64,000 bases of DNA. It comes from a virus. Position 1 is the first letter of the stretch. Each line of letters starts with the position of its first letter. The stretch lies in IMG/VR virus record IMGVR_UViG_3300005676_000004. One strand, written 5' to 3'. Position numbers and translations under genes: made by a program. The notes beneath the pieces are model-generated. The model was not told where the DNA came from and ran no database searches. It was given only the letters and a program-made list of their open reading frames with translations. Of this stretch, positions 1 to 64,000 are shown piece after piece.

Positions 1-3
1 TAC

Positions 4-345
4 GTGGAGATGTCATATTTTATCCCGACATTTTTGGAAGAAGATGTTAAAGTTGCTCAATTTCTGTTGCACATTACAGATACAAACCGACTTTATGAAG
101 GCATGAATATACGGCGTTCGTTTCCGACCTACCCGCAGCAAATGAATATTGATCCGTTTCTTTTCCTCAACTTACACGTCGTTGATTTAGTGCAAAGTGC
201 AATTATAAATTACACGATGCGGCACATCACGTCGTATTCAAGCATAACAAATGATTACTACGAATTTGTTCGGAACGTTTTTGAAAACATTCGGCGGCTT
301 GACATCGGATACAAATTTCCACCATTAAACTCAAAACAACAATGA
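4..345 (+). CDS. hypothetical protein, possibly truncated at the window edge
   Basis: 113-aa ORF whose stop overlaps the next start (ATGA); shares a VxDxxQxxxxNYTxxxI segment with 342..1253. Confidence 0.6.
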   Translation: MEMSYFIPTFLEEDVKVAQFLLHITDTNRLYEGMNIRRSFPTYPQQMNIDPFLFLNLHVVDLVQSAIINYTMRHITSYSSITNDYYEFVRNVFENIRRLDIGYKFPPLNSKQQ

Positions 346-1253
346 ATAACGACCAAAAACAATCTCAAACTTTGAACGGCACGGTAGTGTTTGAGTCAGC
401 AGTTAATGAGATTTTTAAAGAATTTCATAAAAAAATCTGTAACAGACTTAAATCTCTAGACGGCAGTTATCCACACAAACATATTGAGACGTTCACATAC
501 AGACCTTGGAAAGCTATTGATATAGCGTTTGATGTGAAATTATCATATACCATCCATGGACCTTTTGAACATCTTGACACTGAGGAAGAGGACTATGACG
601 AAATTGTGGACGAAATTGCAGATTTTGAGGTGTCTATAGTAGATACGAACTCCATGTTTGAGGAACAAACAATTAATCATTATGTCATGGATGTTAAAAA
701 GTTTATTAACTGGGGACGAATCTACCGCATAGAACTAGGCGTCCTTGACATGATTCAAGCCATTGTCCTAAACTACACACTGCAATTTATTATAGATAGT
801 AACTACATCTCCCCCGAAAATGTAAGACTATGCAATCAATTACAAGAAGCACTAATTCATTTTGATGAAAAACTTTTTACTGACAATGAATGTGTAGAAC
901 CTTCAAAGGTAGTATATGATTACCTCTCGTTCGCTGAACGGTTTGCGATGTTTAGGAGGAGTTTTCCGGATGTAAACAAAAAGAACCTCACAGAGTTAGT
1001 AGAGCGTGTGAAAGATATGAACCCTAGTTTTCTCTGGGGCGTAGGGGGTGAAGTGGAGATTGTGTTTGACTTAATCCGAAAAAATGAATCGTCGGATACT
1101 GTCATAATTTTCAAAACTGTAATTGTTTGGTTTGACACTGATGGTAACATGACGCTCACCGACGTGTGGTTTCAGCCGGATAAGGAAGATGGTATCCCGT
1201 TTTCAGACGTTGACGCACTGTTTCAATACTTTCAGCAACCGTACACGGTGTAG
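342..1253 (+). CDS. hypothetical protein
   Basis: 303-aa ORF translationally coupled to the upstream ORF; no motif recognised. Confidence 0.8.
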   Translation: MNNDQKQSQTLNGTVVFESAVNEIFKEFHKKICNRLKSLDGSYPHKHIETFTYRPWKAIDIAFDVKLSYTIHGPFEHLDTEEEDYDEIVDEIADFEVSIVDTNSMFEEQTINHYVMDVKKFINWGRIYRIELGVLDMIQAIVLNYTLQFIIDSNYISPENVRLCNQLQEALIHFDEKLFTDNECVEPSKVVYDYLSFAERFAMFRRSFPDVNKKNLTELVERVKDMNPSFLWGVGGEVEIVFDLIRKNESSDTVIIFKTVIVWFDTDGNMTLTDVWFQPDKEDGIPFSDVDALFQYFQQPYTV

Positions 1254-1300
1254 CTGAATACGAAAAAAAATGTCAAGGAAAGTGAATCTTTTGTGCAGAT

Positions 1301-1795
1301 TTGGCGTATATTGCTCAAAACTTCACAGGAGATTACAACATGTTTTCGGACTTCACAGCACTCAAACCAAGACAATTCCGAAAGTTTAGCGGACTAGATC
1401 GCAGCGATGCGGTTGCGCTGAAGGATGAATTGTCCGCTAAACTCTCGGAAGTGTATGCCAAGATTGCAGACGACCCCACTAACATTGAACTCATACGGTT
1501 AGTAGATGTCCTAGATGCAGACTTAGGGGCGGTGAATACGTATATTCACCTAGAATACTACCGTTACACCACCGTTGAATCCATAGACCGTCGTATTGAA
1601 TGTATAGAAGACGACCTCCAGCGAATACGAAACGAGTATGCTGAGGTTGAGGATGCGGTTAATAGTTTGGGACTTACTGACTCATGCCGAGAGGATCACC
1701 TTTTCTATGCCACAGGTCGCCTTGAATATGAACTGGAAGTTATGCAAATTCTTCGCAAGAACGTCCTAAAAACTCGCAATCGAAAACAACGATAA
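1301..1795 (+). CDS. hypothetical helical protein (start uncertain)
   Basis: 164-aa ORF with a TTG start in the track; an in-frame ATG lies slightly downstream; followed by a terminator-like hairpin. Confidence 0.7.
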   Translation: MAYIAQNFTGDYNMFSDFTALKPRQFRKFSGLDRSDAVALKDELSAKLSEVYAKIADDPTNIELIRLVDVLDADLGAVNTYIHLEYYRYTTVESIDRRIECIEDDLQRIRNEYAEVEDAVNSLGLTDSCREDHLFYATGRLEYELEVMQILRKNVLKTRNRKQR

Positions 1796-1800
1796 CGTGC

Positions 1801-1852
1801 CTGCTCGTGGTAAGTATTTTTTCGTATTTACCACGAGCAGTTTGTGCGTTTC
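1801..1852 (+). terminator. intrinsic terminator-like hairpin
   Basis: CTGCTCGTGGTAAGTA (1801-1816) pairs with TATTTACCACGAGCAG (1825-1840): 16 bp with one G-T pair, an 8-nt loop, then TTTGTGCGTTT. Confidence 0.7.
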
Positions 1853-1935
1853 ACGAATAATTCGTATAATCGCTGTCGCTACTCGGTATGTAGCTAATTT
1901 ACAAGTCTTCTTGATCAACACTTTGGAACACTCAC

Positions 1936-2535
1936 GTGAAATGTACACAACCGAATCGTGGGGAGAAATATTGGTTTCTCAACGGTGATGGGGACGTCTG
2001 GAAAGCGATATGGAAAGATTCTGTTGCCGACGGCAAACGTTTTCGCATCGGAAACGTTTTCTTAACAGAAAGTGCGGCGGAGACTCATCGTGATCTTTTA
2101 CATCGGATAGCCGCTGAAGAAGTTATTCTCGTTGAAGTTCCTACTAACATGAAATGTGTGAACATTGAGCATTCAGATCACACCTTTTCAGATGAAACGG
2201 TTGGTAAGGCAGTTCGTGTGGAGTTCAGACAAAAGTTCAAGCCTCCTACTCAATGTTACGTGCATATCTATGAAGTATCTCATCATGGGAAGCCAGATGA
2301 CTCACGTCATTGGGACTTCTTAGGGGATAGTGAAGAATTTTACATTTACCTTGATGATATTGAATTTCTTAACAACCAACCAGATTCCGATGGTGGTAGT
2401 ATGCTAGAAGATTTTGAAGGTTTCAATACATCGTTAAGGAAACAAGAATCTTTTAAGTTAGCTCCCCATTTTACTGAAATGGATCATGATCATGCGGAGG
2501 AGGACGGATTTTTTCCAGAATTTGCACCCTTTTAA
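1936..2535 (+). CDS. array-A paralog 1 (GN[CV]F family), divergent, with an acidic C-terminal extension
   Basis: Motifs YW..W.D...R..IGNVF.TE..AE, V.VP, VHIYE..HG.PD match the five downstream paralogs. Confidence 0.8.
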   Translation: MKCTQPNRGEKYWFLNGDGDVWKAIWKDSVADGKRFRIGNVFLTESAAETHRDLLHRIAAEEVILVEVPTNMKCVNIEHSDHTFSDETVGKAVRVEFRQKFKPPTQCYVHIYEVSHHGKPDDSRHWDFLGDSEEFYIYLDDIEFLNNQPDSDGGSMLEDFEGFNTSLRKQESFKLAPHFTEMDHDHAEEDGFFPEFAPF

Positions 2536-2570
2536 CTTCACAAAACGAACACATCTCAATTGGAACAGCT

Positions 2571-2774
2571 ATGACTGCTGAAATTAAACTCAAAGGATAT
2601 GTCGCGGGAAGTATGAGTGACATGTCAACTTTTGATGACAATTGGTCAGAAGAAGAGAAGAACGCGTACTTTGAGAGTTACAATGTTGGAGTTACTGATA
2701 CAAAGGAGTTTAATAAAGTCCTTGATCAGCTAGTTCCAAAAGTTCACTCTCACGTTCGTCGACGTGTGAAGTAA
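2571..2774 (+). CDS. small hypothetical protein
   Basis: 67-aa ATG ORF filling the gap between array-A members. Confidence 0.6.
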   Translation: MTAEIKLKGYVAGSMSDMSTFDDNWSEEEKNAYFESYNVGVTDTKEFNKVLDQLVPKVHSHVRRRVK

Positions 2775-2802
2775 ACATTTTGAAATAAAAAAGAAACGAG
2801 CA

Positions 2803-3249
2803 ATGAAACAAGCAAAGAAACAATTTAAGCCAACACCGGGACAAACGTACTGGTATCTCAATTCTGAGGTCATGCCTGCAAGTGCAATATGGGCAGATAC
2901 CGTTGTACATTGGACACGCCTTAGTGTCGGTAACTGTTTTGAAGACAGTGAGGGAGAAATAACTGAATACGAACGGATGTTACGCAACATCACTTCGGGA
3001 CGCTCTGTAGTGGTTGAAGCACCCGAAGGGTGGGATGTCGTCGGTGTTGGTACAAATATCCCCGATGCGGACTCAGAACTATGTGCGCACTCAATAGTAT
3101 ACTTTAAGCGTATCATGCCGCCACCCAAAGAGATCGTGGTAAAGGTGTATAATATTGCGGAACACGGTGAGCCTGATACAAGACTTGGTGTGTACAATTT
3201 TATCTACCCTGGTAATTACGTCTACGTAAATGAATTGGAGGGATTGTGA
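2803..3249 (+). CDS. array-A paralog 2
   Basis: FKP..G..Y, W.D, GNCF, PEGW, PPPKEIVVKVY, HGEP and a C-terminal NELEGL. Confidence 0.9.
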   Translation: MKQAKKQFKPTPGQTYWYLNSEVMPASAIWADTVVHWTRLSVGNCFEDSEGEITEYERMLRNITSGRSVVVEAPEGWDVVGVGTNIPDADSELCAHSIVYFKRIMPPPKEIVVKVYNIAEHGEPDTRLGVYNFIYPGNYVYVNELEGL

Positions 3250-3726
3250 TGGAACGATTTAAACCAGAGGTGGGACAACCGTATCACTATGTAACCCACT
3301 ATGGCAGTGTAGAGGTTACTCGTTGGGTAGATGACACTTCGGATCATTTCCGCTACGATGTGGGTAATTGCTTTCGTACTCACGATGAAGCGAAAGGTAA
3401 GATTGATCGCGACGCGGCAATCACTTCTGGCCGCGCTGTTGTTGTTGACCTACCGGAAGGATGGGAGCTGGATCGGGGTAGAGTTGACAAGGGTATCGCT
3501 GGGCTTTATGATTACGAGGCCGATAGAGGCTACGGCGGTCTGGTGGTATGTGTCAAGCGCACTCCCACTCCCCCACCACCGAAGGAGATTGTGGTGAGGG
3601 TGTATGATGTGGAAACACATGGCGATCCGGTTCATGGACGCCTGTACGTGTACATCGGTAAGGGGCTGTATATCTATCCAAATGAAGCGGAGGGATTGTG
3701 ATGGAACGATTTAAACCAGAGGTGGG
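3237..3726 (+). repeat. 38-bp perfect direct repeat at two gene junctions (3237-3274 and 3689-3726)
   Basis: GGAGGGATTGTGATGGAACGATTTAAACCAGAGGTGGG read at both positions, 452 bp apart. Confidence 0.95.
3246..3701 (+). CDS. array-A paralog 3
   Basis: Same motif series; flanked by a 38-bp perfect direct repeat. Confidence 0.9.
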   Translation: MMERFKPEVGQPYHYVTHYGSVEVTRWVDDTSDHFRYDVGNCFRTHDEAKGKIDRDAAITSGRAVVVDLPEGWELDRGRVDKGIAGLYDYEADRGYGGLVVCVKRTPTPPPPKEIVVRVYDVETHGDPVHGRLYVYIGKGLYIYPNEAEGL

Positions 3727-4162
3727 GCAAGTGTACTACTACGTGGGTAATCATGGTAGGATAGAGGTTGACACGTGGACAGCCGAAACTATAGATAGGT
3801 ATCGCTATGATATGGGTAACTGTTTTGGCACGAAAGAGGATTGTCAAGCTAAAATTGACCGCGATATAGATATACTTGAACGGATCGCTTGCGGTCAAGC
3901 CGTAGTTGTTAATATACCGGATGGATGGGAGGTGGATGCAAGTATGGGTGATTCAGGTTTGACTGAGCTTTTTGACTGGCAAATGAAGAAAGGGCGTGGG
4001 CATGTAAATGTTTTTCTTCAGCGTAAACCATCACTCGCACCCTTAAACATGAACCTTAAAGTATATGATCGAAGAACGCACGGTAAACCGGACGATAATC
4101 GAGGATATTGGGTTATGGATGATTTCTTTTACGCCTATCTTAACGAAGCGAAGGAATTGTAA
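3698..4162 (+). CDS. array-A paralog 4
   Basis: MMERFKPEVGQ start, GNCF, PDGWE, HGKP, ends NEAKEL. Confidence 0.9.
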   Translation: MMERFKPEVGQVYYYVGNHGRIEVDTWTAETIDRYRYDMGNCFGTKEDCQAKIDRDIDILERIACGQAVVVNIPDGWEVDASMGDSGLTELFDWQMKKGRGHVNVFLQRKPSLAPLNMNLKVYDRRTHGKPDDNRGYWVMDDFFYAYLNEAKEL

Positions 4163-4632
4163 TGAAACGTTTTAAACCAAAAAGTGAAGAGAAGTACTGG
4201 TCATGTGGGGGCGATGGTTTTCCATTTCTACAGACGTGGGGTGGTTCGGATGATGACAAACGTAGATATGAAATAGGCAACTGTTTTCGAACTGTGGAGG
4301 ATGCCGAAGTATATGCAGACATGTTCAAAGCAATCGCCTCGGGTCGTGCCGTCATGGTAAATATACCGGATGGATGGGAGGTAGATAGGGATAGGGGAGT
4401 AGATGGCATAAACGACCTTGTTCCTGGTGAAATTCAACTACAGCGTGGATCAATACATGTTTATGTAAAGAAATGTACCACACCACCACAACCTCCGCCG
4501 AAAAAGGCTAAGGTGACGGTGAAGGTATATGATGTTACGATACACGGCGAACCAAATAAACAGCGTCCACACCAATACCTTACAAATTCGTATCTGTGCT
4601 ACATCTACACTGACGAAATGGAAGGGCTGTGA
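4162..4632 (+). CDS. array-A paralog 5
   Basis: MKRFKP start, GNCF, PDGWE, proline-rich hinge, HGEP, ends DEMEGL. Confidence 0.9.
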   Translation: MKRFKPKSEEKYWSCGGDGFPFLQTWGGSDDDKRRYEIGNCFRTVEDAEVYADMFKAIASGRAVMVNIPDGWEVDRDRGVDGINDLVPGEIQLQRGSIHVYVKKCTTPPQPPPKKAKVTVKVYDVTIHGEPNKQRPHQYLTNSYLCYIYTDEMEGL

Positions 4633-5063
4633 TGAAGCGTTTTAAGCCAGGCAATGGAGAAGAATACCATTTTAGCACTAGTGCTGGTGAGATTGGGACA
4701 GCCGTATGGCAAGATAATTACAGTGACATCCAGAGGTATCTTCTTGGTAACTGTTTCCGAACAATAAAGGAAACTCAAGCTAAAATAAACAACGACAAAG
4801 CTATTGCCGCAGGACGTGTTGTTATGGTCAATGTTCCAGATGGATACGAAATAGATTTTATACGACCAAGCGAACATAACAATTTTCGTTGGTCTGAAGT
4901 ACATTTCAAGCCTATCCCACCACCACTACCGCCGAAGGAGATTGTAGTGAAGGTGTATGACGAGGCTATCCATGGGCAACCTTCACCGAGTAGGCCGTGG
5001 GAGCTAATCGATGATCGCCTTCTTACAAAGTATTACTACACCGACGAACTGGAGGGGCTGTGA
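4629..5063 (+). CDS. array-A paralog 6
   Basis: MMKRFKP start, GNCF, PDGY, PPKEIVVKVYD, HGQP, ends DELEGL. Confidence 0.9.
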   Translation: MMKRFKPGNGEEYHFSTSAGEIGTAVWQDNYSDIQRYLLGNCFRTIKETQAKINNDKAIAAGRVVMVNVPDGYEIDFIRPSEHNNFRWSEVHFKPIPPPLPPKEIVVKVYDEAIHGQPSPSRPWELIDDRLLTKYYYTDELEGL

Positions 5064-5257
5064 AGCGGTACGATCAATTTGGCTACGATTCGGGCTTGTT
5101 CCCATGCAAGGATGGTGAATGGGTTTTCTACGACGAAGTGGAAGAGATAGCCAAACGGCTGGAGACGCTTAAACTGTTTCTTCGGGAAGACCCGAAATAC
5201 GTGTACGAGCAACTCACCGCCATCGTCAACGAAATCAGAGGTACTAATGAACATTGA
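5060..5257 (+). CDS. small phage protein, RY[DN]QFG family (paralog of 5495..5734)
   Basis: GTG start overlapping the upstream stop after GGAGG; RYDQFG...GEWVFYDEVEEIAKRLETLK...IVNEIRG. Confidence 0.8.
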   Translation: MKRYDQFGYDSGLFPCKDGEWVFYDEVEEIAKRLETLKLFLREDPKYVYEQLTAIVNEIRGTNEH

Positions 5258-5498
5258 GGAAGCACTCGCAGAAATCAAGCGGTTACGTGATGCACTGGGC
5301 CTTATTGCCAGTATCTACGAGCGTGAGTCTCCGACAGTGATGTATCGTGTGGCGCAAGCCGCATACGATATGCGGTGTGTTGCACGTACAGTACTTCTGC
5401 CAGTAGAGGAGCGGAAACATACTAATGTTCAGCCACCACAACCTCCGCCACCTACAAGCCCAGGTGTGGTAGCAATAACGGAAGGAGTAAAACCATGA
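5247..5498 (+). CDS. small hypothetical protein with a proline-rich tail
   Basis: 83 aa, overlaps both neighbours. Confidence 0.7.
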   Translation: MNIEEALAEIKRLRDALGLIASIYERESPTVMYRVAQAAYDMRCVARTVLLPVEERKHTNVQPPQPPPPTSPGVVAITEGVKP

Positions 5499-5734
5499 GC
5501 ATCCCAACAAAAGAGCAACTTGATGAAATACTATTAAGACGCTACAATCAATTCGGCTTTGAAGGTAGAATGGTAGAGTCTGAATATGGGGATTGGACAT
5601 GGTATCACGATGTAAAAGAGATAGCTGAGAGGTTAGAAAATTTACGGGTGATTCTGTCGCCCGATATGCATGTCATAGACAATGTAACAAATGAACTCGC
5701 CGCTATTATCAACGAAATTAAGGGAAAACAATGA
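5495..5734 (+). CDS. small phage protein, RY[DN]QFG family (paralog of 5060..5257)
   Basis: RYNQFG...GDWTWYHDVKEIAERLENLR...IINEIKG. Confidence 0.8.
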   Translation: MSIPTKEQLDEILLRRYNQFGFEGRMVESEYGDWTWYHDVKEIAERLENLRVILSPDMHVIDNVTNELAAIINEIKGKQ

Positions 5735-6006
5735 GTACCCTACGACTTGTAAACAAACAACCGATGGAGACGCTGCCTGTAGCTGGCGACAGAGGATGTT
5801 TTATTGAGTACAATGATGTCAGCGTACACATGATATGGCGGCGTGATTTAATCGAAGAACTTCGAGAGTACGAGGCGGTAAAGCGTGGAGAGAGGACGAT
5901 GATGAGTCCAACCGCTTGGTCGTATACCGCAACATTTGAACCGGAAATAACAAATAAAGAGAGCAAAAATGAGCACCCTACGACTTGTAAACGGTCAACC
6001 GATTAA
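5731..6006 (+). CDS. array-B cassette protein 1
   Basis: MSTLRLVN...LP, 45 variable residues, then AWSYTATFEPE. Confidence 0.85.
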   Translation: MSTLRLVNKQPMETLPVAGDRGCFIEYNDVSVHMIWRRDLIEELREYEAVKRGERTMMSPTAWSYTATFEPEITNKESKNEHPTTCKRSTD

Positions 6007-6460
6007 TACCTTACCCGAAGAAGACATATTGGTCTTTTTTCAAATCGTATGGATTGACGATGGACCATTACAAGGATCATCGATAGTAAAATCTAGCCAT
6101 GTTAATTGTGTCCGTGACCATTTAAGGGATGGCTGTGGAATGATTCCAATAGCTTGGTCATATACCGCAACATTTGAACCAGAAACAACCACACGGGAGC
6201 AAAAACATGAAAACCCTACGACTTGAGAATCCACAACGAATGGAAGACCTACCGTGGCCCGCTGAGCACGAAGGTTTGTTTTATGACTACACATGGCAGG
6301 ATAGTTATAAAGATTCACCGAAACGTCAAGTATCTGCCTTGACAACAGATACTATTGAGGAGTGGCGTAAATATGCACATTGCTTGTTTGTACTACACGC
6401 CTGGTCGTACACTGCAACATTTGAACCAGAAATAACAAATAAAGAGAGCAAAAATGAGCA
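5914..6460 (+). repeat. three conserved junction repeats of about 60-85 bp starting at 5914, 6152 and 6399
   Basis: Copies 1 and 3 match at 58 of 62 nt (all four differences at third codon positions); copy 2 is conserved at both ends. Confidence 0.9.
5969..6226 (+). CDS. array-B cassette protein 2
   Basis: MSTLRLVN...LP, 45 variable residues, then AWSYTATFEPE; starts 238 bp after cassette 1. Confidence 0.85.
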   Translation: MSTLRLVNGQPINTLPEEDILVFFQIVWIDDGPLQGSSIVKSSHVNCVRDHLRDGCGMIPIAWSYTATFEPETTTREQKHENPTT

Positions 6461-6623
6461 AAAGACAATCCCAATGCCCGAACTGAAGTTGGGAGGTGAT
6501 CATGACCTTTCAGTGTACCTGAACGACGTATGCATTTTTGCACACCCTTTTGACAAAGATAGTGTTGTGGGTATTTACTCCACGTTAAAAGAAGCCCTAA
6601 ACAAGGAGACGAACGATGAGTGA
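6207..6623 (+). CDS. array-B cassette protein 3 with a C-terminal read-through extension (start reassigned from 6174 to ATG 6207)
   Basis: MKTLRLEN...LP, 48 variable residues, then AWSYTATFEPE; ATG 6207 is in frame and 238 bp after 5969. Confidence 0.8.
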   Translation: MKTLRLENPQRMEDLPWPAEHEGLFYDYTWQDSYKDSPKRQVSALTTDTIEEWRKYAHCLFVLHAWSYTATFEPEITNKESKNEQKTIPMPELKLGGDHDLSVYLNDVCIFAHPFDKDSVVGIYSTLKEALNKETNDE

Positions 6624-6711
6624 AGAAATTCCCGTTATTGTCAACGTAGCATTTGTGGCGATAATCGTTACTTTGATCCTAGCATTTGTTTTTTGGATAC
6701 AGGAATATTAA
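6616..6711 (+). CDS. small single-pass membrane peptide (31 aa, absent from the ORF track)
   Basis: Hand translation MSEEIPVIVNVAFVAIIVTLILAFVFWIQEY; AAGGAG upstream; overlaps the previous stop. Confidence 0.6.
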   Translation: MSEEIPVIVNVAFVAIIVTLILAFVFWIQEY

Positions 6712-6717
6712 TGAACA

Positions 6718-6957
6718 ATGAATACAGGAGACCACTCAATGAGTGAAGCAGACGGTAGTAATCGATTCCTACAGGGCTACTTGTGCGCAGTCGCGACACT
6801 CCAGCGCATTGAGAATCCAACAAGCAATGGCATCTCAATGCTCGTTTCCGAATTGTACAAAGCTGGAGTCGGGAACATGACGATTGAAGAAATCAAAAAA
6901 GCTGGTATTGATGAGTATGACCTTGAAGTAATCAGGAGAATCGCCAGCGATGAGTAA
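6718..6957 (+). CDS. small hypothetical protein
   Basis: 79-aa ORF; the AGGAG at about 6726 favours the second ATG (MSEADG). Confidence 0.7.
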   Translation: MNTGDHSMSEADGSNRFLQGYLCAVATLQRIENPTSNGISMLVSELYKAGVGNMTIEEIKKAGIDEYDLEVIRRIASDE

Positions 6958-7192
6958 CCGTAGATGGAGACAGGGTGTGTCGTCACGCGACCCGTATTGT
7001 CCGCACTGTGACGCATACGTAGGTCGCATCGTTGCGGATGAAAGTCAATTTCCTCCAATGGAGATTTCCGCAAACACGTCGACCGACCACGATGTCGTTA
7101 TGACGTGTAATCAATGCGGCAAGGATTTTGGGTTGACGCGATCAATTCTACTAACAGTAACCTATGAGACAAAAAAGGAGACTACTCGATGA
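6950..7192 (+). CDS. zinc-ribbon protein
   Basis: CPHC ... CNQC cysteine pairs. Confidence 0.75.
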   Translation: MSNRRWRQGVSSRDPYCPHCDAYVGRIVADESQFPPMEISANTSTDHDVVMTCNQCGKDFGLTRSILLTVTYETKKETTR

Positions 7193-7674
7193 AGCTAGAT
7201 GACATTGACTGGAAGATATCCCAAGAAGATGAAGCCTTGATCCGGAAAATTGTAAACCGAGTTGCTGAACATGCTTTTGATAAGTTTGACGTCGTGTCGG
7301 CGATGATGGACGTTTACGTGGTACATCGCTACATTTGTCCGCTAGACCTCAAACGTATGGCAGACGGCAAGGATGCGGACATCATACACGACGTGTATGG
7401 CATCATGAAGAACCTCAACCGCAACTCTATAAAGCTCAAAAATTACTTCATCCCACGATTTGAACTGCGGGACAAGGATAGTGAAGACAGTGACGCAACT
7501 ACGTCACCATCAGTTGAACTACTTCACACGTATCTTCAAATTCCCGACCTTACGCAGTTTTCAACACAAGAAATAGATAAAATTTTGGTATTGGCTGACA
7601 CCATTGCTCAAACCATGATGTTTGAACTTAAAAAACGGCACTCATCAGAACTCATAGAGGAGAATAAATCATGA
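7189..7674 (+). CDS. conserved phage protein, DUF6874-like
   Basis: MD..V.H...CPLDL..M.......HDV.GI..NLNR....L...FIPRF pattern recalled for DUF6874; AAGGAG upstream. Confidence 0.6.
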   Translation: MKLDDIDWKISQEDEALIRKIVNRVAEHAFDKFDVVSAMMDVYVVHRYICPLDLKRMADGKDADIIHDVYGIMKNLNRNSIKLKNYFIPRFELRDKDSEDSDATTSPSVELLHTYLQIPDLTQFSTQEIDKILVLADTIAQTMMFELKKRHSSELIEENKS

Positions 7675-8063
7675 CTGTATTTGAAGAATTTTTCGCAAAT
7701 CTAGATTCTGACTCTAAAAATTTTTTTGAACAATTTTATGGTTTTGTAGAAAGCACCTCCGCTCAACGTGCGATGATCGTAGACCTACAAGATAAGATTA
7801 AGAAACATGAAATCACTATAGCTGAACAAGAGGCACAGATTAGTGAGTTGGAGCTTCTTCTCAACAAACGAAACGCATACATATCACAACTTGAATACGC
7901 TGTTAAGGTCAACTTACAAGATGAGCCAAATCTAACCGAAATACGACGCAAGTTGTTTGATGAGATACAGGAAGGAATCAAGTATCTAGAAACTGCTCGT
8001 GATATGGTAGCTAGTCTTAAGAATGACGTTGAAAAATCAACACAAACCAACACAGAGTCCTAA
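7671..8063 (+). CDS. coiled-coil hypothetical protein
   Basis: Heptad-rich 130-aa ORF. Confidence 0.75.
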   Translation: MTVFEEFFANLDSDSKNFFEQFYGFVESTSAQRAMIVDLQDKIKKHEITIAEQEAQISELELLLNKRNAYISQLEYAVKVNLQDEPNLTEIRRKLFDEIQEGIKYLETARDMVASLKNDVEKSTQTNTES

Positions 8064-8065
8064 CA

Positions 8066-8272
8066 ATGACTATCAGAAAATTTTTTAAGAAGTTACATTC
8101 ATTGGTAACTCTTGAGTTCATCTCTCCCGCCGAAAACATTAGTAAAGTTGTACTGTTTGATGAACTTTCTAAAGCATTTGAGCGAGAACGAAAATTGCGT
8201 AATGAAGTTTATGCTTTGACGCTAGAAGTAGCCTCCCTTAAAGAGCAACTCGCACAACGCCAACATGACTAG
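8066..8272 (+). CDS. small hypothetical protein
   Basis: 68 aa, in the coupled gene run. Confidence 0.6.
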   Translation: MTIRKFFKKLHSLVTLEFISPAENISKVVLFDELSKAFERERKLRNEVYALTLEVASLKEQLAQRQHD

Positions 8273-8486
8273 AAAACATAAGACTCGGGAAGAACTTATT
8301 CGGGAGATGCGTATACTCCGAAAGAAGCAGAAACGAACCCAAGAGCAGTTGGACACTATTCAAACGAATATTGAGAACGTGACAGACGCCTTGACAGTCA
8401 TCGTAAACACGACCCGAGCATTAAAACGAAAGATGAATCCTCTGCGCATACTGACGTCAATATTGCAGTCAGATGACGAGGGTTAA
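8265..8486 (+). CDS. small basic coiled-coil protein
   Basis: 73 aa, overlaps the previous ORF. Confidence 0.6.
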   Translation: MTRKHKTREELIREMRILRKKQKRTQEQLDTIQTNIENVTDALTVIVNTTRALKRKMNPLRILTSILQSDDEG

Positions 8487-8625
8487 CACCATTCTACATG
8501 TTGGACGTGATACAAAAACGAGAAAATGCATAATACGTATAAGTACGTAGTGTTTTTGCAATATATGGCTGTATATTCGTGAAACATTTGAACGGCAAGG
8601 TCGTTGTAACCCCCAAGGTGGAATT

Positions 8626-9060
8626 ATGAAACACAAGAAAACAAGTGAGGTGTCTTTGGTTGAGCGTGGTAAAATGTTTTGCATCAATCACGGTGCAAAT
8701 CAAACTCCGTACTGGGGAGGTAAAAGCTGTGATAACTTCACAACATCATTTGGAACGACAACTGTGAAGTACGTATGTCCAGATTGTGTAGCTAAACTTG
8801 TTCCAGTTGAACGTCGAAAGACTGAAGTGATTGATCCATTAACGGGTGAGAAACGAAAACCAGGTAGACCACGAAAAAATCCACCAAAGGTTTTACAACT
8901 AGATGAAAATGGTCAACCTATTCGTCGTGGTAGAGGACGGCCAGCAGGTGCAAAAAATAAGGCTACGTTGGAACGGGAGCGTATGATTCGAGAAGGAACT
9001 ATCGTCGTAGACAGCAGACCAAAACGTGGTCGAGGACGTCCACGTAAAGACTCTAACTAA
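8626..9060 (+). CDS. C4 zinc-finger protein with three AT-hook-like motifs
   Basis: C.N.....YWGGKSC...CPDC; KPGRPRK, RRGRGRP, KRGRGRPRK. Confidence 0.8.
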   Translation: MKHKKTSEVSLVERGKMFCINHGANQTPYWGGKSCDNFTTSFGTTTVKYVCPDCVAKLVPVERRKTEVIDPLTGEKRKPGRPRKNPPKVLQLDENGQPIRRGRGRPAGAKNKATLERERMIREGTIVVDSRPKRGRGRPRKDSN

Positions 9061-9083
9061 ATTAAACTTTCTCAACAAAACGA

Positions 9084-9614
9084 ATGCGACCAATCATGAC
9101 TGCAATACAAGCAAGAAACAAGCATATCCGTCGATGGAGTGCATACGTAATTATGTTCTTCGTAATTGACTGGCTCATAATGTTTTTTAACGGCACTTGG
9201 AACTCATTCATAACGGGAGCTATAAAGGACATGGGGCATCTATACCCATTTGGGTTTGTATGGTTTATAAATCTCATTGGGTTGCCCAACTTAGCTACAA
9301 ATTTAGGTTCTCTTATCTATATTCTAGTTACAAAGCACGTGTTGATATGGTCACTCGGCGTAATACCTCTAACACTCACCTTTGAATCTGAGCGTCTCGC
9401 TGGGGTAACGTTACGATCGTTCATCATCACCATTAGTGTCGTTTTAGTGTCATTAATGTTAGGTTTACTATGTGGTTGGTATGGATGGTTACCAGTTTTA
9501 CTCTTTATAGCTAAAATTATGTCAACGAGTAACTACACCAATTCATTCGGCGACAACGGCGAACTCAGTAAGACATTACGAGTCATAATTAATGACGAGG
9601 AGACACCAGAATGA
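9084..9614 (+). CDS. multi-pass membrane protein
   Basis: About 4-5 hydrophobic segments. Confidence 0.75.
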   Translation: MRPIMTAIQARNKHIRRWSAYVIMFFVIDWLIMFFNGTWNSFITGAIKDMGHLYPFGFVWFINLIGLPNLATNLGSLIYILVTKHVLIWSLGVIPLTLTFESERLAGVTLRSFIITISVVLVSLMLGLLCGWYGWLPVLLFIAKIMSTSNYTNSFGDNGELSKTLRVIINDEETPE

Positions 9615-9751
9615 GTATCTTACTAATATTAGCCACAATCGTCGTACTGATTGTTACAGCGGTTATTGTGGCACTAGTAATTGAACGAAACTCGTATGAG
9701 AACGACTCCTACGATGACAGTGTACTCACATCGTTGTATAGTGAAGAATGA
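9611..9751 (+). CDS. small membrane-anchored peptide (46 aa, absent from the ORF track)
   Basis: Hand translation MSILLILATIVVLIVTAVIVALVIERNSYENDSYDDSVLTSLYSEE; ATGA overlaps at both ends. Confidence 0.65.
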   Translation: MSILLILATIVVLIVTAVIVALVIERNSYENDSYDDSVLTSLYSEE

Positions 9752-10824
9752 ACGATACACAATTACAGCGCGTTGAGTTTAGACTTGGAGAACTGTTTAG
9801 TGGGCCAGGTGGGTTAGCACTTGGAGCTATCAACAGCTCCATTGAAGCTAATGAAAGGATATATTCCATACAACACGCTTGGGCTTCTGACTACGATAAG
9901 GATACGTGTGAGACATACCGTCGGAACATCTGTCCTGATAATCACACATCTGTAATTTGTGAAGATGTTAGTAATTTAGAGTTTGATCAGTTAGGGGAAA
10001 TAGACGCCCTGTCATTTGGATTTCCATGTAACGACTTCAGTGTTGTGGGGGAGCGAAAAGGTACTAATGGTAAGTTTGGACAATTGTATCAATATGGAGT
10101 TTCGGCACTTAAATTTTTCCAACCTTTATTTTTCGTTGCTGAGAACGTGGGTGGTTTGCGCAATTCAAACGATGGGAATGCCCTCCGCACAATCTTGAAT
10201 GAGTTGGAGAGTAGCGGATACAACGTAGTCCCACACTACTATCAGTTTGAACAATACGGAGTGCCACAAGCAAGGCATAGAATAGTTATTGTAGGAATAC
10301 GTGATGATTTGGGAATCGATTTCAAGGTTCCAGCTCCGTTAACAACACCTCCGATTACATCCCGCATGGCACTTGAAAATCCACCAATTGATATTAATGC
10401 TCCCAACCATACATTTGTAAAGCAGTCTGACCGAGTGGTTGAACGTTTGAAATACATCAAGGCTGGTGAAAATGCGTTTACTGCTAACATTCCAGACGAC
10501 TTAAAATTAAATGTCAAAGGCGCGAAGATCAGCACAATATACAAAAGACTTGATCCCGACAAGCCAGCATACACCATTACAGGGAGCGGGGGCGGAGGAA
10601 CACATGTTTACCATTGGAGTGAAAATCGCGCATTAACAAATCGCGAACGTGCACGACTACAAACTTTTCCAGATTCATTTGTATTTTCAGGCTCTCGTGA
10701 AAGTGTTCGTAAACAAATCGGCATGGCTGTGCCACCCGTGGCATCTAAAATAATTTTTACGTCAATTTTACAATGTTTGGCTGGGGTTGAATACCCAAAT
10801 GTAGAACACTCAATTTGGAAATGA
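9748..10824 (+). CDS. dcm: DNA (cytosine-5)-methyltransferase, orphan
   Basis: Motif I ELFSGPGG, catalytic GFPCNDFS, ENV, PQARHR, RERARLQTFPD, QIGMAVPP. Confidence 0.95.
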   Translation: MNDTQLQRVEFRLGELFSGPGGLALGAINSSIEANERIYSIQHAWASDYDKDTCETYRRNICPDNHTSVICEDVSNLEFDQLGEIDALSFGFPCNDFSVVGERKGTNGKFGQLYQYGVSALKFFQPLFFVAENVGGLRNSNDGNALRTILNELESSGYNVVPHYYQFEQYGVPQARHRIVIVGIRDDLGIDFKVPAPLTTPPITSRMALENPPIDINAPNHTFVKQSDRVVERLKYIKAGENAFTANIPDDLKLNVKGAKISTIYKRLDPDKPAYTITGSGGGGTHVYHWSENRALTNRERARLQTFPDSFVFSGSRESVRKQIGMAVPPVASKIIFTSILQCLAGVEYPNVEHSIWK

Positions 10825-10845
10825 AACGGTTTTTTCGTATATTTG
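10814..10845 (+). promoter_or_regulatory. Bacteroidota-type housekeeping-sigma promoter (putative early promoter)
   Basis: TTTG (10814-17), 20 nt, TATATTTG (10838-45) match TTTG-N19-21-TAnnTTTG; ATG at 10851. Confidence 0.75.
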
Positions 10846-10850
10846 AAACC

Positions 10851-11132
10851 ATGGACACAAAACTTCGCATCAAGTACTCCACGAAGTTCATCACCGATCT
10901 TCGTCGTTTTTTCCCAGATGATCCTGAAATAGTTGAGATGGCGGAAAATGGGGACACTAGTATTGGAACCATCCTACTCAGACGATCCGAGATCATTAAG
11001 GGGTTGATAAGAACACAAAAACGGTACGCAAACACGCGAGTACCGAAGTTTAATCGTATAAACGATCTTATTAAGACGTGGCAAACTGAGATAGCAGATG
11101 CTGGTATCATAATTCCGCTTGAGGGTAACTAA
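10851..11132 (+). CDS. hypothetical protein (start reassigned from 10815 to ATG 10851)
   Basis: In-frame ATG just downstream of the promoter match. Confidence 0.7.
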   Translation: MDTKLRIKYSTKFITDLRRFFPDDPEIVEMAENGDTSIGTILLRRSEIIKGLIRTQKRYANTRVPKFNRINDLIKTWQTEIADAGIIIPLEGN

Positions 11133-11347
11133 TGCGTGATGTAGCTATATCTCTAGATCAGATGCGCTTCATACTAGAAGAAGAGTATGCAGCTTGGGTT
11201 GGCGAAGACTTTGATCGCGAATATACATTAGTGGAACTACAAGATATGTTCGGTCATCTTCTGCTGACTGTTGAGAAGAATGGAATCATTCGCGGCAAAG
11301 ATTTTGGCGGTAAGACTAGAAAACTTGCACATACAATACAACAATAA
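11132..11347 (+). CDS. small hypothetical protein
   Basis: 71 aa; GAGG upstream; TAATG overlap. Confidence 0.7.
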   Translation: MRDVAISLDQMRFILEEEYAAWVGEDFDREYTLVELQDMFGHLLLTVEKNGIIRGKDFGGKTRKLAHTIQQ

Positions 11348-11359
11348 CTAAGGAACACT

Positions 11360-13168
11360 ATGAGTTTAAAATCTGAAGACATATTGCAGCAGATGAAGGA
11401 TGAGATTGCAGATGTTAACGTGTGGGTATCAAAAGACGGCGAAGTATTTGAGATGTCTGAACTTTCGAGTTTACGATTAGACCAGTTAATAGTAATCTTA
11501 CGGAAGAATATTGAGAAGCGGGGAACTGCCGCGTGTTACGGTCAGGCGCACAAGTTAGAAAGTCTTCAACGTTGGAGAGCAATACGTGATCAGTCTGATA
11601 ATGACATTAACGTTGATTCTAAGGTTGAAAGTAAGTATACCGTAGTTCTTCAGACAGATTTACAGAATTGGAACGAAAAAGATTTACGTAAAATTGTAGA
11701 TGGAAATGCTACGGTTCGTCTTAGCTCTAACATGTCTGCAAATACATCATACTTCATTCCCGTAATTGAACCTACAGCTCCCGATACTACACTTTTTACA
11801 GTGGCTGATGCGTCGGGGGTTAGTTCATTCTTATACCGACATGTCGCACTCAAAGTCGCTGAAAATTTTCAGGAGATAGCTAATGCCGTGCTGGAGGAGA
11901 AGACTGGAATACGAAAGAAGATGGATAGCCCATTCCCAGGTAAGGAAGGTTTGGGAGAGCTTACGAATCTGCCATTTTACGAAAGGTTAACACGTCTTCT
12001 GAGTATAGAGGACGCACTAACTGTATTGCTAGCGTATCGCCACAGATATACGCGGCACGTGGCGTGGAGTTTTGCGAATCCAGCACAGACCATTGGTGCT
12101 ACGTATGGACTTCCTAACTTTACTCAGGAAGACGAACGTAAAATGTATAATTTCATTTTCAACTGGTTCGAATCTCATGCTGTAGCTGAAAATAACGTGA
12201 AGCGTATCTTTGACGAAGATGGAAATGTGACGGATGACATATTGAGTGCGGTGTTTTATGTAACACAGTCTACGGGCAATCGTGATCCATTGACCAAATC
12301 TCTAGCACTGGATTGGTACAGAAGTAATGAAATATTAGCTTCAATGACTACTACTGACGTGTGTAACAAGATGGATCGAGTTGTTAACGGTAGCGCGGTA
12401 TGGAAATACAATGACATTACAAGTTGGATACAGGACGGATTTTATTTCAAAACTGGATTGACGTATGCACATATACTTTCTTTAAGCGTGTTACCTTTTA
12501 TAGAAGAGTGTGTAAAAAAACTTCGGTATGCAAATGTGACTGGTGTCCTTGACACAAAAGCAATGAAAGAAATAAACATCACGCCTGTCTTTGGAGTAAG
12601 CATTGATGATCTTCTACGACTAGAAGCATTCTTTCGAGAGAAGTCTGCCGATTCCACTATATCAGTTGAAGAATCACAAGTAGATGAATCGTTCCCACTT
12701 ACAACAGATGACATTCAAGAAATAATAGCGTGTGGATTTATCATCGATCCATCCGGCGTATTCAACGAAGGTGACAGCGGCAGAGAATTTGAACTTGTAT
12801 TCAAGTTTAACTCTGATGTATCAGAGGGGCCGATAGAGCTTAGAGTTCTTCTTGATTTTAATGATAACGAGTTCTCATACGTCACATCGGAATCAAGTTA
12901 CACGAGTAACGACATACAACAATTCATTGAAGTTGTTAACTCGTATCTCAAGAATATGAGTCTAGTCCATGGGCTGAAAAATTCGAACAGTTATTATCGT
13001 CCGTTTACCAATAACAAACATTCAGTTGCGGACAAACCATCTCGTACATCAACTACAGGTGACACGTCCGATTCTGATCCATATTTTGAATCGTCCAAAA
13101 GACCATCTGGACTAGAGTTTCAAGCGGTCATGAGTTCCATCAACACGGTTATGAATTCCATCATATGA
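11360..13168 (+). CDS. large hypothetical protein (602 aa)
   Basis: Long uninterrupted ORF with AAGGA upstream; no motif recognised. Confidence 0.85.
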   Translation: MSLKSEDILQQMKDEIADVNVWVSKDGEVFEMSELSSLRLDQLIVILRKNIEKRGTAACYGQAHKLESLQRWRAIRDQSDNDINVDSKVESKYTVVLQTDLQNWNEKDLRKIVDGNATVRLSSNMSANTSYFIPVIEPTAPDTTLFTVADASGVSSFLYRHVALKVAENFQEIANAVLEEKTGIRKKMDSPFPGKEGLGELTNLPFYERLTRLLSIEDALTVLLAYRHRYTRHVAWSFANPAQTIGATYGLPNFTQEDERKMYNFIFNWFESHAVAENNVKRIFDEDGNVTDDILSAVFYVTQSTGNRDPLTKSLALDWYRSNEILASMTTTDVCNKMDRVVNGSAVWKYNDITSWIQDGFYFKTGLTYAHILSLSVLPFIEECVKKLRYANVTGVLDTKAMKEINITPVFGVSIDDLLRLEAFFREKSADSTISVEESQVDESFPLTTDDIQEIIACGFIIDPSGVFNEGDSGREFELVFKFNSDVSEGPIELRVLLDFNDNEFSYVTSESSYTSNDIQQFIEVVNSYLKNMSLVHGLKNSNSYYRPFTNNKHSVADKPSRTSTTGDTSDSDPYFESSKRPSGLEFQAVMSSINTVMNSII

Positions 13169-13208
13169 GTTCCACCAACAATTTCACCACTAGCTTCTGA
13201 AAGGATTA

Positions 13209-13436
13209 ATGTATATGTGCTTAACAATGTTTATAATCGCCGCATTAGTAGTGTATCTAGTATTCAAAGAACGATCCTGGATAGCTGAGAAGTTATCAAG
13301 TGGTAAGGATACCTCAACCCCAAACAGCATACAAGTAGATGCTCCAACGGGAACAGTATATGCTGGTAGAATGCAAGAAGACTTAGACGAAAATCACACA
13401 TCAATCACGCTAGTATTTGAAAGAGTTCAAAAATGA
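13209..13436 (+). CDS. small membrane-anchored protein
   Basis: N-terminal hydrophobic helix. Confidence 0.65.
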   Translation: MYMCLTMFIIAALVVYLVFKERSWIAEKLSSGKDTSTPNSIQVDAPTGTVYAGRMQEDLDENHTSITLVFERVQK

Positions 13437-14485
13437 AGCCAAACATCCAATATGGCAAGTCACCCGTAACGATTAAACGAATTCTTAATAAGAAATTACA
13501 TGATTGGATTTCGTCTATTACGGATAGAGAAGTAGCTAGTATTGCAAAGGATAACGCAATAGTTACGGGTGGTGCAATAGCGTCATTATTACTTGGAGAA
13601 ACTGTAAACGATTATGATATCTACTTCAAGACAAAAGATGCCGCTAATGTTATTGCTCAGTACTATGCTTCGCAGTATCAAAAACTACAAGATGAAGCAA
13701 ATGGGGTAAGTGAGTCGGATACACCGAATGAGGAGAAGATACCATACATAGACGTTATCGTAGGGGAAGATCGAGTCACCTTCTTCAATAGGTCTGTCCG
13801 GTATACTGGAGACTTGAAGAAACTACCAAAATATTCTCCGATATTTTTTAGTCAGAATGCTATCACCTTGACGGATGCAGTTCAAATCATTACTAGGTTT
13901 TACGGGGACGTGACTGAGATTCATAAAAATTTTGATTTTGTACATGCAACATGTTCGTTTGACTACAAAACCAACACGCTACATACTCCAGTTGAAGCGT
14001 TACAATCTCTCCTCAGTAGGAATCTAAGTTATTGCGGCTCACTCTATCCAGTGGCTAGTATCTTTAGGATGAAAAAATTCCTCCAACGAGGTTGGCGTAT
14101 TAACGCTGGTCAGCAGTTGAAGATTATGATGCAAATTAATTCTCTCGACTTAAAAAACCTTGACGTCTTTAAAGAGCAAATGACTGGCGTTGACATAAGT
14201 CTTCTTAACGCCATAGTTATGGCAGTTGAAAAAGAACAACTTAAACACGAAGAAGCAGAATCTTATCGGGTCTCATTTGATTATGTTTCGACACTAATTG
14301 ATAGGTTCTTTGGCGATTCGGATGACGATGCGGATGTTGAACATAGTGAAGAAAATGCTTTGTTTGCTATTTCCCACACCGATGTTGCGGGGGCTATTGA
14401 CCTCCGCAACATTAAAGATACTACTGACCAAGGTGACGCCGAGAATGATAGCGATGATGATGACGTTGATACGTTTAACTGGTAA
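13433..14485 (+). CDS. Pol-beta-superfamily nucleotidyltransferase-like protein with an acidic tail
   Basis: VTGGAIASLLLGETVNDYDIYF (GG...DxD) and a later FDFVHA resembling the class II CCA/poly(A) polymerase head. Confidence 0.65.
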   Translation: MKPNIQYGKSPVTIKRILNKKLHDWISSITDREVASIAKDNAIVTGGAIASLLLGETVNDYDIYFKTKDAANVIAQYYASQYQKLQDEANGVSESDTPNEEKIPYIDVIVGEDRVTFFNRSVRYTGDLKKLPKYSPIFFSQNAITLTDAVQIITRFYGDVTEIHKNFDFVHATCSFDYKTNTLHTPVEALQSLLSRNLSYCGSLYPVASIFRMKKFLQRGWRINAGQQLKIMMQINSLDLKNLDVFKEQMTGVDISLLNAIVMAVEKEQLKHEEAESYRVSFDYVSTLIDRFFGDSDDDADVEHSEENALFAISHTDVAGAIDLRNIKDTTDQGDAENDSDDDDVDTFNW

Positions 14486-14496
14486 GGTGTACGCAC

Positions 14497-14730
14497 ATGA
14501 TGCCTGAAAGTTTGACGTCTGAGTTAGTTTCTGCGTTAGATACGCACGAGACACTGTATGCTGTCTACGATGGGGCTGGTCAATTAGTCTTTTATCGCGG
14601 CAAATCTACCTTCACTAGTGAGCAAGAAGTTGACCGTGCTATTGAATTTATATCAAATGTCAGTGGCGTTAGCTTGGCGTATCCACCACCATTTTCAGTT
14701 ATAGCATACCAATTACACAAGAAGGTGTAA
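14497..14730 (+). CDS. small hypothetical protein
   Basis: 77-aa ATG ORF. Confidence 0.6.
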   Translation: MMPESLTSELVSALDTHETLYAVYDGAGQLVFYRGKSTFTSEQEVDRAIEFISNVSGVSLAYPPPFSVIAYQLHKKV

Positions 14731-14815
14731 TGTGTTGAATACGTAAAATTACCTATTCAAACTGTGAGTTAACTAGCGTAGATTGCACAACATTCTACAT
14801 CAAGCACTAAACGCA

Positions 14816-15886
14816 ATGTCCACTCAGCACATACCTCAAATCTCATTAGACCATCTCCGTTCGCTAGAGCTAGATGGTCTAATCACGTTACGGCAACACC
14901 CCGAACTTGAAATGTTCATTGCAAACTACACACCTAAGGTGCAGTACGAGCGTCTATGGACTCCAACACTATTGGAATGCCGTGGCTTGATAATTTCAGA
15001 GTCGGGCGAAATTTTGGCTAGACCATTCCCAAAGTTTTTTAACGTTGGAGAACTTGAAGGTTTATCAATATCAATTCCAGACTCGGAGTTTGAAGTGTAC
15101 GAAAAGGTGGACGGGTCTCTAGGCATTTTGTATTGGGATGGTGATACACCTAAGATAGCAACACGAGGATCGTTTACGTCAGATCAAGCAATTGAAGCAA
15201 CTCGGATGTTATCTCAATACGATCTAACACCATGCTACGCGAATCGGGATAAAACATTTCTCTTTGAAATTGTGTATCCTGAAAATCGCGTGGTTGTCAA
15301 CTATGGAGACTTACGACACCTAGTATTTCTAGGGTGCAGGACTCTTGATGGGAATGATGTAACCGACTGGAGAAACCTATGTCCAGGTGGGATGATTTCG
15401 GCCACTATCTATGACTATGCAGACTGGCGAACTATTCCCACCAATCTTACGCATGGCGAAGGTTTCGTAATTAAGTTTTCTAATGGCTTTCGAATGAAGA
15501 TCAAGATGGAGGATTATTTACGAATCCATTATGTACGTTCACAGCTAACTGATACCGCAGTCTGGAATAATTTATCAACGGGAGTATCTCTTTCGTTGCT
15601 AGACATTCCCGATGAGTTCGCAGATTGGTATCGTACAACCGAGACTCGGCTCAAAGAGCAGTACGAAGACATTTATCAGCAAGCTGTGTCCTTGTACATG
15701 CGTCACCGAGACGCAATTCAGTCTGGTCAGCGAACACGAAAAGACGTCGCCTTAGAACTACTTGAAAACCACAAATCACTAGCGTCAATTGTCTTCAGAA
15801 TGTTGGATGAAAAGTCTTATGCTGATCAAATTTGGTCAATGATTAAACCGTCAAATGTGACGAGTTACGGTGAAATATCCGAATAA
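14816..15886 (+). CDS. T4 Rnl1-like RNA ligase (ATG 14816 preferred; track start 14783)
   Basis: ECRGLI, ARPFPKFFN, motif I EKVDGSLG, ATRGSF, FEIVYPENRVVV, EGFV, RMKIK. Confidence 0.9.
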   Translation: MSTQHIPQISLDHLRSLELDGLITLRQHPELEMFIANYTPKVQYERLWTPTLLECRGLIISESGEILARPFPKFFNVGELEGLSISIPDSEFEVYEKVDGSLGILYWDGDTPKIATRGSFTSDQAIEATRMLSQYDLTPCYANRDKTFLFEIVYPENRVVVNYGDLRHLVFLGCRTLDGNDVTDWRNLCPGGMISATIYDYADWRTIPTNLTHGEGFVIKFSNGFRMKIKMEDYLRIHYVRSQLTDTAVWNNLSTGVSLSLLDIPDEFADWYRTTETRLKEQYEDIYQQAVSLYMRHRDAIQSGQRTRKDVALELLENHKSLASIVFRMLDEKSYADQIWSMIKPSNVTSYGEISE

Positions 15887-16172
15887 CTCGTCATTATTGA
15901 CGACTAACTTGAAGGCGTCTACTATGCAAAAAATTCAGAGAACTATACGACACGTATTTCCGACGGAATTGCATGTTGGATTAAGTGTCATGTATATACC
16001 GAATTACGCAATAGGGATTGACGACCATCCCGATGTGGAGCATGGCTTTATATCAAGCGTCAATACTACCGAGCATGGTACAGTAGTCTTCGTACGATAC
16101 ATTCGTCGCGATGGCAAACTTGGAGCGACTGGTAAAGCCACGCCTATCGAAAATCTATTTACATTTGCATAA
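15870..16172 (+). CDS. small hypothetical protein
   Basis: 100-aa ORF; may start at an internal ATG (MQKIQ). Confidence 0.6.
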   Translation: MKYPNNSSLLTTNLKASTMQKIQRTIRHVFPTELHVGLSVMYIPNYAIGIDDHPDVEHGFISSVNTTEHGTVVFVRYIRRDGKLGATGKATPIENLFTFA

Positions 16173-16195
16173 GTGTAACCTTTTTCGTAGGTTTG
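16164..16195 (+). promoter_or_regulatory. Bacteroidota-type housekeeping-sigma promoter (putative early promoter)
   Basis: TTTG (16164-67), 20 nt, TAGGTTTG (16188-95). Confidence 0.75.
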
Positions 16196-16843
16196 CGTAT
16201 GAGCATGGAAACTGAAACTACTTTCACAGGAGACATCATGGGCTGGCACGGATCACAAATGGGATTGCATCAGTCAAAACTTGAGTTTGTTCTGGAGATG
16301 GGAAGACCAGCCGAGGGAGTTTCTATCGTGGACTATGCTCAACGAGGCCACACATTCTACATCGCGTACAAACGTGCAGATACAGGACGTGTGACAGCAT
16401 GTGTGGCTCTGCTAAAAACGACTAAGGACGGGTGGGGCTACGTAAAATTTATAGATGAAGAATGCGGCCCACTCCACTACGATTGCCCCAAACGCATCCT
16501 AGACAAACTTAGCCCAACTACACACGAATATGCTCTGGAATGGCGTAAGAAGTGTCACGCTCAGCGAGGCGAAGCTGCGGCTCAACGTAATGGGAAGACA
16601 AACTTTGTACCAGAGTCTGTTATCACGTTAGAACAGCCGATTGCGTTCGTGTTACGTGGTAAAAATGTGCTAGTACGACAGTTCCAGATACCAGCCGATT
16701 TTGAACCACGGAAACCTCGATTCATAGCAATTCCAGACGACACCGATCACCCCCCATTCCGTTGTAGGTTGTCCCATTGGGCACTTCGAAAACTTCGTAC
16801 CAACGGAACTGTACGAAGTTCTCTGAACGTAGAAACGGCTTAA
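16193..16843 (+). CDS. DUF6927-like protein (true start probably a downstream ATG)
   Basis: MGW...FYIAY...V..L...GY.KFIDEECGP..YDCP..IL..L.PT....A.EWR.KC pattern recalled for DUF6927. Confidence 0.6.
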   Translation: MRMSMETETTFTGDIMGWHGSQMGLHQSKLEFVLEMGRPAEGVSIVDYAQRGHTFYIAYKRADTGRVTACVALLKTTKDGWGYVKFIDEECGPLHYDCPKRILDKLSPTTHEYALEWRKKCHAQRGEAAAQRNGKTNFVPESVITLEQPIAFVLRGKNVLVRQFQIPADFEPRKPRFIAIPDDTDHPPFRCRLSHWALRKLRTNGTVRSSLNVETA

Positions 16844-16855
16844 TAAAATCTTTTC

Positions 16856-17605
16856 ATGACGGTAACGTATCTACCAACAAAAATCAATAAACAAGGAACT
16901 TGCATGAGTCATTGCATAAAGGCTACCATCATAACAAAATCTGAGGCGGATGCTCTTCTGAGAAAAACTGAGAGTTTAGAGCACGATACTTCACTGACTG
17001 ATGATGAATTTGACGAAAAGCTAGAGGTGAGGCGTGACGCCATACTTAAAACATTTGAGGACTCACTGTCTATTTTTAGAATTTCAGCGTTTGACAAGCT
17101 ACGGCGTCTTCTGTTCTACAACCTAATCGGCGCACAGCATTTTAACGGTGGAGTCAGTGGTAATGGTGGTGTTGGACAGTTCCCGATAAAAGAACTACGC
17201 TCGTCTATTCAAAAGGCAACGTTCTTTTATGATGACACTGAAACACTCAAGAGCGCACCGTATCTGTTTGAAGAGAGTTCGCTAATCAACGAGGACTCCA
17301 AGTCAGTTCTTCGGTTTTTGGCTGAACGTTTGGATGACGTACTTCGTCAAGGGGGATTTGACCTCAACGATGTTATAATGTATGAAGTTTCTTCAAGTGG
17401 CACACCAAGTAATTCCGATAGCATTACTCACACGTGGTCTGGATCATTAGAGGATGCACTCAGTGTAGCATTCTATCCCGAGCAACTAGATGATTTTATT
17501 AACGCCGCACGTGAACACCTAGCGGACATTATCTTGTTCTTACAAACAATAGTCGATAACTATGACGATAACAACGATGATGTAATTGTGTTGTATTTTG
17601 GTTGA
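16856..17605 (+). CDS. hypothetical acidic protein (start possibly ATG about 16904)
   Basis: 249-aa ORF; AAGGA precedes the internal ATG. Confidence 0.75.
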   Translation: MTVTYLPTKINKQGTCMSHCIKATIITKSEADALLRKTESLEHDTSLTDDEFDEKLEVRRDAILKTFEDSLSIFRISAFDKLRRLLFYNLIGAQHFNGGVSGNGGVGQFPIKELRSSIQKATFFYDDTETLKSAPYLFEESSLINEDSKSVLRFLAERLDDVLRQGGFDLNDVIMYEVSSSGTPSNSDSITHTWSGSLEDALSVAFYPEQLDDFINAAREHLADIILFLQTIVDNYDDNNDDVIVLYFG

Positions 17606-17630
17606 AATCAACAACTTACATGAATTTGGA

Positions 17631-17640
17631 GATATTTATA
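17631..17640 (+). promoter_or_regulatory. GATATTTAT motif (putative late promoter) upstream of the lysozyme gene
   Basis: Intergenic; the same motif occurs at 22371, 40111, 52712, 56116 and 63006. Confidence 0.55.
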
Positions 17641-17733
17641 AGTAAGGTCGGTATAATAAGTGTTCCAAGTAACACCTTCTGCAACAGCAGAAAAGAATGT
17701 AAAACATTTATGTAAAACCAACGTGAGAGTTCA

Positions 17734-18228
17734 ATGAAAACAAAGTCTAAGGTTGGCGTCACTATGATGATCGTCTGCTGCGTAATGCTTGCATTAGCGT
17801 TTGCAACGCCATCATTAAATCGTAATGACGTCATGAAAGATGTGTTGTATTCGTCAATATCCTGGGTTGAATCTAAGGGTAAACCGAATGCAAAGTCGAG
17901 AGATGGTTCAGTAGGTATCGTTCAAATAAAACCAGTAATGGTAGCAGAGGTTAATCGAATCTGTAAAATACGAAACCTTGATAAGAAATTTACACTCAAG
18001 GATCGCCTTGATCCTGAAAAGTCCAAGGAGATGTTCTGGATTTTTCACGAGTTCTATGATGATGACATTAATTGGGACTCGCTGTCAACAGCAGACCTTG
18101 AAACGTTAGCCCGAAGATGGAACGGCGGTCCAATAGGACACCGAAAACGTTCAACGAAAAAATACTGGAAACGAGTACTAAATCGAATTAACTTGGAGAT
18201 GGAGACTCGTAATTTTAGCGAACTGTAA
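17734..18228 (+). CDS. secreted lysozyme-like muramidase / lytic transglycosylase (destabilase/i-type-like)
   Basis: N-terminal signal-like hydrophobic segment; VES.G...A...DGSVG.VQI catalytic-Glu motif; ARRWNGGP. Confidence 0.75.
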   Translation: MKTKSKVGVTMMIVCCVMLALAFATPSLNRNDVMKDVLYSSISWVESKGKPNAKSRDGSVGIVQIKPVMVAEVNRICKIRNLDKKFTLKDRLDPEKSKEMFWIFHEFYDDDINWDSLSTADLETLARRWNGGPIGHRKRSTKKYWKRVLNRINLEMETRNFSEL

Positions 18229-18235
18229 GACAATC

Positions 18236-18295
18236 TAGGTGGTGAAGGCACATTATACTGACCAACTTTGCCTTCACCACCTATTATTATAAGTT
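18236..18295 (+). terminator. intrinsic terminator
   Basis: Perfect 15-bp inverted repeat TAGGTGGTGAAGGCA (18236-50) / TGCCTTCACCACCTA (18269-83) followed by a T/A-rich run. Confidence 0.85.
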
Positions 18296-18332
18296 TTGCC
18301 TATATTTATCGTAAGAAAGTCATTGGAAAAAT

Positions 18333-18608
18333 TTGCTTTTGGAGAAGTTATTGATTATATTGGAATACATAACCATGTTCATATTTGTCCTCCTGTTTGC
18401 ATGGATTACGCGAAGTGAGATAGAATCGTATGAACACCGAGAAAATGAAATTGATGCGCTGAAGACAATTATGCATACATCACTAGCACACAACCCGAAG
18501 ATTATCTCGCTCGTACATGACATTGCTCAGAACGGGATTGAAAGTGGAATTTCAGACTATGCCGAGATAGTTCAATTAACAGAAAACTCTACTACTAACA
18601 GAAAGTGA
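18333..18608 (+). CDS. small membrane-anchored protein
   Basis: N-terminal hydrophobic helix; TTG start uncertain. Confidence 0.6.
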   Translation: MLLEKLLIILEYITMFIFVLLFAWITRSEIESYEHRENEIDALKTIMHTSLAHNPKIISLVHDIAQNGIESGISDYAEIVQLTENSTTNRK

Positions 18609-18614
18609 TGTATT

Positions 18615-19046
18615 ATGGAACTTCATAATAAATCTAAGAATTTCCAAGAAAAACTAGTTTCGCTGTTGGAGTTCCTTCATATAAATCCGGTAGGAACCCG
18701 AGATGAAGCTATGAACAGTCATAATAAAGAAGAGTTCATTAACAAGTTTCTACACATCTACACCCAGCATTCAATGGCCGATCATATCATAAATGAAATT
18801 GATAAAATGTTCAAAGAATCAGAGACAGAAGATGCTGACTACTATTTAGAAGATTTAGCTGGGGAAGAAGATGAAGACGCACCATACGATATATCCATTG
18901 AAGTTTTGATTTCGCAGATTTCGTCACATCTGTATGCGATGAACAAAGAGAGTAATTTCACTCCGACAGGATTCTCAATCAACACTAATGCGAACGGGGT
19001 AGTTGAAATTCGCATTCTACCCGAAGACCATGGCAACGATAAATGA
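18615..19046 (+). CDS. hypothetical acidic protein
   Basis: 143-aa ATG ORF. Confidence 0.75.
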   Translation: MELHNKSKNFQEKLVSLLEFLHINPVGTRDEAMNSHNKEEFINKFLHIYTQHSMADHIINEIDKMFKESETEDADYYLEDLAGEEDEDAPYDISIEVLISQISSHLYAMNKESNFTPTGFSINTNANGVVEIRILPEDHGNDK

Positions 19047-19353
19047 TTATATGGATTGGGTAATCCAACTAGAAAGTAATCTTAACGAGATAGGAATTGA
19101 ATTTTCACAATATGACGAGTTCTACATCAATCAAGCAATTTTGTTCATCGAGGGTATAGTTAAAGAACAAAACTTTGACAACCACGCCTCAATAACAGAG
19201 ACGCTACTTGATGAATATTTACAGAATGCTTTGCATCTACACGCACACGATCAGAAAATGATAAATTATTACACAACGTTATCGGAATATTTACGACGAC
19301 GATTTACTCCAAAACGCTTGGAGTCTCATAAGAGAAATCGCAAAAGACGGTAA
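19003..19353 (+). CDS. hypothetical protein (start probably an internal ATG, MATIND)
   Basis: 116-aa ORF overlapping the upstream gene. Confidence 0.65.
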   Translation: MKFAFYPKTMATINDYMDWVIQLESNLNEIGIEFSQYDEFYINQAILFIEGIVKEQNFDNHASITETLLDEYLQNALHLHAHDQKMINYYTTLSEYLRRRFTPKRLESHKRNRKRR

Positions 19354-19393
19354 TGTTTATTTTTTGGTATTGCAATAATGGTAAGGTATACAG

Positions 19394-19615
19394 ATGGGTA
19401 AGGATTATCGCCACAAGGCGAAGAATCGTTTCCGCCGATATGATGACGACGGATTTGCTGGTATGCGTAAGTTGGAGTATTATGATCCATCAAAGGCAAG
19501 AAAACAAAACAAGATCAACATATCACAGTTGTCACCACTAGATGAAGAAGACAGTGGATTGTCTTTCACCGGAGACAACACAACTGATGATAGTGATCAA
19601 TTAACGATAGACTAA
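19394..19615 (+). CDS. small charged protein
   Basis: 73 aa; AAGGT upstream; basic N-terminus and acidic C-terminus. Confidence 0.6.
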   Translation: MGKDYRHKAKNRFRRYDDDGFAGMRKLEYYDPSKARKQNKINISQLSPLDEEDSGLSFTGDNTTDDSDQLTID

Positions 19616-19619
19616 CATT

Positions 19620-20291
19620 ATGGTAAAATTAGTTTCATCAACTAGGCCATCGGAAGACCTAGAGCGGCGAGGTATTCTAACACCAGAAGACCTTATAGTT
19701 CATTGTGCTAGAGTGAGCAATCCCAAAAATCAATTCAACACAGCCACTGGTGATAAACTAATCAAATATCTGATGGAACATCATCACTGGTCTCCATTTG
19801 AGATGGTGTCAATGACAGTTGAAATTCAAACGTCTCGGGCAATCTCAACGCAAATCTTACGGCATCGTTCTTTTTCGTTTCAGGAATATAGCCAACGCTA
19901 TTCGTCCGTAGCTAATGTAGAAGACATCTCAATACGAAAACAAGCCGACAAAAATCGACAAAGCAGCTCAGAAGAGTTTGATCCTTGGTTGACTTCCTTA
20001 GACAAGTCCACCACTGCTGCAACAGCAGAATACATTGAGGCGGGAATGCGTTTGTATGCTGAGATGATTGAAGCTGGTGTTGCTAAGGAATGTGCTAGGA
20101 TGGTTCTTCCGTTAGCATCATCTACGACGTTATACATGAGTGGCACAGTTCGCTCTTGGATTCACTACTTACAACTACGGTGCGCCGATGATACTCAGCT
20201 TGAGCACCAAGAGATAGCTATACAAATCAGGAATATATTTATAGGTAAATTCCCAATAATATCAAGTTGTTTATGGAACGAGGCGGAGTAA
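19620..20291 (+). CDS. thyX: FAD-dependent thymidylate synthase
   Basis: ThyX motif RHRSFSFQEYSQRY; H.SPFE; KECARMVLP. Confidence 0.97.
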   Translation: MVKLVSSTRPSEDLERRGILTPEDLIVHCARVSNPKNQFNTATGDKLIKYLMEHHHWSPFEMVSMTVEIQTSRAISTQILRHRSFSFQEYSQRYSSVANVEDISIRKQADKNRQSSSEEFDPWLTSLDKSTTAATAEYIEAGMRLYAEMIEAGVAKECARMVLPLASSTTLYMSGTVRSWIHYLQLRCADDTQLEHQEIAIQIRNIFIGKFPIISSCLWNEAE

Positions 20292-20554
20292 ATAATGCGT
20301 CAGGATCATTGCAATCAGAATATAAATTTTTTGAAGAACATGTCTTATTCAATTGGGATATGATTCAAGATGATCCACAACATTTTGTTAACAGCAACTC
20401 ACTTTCTATGTCCGAAAAGCTAGAGCAGTTGTATACACTCCTTATTTACTTTCTTGATCTTGAAGATTACAAGGCATGTCAAGTCATCAAGAACCAAATT
20501 GAAATGGTGAAGGTATCATATCGAAACAAGGACATATCTCAAAAAGGTTTCTAG
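20267..20554 (+). CDS. small protein with a UVR-like C-terminal motif
   Basis: ...YFLDLEDYKACQVIKNQI resembles the EDYE.A..IRD pattern; start uncertain. Confidence 0.55.
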   Translation: MFMERGGVNNASGSLQSEYKFFEEHVLFNWDMIQDDPQHFVNSNSLSMSEKLEQLYTLLIYFLDLEDYKACQVIKNQIEMVKVSYRNKDISQKGF

Positions 20555-20558
20555 AGTT

Positions 20559-21098
20559 ATGAAAACTAAGAACACAGTGTGGTTTGGGTTGCCACTTGAA
20601 ACGATAAAATCCATAAACGATCATGAGTCAATTCTTTCAATGACGATTGGTGACTCCGAATCAATACTCTTCGTAGATGCAGATCAATCTAAGATCAACA
20701 TCATGTCCGACGTAACGTCTCGGTATCAGCCCCCGTACAAGAAAGCGTATGACGTCAAATACAGTTTTCAAGCGAATGCTATGCAAGACGTTGCGCATGA
20801 CTTACCAACCGACGTTAACACCATCGTAATTGATAGCATCTTCGACACACCCGCGTACGAAGTTAATCATCAATATAGTTTCTTATTTGAAACGATTGAT
20901 CATTTTGTCTCAATGGAAAACATACGAGACATCACGATACTCCTAACGCCGCATTCATCAACCCCATGGATTAACGTCTGCTATGTCTTCACGTACTTGT
21001 ACGGAATCTACTCAGACCCCGAAAAAGTTACTAAACCAATGCAACTAAATTTTTCAATTGAAGCAAATAGGCTTCTCATAAACATCTCTAAAACGTAA
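20559..21098 (+). CDS. hypothetical protein
   Basis: 179-aa ATG ORF. Confidence 0.75.
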   Translation: MKTKNTVWFGLPLETIKSINDHESILSMTIGDSESILFVDADQSKINIMSDVTSRYQPPYKKAYDVKYSFQANAMQDVAHDLPTDVNTIVIDSIFDTPAYEVNHQYSFLFETIDHFVSMENIRDITILLTPHSSTPWINVCYVFTYLYGIYSDPEKVTKPMQLNFSIEANRLLINISKT

Positions 21099-21109
21099 GG
21101 AGTCATACC

Positions 21110-21511
21110 ATGGTATTTGGCCTTTTCATTGGCAGCGCAGTCACAGGAATTATTATGTGGCTATACTACAGAACCATTGTAAATAAAGTTGAAGATCAAC
21201 AGATCACTATTCGAGAGTTACAGGAACAATGTTCTCGTTGCTCATCTATTCAAGAAAGCGTAGACCGTTTTGAACGTGGTAACACTACATCAATGCCAGA
21301 CATGGTATTAGGTGATTCTACACTAACGAATGCAAACACTATTGCATCCCAGGTGAATGTGACCAATAAGCCAAAGTCAACGCGATCAAAGAAATCAAAT
21401 CCCCAGCAAGAGTCTGCTACTCAATCATCGCGTTCCAAATCTAGGAATCGGCAACGTGCTGCCAACAAGCGTAAGAAAGCAGAAGCTCAAAAGTCGCTAT
21501 TAAACGGGTAA
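21110..21511 (+). CDS. membrane-anchored protein with a basic tail
   Basis: N-terminal TM helix, coiled coil, K/R/S-rich C-terminus; AAGGAG upstream. Confidence 0.75.
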   Translation: MVFGLFIGSAVTGIIMWLYYRTIVNKVEDQQITIRELQEQCSRCSSIQESVDRFERGNTTSMPDMVLGDSTLTNANTIASQVNVTNKPKSTRSKKSNPQQESATQSSRSKSRNRQRAANKRKKAEAQKSLLNG

Positions 21512-21524
21512 GGGGGATATCGCT

Positions 21525-22256
21525 ATGATGCTACGCGTTAACTACGACAATTACTTCACTCGTCATGGTTTTGTTGACACCGAAACTGGTAATAAACTAT
21601 GGGAGTTTGATGTCATTACTCCATCGTGGAAGATAACTCCATGGGAACCTTTTGATGAATATGTAAATCCATTTGATAACCAACGTTGGTTTCCTCGTCC
21701 TGGAGATGTAACATATCCTCAACCATCAACTACACCGCATGACGAATTTGACAAGCTCAAACGGATGTTTAATGAAATGAAATCACCACCACCGACGCTC
21801 AAAGGAGATACTATGGTTTATACTACAAAAAGTTTAATAATAACAACAGACATTCCACATACGCATAGGCATCTACTCGTTGTTAAAGAATGTGATGTAT
21901 TGTCCGTGGGAAATTGTACCACACGCACAGAGGTTAGATTTTTGTTTGCCATGCCTGGGTGTACTAAGGAATCAATTTCGGTTCATGCTCATCGTGATGG
22001 TGTTGGTAGCATACGAATAGTAATTGCTTCTGGCGTCAACACGATTGATATGTTCACAGACATTGATATGTTTACCGACGCGTTTCTAACCAACGTGAAT
22101 ATATCCGTTAACTTCAACCCGAGTGTAACGGCTAGTAAACGATTTGAGTTTGATCTAGATAAAGCACAGGGAAATTACGAGAACGGAATCGTAAGTGTCA
22201 TAATCCCCACAAAATCTCTAGATAATGACAACAACTACAAGAAAATAGAGCTATGA
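21525..22256 (+). CDS. HSP20/alpha-crystallin-like small heat-shock protein
   Basis: FAMPGCTKESISV ... FDLDKAQGNYENGIVSVIIP resembles the alpha-crystallin PG...EDI.V / A.Y.NGIL.V.IP signature. Confidence 0.6.
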   Translation: MMLRVNYDNYFTRHGFVDTETGNKLWEFDVITPSWKITPWEPFDEYVNPFDNQRWFPRPGDVTYPQPSTTPHDEFDKLKRMFNEMKSPPPTLKGDTMVYTTKSLIITTDIPHTHRHLLVVKECDVLSVGNCTTRTEVRFLFAMPGCTKESISVHAHRDGVGSIRIVIASGVNTIDMFTDIDMFTDAFLTNVNISVNFNPSVTASKRFEFDLDKAQGNYENGIVSVIIPTKSLDNDNNYKKIEL

Positions 22257-22290
22257 AATAGCATTTATTGAATTTTGTACTATTTTTATG

Positions 22291-22340
22291 ATGGCAAAGA
22301 ACTGTATTCTACACGTGCGTTCTTTGCCATTGTCTTTTTG
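22291..22340 (+). terminator. intrinsic terminator
   Basis: ATGGCAAAGAAC (22291-302) / GTTCTTTGCCAT (22319-330) 12-bp stem, then TGTCTTTTTG. Confidence 0.75.
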
Positions 22341-22370
22341 GTGAACTGTGGTAAGTTACCATGAGGTGAC

Positions 22371-22379
22371 GATATTTAT
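22371..22379 (+). promoter_or_regulatory. GATATTTAT motif (putative late promoter)
   Basis: Intergenic, 30 nt upstream of ATG 22410, after a terminator; enclosed by CCATGAG/CTCATGG. Confidence 0.55.
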
Positions 22380-22409
22380 GTTCAAACGAACTCATGGCAG
22401 AAATCCACA

Positions 22410-23735
22410 ATGATCTCAAAAATTTTTAGCTTACGGAACATCCTTTGGTTCTGTGCAATAGGACTTGCAACGTTTTCCGGCTACTATTCGGTGTATGGAA
22501 TATCACAACTTTTTGCTAGTAGTACGACGTATTCAATCGTCGGCATGGCGATTATGCTTGAGTGCTCAAAGCTAGCTATAGTTGCATTCCTACATAAAAA
22601 CTTCAAACAGCTATCGCGAACTCTAAAGGGCTATCTACTTACCGCAGCATGTGTCCTGATGGTAATAACCTCAATGGGAGTGTACGGATACCTAACGTCA
22701 GCTTATTCTGAAACTTCAAAGCGAATAGCAGATGCACAAGGCCAACTAACGCTGATAGACACAAAGATCGCACTATTTACATCACAACGAACTGCGATTG
22801 AAAACGACATTAAATCAACCAACGAACGCATATCTTCGTACGACAACATGAGATTAACTCAGGAGAACACGTTTAACCAACTGAGTTCATCTCGTCGTTC
22901 AACCCGATCACTTGACCGCCGGAATCAATCGCTGAGTGGTCAAATCGATGCATTGACACAAAACGTGTCAGCACTCAACGCGAAGACTTTAGCAATTACC
23001 GATTCTATAGCGGCATTGGAAGTCCAAAAGCTCAACATAGCTTCGGAATCATTTACCGCCGAGTTAGGACCTCTGATGTACGTGAGTAGAATAACGGGTC
23101 TTGATATGGACGTTATTGCAAACTTATTTATACTTCTACTCGTCAGTGTAATTGATCCGTTGGCAGTCAGTCTAATAATCGCAGTAAATGTTTTAAATCG
23201 TAAGCGTGAAAAGACACACGAGACCATTTCTGAAATATCCAACGATTTTGTAGGTGGTAAAGAACCACATTCTAGCAGCACCTCAGACACTGAATCTGAT
23301 ATACACACGCCCCTAGCTGATGATCGTCACCATGAGAAAGAAAACTCTGAGGTTGGTGAGGTTAATGAACAAATTTCTAATACTAATTTGGAAAAGTCAA
23401 ATTTTTTTCGTAACATGTATTTAGAGGGCAGTTTGCAGGACATAGGTTCAACTGAAACAGTACATGAATTAAATGATGTAAATGATGTAAATGATGATAC
23501 TATAGATACTGATACTGATACTAATACTAATACTAATAATACTAAAGCTATAGAAGAAGATAATAGTTTTATAGATACTGAAAGTACTAAAGAAGATGAA
23601 GATAATAATAGTAGTAGTAGTATAGTAGATAATACAGTAAACAATGTAAATGAAATTACTGATAGTAACATTTTAGATCAAAATGTGTTTTATGATGAGA
23701 AGAAGCGGGTAAATCGATCTTCAACTGGTTTATAG
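22410..23735 (+). CDS. membrane protein: TM helices, coiled coil, TM helix, low-complexity acidic tail
   Basis: 441 aa; three N-terminal hydrophobic helices, heptad region, second hydrophobic segment, D/N/T/S-rich tail. Confidence 0.85.
   Translation: MISKIFSLRNILWFCAIGLATFSGYYSVYGISQLFASSTTYSIVGMAIMLECSKLAIVAFLHKNFKQLSRTLKGYLLTAACVLMVITSMGVYGYLTSAYSETSKRIADAQGQLTLIDTKIALFTSQRTAIENDIKSTNERISSYDNMRLTQENTFNQLSSSRRSTRSLDRRNQSLSGQIDALTQNVSALNAKTLAITDSIAALEVQKLNIASESFTAELGPLMYVSRITGLDMDVIANLFILLLVSVIDPLAVSLIIAVNVLNRKREKTHETISEISNDFVGGKEPHSSSTSDTESDIHTPLADDRHHEKENSEVGEVNEQISNTNLEKSNFFRNMYLEGSLQDIGSTETVHELNDVNDVNDDTIDTDTDTNTNTNNTKAIEEDNSFIDTESTKEDEDNNSSSSIVDNTVNNVNEITDSNILDQNVFYDEKKRVNRSSTGL
23470..23700. 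repeat. very AT-rich low-complexity tract with short direct repeats
   Basis: AATGATGTA tandem copies, GATACT/AATACT runs, TATAGATACTGA at 23501 and 23570, AGT runs. Confidence 0.85.
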
Positions 23736-23747
23736 ACTTTTTAAGTT

Positions 23748-24236
23748 ATGAAAATAGTATCGTGTAAGAATAACAAATCTGATAGTAAGTACTTCAAAGG
23801 TAAGGTATGTCACGAAGAAATCCTTGTTGAAGATTCAGTGGTTAGTGCTTTATGTTGGAAGTGTTCTGCACAATTAGTTCCAGTAGAAGAAAAGAAGCCG
23901 TTGCATCCTGACTATCCTAGAGGTTGGGCTTTACTCAAACAGTTTGTTGATGCGGAAGGAAATGTATATCACAAGGGAGTTCTTCAGAAAGACTTGTTTG
24001 GTAAATTTCCACCCACTGATCTTCAGAAGAAGACTTCCACTAAGAAGAAATCTTCTCAGAAAAAAGATACGCTAGATGATAAAATTCTTGAAGAATATAG
24101 TATGAGGTTACAGATGGCAAAGAAGCGGGAACAAGAGAAGAAAGAGAAGCGTAAGCAGAGTTCTCAGAGACCACGGGTTGCTAAAATAATTCCTAGAGTA
24201 GTAGATAAATTATCAGTATATGAGGTAAGTGTATGA
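23748..24236 (+). CDS. C4 zinc-finger protein (N-terminal domain homologous to 8626..9060)
   Basis: C.N....YFKGKVC ... CWKC.AQLVPVE.KK. Confidence 0.75.
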   Translation: MKIVSCKNNKSDSKYFKGKVCHEEILVEDSVVSALCWKCSAQLVPVEEKKPLHPDYPRGWALLKQFVDAEGNVYHKGVLQKDLFGKFPPTDLQKKTSTKKKSSQKKDTLDDKILEEYSMRLQMAKKREQEKKEKRKQSSQRPRVAKIIPRVVDKLSVYEVSV

Positions 24237-24883
24237 ATGGAGACAATCTGTACGGTGACCCGATCTTTGGAAATGAGAAACATCAGCATCAACATGTAGC
24301 ATCAACCCTCGTCTCTGACGAGCTAGACGATAAGTGGAAGAAGACTATAACTCAGCTTGATATGATGTTTGATGTTGACTCTAGCACTATATTCTTAGTC
24401 GGTGAAATTGTTGAAGGTACTATGTATGACGTTATTGCGAAGGTAAGAGCTATACTAAAACTCAGAAGCGAAGCGTCAAAAGATTCCCCGATAAATTTAG
24501 TTATAAACTCAGTTGGAGGAGACGTCTACGAGGTTTTAGGATTGATTGACTACATCAACAGTATGACTGTGAAAGTTAACACCATCTGCCGTGGGAAAGC
24601 ATTCTCTGCGGCAGCTTTGTTATTGGCATGTGGTACTGGTAAACGTTATGTTTCCAAAAATAGTAGCATCATGGTTCACGAAATTTCAACCGAAGTCTTT
24701 GGTAAGTCTTCAGACATCAAAGTTCAGAACAAGCATCTTGCAACGCTTGATGCCGCTATGCTAGACTTGCTTACTTCCCACTCAACACAAGATAAAGAGT
24801 TCTGGCGTACCGCTACTGAGAAAGATTTCTATATGACGGTTGATACTGCGTTAGAGTACGGAATTGTTGATGAGGTATTATGA
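24233..24883 (+). CDS. clpP: ClpP-like serine protease subunit
   Basis: INSVGGDV, TICRGKAFSAA (catalytic Ser), IMVHE (catalytic His), DFYMT..ALEYGIVDEV. Confidence 0.9.
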   Translation: MNGDNLYGDPIFGNEKHQHQHVASTLVSDELDDKWKKTITQLDMMFDVDSSTIFLVGEIVEGTMYDVIAKVRAILKLRSEASKDSPINLVINSVGGDVYEVLGLIDYINSMTVKVNTICRGKAFSAAALLLACGTGKRYVSKNSSIMVHEISTEVFGKSSDIKVQNKHLATLDAAMLDLLTSHSTQDKEFWRTATEKDFYMTVDTALEYGIVDEVL

Positions 24884-25221
24884 TATTTTTCTATATTTTT
24901 ATAGCTATTCTAGTTCTCGTATTACTGTTCTTTATTTATAACTTATATGGTAATGTACTCACCCTTCAAGAGGTTCTTGAAGATCAAGAGTCGGAACTTC
25001 AGAGATACTTTCAATTTTTAGAAAGTCTGCAAAATCAGATGGCAATTGATATTGCAGAGCTAGAGGAAATTGATCGCATTGGAGCATTTGAATCTGATGA
25101 CGAAGTTGGTCACTTCTTTAGTGCGCTGCGTAGAAGTCATCTTACGATTAAAGACATGCTAGATGAGGCAATGCTTCCGGAGAGTGAGTTCATTGAGGAG
25201 GTAGCCAATGATCAAGACTAA
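24880..25221 (+). CDS. small membrane-anchored coiled-coil protein
   Basis: Hydrophobic N-terminus followed by heptads. Confidence 0.7.
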   Translation: MIFFYIFIAILVLVLLFFIYNLYGNVLTLQEVLEDQESELQRYFQFLESLQNQMAIDIAELEEIDRIGAFESDDEVGHFFSALRRSHLTIKDMLDEAMLPESEFIEEVANDQD

Positions 25222-25999
25222 ACCGTCTGGTAGTAACTTCTACTTCACGAAGGAGACGGAGGAGGCTATCATAGCGTACAATAACTCCACCGATAATGTC
25301 GAACGAAACATAATCTATTCTAGGAAAATTCATCCAGCGTTACACAAACTTGCTGAGATTATGGTTCATCGGTTTAAGTTTGAATACCTAGACATGTCAT
25401 ACGACGACGCCAAGCACGAAGTGATTGCGTTCCTTTTTGAACGACTTCATAAATTTGATGATACTAAAGGTTTCAAGGCATTCTCGTTTTTCTCTATCGT
25501 CGCTAAGAATTTCTTGATGGCGGAGAACAACAAAAACTATGCAACTAGGAAGCGTCGAGAATCTGTTGATGCTATTGATAGTAGTAGAAATGTTGTCAAT
25601 GAGGAACTACGTAGGGACTTCATAGAAACTCAAATGGATTTCATTGAAATGTTTGTGGAAGTATTAGACGAGCACATGTCGGTATTATTCCAGAAACAGA
25701 TCGATCAACAGATTGTGGAGTCAATACTATACTTGTTCCGAAAACGAGAATCTATTGAAAATTTCAATAAAAAGGCTTTGTACATAATTATTAAAGAGAG
25801 AACCAACGCAAAACCTCAGCAGATCACGAGTGTTATAAAGCAAGTGAAGACGTTATATTCAAGATTATTAGCACTTTATGAGTGTGGAATTGACTTAACA
25901 AGCCTAGACTGGTATGAGGTGAAGCGTATATTTGATGGTACTGACGGTAATGTCTTTGGTGAAGCTGGAGACTTTAACGAAGAAACTGATTATGAATGA
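25208..25999 (+). CDS. phage RNA polymerase sigma-factor-like protein (sigma70 region 2 / T4 gp55-like)
   Basis: YFTKETEEAI..YN; D...E...FL.E.L.KFD..KG.KAFSFFS.VAKN resembles sigma region 2. Confidence 0.65.
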   Translation: MIKTKPSGSNFYFTKETEEAIIAYNNSTDNVERNIIYSRKIHPALHKLAEIMVHRFKFEYLDMSYDDAKHEVIAFLFERLHKFDDTKGFKAFSFFSIVAKNFLMAENNKNYATRKRRESVDAIDSSRNVVNEELRRDFIETQMDFIEMFVEVLDEHMSVLFQKQIDQQIVESILYLFRKRESIENFNKKALYIIIKERTNAKPQQITSVIKQVKTLYSRLLALYECGIDLTSLDWYEVKRIFDGTDGNVFGEAGDFNEETDYE

Positions 26000-26019
26000 T
26001 ACGTATATGAGGATAAGAA

Positions 26020-26463
26020 ATGGCTGGATTTGAGACCACTGTATTTGATCGTAAAAAGTTTGGGGATATTCTCAAGGAGATACATGCTAATCAGAAGCGT
26101 AGAAATACTCAACTTTTATCGTTCATCACCGATGTTCAACCACTTATAACTGATCTAGCGACAGCACAAGTTATACTTCCATACATTAGAGATTACATGG
26201 AAATTGTTGTCAGAAATGACGAACAACTTGTTAAGATGGCGGCCATAGCCCAGAGAATGATTTCCGCAAGTGCCGGAGCGGACGTTGGAAGTATGTTCTT
26301 GACGGAGGAAGAACGGCAAGAGATTGCAAAGCAGTTACAAGCTGCTGAGAATGAGTTGAACGATTCAATGAACACCAAGACGGATGTAGAGGATATTTCG
26401 GAAACATTAAAGAATATTAAAGATGGACAATCTGAAGATCACAGCGAACGGACAGAGTTATGA
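26020..26463 (+). CDS. hypothetical helical protein
   Basis: 147 aa; GAGGA upstream. Confidence 0.75.
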   Translation: MAGFETTVFDRKKFGDILKEIHANQKRRNTQLLSFITDVQPLITDLATAQVILPYIRDYMEIVVRNDEQLVKMAAIAQRMISASAGADVGSMFLTEEERQEIAKQLQAAENELNDSMNTKTDVEDISETLKNIKDGQSEDHSERTEL

Positions 26464-27754
26464 GTTTATGCCAGCGGAAGTTGTTTCCGTTGACTATGAT
26501 TCGCGTGATGCAGACAACTTATACACGATATTATGTAAGTTTCTAAACTCATCCTCAGCAAAATCTCCCAACGATCTTATCCGAGCACGTGCTTTGAACT
26601 CAAACATCAAGCACATTCCAGTGTCGGGTGAGATCGTTTTTGTTTGTAAAGCTCCGACACCATACCACTCAGGTGCAAGTTTTGGTAGAGAATACTACTA
26701 CACTAGCCCAATTTCAATACAATCCTCGGTGCATCACAATGGTTTGCCAGGTGCAAACAAAGTAAGTATTGACGGTAAGACGAAGGAACAGAGGATTAGC
26801 AACGCTACAACTGGTATACCTCAAAAACTTTCTGATAGTAAAATAGTTAAGGATCAAATTGATCCAGGGTTTCCAGAGAGAATTGACGTCCACCCATTAC
26901 AGCCGTTTCCTGGAGACATCATATTTGAAGGTCGCTGGGGACAATCAATTCGGTTTGGCTCAAGCCCAGACACTAGACGACGATTCCCACAGCCTCCTAA
27001 CTGGGGAATTGGCACTGGTGCAACTGGTAACCCAGTTATGATTCTATCTAATGGTACTAACCCTCGAAACAAAAAATACAATCAATTTCACATTGAATCT
27101 CCCGATGATGACGACTCATCAATATGGTTGACGTCGGGGCAGTCGGTATCATTTACACCAGCCGCATCATATAGACCATCTGTCATTGATAAAGAAGTTG
27201 ATCTCTACAAGAAAAACTCGTTCGGTGGGAATCAAGTCATATTAGCGTCAGATAGAATCATATTTAACGCGAAGGCGCAAGAGATAGTTGGATTTGCAAA
27301 GCAAGGTATAGGGTTTGCCACTGATGGATCGTTGGTGTTAAATGGCCGCCGCGTAGTTGAGATTGAAAGCGAAAGAATATCACTAGGATTTAATGCAACA
27401 TCCCCAGTGATATTAGGTGACAGGATGATACAGTTACTATCTGATTTTCTTAATACGATGATTGACTTGAATAAGTCCCTGCTTCAGTTAACAGTTCCTA
27501 CTGGCGTAGGGCCGTCTGGGATACCACTTAATAGCGGAGACTTTGTTGGGATTATCAACGAATTACAGAAACTTATAAATCAGTTGCCAAGGACAGCTAG
27601 TAAGTTTGCATTCGTAAATGAGTATGCAAACGGTCCATCTGATGCAGATAGGGAGAACTTTAAACAGCTCAAGGATAATCGTTTCGTGGTTAAGCCACAA
27701 GGCAAGCAGCGTGGTGATACTAATCGTGGTGTATCTTTTGAGAGTCTTGGATAA
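26423..27754 (+). CDS. baseplate hub/spike protein, gp5/VgrG-like
   Basis: N-terminal OB-like P.GE.V segment, GDIIFEGRWGQSIRFGS, beta-helix-like C-terminus ending TGVGPSG; upstream of gp25-like and gp6-like genes. Confidence 0.6.
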   Translation: MDNLKITANGQSYEFMPAEVVSVDYDSRDADNLYTILCKFLNSSSAKSPNDLIRARALNSNIKHIPVSGEIVFVCKAPTPYHSGASFGREYYYTSPISIQSSVHHNGLPGANKVSIDGKTKEQRISNATTGIPQKLSDSKIVKDQIDPGFPERIDVHPLQPFPGDIIFEGRWGQSIRFGSSPDTRRRFPQPPNWGIGTGATGNPVMILSNGTNPRNKKYNQFHIESPDDDDSSIWLTSGQSVSFTPAASYRPSVIDKEVDLYKKNSFGGNQVILASDRIIFNAKAQEIVGFAKQGIGFATDGSLVLNGRRVVEIESERISLGFNATSPVILGDRMIQLLSDFLNTMIDLNKSLLQLTVPTGVGPSGIPLNSGDFVGIINELQKLINQLPRTASKFAFVNEYANGPSDADRENFKQLKDNRFVVKPQGKQRGDTNRGVSFESLG

Positions 27755-30093
27755 TGGCTGATAACGAAAAATATAAGTTAGCGTTACTTGATCTTGCTAA
27801 AGCATTGAACGGTAGGTTGACGGCAGTTATTTCAACCCAAGCTAGAAATGCGGTGTCGGAAGTTGTTGCAGTAACAAACGTCTCTGCAAACGACAAAGTG
27901 TTAGATCGTCTTAACAATCCAACACCACAAGAGCGGACAAGACGACATGCTGAGTTTCAAAAGTTCATTGCACAGCAATACAAGATAGATTCTGAACTAC
28001 CAGAGAAGCAACAGGCTTCAAGAACACTTATCTACGAAGTTAGTCCTCTAGTATCTGTCACTGGAACAAAGGCCACGGTTGTATTGGGAGTAAAGGTTAA
28101 CGTCTACGTTAAAAGCTCGTTGGTAGCTACTGTCGCAAACGATACCACGTTTGCAAATTACGTCGGTGAAGTTCGTAATTTTGTTGAGCTAAAAAAATTC
28201 TTATCTGGGGTGCTAGCTGGGCCATGTAAGGAAAAATTTGATGTGTACTTGGCCGACGCCAACAAGACATTAAAGAGTCTAGGCGAAGATAAAGTGGAGA
28301 GAGGTATAGTTACTATACTTGATAGTATTAACATTCCGAACGATGATAATGGTATTCTTTTTTCACAAGTCAGTAGTACCTCTAACGCTCAAAATAACAC
28401 CGCTCCACCACCAACTACACCCCAAACTGGTGGTTCGCAGCGGCAAGGACAGGGTAATCAATCCACGTCAACTGGTAATAGTGAAGATTCTCAGCCACCA
28501 TCCGCACAAAACCAATCACGTCAGCCTTTTTTACGGATTGAATCCGTTGATGAATTATTGACTAGAGATGAGTTAGAAAAGCAGTTTATTTCTGTTAGGT
28601 TAGATTCGGAGGATACCGAAGAACTTCTCACTAGAGATTCTTCAACTACAAACATCACGGTTACGCCTAGTGGCGATGAAGATACTTCTGAGAAAGATTT
28701 ACAGAATGTCACTAATGAACCGGAACAGAAGCCAAAGGACGTTCCTGCTAGCAAAAGTGTAAAGACTACACTTGAAACACAAACCGAAGCTCAACAGCAA
28801 GCCGAGCAGTCTGATGCATTGTTGAAGGAGAAGCCAAAATCAAAGAGTCAATCTTCTCCGGTTGGAGTAAGTGTTGCTGTTAGAGAAGAAGGCGGTATGC
28901 AAAACGCAAAGGAGGCTATAAAAGATTCTGATAAGCCCGAAGAGAAACCACCGATACCTCCGAAAGCAAAGTACTTTTTAGAATGGGCTAAGAAAGATGG
29001 GTATGACCCTAATGGTATAATCTATCGTGGTGTTAATCCGAGAGATTATAGACGAGGCACAACGCCTCCTGTGACATATGGGTTAGTTGAAACACGATAC
29101 AAGAGTTTGTTTGATTATGGTGCTAACTTGAGTTCTGTGTTTAGCGGTTATTCCATTAAGTCCCCAGTTGATGTTGGGTTGTTGCTTAACTCTGGTGCAG
29201 TTGGTCTGTTCAACAAGAACATACCGTATCTATTTGGGGAGGGTTCTGAGACGCACTTAGTAATAACTCGCGCAAATTCCGTTATACGCAAATCTGAAGG
29301 TGGTATAGGCAACTTTAGTGCAGGGCGCGAGTTCAACGATGCGAATTGGGCAGCTAATCCACATTGGTGTGGTTTGTTTGTAAATTTTGTGTTAGAACGT
29401 AATGGGCAATATTCATCCGATGGTGACTTCATTGACATTACCGCGACGGGGGTAGCTGACAAATTATACTCAAAGTCCCCTTTCAATGCTATACCAAAGA
29501 AACTTACTAAACAGGAACGAACTAATTTGCTTACTAGGTTAGATGAATTGAATGCAGACACAACTGGTGAAACTGATACTGAGAAGCAGGAAATTCGTAA
29601 GAAGTTGGATGGAGAGGAAACGGTTAAACTCGCAAACACTGTTGCTTTGTTTGAGAAAGGATTTCACTGGAATGATGGTGGACTAACTCCAGCAGGAGTA
29701 AAACTCTTGGGTCTAATAAAGGATTGGCCTGGAGCTATCGTGGTACGTCGTCATAAGGGGAAAACGAGCGGTCACACCGAGCTTTTACTTCACATGTCGT
29801 CCTCGGGTGCTATTTATACTATAGGTGGTAACACTGGATTAGCAGATTCAGACGGCAACGGTTCTGAGTACGGATTTAAGAAGTACGCATCTATATCAGA
29901 ATTTTGCTCAAAGGGTACATATTCAAAATTTTACGTGATTAAGCGTGGTACAAAGGCACCGTATACAAACGGTATAGGTGTTAGCGTCAAGAAGACTGAA
30001 ACTTACAACAGATATGTTTCGGAACTTGACAAGAAGAATCCTGAACTGAATACTTCCACATTTAACATTTTGCGAACTATAATGGAGACTTGA
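27754..30093 (+). CDS. large virion-associated protein with a C-terminal CHAP/NlpC-P60-like peptidoglycan hydrolase domain
   Basis: NPHWCGLFVNFVL (Cys), GHTELL (His), IYTIGGN; Q/S/T/E-rich linker in the middle. Confidence 0.65.
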   Translation: MADNEKYKLALLDLAKALNGRLTAVISTQARNAVSEVVAVTNVSANDKVLDRLNNPTPQERTRRHAEFQKFIAQQYKIDSELPEKQQASRTLIYEVSPLVSVTGTKATVVLGVKVNVYVKSSLVATVANDTTFANYVGEVRNFVELKKFLSGVLAGPCKEKFDVYLADANKTLKSLGEDKVERGIVTILDSINIPNDDNGILFSQVSSTSNAQNNTAPPPTTPQTGGSQRQGQGNQSTSTGNSEDSQPPSAQNQSRQPFLRIESVDELLTRDELEKQFISVRLDSEDTEELLTRDSSTTNITVTPSGDEDTSEKDLQNVTNEPEQKPKDVPASKSVKTTLETQTEAQQQAEQSDALLKEKPKSKSQSSPVGVSVAVREEGGMQNAKEAIKDSDKPEEKPPIPPKAKYFLEWAKKDGYDPNGIIYRGVNPRDYRRGTTPPVTYGLVETRYKSLFDYGANLSSVFSGYSIKSPVDVGLLLNSGAVGLFNKNIPYLFGEGSETHLVITRANSVIRKSEGGIGNFSAGREFNDANWAANPHWCGLFVNFVLERNGQYSSDGDFIDITATGVADKLYSKSPFNAIPKKLTKQERTNLLTRLDELNADTTGETDTEKQEIRKKLDGEETVKLANTVALFEKGFHWNDGGLTPAGVKLLGLIKDWPGAIVVRRHKGKTSGHTELLLHMSSSGAIYTIGGNTGLADSDGNGSEYGFKKYASISEFCSKGTYSKFYVIKRGTKAPYTNGIGVSVKKTETYNRYVSELDKKNPELNTSTFNILRTIMET

Positions 30094-30761
30094 TCATGTC
30101 AGGTTCAACAGAATTACTACTAAAACAAATCAGAAAGATTGTACGGGAAGAGGTTGAGATGGCGGTTGAGAAGATCGTCAACGAGAATGCCAACAAGGTT
30201 AAAAGCTCAATGGTTACGGTATTAAAGGAAGTTCTTGCTCTTAAGAAGAAACAACAAGGTGCTGTTAACGAAAACTCAAGTAAGAAATCGGAGCAATACC
30301 GAATTGCAGACATGTTGAATGTTCCTAAGAACACAAAAAATGTAAAATCTAATACTAAGAAGCCATCTAGTAATGGTTCACTATTTGATGCTAAGCGCGA
30401 TAATATGCCGAGTCAGATTGCTAGTATATTGAACGAGACTTTTGATGAGATTCGTTCGGGTAAGACGGATCGAGTGATGGGAGATAATACTGGGCCTATG
30501 GCTATGATGGCTGACTATGGTCAGTATGACGACGTGGCTGGTTATTATCAAGAGGATCCATCTGCGTATATGAGTCAGGGAGGTAATGTCGATGACGGTA
30601 CAATTTATATGACGTCAAATAACGTTCCAGGTGCCACGATTCATTCAATGTATTCTGACGACATGCACGACGACTTTGATGTTGATCAGAATGTTAATGA
30701 TCTGTTTGGAAAAGATTTTAAAGCTATTCTTGATAAGTCAATGACTATTAAGAGAGGATAA
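30090..30761 (+). CDS. hypothetical protein (structural module)
   Basis: 223 aa; LKQIRKIVREEV start. Confidence 0.75.
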   Translation: MIMSGSTELLLKQIRKIVREEVEMAVEKIVNENANKVKSSMVTVLKEVLALKKKQQGAVNENSSKKSEQYRIADMLNVPKNTKNVKSNTKKPSSNGSLFDAKRDNMPSQIASILNETFDEIRSGKTDRVMGDNTGPMAMMADYGQYDDVAGYYQEDPSAYMSQGGNVDDGTIYMTSNNVPGATIHSMYSDDMHDDFDVDQNVNDLFGKDFKAILDKSMTIKRG

Positions 30762-30780
30762 CGTAGTTAGGAGATAGATC

Positions 30781-31275
30781 ATGGCATTTAGGAGAAAGAC
30801 GACAATTATCAATCCGGATAATGATCGTCGCAACCCAGAACAAGTTAAACCTATTGGGATTCTAATACCGTTTAATAACCCTAATGGTATATTTCCATTG
30901 AGCTACACCACTCGAATGCAGATGTTTTCTAATTTGAAAAATTTGCTATTAACCGCGAAGGGAGAGCGATTCTTTCAACCAGACTTTGGTACTGACATAA
31001 AAGGTGTTCTCTTTGACAACATCACCGAGACTGAAGAATTTGAAAATCGTCTGCGGGGTGAAATTGAAAGTGCTATTACGCTGTGGATGCCACATCTGAT
31101 AATTCAATCCATTGATGTTAAGTTGAATGCTGACGAACTTGGTAGGGTGGACGACCCGTCACATGCAGTCGCAATTTTTATAAATGTTTTGATTTCCGGT
31201 ACGAACATATATGTTCCAGTTCGGCTATTTATATCGGAGAGTGCTGAACTTAGAGTAGAAGAACTCGGGGTGTAA
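30781..31275 (+). CDS. baseplate wedge subunit, T4 gp25-like
   Basis: NLKNLLLTAKGERFFQPDFGT ... I.SAITLWMP..I..I.V. Confidence 0.9.
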   Translation: MAFRRKTTIINPDNDRRNPEQVKPIGILIPFNNPNGIFPLSYTTRMQMFSNLKNLLLTAKGERFFQPDFGTDIKGVLFDNITETEEFENRLRGEIESAITLWMPHLIIQSIDVKLNADELGRVDDPSHAVAIFINVLISGTNIYVPVRLFISESAELRVEELGV

Positions 31276-31280
31276 TTATC

Positions 31281-33173
31281 ATGGCAGATTTAGTAAAACG
31301 CGATATACGGTATCTCAATAGGGACTTTGGATCACTCCGACAGGCTCTCATTGATTTTACCAAAAACTACTTTCCAAATTCCTACCAAGACTTCAATGAA
31401 TCATCTCCAGGTATGATGTTCATTGAAATGGCGGCTGCGGCTGGAGACGTATTGTCTTACTATACTGACGTAGCACTTCAAGAGGGTATGATTCTCAACG
31501 CTAACGAGCGTCAAAACATCTTCAATATTGCTCAATCTCTCGGCTACACGCCAAAGACTTCAGTAGCCGCTAACGTTACGCTAGAAGTATTTCAGATAGT
31601 TCCAGCCATAGGTAGTGGTACAAACAATCGTCCAGATTGGAACTATGCTGTAGCAGTTGAACCTGGTATGCGTGTCGGGCATAACAAAAATTCCGACATT
31701 GAATTTAGAACTATTGACTATCTAGATTTTAGGTTTAGTAGTAGTTTTGACCCTACTGAAGTTACGGTGTTTGAGGTTGATGACTTCACGAACGAGCCAG
31801 TATTCTATCTCTTAAAGAAGTCTACGCGGGCTGTCTCTGGGGTGTTGCGTACTGCGCAGTTTGATTTTGAATCTCCGAAACCGTATGATAAGGTGATATT
31901 AAGCGATCAGTCGGTGATTGAAGTTCTATATGCTATGGATTCAGAAGGTAACAAGTGGTATAATGTTCCATTTTTGGCACAAGACACTATCTTTGAACCA
32001 GTTCCGAATATAGCTAGGAACGATAGGTCTCTGTCTGCCCATAGAGATGAGACTCCATACTTGTTGAAGTTGAGAAGAATTTCAAGGAGGTTTACTACTC
32101 GACTTTATGATGATAACAGATATGAACTTCAATTCGGCGCGGGTGTATCGGACTTGGATGATGAAATATTGATACCTAATCCAGACTTGGTTGGTAGTTC
32201 ATTATCTGGAATTGAGTCGTCAACAAGTATTAACATTGATCCTTCTAACTTTCTTTATACCAAGACGTATGGATTGGCTCCATCTAATACCACTTTAACG
32301 GTGTACTATACTCGTGGCGGAGGTGTTAAGGATAATGTTCAGTCCGACACGTTGACGAGAATCCTATCTAGGACAACGGTGCTAGACCCTAGTGGCCTAG
32401 ACAATACTCTTTACTCCCAAGCAGTATCATCGCTTGCGGTCACCAATCCGTCCCCAGCGACGGGTGGCTCTGACGGTGAGACTGTTGAAGACATACGACA
32501 AAATGCTCTTGCTAGCTTCGCATCGCAGAATCGAGCGGTTACAAAAGAAGATTACATTGTCAGGGCATATTCTCTACCTCAGAAATACGGATCAATTGCT
32601 AAGGCATATATCACAAAAGATACTCAACTAACAGATGAATCAGTATTCAATAGCGACAGAGTTTCCAATGATTTGGCATTGAATTTTTATGTTCTTGGTT
32701 ATGATGCCAACAACAATTTAACGACGATAAATAATGCTACCAAGGAAAACTTAAAAACATATATTAACTATCATAGAATGCTAACAGATGCCATAAACAT
32801 AAAGGATGCATACATCATCAACATTGGTGTTGAGTTTGACATCATAACTATGCCGGATCAGAATGGTAATCAAGTAATTTTACGTTGTATTGATCGTCTT
32901 AAGAAATACTTTGATATTAATAAGTGGCAAATAAATCAGCCTATAATCATAAGCAACGTGTACACTGAGTTAGATAGAGTGGAGGGTGTGCAGACAGTAG
33001 TGAATGTTAAGTTCACCAACATATATGATACGACCCGTGGATATTCACAACACGCGTATGACATGACTGCGGCAACCAAGGACGGTATAATTTTCCCATC
33101 GCTTGATCCTTCAATATTTGAGATCAAGTATCCAGATAATGACATTATAGGTCGTGTGAGGGCATTCGGATGA
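31281..33173 (+). CDS. baseplate wedge subunit, T4 gp6-like
   Basis: RDFGSLRQALIDF....FP..YQDFNESSPG...IE......DVLSYY; GGSDGETVEDIR; RAVTKEDY. Confidence 0.9.
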   Translation: MADLVKRDIRYLNRDFGSLRQALIDFTKNYFPNSYQDFNESSPGMMFIEMAAAAGDVLSYYTDVALQEGMILNANERQNIFNIAQSLGYTPKTSVAANVTLEVFQIVPAIGSGTNNRPDWNYAVAVEPGMRVGHNKNSDIEFRTIDYLDFRFSSSFDPTEVTVFEVDDFTNEPVFYLLKKSTRAVSGVLRTAQFDFESPKPYDKVILSDQSVIEVLYAMDSEGNKWYNVPFLAQDTIFEPVPNIARNDRSLSAHRDETPYLLKLRRISRRFTTRLYDDNRYELQFGAGVSDLDDEILIPNPDLVGSSLSGIESSTSINIDPSNFLYTKTYGLAPSNTTLTVYYTRGGGVKDNVQSDTLTRILSRTTVLDPSGLDNTLYSQAVSSLAVTNPSPATGGSDGETVEDIRQNALASFASQNRAVTKEDYIVRAYSLPQKYGSIAKAYITKDTQLTDESVFNSDRVSNDLALNFYVLGYDANNNLTTINNATKENLKTYINYHRMLTDAINIKDAYIINIGVEFDIITMPDQNGNQVILRCIDRLKKYFDINKWQINQPIIISNVYTELDRVEGVQTVVNVKFTNIYDTTRGYSQHAYDMTAATKDGIIFPSLDPSIFEIKYPDNDIIGRVRAFG

Positions 33174-34348
33174 TCTACCTACTATATCCACAATTAGACA
33201 CGACAATCTATGAACGAGAGAAGACACAAAACTCTGGTTTAGATTCTCTGTTGGAAATCTCCCATATTGCCGATGTTATAAACGCATCAACGTCATCTTG
33301 TTATAACTCTAGAGTGATATTAAAGTTTAATATTGATGATGTGGAGGATAAAGTCAATGCTGGTCTCATAACTAGTGCATCGTACTATCTTGCATTGCGA
33401 ACTGCTGTAGTTGAAGAGATTCCATTTGAATATAAAATTTACGCATATCCCTTAAGTTCGTCTTGGTACAATGGAACTGGTAGAGTGGGTAATAGACCTA
33501 CAACTACTGATGGTGCGTCCTGGCAATATCGTACATCAAAGGTGGTTGGGACTGAATGGGACATACCACCTCAAATTGCTACGTATGAATGGGATGAAAT
33601 TTCGGATACATGGGCAGACGCCGACTTGCTATTTGGAACTAACTTATCAATTTACGTTACATCGTCATATTGCACTAATGAAGGTGGTGGAACTTGGTGG
33701 AATTATGACGGCCTAGAATGCACCCAATCATTTTCATACGAGACATCAGATGTGTATATGAATGTCACTCAGATAGTTCGTAAGTGGATCACTGGCTCAG
33801 GACGTATTGACAACGATGGTATGATATTGATGTTTGATCGTGCAACCGAAACGTCCAACCACAGTCTCTCTAGCTTAAAGTTCTATTCAACTGACAGCAA
33901 TACTATCTATGTTCCTCGTCTTCATGTTATTTGGGATGACTCTGTCTTCTCCACTGGAAGTCTTACTCCGGTGGATTTGAGTAATACTGTGATTGATGTT
34001 AAACTTAAGAAGTATTATTCAACTAGAGAACGTGTTAAGATTCCAGTCTTGGCATACAAACAGTTTCCAAACAAATCGTATGCAACGTCATCATACTTTA
34101 CACAAAGGTATTATCTTCCAACGTCGTCCTACTATGAAATACGTGATGCACATACGGATGAAATTATTGTACCGTTTAATTATACGGGTAGCAAGTTGAG
34201 TTGTGACTCTAATGGAAACTATTTTAAATTCTGGATGAGTTCGTTACAACCCGAGCGATTTTATAGAGTTGTTGTTAGAGTAGAGACCGAGGGAGGATAC
34301 TCGGTCAGTCAATTTGATGGTGGTTACACTTTTAAGGTGGTTAGGTGA
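33170..34348 (+). CDS. structural protein with a DNRLRE-like domain
   Basis: A.L.LR, YPL..SW..GTG, VT.IVRKW....N.G.IL, KFYS.DS....PRL.V.WDD. Confidence 0.6.
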   Translation: MIYLLYPQLDTTIYEREKTQNSGLDSLLEISHIADVINASTSSCYNSRVILKFNIDDVEDKVNAGLITSASYYLALRTAVVEEIPFEYKIYAYPLSSSWYNGTGRVGNRPTTTDGASWQYRTSKVVGTEWDIPPQIATYEWDEISDTWADADLLFGTNLSIYVTSSYCTNEGGGTWWNYDGLECTQSFSYETSDVYMNVTQIVRKWITGSGRIDNDGMILMFDRATETSNHSLSSLKFYSTDSNTIYVPRLHVIWDDSVFSTGSLTPVDLSNTVIDVKLKKYYSTRERVKIPVLAYKQFPNKSYATSSYFTQRYYLPTSSYYEIRDAHTDEIIVPFNYTGSKLSCDSNGNYFKFWMSSLQPERFYRVVVRVETEGGYSVSQFDGGYTFKVVR

Positions 34349-36090
34349 TGCGTTTAGAGGATTTCTTGTTTGCGGAGCAAATTGATGAATCTGTATCTAG
34401 GTATGTTTTGGAAACATACCCAAACTTGTCATTTTTAACATCCGAAGAATTTTACAATTTCTTTGATTCTCAAAATGTTGTTCTAGTTAAAGATGCTGAG
34501 TTTTCGCTGACCGAACGGCAGACTCTTCTACAAAGATTTAAGGACTTCAAATCTTCTACCGACTATGCTTCTATGAAGAAGTACATTCAGTATCAGAAGA
34601 AAATACGTGAAGCCTTGAAAGTTGGAGATATACCATCAGCAACTACACTCCTTGAATCAGTGAATACCTTGGCCGCCGACCCATTCTTCACATTCATCGC
34701 AAGAAAACTTATAACTGGCTCCGATAGTGGTGAACTACCATCTGAGCGAACTATGATAATTCTTGATGAGTTGATGCGCCAGAATCAAGCCGACATTGAC
34801 AGGGAAGCCGATGTTGTTCGTGATGTAGATGGAACGATACAATCATTCAAAAATTATTTACGAAACAAGGGATCGCTGAAAGTGAATTTGGTAGATGAGC
34901 GTTATCTAACGGAGTCGTTTAGATATGTGGTTGACACCGAATTTAAACAAATTGATGAAGCAGTTGACGCTGAAATAAACATCTTAAAGAAGGCAGCCGA
35001 CCTTACTAACATAGGCGGAGACGTCGGTAACTTAACCGAAGACCTAAAGAAGTTGATTATAGAAAATAGCTCTTCTGTGCCAGCATTGCAAGCTAAGGTG
35101 GAAAGTCTTCAAGAGATAGTAGATTCTCTACAGGAGGTTGTTGAGCTGAAAGACTCATCGGTGGATGATCTGTTGAATGTCATAGAAGAGTTGTCTAACC
35201 GACATAATGATGCGCTTAACGAAATAGATGTTAAGGATCAGACCATTCTTGAGTTGAATAATACCATAACCGAGACACTAGAGGAACTTCAGAGAAATGT
35301 ATTGTCTCAGCTTGAAAACAGCGGGGATTCGTTTGATGAACTAGCGGATAGGTTAGAGCAGCAATCTAAGGAACAGCAAGAGGCTGCTGAGAAGAATCTT
35401 CAAGCGTTTAAGGATGCTATAAAATCTATTACAGAATCGCTAGCACCAGAACCAGAGAAGCCGGAAGCTAAGGAAGACGATCCTCCTGAAGAAAAACGTC
35501 GTAAGGAGAAGGTAGCAAAGGCACAGGATATGTGGGACAAAGTGAAATATATTCACAGTCGTCCGTTATTTGGTTCGCCTACCTTAGCGGGAGGAGGTGG
35601 TGGTGACACGTCGGTTTCGGCTCTAGAAAAACTTGTTACCTTACTTGGTGGAAAACTTACTGAGAAAAACAAATACGTTGATTATAACGGAACGTTAGCA
35701 AGTCGTGTCTCACAAGTCTATACATGGAATACGGTATATAAGCCGCAGTTTAAGGCATTGATTACGTTAGGCAACATAAAGACTGAGGCGGATGCTAATA
35801 TTGTCATCTCTATCGTGGATAGCTTAACCACTACGCCTGACGCAGAGAAGCCAGTACGTAACTTCTTGTATAATTCTCAAAAAGATGATGTCTTTGATAA
35901 GTGGAGAGACGATGTTAACCGAACACGGGGCGTGAATGCTCCGAAGGTTAGAGATATTTGTGGACTTCTCGGAGTTCAATATAGTGAGTCATCTACCGTT
36001 GCTATTGAGAAGGCTCTAAGTAATGCTTCATTTGACACTGTCATTGAAGTGTTAGGAATTGTTAACGAATTTCAAGATAAAAACTATTAA
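34345..36090 (+). CDS. coiled-coil structural-module protein
   Basis: 581 aa with a long central heptad stretch. Confidence 0.8.
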   Translation: MMRLEDFLFAEQIDESVSRYVLETYPNLSFLTSEEFYNFFDSQNVVLVKDAEFSLTERQTLLQRFKDFKSSTDYASMKKYIQYQKKIREALKVGDIPSATTLLESVNTLAADPFFTFIARKLITGSDSGELPSERTMIILDELMRQNQADIDREADVVRDVDGTIQSFKNYLRNKGSLKVNLVDERYLTESFRYVVDTEFKQIDEAVDAEINILKKAADLTNIGGDVGNLTEDLKKLIIENSSSVPALQAKVESLQEIVDSLQEVVELKDSSVDDLLNVIEELSNRHNDALNEIDVKDQTILELNNTITETLEELQRNVLSQLENSGDSFDELADRLEQQSKEQQEAAEKNLQAFKDAIKSITESLAPEPEKPEAKEDDPPEEKRRKEKVAKAQDMWDKVKYIHSRPLFGSPTLAGGGGGDTSVSALEKLVTLLGGKLTEKNKYVDYNGTLASRVSQVYTWNTVYKPQFKALITLGNIKTEADANIVISIVDSLTTTPDAEKPVRNFLYNSQKDDVFDKWRDDVNRTRGVNAPKVRDICGLLGVQYSESSTVAIEKALSNASFDTVIEVLGIVNEFQDKNY

Positions 36091-39000
36091 TGTCAAACTT
36101 CGTATACAAAAATATTGATCAGATACTTAGTGATGACTTTCCTAAGAGAGGTATTACTACATCGCTAACAGACCTAGAGTTACTACAAAAACAGTTTGTA
36201 ATTCCGGAGTTTGAAAAGAATGGTATTGATCCTATTACTAACGAAAAGGAATTTTTCGTAGAGTTGCACGTCTTCCTGAATAACTTGGCGTATGTCAAGA
36301 CAAACTATGACGTGCAAACGTACTCCGTTATTCCAAGTGACCCCAATCCGCTTATACAATTTGAAGTCCATAAAGACATCAGAGATATAAACATACCATC
36401 GGGAGAATATAAGGTAGTTTACAATCTGTTGCGCAATCTTGTTGGTGGTAATGAGTCGCAATCAAATCTGTTCATTTCAGAAGTATCCACGGATCGTAGA
36501 GAACTTAAACTTTCGTTAGCAAATCCAGATTCAGAGTTAGCTCGTCGTCAACTTGCTAGATTTGTTATAGAGACATTGAAGCCCAAGACATTTGTTCCCC
36601 CGATTGCATTAAACTTCGGTGAAAATAAAATTCTTGATGTTATCAATGTGACGAGCGATGGTGATCCAACGAGTTTCTTCGTTAAATTGTATGAACCGCT
36701 ACCAGTTGAACTAGATACCTACTTCATTTGTTGGGTGTGTGTCCGGCTGATGAAACCATATATTGACTCTGTTCAATACATAGATGAGCAGTTGGAGTCT
36801 CCTGTTAATTACATCAGTGGGCCGAACTTTGAAGTAGATTACGATTATTGGATTACTACTGAGACCGAATATAAGTCATGGTCTTCTATACTCTCGGAGA
36901 ATGTACAAACATCTGAGCAATTAGTAAACAGGTATATATCTGGATCAAGTTATCCAGTTGAGCTGAATATTGATTTTACCGATTTTAGAAATTTCATATA
37001 CTATTCAAACGCTAGAGATCGAGTTGAAAATTTCATCTACAAGATGGAGTTACTTGAATACTATCGTAATGAATTGAATCGGATAAATTCAATAACTGGA
37101 TCAATCTCTACAAACAGAGTCAAAGTTCAGATGTTGAAAGATAAGCTCATTTCTGGGTTTGATTCTTTTGAGAAGTATCTGTATTACAACTCAACTGGAA
37201 GTTTTAACTACACGTATCAAGTGAGTGCGTCGGTTGTACCATATCCTAAATACGAGTTAGCATCAACGGCGAGTAACTATCATATTGCAACAAAAGAAGG
37301 TAAATTTTCTTTCTATACGAGTGGTTCTAATGAAGTTCTTGATTGGATTGATGACATCCTAGATAAGGCGGATGATTATGACGCTACAAATTATTACGCT
37401 CTTGCTAGAGCACTTCCAGACCACATTAGGGATGATTCTGAAAACGACGATGCAGTAAGATTTGTTAATATGCTAGGTCAGCATTTTGACGTTATTCTTC
37501 TGTACATTCAACATCTTGAGAAAAAAAGTCTTCGTGAAGAGCATCCCATGGCAGGGTTGTCTCAAGATTTGATTTATGAAGTGACTAGGAATATGGGATG
37601 GACACTTACGCATGGAACATCGCATAAAGATTTATGGGAGTATGCTCTTGGAATAAGTGGTAGCACCGAGCCAATTTGGACTGGTAAAACTACAGTGAAC
37701 AAGTATCTATCCAAGACTTACGAAGAGCGTACTAAGGAAGTTTGGAGAAGAATCTTAAATAATCTTCCTTACATATACAAGACCAAGGGAACTTCTCGTG
37801 GACTTCGTGCACTGTTGGCGGCATATGGCATTCCACAGACGTTATTAACTATTAGAGAGTTTGGTGGCCCAGACAATGCAGATTTAGGTATTAAGCCAAG
37901 AGCCGAGTGGGAAAAGCATACTTATTTTCTGAATTTTCATAGTTCATATCCGTTACCAACTCAAACTCAATATGTTAGCGTTCCTTGGGAGCGTGTACAT
38001 GGTACGACGGGATGGCAATATCCAGACGCTATTGAATTTCGTTGGAAGATGGAGACGTCAGACAGATATGCTTACTCTAACGATCCAATACAAACCATTT
38101 TACAAAAAAATTCTGGCAGTAGAGTTGATTGGTTTGTCACCGCGCATCGTACTGGATCGGATACGGAAAAGGGAAACTTAAACTTTTATATTGGCGACGG
38201 CACAACATATCTAACCGCGTCAATTACAAATGAATACTTGTTTGATGATGTTCCTCTGAACATTCTCATACGTCGTTCTTCTAAGAATGACTCAACTTCA
38301 GCAGAGCAAGTATATGACTTTATACTTAAGACTCAGAAGTACGGAAAGATTGCAGTAGAACGTTCAGCTTCGGTAGTTGTTAGTGGTTCATCAATACCAA
38401 ACACACAACGAGCGTGGGTTTCAAACGGTACATTATTTATAGGTTCTGGGTCTAACAGCCAAACTAGTAATATACTTTCTGGATCAATATTTGAATTACG
38501 TTATTGGTCATCAATACTACAAGAGTCTGCATTTGATAATCACGTGTTGGCTGCACGTGCATACAACGGAAACAGCTCTACGTCTTCATATTATGACCTC
38601 CAAGCTCAATTTAAGTTCTGGCAACCTTTTGATGCTGCCACTACATCAAGTTTGAGAAGTACACATCCCGATCAAAGTAAGAGAGCGTTTGAATCTTCAT
38701 CTAAGAATGCAACTTTCATTGGTTTTACGTCTAGCTCATTTGAGTCAACCGTGGAGACATATAACATGGAAGTTGCTACCGTTGGTAATAACACTCCATT
38801 TGCGGAAAAGGTTAGAATTGATTCTGGTTCGTTAGTAGGGGGATTGTCTATTGATACATCTTCTGAAGTTTCTGCGTTTGATACGTTCTCAGTTGATTCA
38901 AACAAGTTGATGGTTGCATTTTCTCCGCAGTCTATAATCAACGAAGACATATATGAAGCTATTGGTAATACATCAATTGATGACTACTTTGGTGAATATG

Positions 39001-40112
39001 CAAACATCCAGGCGGATGATTATTCTAGGTTAAAGTGGTTTGCTCGGGAGTATTGGAAGAAGTACGAAAACAAAAATGATTTTACCGCATACATTCGGTT
39101 AATGTCCATTTTTGATTTTAGTGTTTTTGAGCAAATTCGTCAAACAATTCCAGCGAGAACGAACGAGATTCTTGGTTTAGTTGTAGAACCAAACATTCTT
39201 GAACGATCAAAGGTTCGTATAAGTAAGGGAATATCTGCATCTTCTCCATCTGAGACGTCTTTGCATACAACAGAACTTTCAGCATCGTTGGCAGTAGCAT
39301 CCGGCGTATTGCATTCAAATACTGGCGTAATACGGATAGGATTTGAAGATGAAAGTGAGTACAATGAATATGATGGTGAGGCGGAGATAGGACCTTCATT
39401 TGAGTCAGACGTCTACGCTCCAGTTAATGCTGATGTTGACTATAATGTTCAGCCGTCGGGAAGACTTAATCAGCACACATTTTTCATAAGTGAATCGCGT
39501 CGTAGACCTTCGGTAGTAACTAATTTTAATCAGTTGAACGGTAAACTTACAAACCCAACGCATTCAGTTCTAATGTATGCTAGGAATTATTCTGGTAATT
39601 TAATACAACAAGATGCTATTGCGACTGGAGTTGATGCTACGATTTACGATTTTGCTGAGATAGACACCAACTTCACAGTGACCTATCAACGCGACAACGT
39701 GTATAAGTCTACGACACTTACCGAAGACATTGGATATGGATATGGGTGGACTACTGCTAGTAACTCCGATGAGAAGTCTTCTCTCCTGTTTACTACCATA
39801 AAAAATTATCGTAACGATATTTATTACAGGGCGTATCAGTTCTTTTACAGCAGTAGCTCGGATATTGTTGGTGGTAACTACGCTTCGGCTTCATACATTA
39901 CCTCTAGCGTTTTGAATCCTGCTACATTACCTAAATCAATACAAAATCACAGATTTTTAGGATGTAAGGTAACAGGGCCTGGTATAAATCAAGATACTAG
40001 ATCAACTCCCGACGGTAAGGCTGTCATTGAAAAGTACTTTGTTTCGGCAAATCAAATTACGCTAGACGGTGGTATGGACACTAACACAAACGGAAATATC
40101 ACAATAGTCTGA
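36090..40112 (+). CDS. large baseplate/tail structural protein (1340 aa), LamG-like region in the middle
   Basis: Position in the baseplate module; KTKGT.RG...LLAAYGIP resembles baseplate wedge proteins; GSIFELRYWS resembles a LamG C-terminus. Confidence 0.7.
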   Translation: MSNFVYKNIDQILSDDFPKRGITTSLTDLELLQKQFVIPEFEKNGIDPITNEKEFFVELHVFLNNLAYVKTNYDVQTYSVIPSDPNPLIQFEVHKDIRDINIPSGEYKVVYNLLRNLVGGNESQSNLFISEVSTDRRELKLSLANPDSELARRQLARFVIETLKPKTFVPPIALNFGENKILDVINVTSDGDPTSFFVKLYEPLPVELDTYFICWVCVRLMKPYIDSVQYIDEQLESPVNYISGPNFEVDYDYWITTETEYKSWSSILSENVQTSEQLVNRYISGSSYPVELNIDFTDFRNFIYYSNARDRVENFIYKMELLEYYRNELNRINSITGSISTNRVKVQMLKDKLISGFDSFEKYLYYNSTGSFNYTYQVSASVVPYPKYELASTASNYHIATKEGKFSFYTSGSNEVLDWIDDILDKADDYDATNYYALARALPDHIRDDSENDDAVRFVNMLGQHFDVILLYIQHLEKKSLREEHPMAGLSQDLIYEVTRNMGWTLTHGTSHKDLWEYALGISGSTEPIWTGKTTVNKYLSKTYEERTKEVWRRILNNLPYIYKTKGTSRGLRALLAAYGIPQTLLTIREFGGPDNADLGIKPRAEWEKHTYFLNFHSSYPLPTQTQYVSVPWERVHGTTGWQYPDAIEFRWKMETSDRYAYSNDPIQTILQKNSGSRVDWFVTAHRTGSDTEKGNLNFYIGDGTTYLTASITNEYLFDDVPLNILIRRSSKNDSTSAEQVYDFILKTQKYGKIAVERSASVVVSGSSIPNTQRAWVSNGTLFIGSGSNSQTSNILSGSIFELRYWSSILQESAFDNHVLAARAYNGNSSTSSYYDLQAQFKFWQPFDAATTSSLRSTHPDQSKRAFESSSKNATFIGFTSSSFESTVETYNMEVATVGNNTPFAEKVRIDSGSLVGGLSIDTSSEVSAFDTFSVDSNKLMVAFSPQSIINEDIYEAIGNTSIDDYFGEYANIQADDYSRLKWFAREYWKKYENKNDFTAYIRLMSIFDFSVFEQIRQTIPARTNEILGLVVEPNILERSKVRISKGISASSPSETSLHTTELSASLAVASGVLHSNTGVIRIGFEDESEYNEYDGEAEIGPSFESDVYAPVNADVDYNVQPSGRLNQHTFFISESRRRPSVVTNFNQLNGKLTNPTHSVLMYARNYSGNLIQQDAIATGVDATIYDFAEIDTNFTVTYQRDNVYKSTTLTEDIGYGYGWTTASNSDEKSSLLFTTIKNYRNDIYYRAYQFFYSSSSDIVGGNYASASYITSSVLNPATLPKSIQNHRFLGCKVTGPGINQDTRSTPDGKAVIEKYFVSANQITLDGGMDTNTNGNITIV

Positions 40113-40119
40113 TATTTAT
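40111..40119 (+). promoter_or_regulatory. GATATTTAT motif (putative late promoter)
   Basis: At the stop of 36090..40112, upstream of 40164. Confidence 0.5.
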
Positions 40120-40163
40120 GAGTATACGCCAATCAAACCAATTTTGTAGTGAGGAGAATTCAC

Positions 40164-40844
40164 ATGGGTTATTTAGATAATACGTCAATTACCATTGACG
40201 CAATTTTGACTAAGCAAGGTAGAGAATTGCTAGCAAAAGGTAGAAATCAATTTAAGATTACACAGTTTGCTGTAGCCGATGATGAGGTTGACTATAGCTT
40301 GTACAATCCAGCACATCCGCTGGGTTCCAACTATTATGGTGTCGCTATAGAAAGTATGCCAATCACAGAAGCGGTTCCAGATGAAACACAATCTATGAAA
40401 TACAAGTTGATTACTTTACCGAAAGGTACTAATGCTATACCTTATGTTGCGGTAGATAATTCTTCTGTCACGCTGACCGCAGGAGTTCCTATTACTACGG
40501 CGAACGTAATGCCTCGCACACAGTTTAATGGTACTGGTATACCAGACTCTACGAATTTGAATGGTACGTTGGGTTATACTGCTACGCTACTAGATAGTAC
40601 GTATGTGACATTATCAGCAGCATCAGTTGTACCTGGCTTGTCATCAAGTCCTGTGATGAACTTTGCAGGAGATTCGGAAACTGCAAATTCCGTATCCGTA
40701 ATAGGATTAAACTTTATAGTAACACCTTCTGGAAAAGCGAATAACATTGCTACTGCTAAGTCAACAAAACTTATCATAACTGGTAATGAAACTGGTGGTC
40801 GCATTGTTATCCCAATAACCATTAATCCGCGTCCAACTAACTAA
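40164..40844 (+). CDS. baseplate/tail-fibre-attachment structural protein (start reassigned from 40149 to ATG 40164)
   Basis: GAGGAG precedes MGYLDN; ILTKQGRELLA....KITQFA..D resembles tail-fibre N-terminal attachment domains. Confidence 0.7.
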   Translation: MGYLDNTSITIDAILTKQGRELLAKGRNQFKITQFAVADDEVDYSLYNPAHPLGSNYYGVAIESMPITEAVPDETQSMKYKLITLPKGTNAIPYVAVDNSSVTLTAGVPITTANVMPRTQFNGTGIPDSTNLNGTLGYTATLLDSTYVTLSAASVVPGLSSSPVMNFAGDSETANSVSVIGLNFIVTPSGKANNIATAKSTKLIITGNETGGRIVIPITINPRPTN

Positions 40845-40866
40845 GTAAATTGAATAGGAAACATTC

Positions 40867-41967
40867 ATGGCGAAGCAAAAATCAAAAGTATTCTATCCGG
40901 TTGGTAGACCATTAGGTCCTGACGGTGATCCTATGCGTAATCCCGAGCGGATTGTGTATACTAGAGGATTGTGGTCTGACAGCTCTGGCGAATTGATGAC
41001 ATTTTACACTAGTTCAACACAGAACACTTCGTCACGTAACTATTACTATGAAGTGTGGAACTCAGCATCTGCTGACTGTGATGAAGTACAAATGTTCTCC
41101 GTTGCGTATGGTAACTTCTTCGGTTCTGGGTCTAGTAATTCTGGCGGGGAGTCTGATGACACGCCTTCACGTGCAATTTACTCTCAGTATAGGCTAATGT
41201 GTCTTGATCCAGGAACTAGAAAGTTTCAATTAGCTTCGGGAACTGATATGAATCACATTTATGTGGTGAACTTCAATCGTCAGCGCGTGGGTGATAAACT
41301 TGATCCTGGGAATTTTGAGCTTGCCATCGCCGAACTTAATGGTGGTTCATTTGCAAACAATTTGTTTACTGGAAGTAATGTCGCAGTGTCATCATCAAAC
41401 AAAGTAATCACATTGATAGATGATTCCGGTGACGCTTCCGATAGTCTAGGATACGGTGGGGTTCCATCTCCAGTGCGAAATTTGGTCAGTGGTAGTATAG
41501 CTAATGGTGTGTATAACCCATCGAGTCCAGTATACTACGGTTTGGTGTATGCCGACATGGGGACGATAGTAATATCCGCCGACATGCTAAACGCTAGTGC
41601 ATCATTCAATACCGTAACTGGTAGTGGTGTGACTGGTGATAACGCTATGAAATTGTTTAAGTCAATCAGTGGTTCTGCTGTTATTGGGACTGGATTCACA
41701 GCTCGTGCAGTTGATATTAAAGAACATGACTTTTATTTCTGTAGGGTTGAAAATGGTGCTATGAACTATTCAAACAATCCAACCTTTGTTAGCGGAAGTG
41801 ATGGGTTTCTGAGTAATTCTAGATTTGAAAATGAGCCAACTACATACATAACGTCTGTCGGTTTGTACGATGACTTCGGTAGGTTACTTGCAGTAGCAAA
41901 GCTAAGTCGTCCAGTTAAGAAAGCATTCAATCAAGAACTGTCGTTTACTATAAATTTAGAATATTGA
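40867..41967 (+). CDS. tail/baseplate paralog family member 1
   Basis: YYYEV..FSVAYG..GSGS core; C-terminal NYS.NP.FV...YITSVGLYDD...LLAVAKLSRP. Confidence 0.8.
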   Translation: MAKQKSKVFYPVGRPLGPDGDPMRNPERIVYTRGLWSDSSGELMTFYTSSTQNTSSRNYYYEVWNSASADCDEVQMFSVAYGNFFGSGSSNSGGESDDTPSRAIYSQYRLMCLDPGTRKFQLASGTDMNHIYVVNFNRQRVGDKLDPGNFELAIAELNGGSFANNLFTGSNVAVSSSNKVITLIDDSGDASDSLGYGGVPSPVRNLVSGSIANGVYNPSSPVYYGLVYADMGTIVISADMLNASASFNTVTGSGVTGDNAMKLFKSISGSAVIGTGFTARAVDIKEHDFYFCRVENGAMNYSNNPTFVSGSDGFLSNSRFENEPTTYITSVGLYDDFGRLLAVAKLSRPVKKAFNQELSFTINLEY

Positions 41968-41971
41968 TTTT

Positions 41972-43069
41972 ATGACACAAGAGCAAATATTGTTGAGAAA
42001 AAGTCTCCGTAATGGTAAGACTTTTACTCCATTTAATGAGGATTCGGACATATCTGTGAACCAGAAGGAGGTGTTAACTGCACCTCTGTGGTCAAACAGT
42101 CAATCTTCACTTGTGACAATGTTTACAAGTTCTGCGCAATCTGCAAATCAAAAACGATACTATTATGAAGTCTTCAATAGCCAGTCAAGTGTTCAAGGGG
42201 CTGAGGCGCAATTTTCGGTCGCCTATGGAGATATGGCTGGTAGTGGTAGCTCAACTGGTTCATCGGGTGTTAACTTATATGATTATCCGACGAAGGCTGT
42301 CTATGCTCAATATAAGCAGCTACTACTTCAACCTGGAGATACGATATTCACATTTGCAAATGGAGAAACTTCAGAGTACGTCTACATTGTGAATGTGAAC
42401 AGGGCTAGATTCAAAGATAGAATGGACACCAAAAATTGGCAACTATCAATTGGTATGCTAAACTCGGGTGGTCAAATTGCTATTACTGGTTCTCAAAATG
42501 TTATCACGTTGATTGATGATTCAACTGCGGCTACCACTGAACTTGCACAGCAAGGTGGTAGGGTTTACAACATTCGTAGCGGATCAATAACTAATGGAAT
42601 TCATACTGCGGACACCACCCCATGGGGGTTGTTCTATCCAGATCATGGCGTCATCGTCTTAAACGGTAAAGCATTAGATGCTTCGGCCTCTTTCAATACT
42701 GGTAGGACGCCTGCAACTGCAAGTGGTGCGAACAACGCACTTAGAATTTTCACAGCTATCTCTGGAGCAGCCGCTTATTTAACAGCATCACTTGGATTTC
42801 AAGGCCGTACGAGTGAAGTTCTGAGTTCGACATATTACTTCGTTAGACTATTCAATGGTGAATATAATTACAGCACAAATCCTAGCTTCGTGACTAGTAG
42901 TGCTGGTATCGTGAAGTTTGATTCTATGGTAACAAATCCAGTGGTGTATCCAACGATGATTGGTCTGTACAATGATAGTCAGCAACTACTTGCTGTCGCT
43001 AAATTAAGTAAGCCCATCGCTAAATCGTTTGATACTGAATATGTAATAAAAGTTAAATTAGACTATTAA
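41972..43069 (+). CDS. tail/baseplate paralog family member 2
   Basis: Same core and C-terminal IGLYND..QLLAVAKLSKP. Confidence 0.8.
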   Translation: MTQEQILLRKSLRNGKTFTPFNEDSDISVNQKEVLTAPLWSNSQSSLVTMFTSSAQSANQKRYYYEVFNSQSSVQGAEAQFSVAYGDMAGSGSSTGSSGVNLYDYPTKAVYAQYKQLLLQPGDTIFTFANGETSEYVYIVNVNRARFKDRMDTKNWQLSIGMLNSGGQIAITGSQNVITLIDDSTAATTELAQQGGRVYNIRSGSITNGIHTADTTPWGLFYPDHGVIVLNGKALDASASFNTGRTPATASGANNALRIFTAISGAAAYLTASLGFQGRTSEVLSSTYYFVRLFNGEYNYSTNPSFVTSSAGIVKFDSMVTNPVVYPTMIGLYNDSQQLLAVAKLSKPIAKSFDTEYVIKVKLDY

Positions 43070-43080
43070 TATGATACTGT

Positions 43081-45525
43081 ATGGCAACGAACACTAAGAC
43101 GATACAAGAGATTCAAGACGCTAGAGACATAGCTCTTATACGCGGAGATGTCTCCACTGCTAATCAGCTCCAAGAGTTGTTGCAGGAGATAGTGCCTTCT
43201 GGTGAAGTATCTCCTTTGTCAACATCAATAGGTACTAATGTGATTGACACACAATTGCGTCAAAGTCCGTTAACAACGTTACCAACAGTATCGTCTCAAA
43301 TATCAACTGCAAACATAAGCACAACGCCTCAAATTGGAACTGCACCGAGTGCACCTATGAACATCGGAACGATAACATCTCCAGATGGTGGATGTGTCTA
43401 TCGGTACTCATTTGGGTGTCCAGTGTTTTCACGTTATCAGCGTGATGCTTCATGTATGGTGTTGATACCAGTTTATAGAACATGTTATCTTCCACCTTCT
43501 GTCTTAAACAAGACGTCGTTACCTACAAGTGAATTAGTCGGTTATTTTGAGATAACTGGTTATACGAAGTCCATGTTGGATATACAGCGAAATTATATAA
43601 ATTCTGCTGGAGTTACTGGAACTAGAACTATTGACGGTCGTCGCTTAGACAGTGATGGTCTTCGTCAATCAATTCTTGATCTAGCTGGATTTAAAACCTT
43701 AGGTAACTGGATGCCAGACCAAGGTGGAATATTCCGCCAGACAAACACGCAGTTAAACATTGAAACAATCATTAACAACTTACTTGACGTTTCAACAAAT
43801 TCAACTAACACGTTGAATCCTGGAACTGCTACATTATTGCAATGGGCGCAATATCTTGTGTCAGTTTGTGATCTATCAGTGCAACCGGATTACTGCATAT
43901 CTCAAGATGTATTTGTACCAAACGTTCAAGCTACACCGAACACTCCGACTGGAACTCCAACCACTGGAAGATTCTGCAATACCATAGGTGGTAAGGTTGC
44001 TATACCGAACACTAAGAAACTTATTCGTCAAGAGACCCGATTAGTAACAGACCAACCGTTAACCGATCAGTACATTCCAGTACCAAACAAACCATGCACA
44101 CTAGGTATACCTAGACAATCTCAGACAGTTTTCGTCTACTCAGAGGATTATGGTTACACATGTTACGGAAACTCAGATTTAACGGGTAATATAATCGGTT
44201 ATGATTCAATTGAAATCCGAGAGACTACAGAAGCGGGCGAGATGTATACTACATACATTCAAGAACGTCCTGATCCAAATTGTGCGTTTACCGAGGTTGA
44301 AGTCGAGTATGAAGAAGATGATCCAGCAAATCGCTGCAATGGTATAATAAAGAAAGATGTATATCGGAAATATGCAGATGGTAGATCGATGCTTCATGCT
44401 AAGGGTGTGTTTGTTCGTTACTTTAGGAAGATGGACTCGGACTGCGCTCCCGAGACAGTAAAAACTTTTCATCCTTTGAATCTCGGCTCTGACGTTATCA
44501 GCGGTAAAGTTAGGGTAAATACTACTGGACTATTTAACTATTCACAATCGCTAGATTGCTTTAACACAGCATCGGGACAAGCGTCTGCCACGAAGAAGTA
44601 CTATTACGAGGTGACCGACTGTGATTCGTGTGGTCGTACGCCATATTTTGCCGTTGCTTATGGTAACTTTGCTGGGTCTGGATCACTTCACGCCGAAGGC
44701 GAGGTGAATGATAATGCTACACGTGCTATCTATTCGCAATATAGACTTCTAGCACTTGATAGTTCAGAGACTCAATTCAGTTTCTATACTAATGGAGTAG
44801 CGACGTCGTCCGCCGATGTGTATGTTGTAAACTTCTATAGAAATGGACTATCAGATCGACTTGATCCAGGTAACTTTGAAATCAATCTAGCAGAGTTGAC
44901 AGGAACTGCATACGCAAACAATTTGTTTACTGGAAGTAATGTTGCAGTGTCATCATCAAACAAGGTGGTATCTCTCATTGACAACTCAGGGGACGGATCG
45001 GAAGAAGTTTATATCCACGATCCATATGTTAGCTATGATCTAGTTAGTGGAAGTTTAACAAACGGTATATACACTACAGCTCAGAGACATACGTATGGTA
45101 TTGTATATCCTAACTTAGGAGTTATCGTCCTTGATCCTACTAAACTAAATTCTGAGTTGTCATTCAACACAGTCACTGGATCAAACATAGCGGGTGACAA
45201 CGCTATGAAGTTGTTCACATCAATTAGTGGTTCAAGCGTTCTCGGGAAGCATCTGAAAGCTAGAAATGTAAAGTATAAGACTACTAACCATTACTTCGTT
45301 CGCGTCACGGCACCGTTGGCAAACTTTTCAAATAATCCGACATTTGTAAGTGGTAGCGAGGGTTACATGTTCCATCGCGCATTCACGAAGAATCCGCAGA
45401 CGTACATAACTACGATAGGATTGTATGACGATTTCAACAGACTTTTGGCAGTTGCGAAGCTAAGTCGTCCAGTTCATAAAACTTTTGATAATGACGTACT
45501 ATTTAAGATTCGTTTAAACTGGTAA
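43081..45525 (+). CDS. tail/baseplate paralog family member 3 with a long Thr/Pro/Cys-rich N-terminal extension
   Basis: The C-terminal ~340 aa match member 1; the N-terminal ~470 aa are unique. Confidence 0.8.
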   Translation: MATNTKTIQEIQDARDIALIRGDVSTANQLQELLQEIVPSGEVSPLSTSIGTNVIDTQLRQSPLTTLPTVSSQISTANISTTPQIGTAPSAPMNIGTITSPDGGCVYRYSFGCPVFSRYQRDASCMVLIPVYRTCYLPPSVLNKTSLPTSELVGYFEITGYTKSMLDIQRNYINSAGVTGTRTIDGRRLDSDGLRQSILDLAGFKTLGNWMPDQGGIFRQTNTQLNIETIINNLLDVSTNSTNTLNPGTATLLQWAQYLVSVCDLSVQPDYCISQDVFVPNVQATPNTPTGTPTTGRFCNTIGGKVAIPNTKKLIRQETRLVTDQPLTDQYIPVPNKPCTLGIPRQSQTVFVYSEDYGYTCYGNSDLTGNIIGYDSIEIRETTEAGEMYTTYIQERPDPNCAFTEVEVEYEEDDPANRCNGIIKKDVYRKYADGRSMLHAKGVFVRYFRKMDSDCAPETVKTFHPLNLGSDVISGKVRVNTTGLFNYSQSLDCFNTASGQASATKKYYYEVTDCDSCGRTPYFAVAYGNFAGSGSLHAEGEVNDNATRAIYSQYRLLALDSSETQFSFYTNGVATSSADVYVVNFYRNGLSDRLDPGNFEINLAELTGTAYANNLFTGSNVAVSSSNKVVSLIDNSGDGSEEVYIHDPYVSYDLVSGSLTNGIYTTAQRHTYGIVYPNLGVIVLDPTKLNSELSFNTVTGSNIAGDNAMKLFTSISGSSVLGKHLKARNVKYKTTNHYFVRVTAPLANFSNNPTFVSGSEGYMFHRAFTKNPQTYITTIGLYDDFNRLLAVAKLSRPVHKTFDNDVLFKIRLNW

Positions 45526-45526
45526 T

Positions 45527-47692
45527 ATGGCAAATGAGTATGAAATTAAAAGAGTTGGATTTGTTGGCTCGTTGTGGCAAGGTGTGTACAACCCACCTAT
45601 ACCAGTTGGCGAGACCTACGAAGTAACTAATGTTCCAAACACAATTGAGAGTGGCGGAACACCAAAGTCATTCTTTCTGTCTTCTAAAACTGGAATCAAT
45701 GTAGATGTTCTCAATAAGCAGTTGGGTGACTCTGAATTTTTCTATAAGACTGGATACCTTGACGTAAATTCTGCACAAGAGCTAGCAACTAATACGAAGC
45801 TAGATTACTCATTTTGCAAAGATACATTGGTATTGTTTAGATTCTCGCAACGAACTCCGGAAGTTCCAGCACACAGTCAAATTCCATTACAAGACAATTG
45901 GTCATTTGATACTACAAATCCTTCAAATCCAATCTATAGCTATTTCTCGCCAGAATACGCGAAGGTAGCAAATTTTGTCTTCATAGTAGATGATAACAAA
46001 ATTCAAACATACCTAGATTACTTTAGAGATATTCAACAGAAGCAAACTGTGTTTGAAGATGAGGTAGTTGCAAATCCAGAGTCTAGCTTTACGGGCGACA
46101 CTTTACAGACTGTTATGCCGCCAGTTCCAGCTACGTTTGAGACTAAACCAGCATTTCAATCGCCACCAACTGATCCTGAGTTATATGCAGATACGGTTGC
46201 GAAGAAACAATTTGAGTTGTTACGCGAATCATATACATCATCCGACGCAGTTCGTCTAAATTCTAACCTTCAAGGTATAGACGCTGAGCTACGATCTCTG
46301 TTACCAGTTTTAATGAACGCCGCTGAGCAAGTAAATGTCTTCTCAGATTCAATGGTATTATTGGCAAGAGTTAAATTACTTTTGATGATAAAAAATTATC
46401 TGCTAAGTCAGTTGAACATTTTGCGTGAAGATTTGTCCGAAGTCATTACGATTGACTTGCCAGTTGAAGAGGACGGATCAATTGTAGTAGAGCCAGTCCC
46501 ATCATCACCCCAACAGTTTCCGACGCAAAGTGTGGATGATGAGCTAGATGAGTTTGATGAGTTGATTGATGAACTAATTGACAACTTGATGTTTGACGAG
46601 AACGGTGTATACATATACAAGCGTCTTTCAAAGATAACCGACTACTCCACTCCAGTACGTGAGTTTGAAACTCGGGGTATGTTTGAATGTGCGGGTGAGA
46701 AACTTAGTCGATTTTTTACAGCATCTTTGAGCACTAAAAATAGCAAGTTTTACCTACCAGTATACAACAACCCTTCGGCTAGTTCCGATTCATATCATCA
46801 GTTTGACATTACATACTGTCACATCTCAGGGTCTGGATCATCATACACGCAAGACGGAGTTGACATACTTCCGGCGAAGACAATGTATCGAAAATACATG
46901 TTAGAATGCTTCGGTTCTAATCAAGGAAAGTTTAGATTCAAGAACAATGCTAATGGTGACTATTTCTACGTGATTCATTTGGATCGATATTGTTTTCAAA
47001 ATGGTATTGATGTTGGCAACTTTCAACTAGGATTGATGCCTCTATCATCAAGCATAAATCAACTAGTGAATACTGGAAGTGGTTACTCGGCTGATGTATC
47101 GTCAAGTCAACTTTTTACGTTGATTGATAATAGTAATGATATAAAGCAAGGTGTTATTGAGCGCGAAGAAATTCAAGATTTTTATTACCTTGTTTCGGGA
47201 TCACTTAGTAATGGTATCTACGACGAGCCAGATCAAAACGCATGGGGTGTCGTATTTCCAAAGGCTGGAGTTATCATCTTAGATGGAGTGGTGCTAGATC
47301 AATCTTGCTCATTTAACACGGTAACGGCTAGTATAGACGGTGATAACATTCGTAAACTGTTTGTATCCGTTAGTGGGTCGTCAACAGTTACACATGGAAG
47401 GTCTAGGACACAAGACTTTTTTGGTCGTTCTGTGGATGAGAAGTTAGTTGAGACGTATTTTTGTCGGTTAGAACCCGATGAATACAATTACTCTACGAAC
47501 TATACCTATGTGAGTGGAAGTGAAGGATTTTTACAATACAACTATTTTGCGAAAAATCCAATGTCATACATAACATCAATCGGACTTTATAATAACAATC
47601 GTCAGCTCTTAGCTGTTGGTAAGTTGAAGACTCCATTGAAGAAGGATAGTAACACCTCGTATATTTTCCATGTAAACGTGAGACTTAACTAA
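45527..47692 (+). CDS. tail/baseplate paralog family member 4
   Basis: Diverged core plus C-terminal YITSIGLYNN..QLLAVGKL..P. Confidence 0.8.
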   Translation: MANEYEIKRVGFVGSLWQGVYNPPIPVGETYEVTNVPNTIESGGTPKSFFLSSKTGINVDVLNKQLGDSEFFYKTGYLDVNSAQELATNTKLDYSFCKDTLVLFRFSQRTPEVPAHSQIPLQDNWSFDTTNPSNPIYSYFSPEYAKVANFVFIVDDNKIQTYLDYFRDIQQKQTVFEDEVVANPESSFTGDTLQTVMPPVPATFETKPAFQSPPTDPELYADTVAKKQFELLRESYTSSDAVRLNSNLQGIDAELRSLLPVLMNAAEQVNVFSDSMVLLARVKLLLMIKNYLLSQLNILREDLSEVITIDLPVEEDGSIVVEPVPSSPQQFPTQSVDDELDEFDELIDELIDNLMFDENGVYIYKRLSKITDYSTPVREFETRGMFECAGEKLSRFFTASLSTKNSKFYLPVYNNPSASSDSYHQFDITYCHISGSGSSYTQDGVDILPAKTMYRKYMLECFGSNQGKFRFKNNANGDYFYVIHLDRYCFQNGIDVGNFQLGLMPLSSSINQLVNTGSGYSADVSSSQLFTLIDNSNDIKQGVIEREEIQDFYYLVSGSLSNGIYDEPDQNAWGVVFPKAGVIILDGVVLDQSCSFNTVTASIDGDNIRKLFVSVSGSSTVTHGRSRTQDFFGRSVDEKLVETYFCRLEPDEYNYSTNYTYVSGSEGFLQYNYFAKNPMSYITSIGLYNNNRQLLAVGKLKTPLKKDSNTSYIFHVNVRLN

Positions 47693-49422
47693 TGTCATTT
47701 CAATACGGAAATAGTGTGTCGTTAATTTGGAAACGCTTGAAGAAAGGTGAATACACCGTAAAACCTTTTCCCGTTTTCAAGCGTTGGGAAATTACATCTG
47801 ATAGTTCAAGTTTAAACTATTCCGGTAACCGAGGTATATCAGTACTTAGAGTCTTGTACCCTGAAAATCATAAGTACTTTGGCGGCGTAGCAAACATTTC
47901 ATCCTCAAACTATGTTCGCGTCATGCCAAGTCAATCTATTGATCCAAAACTTTTGTGGTATTATTTAGATCATAACTATTATACTCGGCATGATAAGAGT
48001 AAGTATCCAACGGTGTTTACCGATGATAGTCGAGATACGTTTTTAGCGGAGTCATCATCAATGATCATCATACCACAAGATGTTTTCGGAGAGGGTGTAA
48101 AGCGAAACTCATTTGAGGTTTCTAATCTTCACGCGACATCTGCGAGTTTGCGGTTTGTGGTTGTTGATGACGGGGATGGAAACCTAGTCGATACATCTAT
48201 CAATACGGCATCCTTTAAGGGAACGACTGACCTACAACTATATGTGGGGTTTAATGAGAAATACCGTGAATATGGAATGACTAATAAGTTACTGCACTAT
48301 GTATTGGATTTCTCACCATTTGAGTCTGATGTTAGACTAGTCAATCACAAACGAATTGAATATCGTCCTGGCATTCCCACAACAGATACAAGTCAGAGTA
48401 CAGGAACATGTGCTTATTTCTATGGATCATATCTTCAGATACCAGAGAAAGATAAATTCAATTATGGACGTGCTGCTGACTTTTCCATAGGGTTTTGGGT
48501 GAGTTGTAGCGTATCACAGTCGCTGTCAACCGAAATCACTACACCGATCGTAGATAAGAAATCATTCCGTTCGGTAGATACAGAAAATTTACGAACTAGG
48601 ATGGTATCGTCGTCACTTCGTAATGAAGTTAGCTCTAAGTATCCATTTGACATATCGCTTACGAATGAAACACACTCAACCCCTGGCCGCTTGTTGTTTA
48701 AGAGAAGCACTGGTAATGAGTACGTTGAACTCATATCAACGGTAGCTGTTACGGGATCGTGGCATCATGTTATATGCCAAAAATCTAGTAGTACATATCA
48801 ACTATGGATAGATGGACAACTTGATGTTACTGCGTCGTTTGAATCTATGAACTCCGTTATGAATGATAGCATACTAACTATTGCGTCAAATGGAACTTCG
48901 TCGTTTAATGGCTATATTGATGAGTTTAGAATCTACGACTCAAGTCTATCCTCGGCTCAAATCACTAGCCTAGCTACGAATACGCTAGCAAATGGATCAG
49001 CATACCAAACCAATCGGATTGGTAACATATTTTATAAAACTGGTATAGCGGTTGTTTCTGATCCTAGGCCTAAGTATCATAACGCGTTTTTGGGTAGAAC
49101 TGGAAATCAAGACTATGAGAACACTTCGTATGGATATAGTGGTTCATTTAGAGGTACTACTACATTGTTTGAGCATGAGGTGATATGTAAGTTGCGAAGA
49201 AGTGAATTTAACTTCACACAAAATCAATCTGTTCGCAAGAACGGCGACCCGTCGTCTCAAGTAGTTGCTGACTATGCAACTGGCTCATTATTCAACCCAT
49301 ACATCACTACGATAGGGCTGTATAATGATAATCATCAACTTGTTGCGGTTGCAAAACTAGCAAGTCCCCTTGAGAAGCGAGATGATGTTGACATGAACAT
49401 CATCATTCGGTTTGACTCCTAA
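47692..49422 (+). CDS. tail/baseplate paralog family member 5 with a LamG/concanavalin-like domain
   Basis: DFSIGFWV, WHHVICQ, LWIDG, FNGYIDEFRIYD; C-terminal YITTIGLYND..LVAVAKL..P. Confidence 0.8.
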   Translation: MSFQYGNSVSLIWKRLKKGEYTVKPFPVFKRWEITSDSSSLNYSGNRGISVLRVLYPENHKYFGGVANISSSNYVRVMPSQSIDPKLLWYYLDHNYYTRHDKSKYPTVFTDDSRDTFLAESSSMIIIPQDVFGEGVKRNSFEVSNLHATSASLRFVVVDDGDGNLVDTSINTASFKGTTDLQLYVGFNEKYREYGMTNKLLHYVLDFSPFESDVRLVNHKRIEYRPGIPTTDTSQSTGTCAYFYGSYLQIPEKDKFNYGRAADFSIGFWVSCSVSQSLSTEITTPIVDKKSFRSVDTENLRTRMVSSSLRNEVSSKYPFDISLTNETHSTPGRLLFKRSTGNEYVELISTVAVTGSWHHVICQKSSSTYQLWIDGQLDVTASFESMNSVMNDSILTIASNGTSSFNGYIDEFRIYDSSLSSAQITSLATNTLANGSAYQTNRIGNIFYKTGIAVVSDPRPKYHNAFLGRTGNQDYENTSYGYSGSFRGTTTLFEHEVICKLRRSEFNFTQNQSVRKNGDPSSQVVADYATGSLFNPYITTIGLYNDNHQLVAVAKLASPLEKRDDVDMNIIIRFDS

Positions 49423-49453
49423 TTTGGTTTAGTCAACTTTTTTTCGTAGATTG
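49423..49453 (+). promoter_or_regulatory. putative early promoter, near match to the Bacteroidota consensus
   Basis: TTTG (49423-26), 20 nt, TAGATTG; shares the TTTTTCG pre-box with 10814 and 16164. Confidence 0.55.
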
Positions 49454-49508
49454 TCACTCGCGGTGTACTACCTATACCTTTTGCTGTTTGCTAAAACCGT
49501 AGGATATT

Positions 49509-52500
49509 ATGAAATTAATGCCAAAGACTGTTTTGAGGTCTGATAGAATTACCGAAATTTCTAGGGTAATTCACGTAGCCGATGTCCATATCCGCAACTA
49601 CATTAGACATGACGAATATGGGGCTGTGTTCAAAAGATTGTATCAGCAATGTGAAGAGATAGTATCAAACGATAGCAATACTATTATCTATCTCGCCGGA
49701 GACATAGTTCACGCTAAGACTGATATGAGTCCTGAACTAATTGATGTTACTAGGACGTTCATACAGACTATGGCATCAATTGCTCCTGTCATATTGATAC
49801 CTGGTAATCACGATTGTAATCTAAACAATCCGAATCGGTTGGATGCGTTGACTCCGATAGTAGATTCGATTGACATACCCGACCTATTCTACTTAAAGAA
49901 TAGCGGAGTCTTTCAACTAGCGGGAGTTGATTTCATTCACAATTCAGTGTTTGACGATCCGAGTCAGTTTATACGTGCGAATGAAATTGATGGCAACACT
50001 ACGAAAATTGTTTTGTTTCACGGTGCGCTCAATAATGCTGTAAATGACCAAGGATTTCATTTAGAAAATGAGAATATAACGTTAGATATTTTCTCTGGGT
50101 TTGATTATGGATTCTTTGGAGACATTCATACCTTTCAATACCTAGATGATTCAAAGAGATTTGCGTATGCAGGATCGCTCATTCAACAGAATTTTGGGGA
50201 ATCACTTCAGCATGGTTTCATTGAGTGGGATATAAAAAATTCTACTAGTAAATTTCACCGTGTTAAGAATGATTGGGGCTATCATACCATTGATGTTGAA
50301 AACGGACAGATCGCAGAGCAAATTGAGTTGAGTCCGATTAGCAGAGTTCGTATACGGACATTCAATACTACTAGCTCCGATCTATTCAAGATTGTAACAA
50401 AAATTAAGACACTGTATACAATTGAAGATTTGCGAGTTCAAAAGTTCTCCGAATCTATTGAAGTCATGTCGGAGGATTCAAAGAACATATCATTAGTGAA
50501 CGTTCGTGATGTTGAATACCAGAACTCCTTAATTGCAGATTATGTACGTAAGACGTTTCAAGCAGACGATACCGCCGTGGCCTCGGTAATAGACATCAAT
50601 CGAGAGATTAATCATAGGTTGACAGTCAATTCGTCACTACGAAATGTAGTATGGACTCCTATTAAGTTTGAGTTCAGCAACATGTTTTCGTACGGAGAGA
50701 ACAATGTAATAAATTTTGATAAGCTACATGGGACGTATGGCATATTTGCCCCGAACGCATCTGGAAAGTCGTCTATACTTGACTCACTGATGTTCTGTAT
50801 TTTTGACAAATGTTCGCGTTCGTTTAAAGCAAGTCAAGTGCTGAATAACAAGAAAGATGAATTTTGGTGTAAACTACAGTTTAAGATAGGTGATAAAAAA
50901 TTCTTCATTGAGCGTTCTGGGAAGAAGAGTAGGTCTGGCCATGTAAAAGTGACTGTTGACTTTTGGTATGAAGATCAGGAAGGTCAGAAGCAATCTCTAA
51001 ATGGCGAAGATAGGGATGGAACTAACTTTGCAATTCGTAGTTATCTCGGGACATACGATGACTTTATCATTACGACGATGTCTCTACAAAAAGATAACAC
51101 AAACTTCATTGATAAACAACAGCGTGAACGAAAAGACTTACTAGCACAGTTTCTAGATTTAAATGTCTTTGAAGAGTTACAGCTAATTGCAACCGAAGAT
51201 AGTAAAGAAGTCCAGGCGGTAATGAAGAAGTTTGCTGGGGAAGAGTACTCAACTCAGATAGCAAATACTAGTGAATCGTTATTAACAAATCGTAAAAAAT
51301 TACAAGAATTGACAGAAACCAAAGATCAGTTAGTTCGTAAGATTCTTGATACAAACGATGTTGTGTTGGATTTGACTAAGCAACTTCATAAGGTTGACGG
51401 CAACTCTATGAATATTGACGTTAACGCGGAGACGCAAAACATCACAGATTCAAATGAAAAATTGTCAACTATACACGAAAAAATTTTAGATGTTGAGGCT
51501 CAAAAGCAACAGTTTGAAGCTGGCGTTCTAGAATTAAAAGCAAAGTTAGATGAGTACGATTCTAACGATATAGCTGAACGGAAGCAGAAGTTAGAAGATG
51601 CTAGCTCAAAACTTTCTGAACTTCGGACGTCTAAAATGAAGTTATCAACTGCAATACAAAACTTGAATGAGAAGGTTGAATCCTTAGAGAAATTTGAGTA
51701 TGATCCGGACTGTAAATTTTGCGTGGAGAACATCTTCGTTAAGGACGCTCTGCGGGCTAAGGAGTCTTTGCCTACGAAGATGCTTGAGCTTGCTGAGGTT
51801 GAATCTAATATAGTAACAACGAGTGAAATTAAGGAGTCACTATCATCAGTTTTGGATTCGGTTGCTAAGGTTAACGACCTCAACACCAAGATTATACGAG
51901 CGTATGACGTCATAAAGAAACTTGAAGGTGAGTTATCTACATTACACAGGATGTCTTCGCAGTTGAAGGAATCTATAGTTGCTTCGGAAAAGAAAATTTC
52001 AATGTACAATGAGAATCAAGATTCAATTGAACACAACAGGACTCTTGAACTGCGAATAGATCAATTGCAACTTGAGAGAGACCAGTTTACGGCATCACTT
52101 CAGTCAACCGAAAGTTCCATAGTATCGACGTCAAACCGTGTGTCTGTTATGGAACGAGAGATAAAAGAGTGTACTGATGCGTTAGCTGAATTGAAAATTC
52201 TTGAGCAAAAGCAAGCTGCTTTTGACATGTATTTAGCTGCTGTGAACAGAAATGGAGTCCCATACGATCTGATAGGGTCTATCATTCCTAGAATACAAAA
52301 TGAGGTTAACAGTATACTGTCTCAGATTGTAGACTTTGAGATTTTGTTTGAGACTGATGGAAAGAGTATAAATGCTTACATTGTCTACGGGGAGGAAGAT
52401 TTTTGGCCCCTTGAAATGACGTCGGGGATGGAGCGGTTCATATCGTCTCTTGCAATTCGTACGGCATTGATTAACGTCTCTACGTTGTCTCACCCGAATT

Positions 52501-52691
52501 TCATAGTCATTGACGAGGGCTTTGGTGTCTTAGATTCCAACAATTTGAACTCGTTGTACTCGTTGTTTGACTACTTAAAGACGAATTTTGACTTCATTTT
52601 TGTTATCTCACACCTAGATGCGTTGCGGGATATAATGGATAACATCGTTGATATTCAAAAAATTGATGGAGTTTCCATGCTTCAGTACTGA
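49509..52691 (+). CDS. fused Mre11/SbcD nuclease - Rad50/SbcC ATPase (T4 gp47-gp46 fusion)
   Basis: ADVH, GDIVH, GNHD, GDIH phosphoesterase motifs; Walker A PNASGKSS; Zn-hook CKFC; signature TSGME; Walker B VIDEGFG.LD; ISH; all in one 1060-aa ORF. Confidence 0.92.
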   Translation: MKLMPKTVLRSDRITEISRVIHVADVHIRNYIRHDEYGAVFKRLYQQCEEIVSNDSNTIIYLAGDIVHAKTDMSPELIDVTRTFIQTMASIAPVILIPGNHDCNLNNPNRLDALTPIVDSIDIPDLFYLKNSGVFQLAGVDFIHNSVFDDPSQFIRANEIDGNTTKIVLFHGALNNAVNDQGFHLENENITLDIFSGFDYGFFGDIHTFQYLDDSKRFAYAGSLIQQNFGESLQHGFIEWDIKNSTSKFHRVKNDWGYHTIDVENGQIAEQIELSPISRVRIRTFNTTSSDLFKIVTKIKTLYTIEDLRVQKFSESIEVMSEDSKNISLVNVRDVEYQNSLIADYVRKTFQADDTAVASVIDINREINHRLTVNSSLRNVVWTPIKFEFSNMFSYGENNVINFDKLHGTYGIFAPNASGKSSILDSLMFCIFDKCSRSFKASQVLNNKKDEFWCKLQFKIGDKKFFIERSGKKSRSGHVKVTVDFWYEDQEGQKQSLNGEDRDGTNFAIRSYLGTYDDFIITTMSLQKDNTNFIDKQQRERKDLLAQFLDLNVFEELQLIATEDSKEVQAVMKKFAGEEYSTQIANTSESLLTNRKKLQELTETKDQLVRKILDTNDVVLDLTKQLHKVDGNSMNIDVNAETQNITDSNEKLSTIHEKILDVEAQKQQFEAGVLELKAKLDEYDSNDIAERKQKLEDASSKLSELRTSKMKLSTAIQNLNEKVESLEKFEYDPDCKFCVENIFVKDALRAKESLPTKMLELAEVESNIVTTSEIKESLSSVLDSVAKVNDLNTKIIRAYDVIKKLEGELSTLHRMSSQLKESIVASEKKISMYNENQDSIEHNRTLELRIDQLQLERDQFTASLQSTESSIVSTSNRVSVMEREIKECTDALAELKILEQKQAAFDMYLAAVNRNGVPYDLIGSIIPRIQNEVNSILSQIVDFEILFETDGKSINAYIVYGEEDFWPLEMTSGMERFISSLAIRTALINVSTLSHPNFIVIDEGFGVLDSNNLNSLYSLFDYLKTNFDFIFVISHLDALRDIMDNIVDIQKIDGVSMLQY

Positions 52692-52697
52692 CGATGA

Positions 52698-52745
52698 AGT
52701 TCCTCTAATGGGATATTTATAGGTATCCCCAAACCTAGAGGAACT
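52698..52745 (+). promoter_or_regulatory. hairpin containing the putative late-promoter motif and the RBS of 52747
   Basis: AGTTCCTCTA/TAGAGGAACT 10-bp stem plus inner GGGATA/TATCCC stem; GATATTTATA in the inner stem and loop; GAGGA in the 3' arm. Confidence 0.75.
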
Positions 52746-52746
52746 A

Positions 52747-55476
52747 ATGCAAGAAAAGAAACGAAATAAGAAAAGTCTGGATAAGGTTGTTACGAGATTT
52801 ATAGACGTCTCGTCGCAAACCTCCCCAGACTTTTTTAATATCGTAGACATTCCAGCCCAACTTACTGCTGGAAAAAATGTCATTAAGCTCAATCCATTGT
52901 TGTCTAGATTCTCAACGAAAGACCCAATTCAGATTGAGGTTTTGGATGCTAATGGTGATCAAATTTATCATGAGGTGTTGACATACAAGGATGAAGATGA
53001 TTCCATCTATGTAGTCGTATATATCTATGAGACAACTCCCGCTGGAAATGCTACTCTGACAATACTCGGTAGTATTGTGGTGGATGAGGAGTTAAAGTCA
53101 ATACCACCGAATGAATTAAAATCTAATAATTTCAAGTTTCAGCGTAGGATTTACGTCAATCCAATAAAGGTCAATAACTCTGACCTTATTCACATTGACG
53201 AGCCAAATGTTACTATTGAGGAACGTAGATTTTCAATTGTAGAGGAGCAGTTCCTTACTAGGAAGATTGGTGTGAATCTCGGTTCTGGTTCGTATGTGCT
53301 AAACAGCGAGTATCCGTCATTTTTTTCCATAACATCTCCATTTACGAAGGATATGGAAGGCGGCACGATACGCTTTAAAAGTTTAGGATCAAATTATCAA
53401 CCAGCGGCACAATTTACAACTGGAAGTTTTCAGTACACTTCTGAGATTAGAGAAGTGTTGACTCCAAATCACATGATTCTTGAGGACCCAGCTTATGTTC
53501 ACGGTAGCGTTGATCAGATACAGAGAATTTTACAGATACCAAGGCAACAATATGAGATAACGCACTCGCTCACTCCTAACAGCCAATTGATTACACAGAA
53601 TGTCAAGTCGTATGCAAAGATTGATGTCGATGGATTAGACCCAGATTCTGGAACCGTTGATCGTATTAAAGTCTTCTACAAGACAACGTTTAAGCCAAAA
53701 AGTGATTATGAATTAGTTTACGATGAACTAGTTACTCCTAGAAATTTACTCGTAGATACGAATTCAGATACAGTTGAATATGAGTTCGGTGTATTCAAAG
53801 GCACGGAGACCTTTTACGTCCCAACTAACCCAGCACCGATGATACGTAACGCCGTTAACTATTGGTCTGGAACTGTGGTAGGTCAGTTAGGTGCAGCTAA
53901 TCTCACGACCAATAATACAAATTTGTTTGGGTCGTTAGTAGTTACAACATCAGTCCCAATTTCAGGATCAACTGAAATTCATTTGCGTCATACTGCTAGT
54001 ATAAACGTTCCGTTCTATACTGATACGACGTATAAAGTTTTGGTCGATTACTTTATTGATACTACAACACTTGATGCTCGTGGCCCAAAACTTGATTTCT
54101 ATCTAACTGGAAGTGCGTTCGTAAATAACTCAGCGTACGGTAAACATGTAGGCTCTATTCCCTCAAGCTCTCAGTATGAGACTATTAAATTGGGTTATGA
54201 AGTACCATTTACGCCCGATAATGATGGCACTGGCCGATTGATGATGTCAATACGAGAAGGTGTCATTATATCTAATATCAGAATAGTAGAGGATGTTCAG
54301 AGAGGTTTCACTCCGAATCGAACTAGATTATACGTTCCAATTAGTCAACATCATAGAAGTGAGTATCTAGATTTTAAAATAGAATTCTTTAACAATGACA
54401 TGAAGCAAGGAAACGTTTCGGTTGAAGTTAAAGACACACTATTTCTTGGTGGTAACAACTACATCTATGGTTCTGATAACTTAGTTACTGGCTCACAATA
54501 TTTGTCCCCGTTCACATCTAGTGGCATACAGTTAGCAGCAGACATTGCTTTCACGGGGTCTCAGTATGTTAGTGGCTCTACTATTAAGAGTTATGGTTAT
54601 GGTGGTCTTAGTCAAGCAATTAATAACCCCAGTGATAATTCAAAGTTTGGATGGGGTCTTACCACACACGATCCATATGTGACTGGCGTTGACACTGGAA
54701 AAAGTGTTCAAATGATAAACGAATGTGGTTCTGTGTTTGAGCATAGGTCATCACCGCCATCCATGAAACTTTTTATGGTAGGTCAGAACTCTAGATTTGT
54801 TGTTGGTTGCAGTGGATCGTCTGCGCAAATTGGAGACGGCTCCCCAGCCGCCGACTGTTGTAATGGTACGTGCGGCGATTCATACGTTAAGTGGGATGGC
54901 TGTAAGATAATAATCAAGGGTGCAGTCGATGAGAACGGAAATCCTATAGGTGCTGGTAGTGGGTCATCGGGTCAAGATGGGCAAGATGGTTCTAGTGGAA
55001 CTAGTGGTAGTAGTGGTGGTAATGGAACTAGCGGATCGTCTGGACAAAACGGCTCATCGGGAACATCCGGCGGTAGCGGTACTAGTGGCTCCTCGGGATC
55101 AAGCGGTTCTTCCGGTAGTAGTGGATCATCGGGATCATCGGGATCAAGCGGTTCTACGGGAACGTCTGGCTCAAGTGGTTCTAGCGGAACTAGCGGCACT
55201 AGTGGAAGCAGTGGAAGCAGTGGCACTAGTGGAAGCAGTGGAACTAGCGGATCGTCTGGAACAAGTGGTTCTAGTGGAACTAGTGGTAGTAGTGGAAGCA
55301 GTGGAACTAGCGGATCATCTGGAAGTAGCGGGGCCGATGGCACTATGACAGATTGTTGTGATTGCGTCCCATTAATGGCTGAAGTGGTTCAATGGGTAAA
55401 TTCGGGAATGCCTTCATCCGTTACACCTGGAACATTCCCATTGTTGCATAACTGCGGATATGTAACATGGTCTTAA
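52747..55476 (+). CDS. large virion/fibre protein with a C-terminal Gly-X-Ser collagen-like repeat
   Basis: About 40+ consecutive G-[S/T/Q]-[S/D/N] triplets at about 54950-55340, flanked by Cys-Cys motifs. Confidence 0.85.
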   Translation: MQEKKRNKKSLDKVVTRFIDVSSQTSPDFFNIVDIPAQLTAGKNVIKLNPLLSRFSTKDPIQIEVLDANGDQIYHEVLTYKDEDDSIYVVVYIYETTPAGNATLTILGSIVVDEELKSIPPNELKSNNFKFQRRIYVNPIKVNNSDLIHIDEPNVTIEERRFSIVEEQFLTRKIGVNLGSGSYVLNSEYPSFFSITSPFTKDMEGGTIRFKSLGSNYQPAAQFTTGSFQYTSEIREVLTPNHMILEDPAYVHGSVDQIQRILQIPRQQYEITHSLTPNSQLITQNVKSYAKIDVDGLDPDSGTVDRIKVFYKTTFKPKSDYELVYDELVTPRNLLVDTNSDTVEYEFGVFKGTETFYVPTNPAPMIRNAVNYWSGTVVGQLGAANLTTNNTNLFGSLVVTTSVPISGSTEIHLRHTASINVPFYTDTTYKVLVDYFIDTTTLDARGPKLDFYLTGSAFVNNSAYGKHVGSIPSSSQYETIKLGYEVPFTPDNDGTGRLMMSIREGVIISNIRIVEDVQRGFTPNRTRLYVPISQHHRSEYLDFKIEFFNNDMKQGNVSVEVKDTLFLGGNNYIYGSDNLVTGSQYLSPFTSSGIQLAADIAFTGSQYVSGSTIKSYGYGGLSQAINNPSDNSKFGWGLTTHDPYVTGVDTGKSVQMINECGSVFEHRSSPPSMKLFMVGQNSRFVVGCSGSSAQIGDGSPAADCCNGTCGDSYVKWDGCKIIIKGAVDENGNPIGAGSGSSGQDGQDGSSGTSGSSGGNGTSGSSGQNGSSGTSGGSGTSGSSGSSGSSGSSGSSGSSGSSGSTGTSGSSGSSGTSGTSGSSGSSGTSGSSGTSGSSGTSGSSGTSGSSGSSGTSGSSGSSGADGTMTDCCDCVPLMAEVVQWVNSGMPSSVTPGTFPLLHNCGYVTWS

Positions 55477-55490
55477 TATTGAGGTAACCT

Positions 55491-56117
55491 ATGATAAGTG
55501 CATCTATTAGTATGAGTGTAGTTCACTCCTATTCGCAGCAACCGCTGGAAACATATCCAGGGGCAGCATACCCGACGGGATCATTCTATTACAATTCAGC
55601 ATCTGGCTCCGCATTTATTTATAACGGTAATCGGTTTGTAAATTTGTTTGGTTCGTCTGGTACAAGTGGACAGTCTGGTACGTCGGGGACAAGTGGTCAA
55701 AATGGTACGAGTGGAACTAGTGGTACTAGCGGAACTAGTGCTGGTAGCGGTTCTTTAGTCCTCATATATCACGACGAAACTGCAATTACAGATACGGTCA
55801 CTAACTCAAATGCTAAAACGTATACATTGGCATCCAATACATATAGTAAAATTTTAGCAGAGACCGAAATATTTTTACGATCTCAGGCGGACACCCAATC
55901 CATAGTTCAGTTTCAATTATTTATGTCCGGAAGTTTAGCACGAGCACTTACGCTACGGGCAGATGCTACTGGAACTGGTGACGTGTTTACGGATGGTACT
56001 ATAATCAAATATATTAGACCACTAGCCACTGGAGGTGACATAGAAGTAAAAGTTACTGTAAACGCTGGAGCTGGAACATGGACAGTTGAATCGCTTAGAG
56101 TCTATGGCATAACTTGA
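55491..56117 (+). CDS. fibre-associated protein with a short Gly-Thr-Ser repeat
   Basis: About 10 GTS/GQS triplets; GAGG upstream. Confidence 0.8.
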   Translation: MISASISMSVVHSYSQQPLETYPGAAYPTGSFYYNSASGSAFIYNGNRFVNLFGSSGTSGQSGTSGTSGQNGTSGTSGTSGTSAGSGSLVLIYHDETAITDTVTNSNAKTYTLASNTYSKILAETEIFLRSQADTQSIVQFQLFMSGSLARALTLRADATGTGDVFTDGTIIKYIRPLATGGDIEVKVTVNAGAGTWTVESLRVYGIT

Positions 56118-56124
56118 TATTTAT
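56116..56124 (+). promoter_or_regulatory. GATATTTAT motif (putative late promoter)
   Basis: At the stop of 55491..56117, 30 nt upstream of 56155. Confidence 0.5.
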
Positions 56125-56154
56125 AGATAATACCTTACTACCGAGAGAAATGGA

Positions 56155-57501
56155 TTGCCAGGTCAATTTGAAAGAAATTTAGCAGATTTTAAGGTCTCCG
56201 AGTCATTTTGGAGATTGATGCAGACTGACCCACAGGATGATCGTACTCTTATTGATGGTACTGGATCGCTAGTTACTTATCTAGTCATATCGGGTACACT
56301 TGATGCATACTCGCTACGAGGTGATGGTTTTAACATCACAAATCTCAATCTTAGTAACTATTCGTTAGTTAGTGGCTCTGGACAAATTGCCAATCTTCTT
56401 CGTGATACCGATTTAGCGGTTAGAACTATAACTGCACAGCAGATGGTTATTTCATCTTCTGTGTATCATGTTACATCATCATTTAGTAGCGGATCAACCA
56501 TATTTGGTAACTCTGCCGATGATATACATCAATTTACTGGATCAGTATTAGTATCCGGATCAATTACTGGCACTATATTCACATCGTCTATAAACAATTT
56601 TGATGTTGAAGTGTCAAGAAGTATTGCAGCCGCAGGGTTTGCTGCTACTCTCCCCAGTGGAGTCGTTTCGTCATCTGTGCAGACTATACAGCATTTGACT
56701 GGTACAAATATAGTGTCTGGCTCTGGGCAACGTGGAGTTCTTGGATTAGGAACGACTGATAATGTAACCTTTGCAGTTATATCTGGATCAAGCGGTCATT
56801 TCGGTGGTAACGTTATCATTGATGGAGTGTTAACTGCTAGGGCATACTATGTATCTGCTTCTGTAATAAACAAAGAGATATTAAATGTTTCTGGATCGTC
56901 GTTCTTCGGTAATAGTTCTGACGACGTACATCAATTTACAGGGTCCATGTACGTATCTGGAAGTGTAACTGCTAACTCGTTCTTAGGAACGTTTGAGGGT
57001 GCAATATCATCTTCAGCTCAGATTTCCGCGTTAGGTTTCATAAGTGGTAGCGGCTCTTTCAATGGCAGTGTGGAGTGGGATAACGTCATAAATAAACCAT
57101 CCGGTATCGTCTCATCATCCACACAGACTATATCGCATTTAGTTGGAACGAATATTGTATCAGGATCGGGACAGCGCGGAGTTTTAGGTCTCTCTGAAAC
57201 CGATTCACCCACATTTCAAAACATTTCTGCAACCAATGGAAATTTTGATGGAAATGTTCTTATTTCCGGTACGTTAACAGCACGAGCATTTATAGTATCA
57301 GCGTCGGTAATAAACAAAGAAATCATCAATGTCTCCGGCTCATCGTTCTTTGGTAACAGCTTTGACGACGTGCATCAGTTCACAGGATCACTGTCTGTTA
57401 CTGGTTCGTTTATAGTACCAACTGTAAATAATCTTATCACTGCACCCGCTACTATAGGTAGTTTGGTAATGTATCAAGATGAGCTTTATATTTATATGTA
57501 A
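56155..57501 (+). CDS. Ser/Gly-rich tail-fibre-like protein with an internal duplication
   Basis: Three SGS..FGNS.DD.HQFTGS motifs; a ~100-aa segment is duplicated. Confidence 0.8.
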   Translation: MPGQFERNLADFKVSESFWRLMQTDPQDDRTLIDGTGSLVTYLVISGTLDAYSLRGDGFNITNLNLSNYSLVSGSGQIANLLRDTDLAVRTITAQQMVISSSVYHVTSSFSSGSTIFGNSADDIHQFTGSVLVSGSITGTIFTSSINNFDVEVSRSIAAAGFAATLPSGVVSSSVQTIQHLTGTNIVSGSGQRGVLGLGTTDNVTFAVISGSSGHFGGNVIIDGVLTARAYYVSASVINKEILNVSGSSFFGNSSDDVHQFTGSMYVSGSVTANSFLGTFEGAISSSAQISALGFISGSGSFNGSVEWDNVINKPSGIVSSSTQTISHLVGTNIVSGSGQRGVLGLSETDSPTFQNISATNGNFDGNVLISGTLTARAFIVSASVINKEIINVSGSSFFGNSFDDVHQFTGSLSVTGSFIVPTVNNLITAPATIGSLVMYQDELYIYM

Positions 57502-57522
57502 CTCAATCAACTAATACGTGTT

Positions 57523-60500
57523 TTGTTTATGATCCAGACAGCAGATGGTAATCCGCGATTGCGAAAGTTATTGTTTGTGGCTCCGCATTTGTCAACGGGT
57601 GGTATGCCACAATATCTATTAAAGATGATAGAATCTATGAAGGATTCGTTTGACGTCTATTGTTTTGAATACAGTCATGTATCTGACAAGTTTATAGTCC
57701 AAAGAGATAAGATACGAAATTTACTAGGGACATCGTTTTATTCGGTTACTGCTGGTATGACATTACCCGATGTAGTTAAAGCTGTATCCCCCGACATCAT
57801 ACACTTGCAAGAGTTACCAGAATATTTCATGCATCCGGACGATTGTAATTTTTTGTACACCGCCGATAGAAATTTCTTTATAGTAGAAACTTCACACGAT
57901 TCATCGTTCAACCCCGATAATAAGAAGTGGTTTCCTGATCAATTTGTTTTAGTGTCTAGATACCAAAAAGAGTTGTTATCAAAGCTGAATATTCCAATTG
58001 AGATTATTGAGTATGATATTGAGAAACACCCTCGGCAAGACAGGGAGATTGGGTTGACTGCGTTGAATCTAAATCCATCATTGAAGCATGTCTTAATGGT
58101 TGGTTTGTTCACACCTCGTAAAAATCAAAAAGAATTTATTGAATATGCTAGATCGTTAGAGTCATATCCAATACAATTCCACATTGTTGGTAATATGGCG
58201 GATAATTTCGCGGCGTATTGGACTCCGCTAGTGTCTGACTTACCATCTAATGTTGTCGTTTGGGGAGAACGTGGTGATGTTGATAGATTTTATTCTTGCA
58301 TGGATTTGTTCTTATTCACATCTAGGGGATCAGATCATGACAAGGAAACTAGTCCACTTGTAATTCGCGAAGCACTGTCATATCAGTTACCAATCCTAAT
58401 ATACAATCTTCCAGTGTATATGGGCATGTATGACAGATTTGACAACATTCGGTATCTATCTACTAAATTTGAAGATAACATTAAGAAAATTTTAGAAATT
58501 TTGAATCTAGATACTAGTTTCCAATTTGATACTATCAAGACTCCAGACTTTGTGTATACTAGACAAGACATTGAGAAAATTTCAAAATGCACGTCTATGT
58601 TAGAAGCTATGGATATCAATGGGGTTAGTTACGATGGTATGGTTTGGGGAATCTTCTGCCATAAGGAAATGGACCGTCATGGATTAAGAATTCAGCCAGG
58701 AGATGTGTTTCTTGATTTGGGTGCTAACGTCGGTATGTCATCTATGTATGCTAAGTTAGCTGGAGCTTCTAAGATTTATTGTGTTGAGCCTGATCCAGTT
58801 ATGGTGAAGTTCATTCAACAAAATTTACAAGATAATGTAACAATTCTAGAATGCGCTGTTTGGTCAGAACCTAGAACACTTGATTTATATCATTGGCCAG
58901 GAAATCCTTCGCAGGGTGGCAATCTCTATACAACTAAAACTAGGACGTTATCTGATATACTTAACGAGCTTGATCATCGTATTATTGATTATGTGAAGAT
59001 GGACGTTGAAGGTTCGGAAGGAGAGATATTGACGTCAACGCCTCAACGGTATCTGCGTAGAATTAAGAAGATGTTCATTGAACATCACTACCCAGCTAAA
59101 ACTCACCTGTTAGTTGAACATTTAACTGAATCTGGATTTACCGTGGTAGTTGAAAACGGTTCTGGACAAGACTACTTGTATTGTACGAATCAGATGCTCA
59201 CTGATTATGATACGGCTAAGTTATCAATTACGTTTAATCCCGATACTAATGAATTTAGGTATCAAGTAAATAAAAACATAGATGATTTTAGGTTAGTAAT
59301 TCGTGACAAGCAATCTAGTAGCATATTGTGGACTGTTAAGTACTCAGCTATACACCAAAACTCATCGTATTGGGTGATACCGTTTCCAGTGGATTTTATT
59401 AAAATTCAAGACGATCCTAACATTGGTAGCCTAGTTTTTGATGTGTATAGCGGGGAGAAACTCATAACCTCGGAAGAAATCAAGATTAAAGATGTTCCTA
59501 ATGTAGATAACTACATACCGTTACTTGAAAATAATACAGAACCAAATTACATAAACTATCGTGAGTTTTTTGTATCAAAAATTTATGATGATGTTTTATC
59601 CGCTGATTATAACTTAGTTGTTGATGTTGGTGCTAACGTTGGTATGTGGGTTGAATACATAAAGAATCGCGTACCATCTGCTGAAATTGTGTGCCTTGAA
59701 CCAAACGACGTTGCACATAAACTGCTAACACAGTCGTTTAGACATGACAGTAGTGTTACGGTTATAAAGTGCGCTTTGCATACGGAAGATACTTCGCTTG
59801 ACTTCTTTACTAACCCCAACAACTCAACAATATCTTCCGCATACAATACAACGGACAAGTCATCAGTCTATAAGGTAGACGCTATATCGATAGATACTCT
59901 CCGAGAAAACATTGGTAATAAGATGATTGATCTTATGAAAATTGACATAGAGGGTGGTGAGTACGATCTAATTAATTCAATGCAAGATTTTGATTTCGTT
60001 CGTGAGTTTCTTATTGAGTATCATATCTTCAACAATTATACTATGGATGACGTTAATCGGTTGTGTAATCATTTGGCCGAGAACATGTTTATAGTCGACA
60101 TGCGAGTCATGCATAACGGCGGTGGATTTATTCACGCTAAACGGGCAACTGAGAAACGGAATAGCAAGATTCCTTTTAAGGTTAAAGCAGTTCATTTACT
60201 ATTAGATAGTGACACTGTAAAAGATCAACAGGACAAGTCAATAGAAAACATATCTAGCGTTTGCTCTGAGTTAGGGATAGAGTATGTTCAGCATATCAAC
60301 CAGTTATATGTTGACATACCTCCAATTCAAAGGTGTAGGTATCCTACTGATGTAACTTCTGGAAAACTTCGTTCCGAACATTATGGATGTTATGATTCAT
60401 TCAAATGTGCCATATTATCCGAATGTACTAAAGATTATGATCTAGTTTTATTTTTTGAAGGCGACGCGCAGATACGGGATTCGTTTAATTTTGCAAAAGC

Positions 60501-60852
60501 GTTGACACATGCAATAGATAACCAATTGAATGGGTATATTTCGTTTGGTGGTAAGTATGATATAGAAACTAGTTTCTTACAATCACACACTATATCTACG
60601 CTGAGTGGTGGGTTCATAACGACAAACAAGATAATAGGGTGTCAATGTATAGCATTTACTCCGGCCATTATCAATAGTATCAAGACGTTACTTAGAACTG
60701 AAAAGTGGTGTGCTTGGGACATATTTCTGAATATCATCACAGAGGAAAACGGTATAACGAAGATAGTCACCGAGAAAACTATAGTATCTCAGTTTGATGG
60801 GGTTTCAACAATAGATTCGGTTATGAAGAAGTTTAGGAAAGATTTACCATGA
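57523..60852 (+). CDS. multidomain glycosyltransferase: GT-B (GT4-like), two FkbM methyltransferases, GT-A-like domain
   Basis: APHLSTGGMPQ, VG..TPRKNQ, E.SPLVIREA; FLDLGANVG...KMDVEGSE; VDVGANVG...KIDIEGGE; HYGCYDSF...FFEGDA. Confidence 0.85.
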   Translation: MFMIQTADGNPRLRKLLFVAPHLSTGGMPQYLLKMIESMKDSFDVYCFEYSHVSDKFIVQRDKIRNLLGTSFYSVTAGMTLPDVVKAVSPDIIHLQELPEYFMHPDDCNFLYTADRNFFIVETSHDSSFNPDNKKWFPDQFVLVSRYQKELLSKLNIPIEIIEYDIEKHPRQDREIGLTALNLNPSLKHVLMVGLFTPRKNQKEFIEYARSLESYPIQFHIVGNMADNFAAYWTPLVSDLPSNVVVWGERGDVDRFYSCMDLFLFTSRGSDHDKETSPLVIREALSYQLPILIYNLPVYMGMYDRFDNIRYLSTKFEDNIKKILEILNLDTSFQFDTIKTPDFVYTRQDIEKISKCTSMLEAMDINGVSYDGMVWGIFCHKEMDRHGLRIQPGDVFLDLGANVGMSSMYAKLAGASKIYCVEPDPVMVKFIQQNLQDNVTILECAVWSEPRTLDLYHWPGNPSQGGNLYTTKTRTLSDILNELDHRIIDYVKMDVEGSEGEILTSTPQRYLRRIKKMFIEHHYPAKTHLLVEHLTESGFTVVVENGSGQDYLYCTNQMLTDYDTAKLSITFNPDTNEFRYQVNKNIDDFRLVIRDKQSSSILWTVKYSAIHQNSSYWVIPFPVDFIKIQDDPNIGSLVFDVYSGEKLITSEEIKIKDVPNVDNYIPLLENNTEPNYINYREFFVSKIYDDVLSADYNLVVDVGANVGMWVEYIKNRVPSAEIVCLEPNDVAHKLLTQSFRHDSSVTVIKCALHTEDTSLDFFTNPNNSTISSAYNTTDKSSVYKVDAISIDTLRENIGNKMIDLMKIDIEGGEYDLINSMQDFDFVREFLIEYHIFNNYTMDDVNRLCNHLAENMFIVDMRVMHNGGGFIHAKRATEKRNSKIPFKVKAVHLLLDSDTVKDQQDKSIENISSVCSELGIEYVQHINQLYVDIPPIQRCRYPTDVTSGKLRSEHYGCYDSFKCAILSECTKDYDLVLFFEGDAQIRDSFNFAKALTHAIDNQLNGYISFGGKYDIETSFLQSHTISTLSGGFITTNKIIGCQCIAFTPAIINSIKTLLRTEKWCAWDIFLNIITEENGITKIVTEKTIVSQFDGVSTIDSVMKKFRKDLP

Positions 60853-62951
60853 GAATAGCACAAGTTACCCCAGGACTGATTCCTATACCACCAAATGGAT
60901 GGGGGGCTGTTGAGAAAATTATTTGGGAGTATGTTACTCACCTGCGCAAAGACGGTCATTCGGTTGACATAGTGTCCATAGATGAGGCCATTAGTAATCA
61001 TAAACGTTACGATGTAATACACGTACACATGTGGAATCACGCGCTTATGCTGTATCAGAGTAATGTAGCATACGTGTTTACATTTCACGATCATCATGCG
61101 TTTGCGTATGGTAAATCCTCAGTTAACTACAACAACAATTTATTAGCCATGCAACGTGCGGCGTTGGCAATTGTCCCAGCTCAATATCTAGTTGAATACT
61201 TTGATGACATTCCAGTGTACCTATCGCATGGTATAGATTTATCGCGATACTATCCAGCTACGTATGAACCAACTGGAACGTGCAGAGTTTTGTGTGTTGG
61301 AAATAACGGGTTTGGAGGAGATTCTTCTTTTGATAGGAAGGGATTCATTTATGCAGTTCAAGCTGCCAAGACGTATGACTTCCCTATAACGATTTGTGGT
61401 CCACGACGTAATAACGAGGAGTTTTTTGAAGCACATCAAGATGAATTTGATTATCATAAGTTAACAATCCTATATGATCTCACTGATGATGAATTGATTG
61501 AACAATATCATAGCCATGATGTGTTGATACATGCTTCATCGATAGAAGCTGGACATCCCCCGTTAACTCTTCTTGAAGCTGCTGCATGTGGGCTACCAAT
61601 AATCTCCACTGATTGTGCTGGAGAATTGCATCACATACGAGTTGAAAGAGAATTGGAGTCAATCATCACAGGCATTCGAATGTTTGCCACTGGACCTGAA
61701 ATTCATAGATTCAAAACGTTTTCATCTGTTCATACGTACGACTGGGGTGTGATATGTGCAGATTTGGCTAGTTTGTACACTAGTATAGTATCTCCGAATA
61801 TGCGTTCAAGTATGTTAAGGGTTTACAATAAACTTCGTAAACGAAAAAATACAGACGTGATGAATATCAACTTCATTGACGGTGCGTTCTTTGAACTTCT
61901 TAGCCAACATAGTAAAGGAATTGATGTCCAGTTCATAGACCAGACTAACAATGAAGTCGTGTATTCAACTCATATAAGAAGTAACCAATGGGCTAAATGC
62001 AATAGGCGTTGGTTTACCCCGTGGAAGATTAGAGTTCTCAGTGACGACGGGCATTTCGTTGAGCATACATTTAACTTGAATGGTAAGAGAGTATTAATTT
62101 CCATGGAGTCTTCTGCGCTAGGAGACACGATAGCGTGGATACCATATGTTGAGAAATTTAAGAACAAGCATAATTGTCATATTATAGTATCAACTTTTCA
62201 TAACGACTTGTTTGCGGAAGCGTATCCTGAGTTGGAATTTGTTGCTCCTGGGACGGTAGTTGATGATTTATACTCAAAATTTTCATTAGGTCTTTGGTAT
62301 GACGATGGACAATTTAACTCACTCTTTCATCCTAGGGATACGCGAACAATTTCATTACAACAAATTGCGTGTGACATACTCGGGTTAGAATATGAAGAGT
62401 TGCGTCCTAGATTGATGGCAGAACTCATTGAAAATATACCGGATGATTTCGTTTGCATAGCACCATACAGCACGGCTCAGGCGAAATTCTGGAACAATCC
62501 CACTGGATGGCAAGAGGTTGTTGATTATTTTAGGTCAAAAAACAAAGTAGTTTTTCTTCTATCTAAGGAGGAAAATGGGTTTATGGGTAATCACGATCCA
62601 GTTGGGGTAGTTCGACTCAATGGTTTAACAACTAGACAGTTAGCGTTTGTATTGTCAAAATGTTCATTATTTGTTGGTTTAAGCTCTGGATTATCCTGGT
62701 TAGCATGGGCAGTCGGCGCACCAACAACGCTGATTAGTGGTTTCACACCACCAGATTTAGAGATGCAGTCTGGTGTCCTTAGAGTTACAAATCCACACGT
62801 ATGTAATAGTTGTACTCTACGGCATTTTTTTGATAGAGGAGACTGGAACTGGTGTCCTGATCATAAGAATGATTCCCAACGATTTATTTGCTCAACTTCA
62901 ATAGCTGGGGCTGATGTGATAAGAGCTATTCAAGAAACGTATGGAATGTAA
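60849..62951 (+). CDS. GT4-like glycosyltransferase fused to a TibC/AAH-type (autotransporter) O-heptosyltransferase-like domain
   Basis: N-terminal PP.GWGAVE...EAGHPPLTLLEAAACG; C-terminal KRVLIS.ES.ALGDTIAW.PY, GLSSGLSWLAWA, ISGF, and four Cys in VCNSC...FDRGDWNWCP.H...FICS. Confidence 0.85.
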   Translation: MRIAQVTPGLIPIPPNGWGAVEKIIWEYVTHLRKDGHSVDIVSIDEAISNHKRYDVIHVHMWNHALMLYQSNVAYVFTFHDHHAFAYGKSSVNYNNNLLAMQRAALAIVPAQYLVEYFDDIPVYLSHGIDLSRYYPATYEPTGTCRVLCVGNNGFGGDSSFDRKGFIYAVQAAKTYDFPITICGPRRNNEEFFEAHQDEFDYHKLTILYDLTDDELIEQYHSHDVLIHASSIEAGHPPLTLLEAAACGLPIISTDCAGELHHIRVERELESIITGIRMFATGPEIHRFKTFSSVHTYDWGVICADLASLYTSIVSPNMRSSMLRVYNKLRKRKNTDVMNINFIDGAFFELLSQHSKGIDVQFIDQTNNEVVYSTHIRSNQWAKCNRRWFTPWKIRVLSDDGHFVEHTFNLNGKRVLISMESSALGDTIAWIPYVEKFKNKHNCHIIVSTFHNDLFAEAYPELEFVAPGTVVDDLYSKFSLGLWYDDGQFNSLFHPRDTRTISLQQIACDILGLEYEELRPRLMAELIENIPDDFVCIAPYSTAQAKFWNNPTGWQEVVDYFRSKNKVVFLLSKEENGFMGNHDPVGVVRLNGLTTRQLAFVLSKCSLFVGLSSGLSWLAWAVGAPTTLISGFTPPDLEMQSGVLRVTNPHVCNSCTLRHFFDRGDWNWCPDHKNDSQRFICSTSIAGADVIRAIQETYGM

Positions 62952-62995
62952 CTAACTCATCTAATGAGGTAGTATAACATATTCTCCTAAGATTG

Positions 62996-63047
62996 TGCTC
63001 GTATTGATATTTATAGGCGTAAGAACTTGTAAATATTTCTACGAGCA
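62996..63047 (+). promoter_or_regulatory. hairpin enclosing a GATATTTAT motif (63006-63014)
   Basis: TGCTCGTA/TACGAGCA outer stem and ATATTTA/TAAATAT inner stem, upstream of 63105. Confidence 0.55.
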
Positions 63048-63104
63048 TTTATTCTTTTAGCGCATGTTTGGTGGTAATTTCACTAGCAAAAAGCGGAGAC
63101 TCTA

Positions 63105-64000
63105 TTGAGCGGATACAAAAAAGTTATAGTAAGTGGTAGTAATGCGGAACTAGGTTCATTACTTGTAACTGGAGATACTACAGTCACTGGCTCTGTTGAG
63201 ATTTCAGGAAGTTTGGTAATTAACGGAGTAAGTTTACCAAATGGCAGTGGTTCTGGAACATCTGGAACGAGTGGAGCATCTGGTTCTTCCGGTACGAGTG
63301 GTAATAGTGGTTCAAGCGGAACGTCGGGATCATCTGGAACAAGTGGACAGACTGGTTCATCGGGAACATCTGGAAATAGCGGGAGCAGTGGGACAAGTGG
63401 TTCTAGTGGACAGAATGGTTCGTCTGGAACAAGTGGAAGCAGTGGAACCAGTGGACAGAGCGGAAGCAGTGGATCAAGCGGAACATCTGGAAGTACGGGT
63501 ACAAGTGGCACTAGTGGGCAGAGCGGAAGCAGCGGTACTAGTGGTTCAAGTGGAAGCAGTGGAAGCAGTGGAAGCAGTGGAAGTACTGGTACAAGCGGTA
63601 CAAGCGGCACAAGCGGCATAAGTGGATCAAGCGGAACATCCGGCAACTCAGGCTCTTCGGGAACATCTGGAAGTACTGGTACTAGCGGTACGAGTGGAAA
63701 TTCTGGAGATAGATATACTACTACATCATCAACTTCCAATACAATCGGCACTGGAACTAAATCCTTTGTAGTGGAAACTGGGTTAGCACTTAGTATAGGG
63801 CAAAATGTAATTTGTGCGTTTGATGAAAATGCTAAGTTAGAAGGAAATATTACCTCTTATAATTCATTGACTGGTGACCTAGACATTAATGTTACTAGTA
63901 CAGTTGGCTCTGGAACTTACGCAGTATGGTCAATTTCATTATCGGGTGCTCCGGGGCCAGCGGGAACAAGTGGCTCTAGCGGAAGCAGTGGAACAAGTGG
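63105..64000 (+). CDS. Gly-X-Ser collagen-like fibre protein, runs off the window end (absent from the ORF track)
   Basis: TTG start after GGAG, in-frame TAG at 63084; hand translation MSGYKKVIVSGSNAELGSL..., about 50 G-[T/S]-S triplets, a globular module, then more GTS/GSS; open to 64000. Confidence 0.85.
   Translation, partial: MSGYKKVIVSGSNAELGSLLVTGDTTVTGSVEISGSLVINGVSLPNGSGSGTSGTSGASGSSGTSGNSGSSGTSGSSGTSGQTGSSGTSGNSGSSGTSGSSGQNGSSGTSGSSGTSGQSGSSGSSGTSGSTGTSGTSGQSGSSGTSGSSGSSGSSGSSGSTGTSGTSGTSGISGSSGTSGNSGSSGTSGSTGTSGTSGNSGDRYTTTSSTSNTIGTGTKSFVVETGLALSIGQNVICAFDENAKLEGNITSYNSLTGDLDINVTSTVGSGTYAVWSISLSGAPGPAGTSGSSGSSGTS

Follow-up and report, generated by a model that had tools for sequence, protein, structure and literature searches.

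A T4-like phage cluster enclosing a TibC/AAH-family glycosyltransferase among proline-free Gly-X-Ser collagen-like fibre genes: a candidate virion O-glycosylation module

What does an enzyme of the TibC/AAH family act upon when it is encoded amid the tail-fibre genes of a phage, where no autotransporter gene adjoins it and its neighbours are genes for collagen-like fibres? The DNA that raises this question (hereafter the window, 64,000 nucleotides in all) belongs to a 253-kb T4-like phage genome, in which the glycosylation cluster sits among tail-fibre genes. Six ORFs on the + strand have been verified between positions 52747 and 64000, all of them read in one direction and set 14-153 nt apart, except for gpD (57523..60852) and gpE (60849..62951), which share 4 nt; they follow in the order gpA, gpB, gpC, gpD, gpE, gpF, so that both enzymes (viz. 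gpD and gpE) are enclosed by fibre genes. Genes for a tail-fibre protein, a virion structural protein, a tail-fibre assembly chaperone (PF16778), TerL and a T4-type portal lie downstream of gpF, and the context of the cluster is a tail-fibre and packaging module. The features of the cluster are as follows.

52714..52721, + strand: promoter-like motif TATTTATA, 26 nt 5' of gpA
52747..55476, + strand: gpA, a 909-aa fibre protein with an N-terminal fibre domain, a C-terminal Gly-X-Ser tract and a Cys-rich tip
54961..55347, + strand: Gly-X-Y tract of gpA, 43 triplets (aa 739-867), no Pro
55491..56117, + strand: gpB, a small collagen-like protein (208 aa) ending in a globular domain
55650-55739, + strand: Gly-X-Y tract of gpB, 10 perfect triplets (aa 54-83), no Pro
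56118..56125, + strand: TATTTATA motif, 30 nt 5' of gpC
56155..57501, + strand: gpC, a 448-aa Ser-rich repeat protein with three FGNSxDDxHQFTGS units and 20 [ST]-G-[ST] motifs
57489..57496, + strand: TATTTATA motif, 27 nt 5' of gpD
57523..60852, + strand: gpD, a 1109-aa multi-domain enzyme
60849..61868, + strand: N-terminal half of gpE, retaining-type GT4 glycosyltransferase domain (PF00534, PF13692, PF13439)
61869..62936, + strand: C-terminal half of gpE (aa 341-696), a protein O-glycosyltransferase domain of the TibC/AAH family that includes the iron finger
63008..63015, + strand: TATTTATA motif, 90 nt 5' of gpF
63105..64000 in the window, + strand: gpF, a giant collagen-like fibre; the complete gene, which ends outside the window at extended coordinate 66497, is G000:C1:58583-61975, minus strand

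The long Gly-X-Y genes of the 253-kb genome are gpA, gpB and gpF only, and all three are found around the glycosyltransferase within a span of less than 14 kb. An earlier note on this DNA had counted about 40+, 10 and 50 triplets in three Ser/Thr-rich genes, and our analyses have identified 43, 10 and 51, the last number being that of gpF within the window; at full length gpF is a protein of 1130 aa with 240 triplets, divided among three tracts (51, 182 and 7), and with two globular inserts or ends. Compared with the Pfam Collagen model (PF01391, cut-off 27.2 bits), gpF and gpA scored 86.5 and 54.4 bits, respectively, and gpB scored 19.8 bits, which is under the cut-off; PHROG tail-fibre families align with the gpA tract only. 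The Y position is Ser in 248 of the 286 triplets (87%) and the X position is mostly Ser or Thr, while Pro occupies 0-1% of the X/Y positions over all of the tracts (2 residues among the 233 triplets that make up the main two tracts of gpF) and charged residues are almost absent. The Pro-rich or charged X/Y positions that stabilise the helices of collagen-like proteins, such as bacterial Scl and Lcl, were thus not found in these tracts. Because the Y-position Ser codons are of both the AGY and the TCN type and the DNA repeats are only 64-90% alike, the periodicity is kept at the protein level and does not reflect a recent slippage array.

A homotrimeric assembly is predicted for gpB, for which a model of three copies gave an ipSAE of 0.87 (best control 0.00), a predicted confidence and not a measurement. 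The calibration of this mark used two copies and not three: among proteins solved as same-chain pairs 21 of 30 attained it, and among those solved as single chains 0 of 23 did; resemblance to trimeric fibres of known structure may account for the pass. The runs agreed in at least 84% of contacts, with a partner pLDDT of at least 75, and residues 52-91, which span the Gly-X-Y tract, are placed in the inter-chain interface.

The C-terminal domain of gpE is, by HMM, PDB sequence match and predicted fold, a true member of the TibC/AAH family. It scored 272.1 bits against TIGR04414 (curated equivalog cut-off 200; model positions 15-373 of 374; 274 bits in a six-frame search of the genome) and matched PDB 4RAP by sequence with an E value of 1.9e-55, and in the AlphaFold model (pLDDT 85.6) its best Foldseek matches were 4RAP and 4RB4 (TM 0.85 when normalised to TibC, rmsd 2.7 A, ~375/381 residues), in agreement with the relationship that the earlier note had recognised from the letters alone. 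The TibC fold comprises an N-terminal beta-barrel, a GT-B-like catalytic domain, a thumb and an iron finger. The ALGDTIAW and GLSSGLSW motifs and four Cys residues that it had read within 60849..62951 are all present. In TibC, Asp110 is the catalytic base, Thr226 and Lys230 are beta-phosphate ligands and Trp305 is a sugar ligand (PMC4358343); all four are conserved in gpE and are invariant in 82 phage and 18 phage-type bacterial sequences. The iron-finger residues Cys339, 342, 358 and 370 are likewise Cys in gpE and invariant in the phage set, while Pro300 is replaced by Ser and the thumb tip (Phe265, Val266 in TibC) reads Phe-Met in gpE and Tyr-Met in most phage members. The N-terminal half of gpE matched MshA, the alpha-1,2-glucosyltransferase tll1591, BshA and PimA in a fold search.

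The second enzyme, gpD, comprises a GT4 domain (~aa 142-331), two FkbM domains (395-522 and 701-840) and a C-terminal region (870-1109) for which a GT25-like identity is offered as a lead only. Its Pfam matches are Glyco_trans_1_4, Glycos_transf_1 and Methyltransf_21 (89.6 bits), TIGR01444 matched two stretches of it with 151 bits, and its feature-atlas matches of 0.92-0.94 are to viral clusters, some of them with PF01755. The two glycosylation enzymes described previously do both stand between fibre genes; the system is, however, larger than had been stated, since gpD and gpE together have four domains of GT type, besides the two FkbM methyltransferase domains. Fusion of the TibC-like domain to further GT and methyltransferase domains is recurrent.

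The co-occurrence of this enzyme with Gly-X-Ser genes, which the earlier note had put forward as a check, is strong in both directions in phages and extends to bacteria. A Ser/Thr-rich Gly-X-Y gene is present no more than 10 kb away, and often directly adjacent, for 17 of 21 fused phage glycosyltransferases, an association spanning at least eight deep lineages of the enzyme tree (a quick-version tree), although the phylogenetic independence of the co-occurrence counts is partial. Conversely, 14 of 24 viral contigs chosen for long Gly-X-Ser tracts carry the enzyme (12/22 without two contigs known beforehand; 4/4 among those at least 90% complete), a gene found overall in ~260 of 2.9 million viral contigs. 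A cultured phage, Microcystis phage Mel-JY01, is among the carriers. Two fairly complete tract-bearing phage contigs (84% and 77%) showed no such enzyme, and no Gly-X-Ser tract was seen in one basal enzyme-bearing phage contig (84% complete) in which Arg286 is kept. Phages with a stand-alone enzyme do not provide the case raised by the note, that of related phages having the glycosyltransferase and lacking Gly-X-Ser proteins; they have no such gene nearby, but long tracts are found ~50 kb off, with 143, 143 and 98 matches to the Gly-X-Ser pattern and 0 to a control pattern. In bacteria (Methylobacter, Polaromonas and others), the phage-type enzyme directly adjoins small (G-T/S-S)n lipoproteins at 12 of 18 loci, four of the other six being on short or cut-off contigs, although some of the MAG contigs counted as "bacterial" may be of phage origin (L208 is the same as viral L082). 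In contrast, none of 56 canonical BAHT loci has such a Gly-Ser/Thr-Ser neighbour, and canonical plasmid members adjoin autotransporters. At the level of gene content, the two-way association of enzyme and tract thus holds in phages and is also present in bacteria. Our literature search found no published report of a pairing between TibC-like glycosyltransferases and Gly-X-Ser fibres.

As this pairing recurs in many phages and in some bacteria, the phage most likely glycosylates its own fibres, and on these genomic grounds the cluster is probably a phage-encoded protein O-glycosylation module for the fibres of the virion. In the cytoplasm of the infected cell, glycosylation would begin with the TibC-like domain of gpE, which would attach a first sugar to serines within the G-[S/T]-S tracts of gpA, gpB and gpF, most likely to the Y-position Ser ahead of Gly, a context similar to the N-S-G-G site in TibA. 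TibC itself acts on Ser-Gly sites, with Ser but not Thr as the modified residue, and synthetic peptides also serve as its substrates (PMC4358343). Extension of the glycan would then fall to the GT4 domain of gpE and to the GT-type domains of gpD (GT4 and GT25-like), and its methylation to both FkbM domains of gpD. We infer the tract as acceptor, this order of steps and expression at a late stage; because the fibres are trimeric in prediction and collagen-like, the tail would bear a rod with a dense covering of glycan. The glycan may affect helix stability, adhesion or shielding, and one could speculate that it stabilises the Pro-free helix.

An alternative that we consider unlikely is that the TibC-like enzyme acts on Ser residues of strand-loop-strand repeats in beta-structured fibre domains, as in TibA and AIDA-I, with the Gly-X-Ser tracts being bystanders or secondary acceptors. 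TibC recognises a beta-helix and draws the acceptor loop into its active site (PMC4358343), and candidate acceptors of this kind are available, viz. gpC, which lies mid-cluster with its 20 [ST]-G-[ST] motifs, the N-terminal domain of gpA and the giant fibre of the stand-alone-enzyme phages. In the latter clade the gene directly 5' of the enzyme encodes a fibre of more than 2250 aa (21% S+T), to whose N-terminal part gpA residues 89-586 are homologous (E 2e-14), while the Gly-X-Ser genes are distant. However, the genome-level association is with the tracts, the bacterial partner lipoproteins consist of little beyond a signal peptide and a (G-T/S-S)n tract and have no beta-helix, and short peptides are also modified by TibC (PMC4358343).

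It is less probable still that, during infection, the glycosyltransferases alter the LPS O-chain or capsule on the host surface against superinfection by other phages, their position among fibre genes reflecting a hypervariable region that gathers accessory genes. Such a reading has been published for T4-like pelagimyophages, whose hypervariable fibre region also contains glycosyltransferases (PMC7029224), and GT4, GT25-like and FkbM are domain types typical of O-antigen synthesis. However, TibC/AAH is a family of protein O-glycosyltransferases and not an LPS family, and both the two-way G-[ST]-S association and the bacterial enzyme-lipoprotein cassettes would be left unexplained. The motif TATTTATA, which may represent a late promoter, is common to the fibre genes and the enzyme gene gpD and occurs genome-wide in 29 sense versus 3 antisense copies, and its longer form ATATTTATAG is found in 4 copies in the window versus 0.28 expected; a late-type motif and an operon common with the fibre genes in a lytic T4-like phage argue for virion-directed action.

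If the cluster is a fibre-glycosylation module, the sugar that it uses is probably not the heptose that had been suggested earlier. TibC Arg286 contacts adenine N1 and is the basis of ADP-sugar specificity, with R286A abolishing or largely reducing activity (PMC4358343). This residue is Leu in gpE and is missing in 81 of 82 phage homologues (79 of them aliphatic), while canonical bacterial members retain Arg. No gmhA, rfaE domain I or cytidylyltransferase-like PF01467 gene was found in the 253-kb phage genome, and gmhA was absent from all six near-complete enzyme-bearing phage genomes tested. With Arg286 lost and the phage devoid of these ADP-heptose pathway genes, heptose is doubtful, and ADP-heptose is a tentative candidate donor among others. 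That the loss of Arg286 marks a lost nucleotide-sugar binding and an inactive or repurposed domain, e.g. one that helps trimeric fibres to assemble as a chaperone or a scaffold ring, in line with the dodecameric TibC ring that holds six rod-like substrates (PMC4358343), is highly improbable, since invariant Asp110, Thr226, Lys230 and Trp305 are hard to explain without catalysis and the recurrent fusion to GT and methyltransferase domains points to the building of a glycan. As Arg286 is not conserved, donor use and even activity of the phage enzymes are putative.

Glycosylated collagen-like surface proteins are known from other systems. The BclA-type exosporium glycoproteins of Bacillus anthracis/cereus are collagen-like proteins whose Gly-X-Thr triplets are densely O-glycosylated and form a hair-like surface nap; they are alike in kind, but their triplets are Pro-rich (GPT), their sugars are rhamnose-anthrose, and they are not phage proteins and are glycosylated by unrelated enzymes. 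Mimivirus encodes collagen-like fibril proteins together with L230, a lysyl hydroxylase-glucosyltransferase acting on hydroxylysine, and thus, as proposed for the phage, one virus encodes both the collagen-like proteins and a glycosylating enzyme for its surface fibres, although Mimivirus infects a eukaryote, its enzyme comes from an unrelated family and Pro and Lys are present in its collagens. Mycobacteriophage glycosyltransferases are referred to in PMC11256854 and others as glycosylating the virion capsid and tail tube; they are phage-encoded enzymes decorating the phage's own structural proteins, as proposed here, but they belong to other GT families, have capsid and tail tube as targets and are not known to involve a collagen-like tract. 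The T4-like pelagimyophages/cyanomyophages (PMC7029224) are also aquatic phages with glycosyltransferase genes interspersed among tail-fibre genes, some with collagen repeats; the enzymes are read there as host O-antigen modifiers, and no link to collagen-like tracts or the TibC family is made.

The TibC-TibA and AAH-AIDA-I systems of E. coli (BAHT; TIGR04414; PDB 4RAP/4RB4; PMC4358343) share with the phage the HMM family, fold, catalytic base, phosphate/sugar ligands and iron-finger Cys residues, an enzyme gene adjoining that of a Ser-rich, repetitive, rod-like, surface-exposed protein, and, in the phage putatively, a cytoplasmic soluble enzyme for multi-site Ser O-glycosylation. In contrast, the phage-encoded enzyme has Arg286 replaced and a different thumb tip, and its partner is a Pro-free Gly-X-Ser collagen-like tract in place of a beta-helical autotransporter. 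It counts against the proposal that the substrates known for the TibC/AAH family are beta-helical passengers of autotransporters rather than collagen-like tracts. As the phage enzyme is fused to GT4 and accompanied by GT and FkbM domains, an oligosaccharide is implied in place of the single heptose added by TibC/AAH.

The cluster also includes a fibre-like, non-collagen repeat protein, gpC, which was absent from the earlier note. Pfam, TIGR and PHROG profile searches gave no family match for gpC, and it is possibly a second glycosylation acceptor.

The TibC/AAH-like glycosyltransferases (GTs) of the phage type are, on comparative evidence, best placed in a subfamily of their own, sister to the autotransporter heptosyltransferases and with a probable new class of acceptor, and our literature search found no paper tying the TibC/AAH enzyme family to collagen-like phage proteins. 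The GT under study belongs to a T4-like jumbo phage, whose IMG/VR record of 253,401 bp is rated 100% complete; the window corresponds to positions 61080-125079 of this contig (G000:C1, minus strand). Six co-directional genes, spaced by 14-153 nt or overlapping by 4 nt, extend from 52747 to the window edge:

Genes of the fibre/enzyme cluster (window coordinates; extended coordinates continue this numbering past 64000)
52747..55476, gpA, 909 aa, collagen-like Gly-X-Y protein
55491..56117, gpB, 208 aa, collagen-like Gly-X-Y protein
56155..57501, gpC, 448 aa, Ser-rich repeat protein
57523..60852, gpD, 1109 aa, glycosylation enzyme
60849..62951, gpE, 700 aa, glycosylation enzyme with the TibC-like domain
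63105 onward, past the window edge to extended coordinate 66497, gpF, 1130 aa, collagen-like Gly-X-Y protein

Upstream, this cluster is preceded by baseplate wedge and SbcC-like genes, and the large terminase and a T4-type portal are encoded downstream; the genes beyond gpF specify a 399-aa protein, a tail-fibre protein, a virion structural protein and a tail-fibre assembly chaperone. A megablast comparison of the 12-kb region with GenBank phages gave no match. The SbcC-like gene (a T4 gp46-type recombination nuclease subunit; window 49509-52691) is unusually placed, with large structural genes on one side and the fibre cluster on the other. A virion structural protein of 311 aa encoded downstream of gpF (L205:10048-10983 (-), extended 68098-69033) partially matches PF09206, the catalytic domain of alpha-L-arabinofuranosidase B (E 6e-10), and could serve as a fibre tip that binds or cuts glycans.

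The long Gly-X-Y tracts reported in the earlier note are present, with 43, 10 and 51 uninterrupted triplets within the window in gpA, gpB and gpF, respectively, and gpF carries 240 triplets over its full length. Position X is mostly Ser or Thr, and 248 of 286 triplets have Ser at position Y; proline is absent from the tracts of gpA and gpB and occurs twice in the 233 triplets of the two main tracts of gpF. These are the sole long Gly-X-Y genes of the genome. Codons of both the AGY and the TCN type encode the Y-position Ser residues, and identity between the DNA repeats is just 64-90%, which indicates that the periodicity is preserved in the protein and did not arise by recent slippage. The tracts (Gly-X-Ser, or GXS, mostly G-[S/T]-S) also stay open when read in other frames and on the complementary strand (both strands of window 54950-55348 and 63083-63751; e.g. 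222 aa, minus strand, 63083..63751), and gene callers could set spurious or wrong-strand genes on them. A three-copy model of gpB scored 0.87 (best control 0.00). Of 30 proteins solved as one-chain pairs, 21 reach this mark, against none of 23 solved as single chains, although two copies were used for this calibration and the pass may reflect resemblance to solved trimeric fibres. Contact agreement between the three-copy runs was at least 84%, partner pLDDT was at least 75, and residues 52-91, which cover the entire tract, lie in the predicted inter-chain interface.

The assignment of the C-terminal domain of gpE as TibC/AAH-like, made earlier by inspection, is borne out by three lines of evidence: TIGR04414 matches residues 341-696 at 272 bits (cut-off 200), a PDB sequence match links the protein to TibC (E 2e-55), and TibC is the top structural match of its AlphaFold model (pLDDT 85.6), nearly the whole TibC chain being aligned (TM 0.85 normalised to TibC, rmsd 2.7 A). 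In structure, the N-terminal half resembles GT4 enzymes of the retaining type. In TibC, Asp110 is the catalytic base, Thr226, Lys230 and Trp305 are ligands and Arg286 contacts the adenine (PMC4358343). Asp110, Thr226, Lys230, Trp305 and the four iron-finger Cys are kept in gpE, Asp426 being its equivalent of Asp110, and are invariant across 82 phage homologues; Pro300 is replaced by Ser, as in AAH, and Arg286 by Leu, Arg286 being missing from 81 of the 82 phage proteins. In the neighbouring gpD, a GT4 domain is joined to two FkbM methyltransferase domains and a C-terminal domain; some of the Atlas clusters closest to this last domain carry Glyco_transf_25, which we treat as a lead. Together the two proteins offer four GT-type and two methyltransferase domains.

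The GT family is very large in metagenomes, where GT4-TibC fusions of ~695 aa were found repeatedly; about 260 IMG/VR contigs carry it, and just four GenBank phages, including the cultured Microcystis phage Mel-JY01. The earlier note anticipated that the GT and the tract genes would co-occur across phages, and among 82 phage loci examined with flanks of 10 kb on either side this is so for the multi-domain enzymes, 17 of 21 of which have an S/T-rich Gly-X-Y gene nearby, often the adjacent one. The GXS-positive loci are spread over at least 8 deep lineages, and the stand-alone GTs (TibC-like domain unfused) form one derived clade, in a quick tree rooted on bacterial enzymes in which the placement of long rows, the window's own protein included, is unsure. 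Such a gene lies within the same distance in only 3 of the 61 stand-alone loci. In this clade the GT follows the gene of a fibre more than 2250 aa long, the N-terminal part of which is homologous to gpA. The occurrence of the GT in phages free of GXS proteins had been named as evidence against fibre glycosylation, and the stand-alone clade does not provide such a counter-example: whole-genome pattern searches of its near-complete members located long tracts ~50 kb from the GT (143, 143 and 98 matches vs 0 for the control pattern; the two genomes with 143 have identical GTs and so represent one lineage).

The reverse search, in which viral loci were retrieved solely by a degenerate 72-letter Gly-Ser/Thr-Ser DNA motif, found a GT within the short stretch of locus in 5 of 80 cases. 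Among whole contigs with long tracts a GT is present in 14 of 24 (12 of 22 leaving out two known beforehand) and in each of the 4 with a completeness of 90% or more; most GT-negative contigs are fragments (11-39% complete). The sole phage GT among the 82 that retains Arg286 (L029; IMGVR_UViG_3300043425_001539, 238 kb, 84% complete) is on the branch nearest the bacterial enzymes; its contig, at that completeness, has no Gly-X-Ser tract, and the enzyme may have a different substrate. In Mel-JY01 (PP395634.1) an open frame of 1016 aa containing 181 Gly-X-Ser triplets (2-3052 (+), cut at the start of the linear record) adjoins a 1226-aa FkbM-TibC fusion. The GenBank annotation places two minus-strand CDS (1-651, 739-2298) and a short plus-strand CDS over this interval, so that the collagen-like gene looks unannotated or mis-stranded; a literature search found no paper on this phage.

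A survey of 80 bacterial loci showed a clean split by enzyme type and neighbour, and the GT family as a whole divides three ways by residue 286 and type of partner. Bacterial enzymes of the phage-type subfamily (Methylobacter, Polaromonas and others), in which position 286 is mostly aliphatic and the thumb tip is Tyr-Met or His-Met, have as neighbours, in 12 of 18 loci, small proteins made up of a (G-T/S-S)n tract and a lipoprotein signal. The canonical Arg286 enzymes (Caballeronia, Pandoraea, enterobacteria) have a tract-protein neighbour in none of 56 loci, and their plasmid members adjoin autotransporters. A small group that keeps Arg286 has (G-S/T-S)n neighbours in all 4 of its loci (L222, L225, L226, L228; Gammaproteobacteria, Arenicellales MAGs); these small proteins flank the GT on both sides in 3 of the 4 and bear a lipoprotein signal in those read. 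The subfamily that putatively glycosylates the tracts may have started out in the form of this intermediate group, whose donor is possibly still ADP-heptose.

The phage genome has no gmhA, rfaE kinase (domain I) or cytidylyltransferase-like (PF01467) gene, on which grounds a supply of ADP-heptose by the phage was rejected, and gmhA is missing from all 6 near-complete GT-bearing phages examined. With Arg286 lost as well in nearly all phage homologues, heptose is a doubtful donor sugar. A cytidylyltransferase-like protein beside the stand-alone GTs and in Mel-JY01 was considered as an ADP-heptose synthase and rejected, as it is weakly NMN adenylyltransferase-like and not RfaE-like. A conserved protein of 640-970 aa with a weakly NMNAT-like N-terminal nucleotidyltransferase domain and DUF5661 (e.g. 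L046:11545-14454, L002:11243-13162) is encoded just downstream of the GT in Mel-JY01 and in 57 of the 61 phages with a stand-alone GT; its gene is missing from the genome that holds the window. A 1497-aa protein of this phage ends in a T9SS sorting domain (TIGR04183, 27.7 bits, cut-off 23; G000:C1:184606-184800 (-)), which suggests a Bacteroidota host and export of the phage protein by its type IX system.

We tentatively propose, as a possible though still doubtful reading, that the sister subfamily lacking Arg286 uses a donor other than ADP-heptose and acts as a dedicated G-[S/T]-S O-glycosyltransferase, the glycan replacing hydroxyproline to stabilise proline-free triple helices, and that this system is common to hundreds of aquatic phages (on fibres) and some bacteria (on surface lipoproteins). 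TibC acts on Ser, to the exclusion of Thr, at N-S-G-G and similar sites, and synthetic peptides can serve as its substrates (PMC4358343), which makes a Y-position Ser before Gly a plausible acceptor. Such residues would be glycosylated before or during trimer assembly, with a short glycan made and capped by the additional GT and methyltransferase domains. That the true acceptors are instead the beta-structured Ser-rich repeats of gpC and the N-terminal domain of gpA is improbable. Modification of the host O-antigen, the published reading for fibre-region GTs of aquatic T4-like phages (PMC7029224), leaves both the two-way tie between GT and tract and the bacterial cassettes unexplained, and we judge it improbable here. 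An inactive, ring-shaped chaperone role for the TibC-like domain is unlikely because the catalytic residues are invariant.

Glycosylation of the tracts, if real, would add phage tail fibres to the few virion parts known to carry glycans. Should the proposed tract glycosylation be correct, the "orphan" GTs that abundant aquatic T4-like phages have long been known to carry in their fibre regions would be virion-maturation enzymes and not modifiers of the host surface, the TibC family would gain a new acceptor class, and a natural system would be at hand for studying how a proline-free collagen helix holds together. The GT and (GTS)n would form a simple enzyme-plus-tag pair that could serve protein glycoengineering, and the idea is directly testable since the cultured phage Mel-JY01 has the same module.

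The motif TATTTATA, often in the form GATATTTATAG, has a strong strand bias (29 sense vs 3 antisense copies genome-wide) and usually occurs 10-100 nt before the starts of structural genes. It differs from the T4 motif TATAAATA and is a candidate late promoter; its presence 10-100 nt upstream of gpA, gpC, gpD and gpF would fit their joint late expression.

Sites of the putative late promoter motif TATTTATA
Window: 17633, 20236, 31226, 52714, 56118, 57489, 63008
Extended coordinates: 69044, 74467
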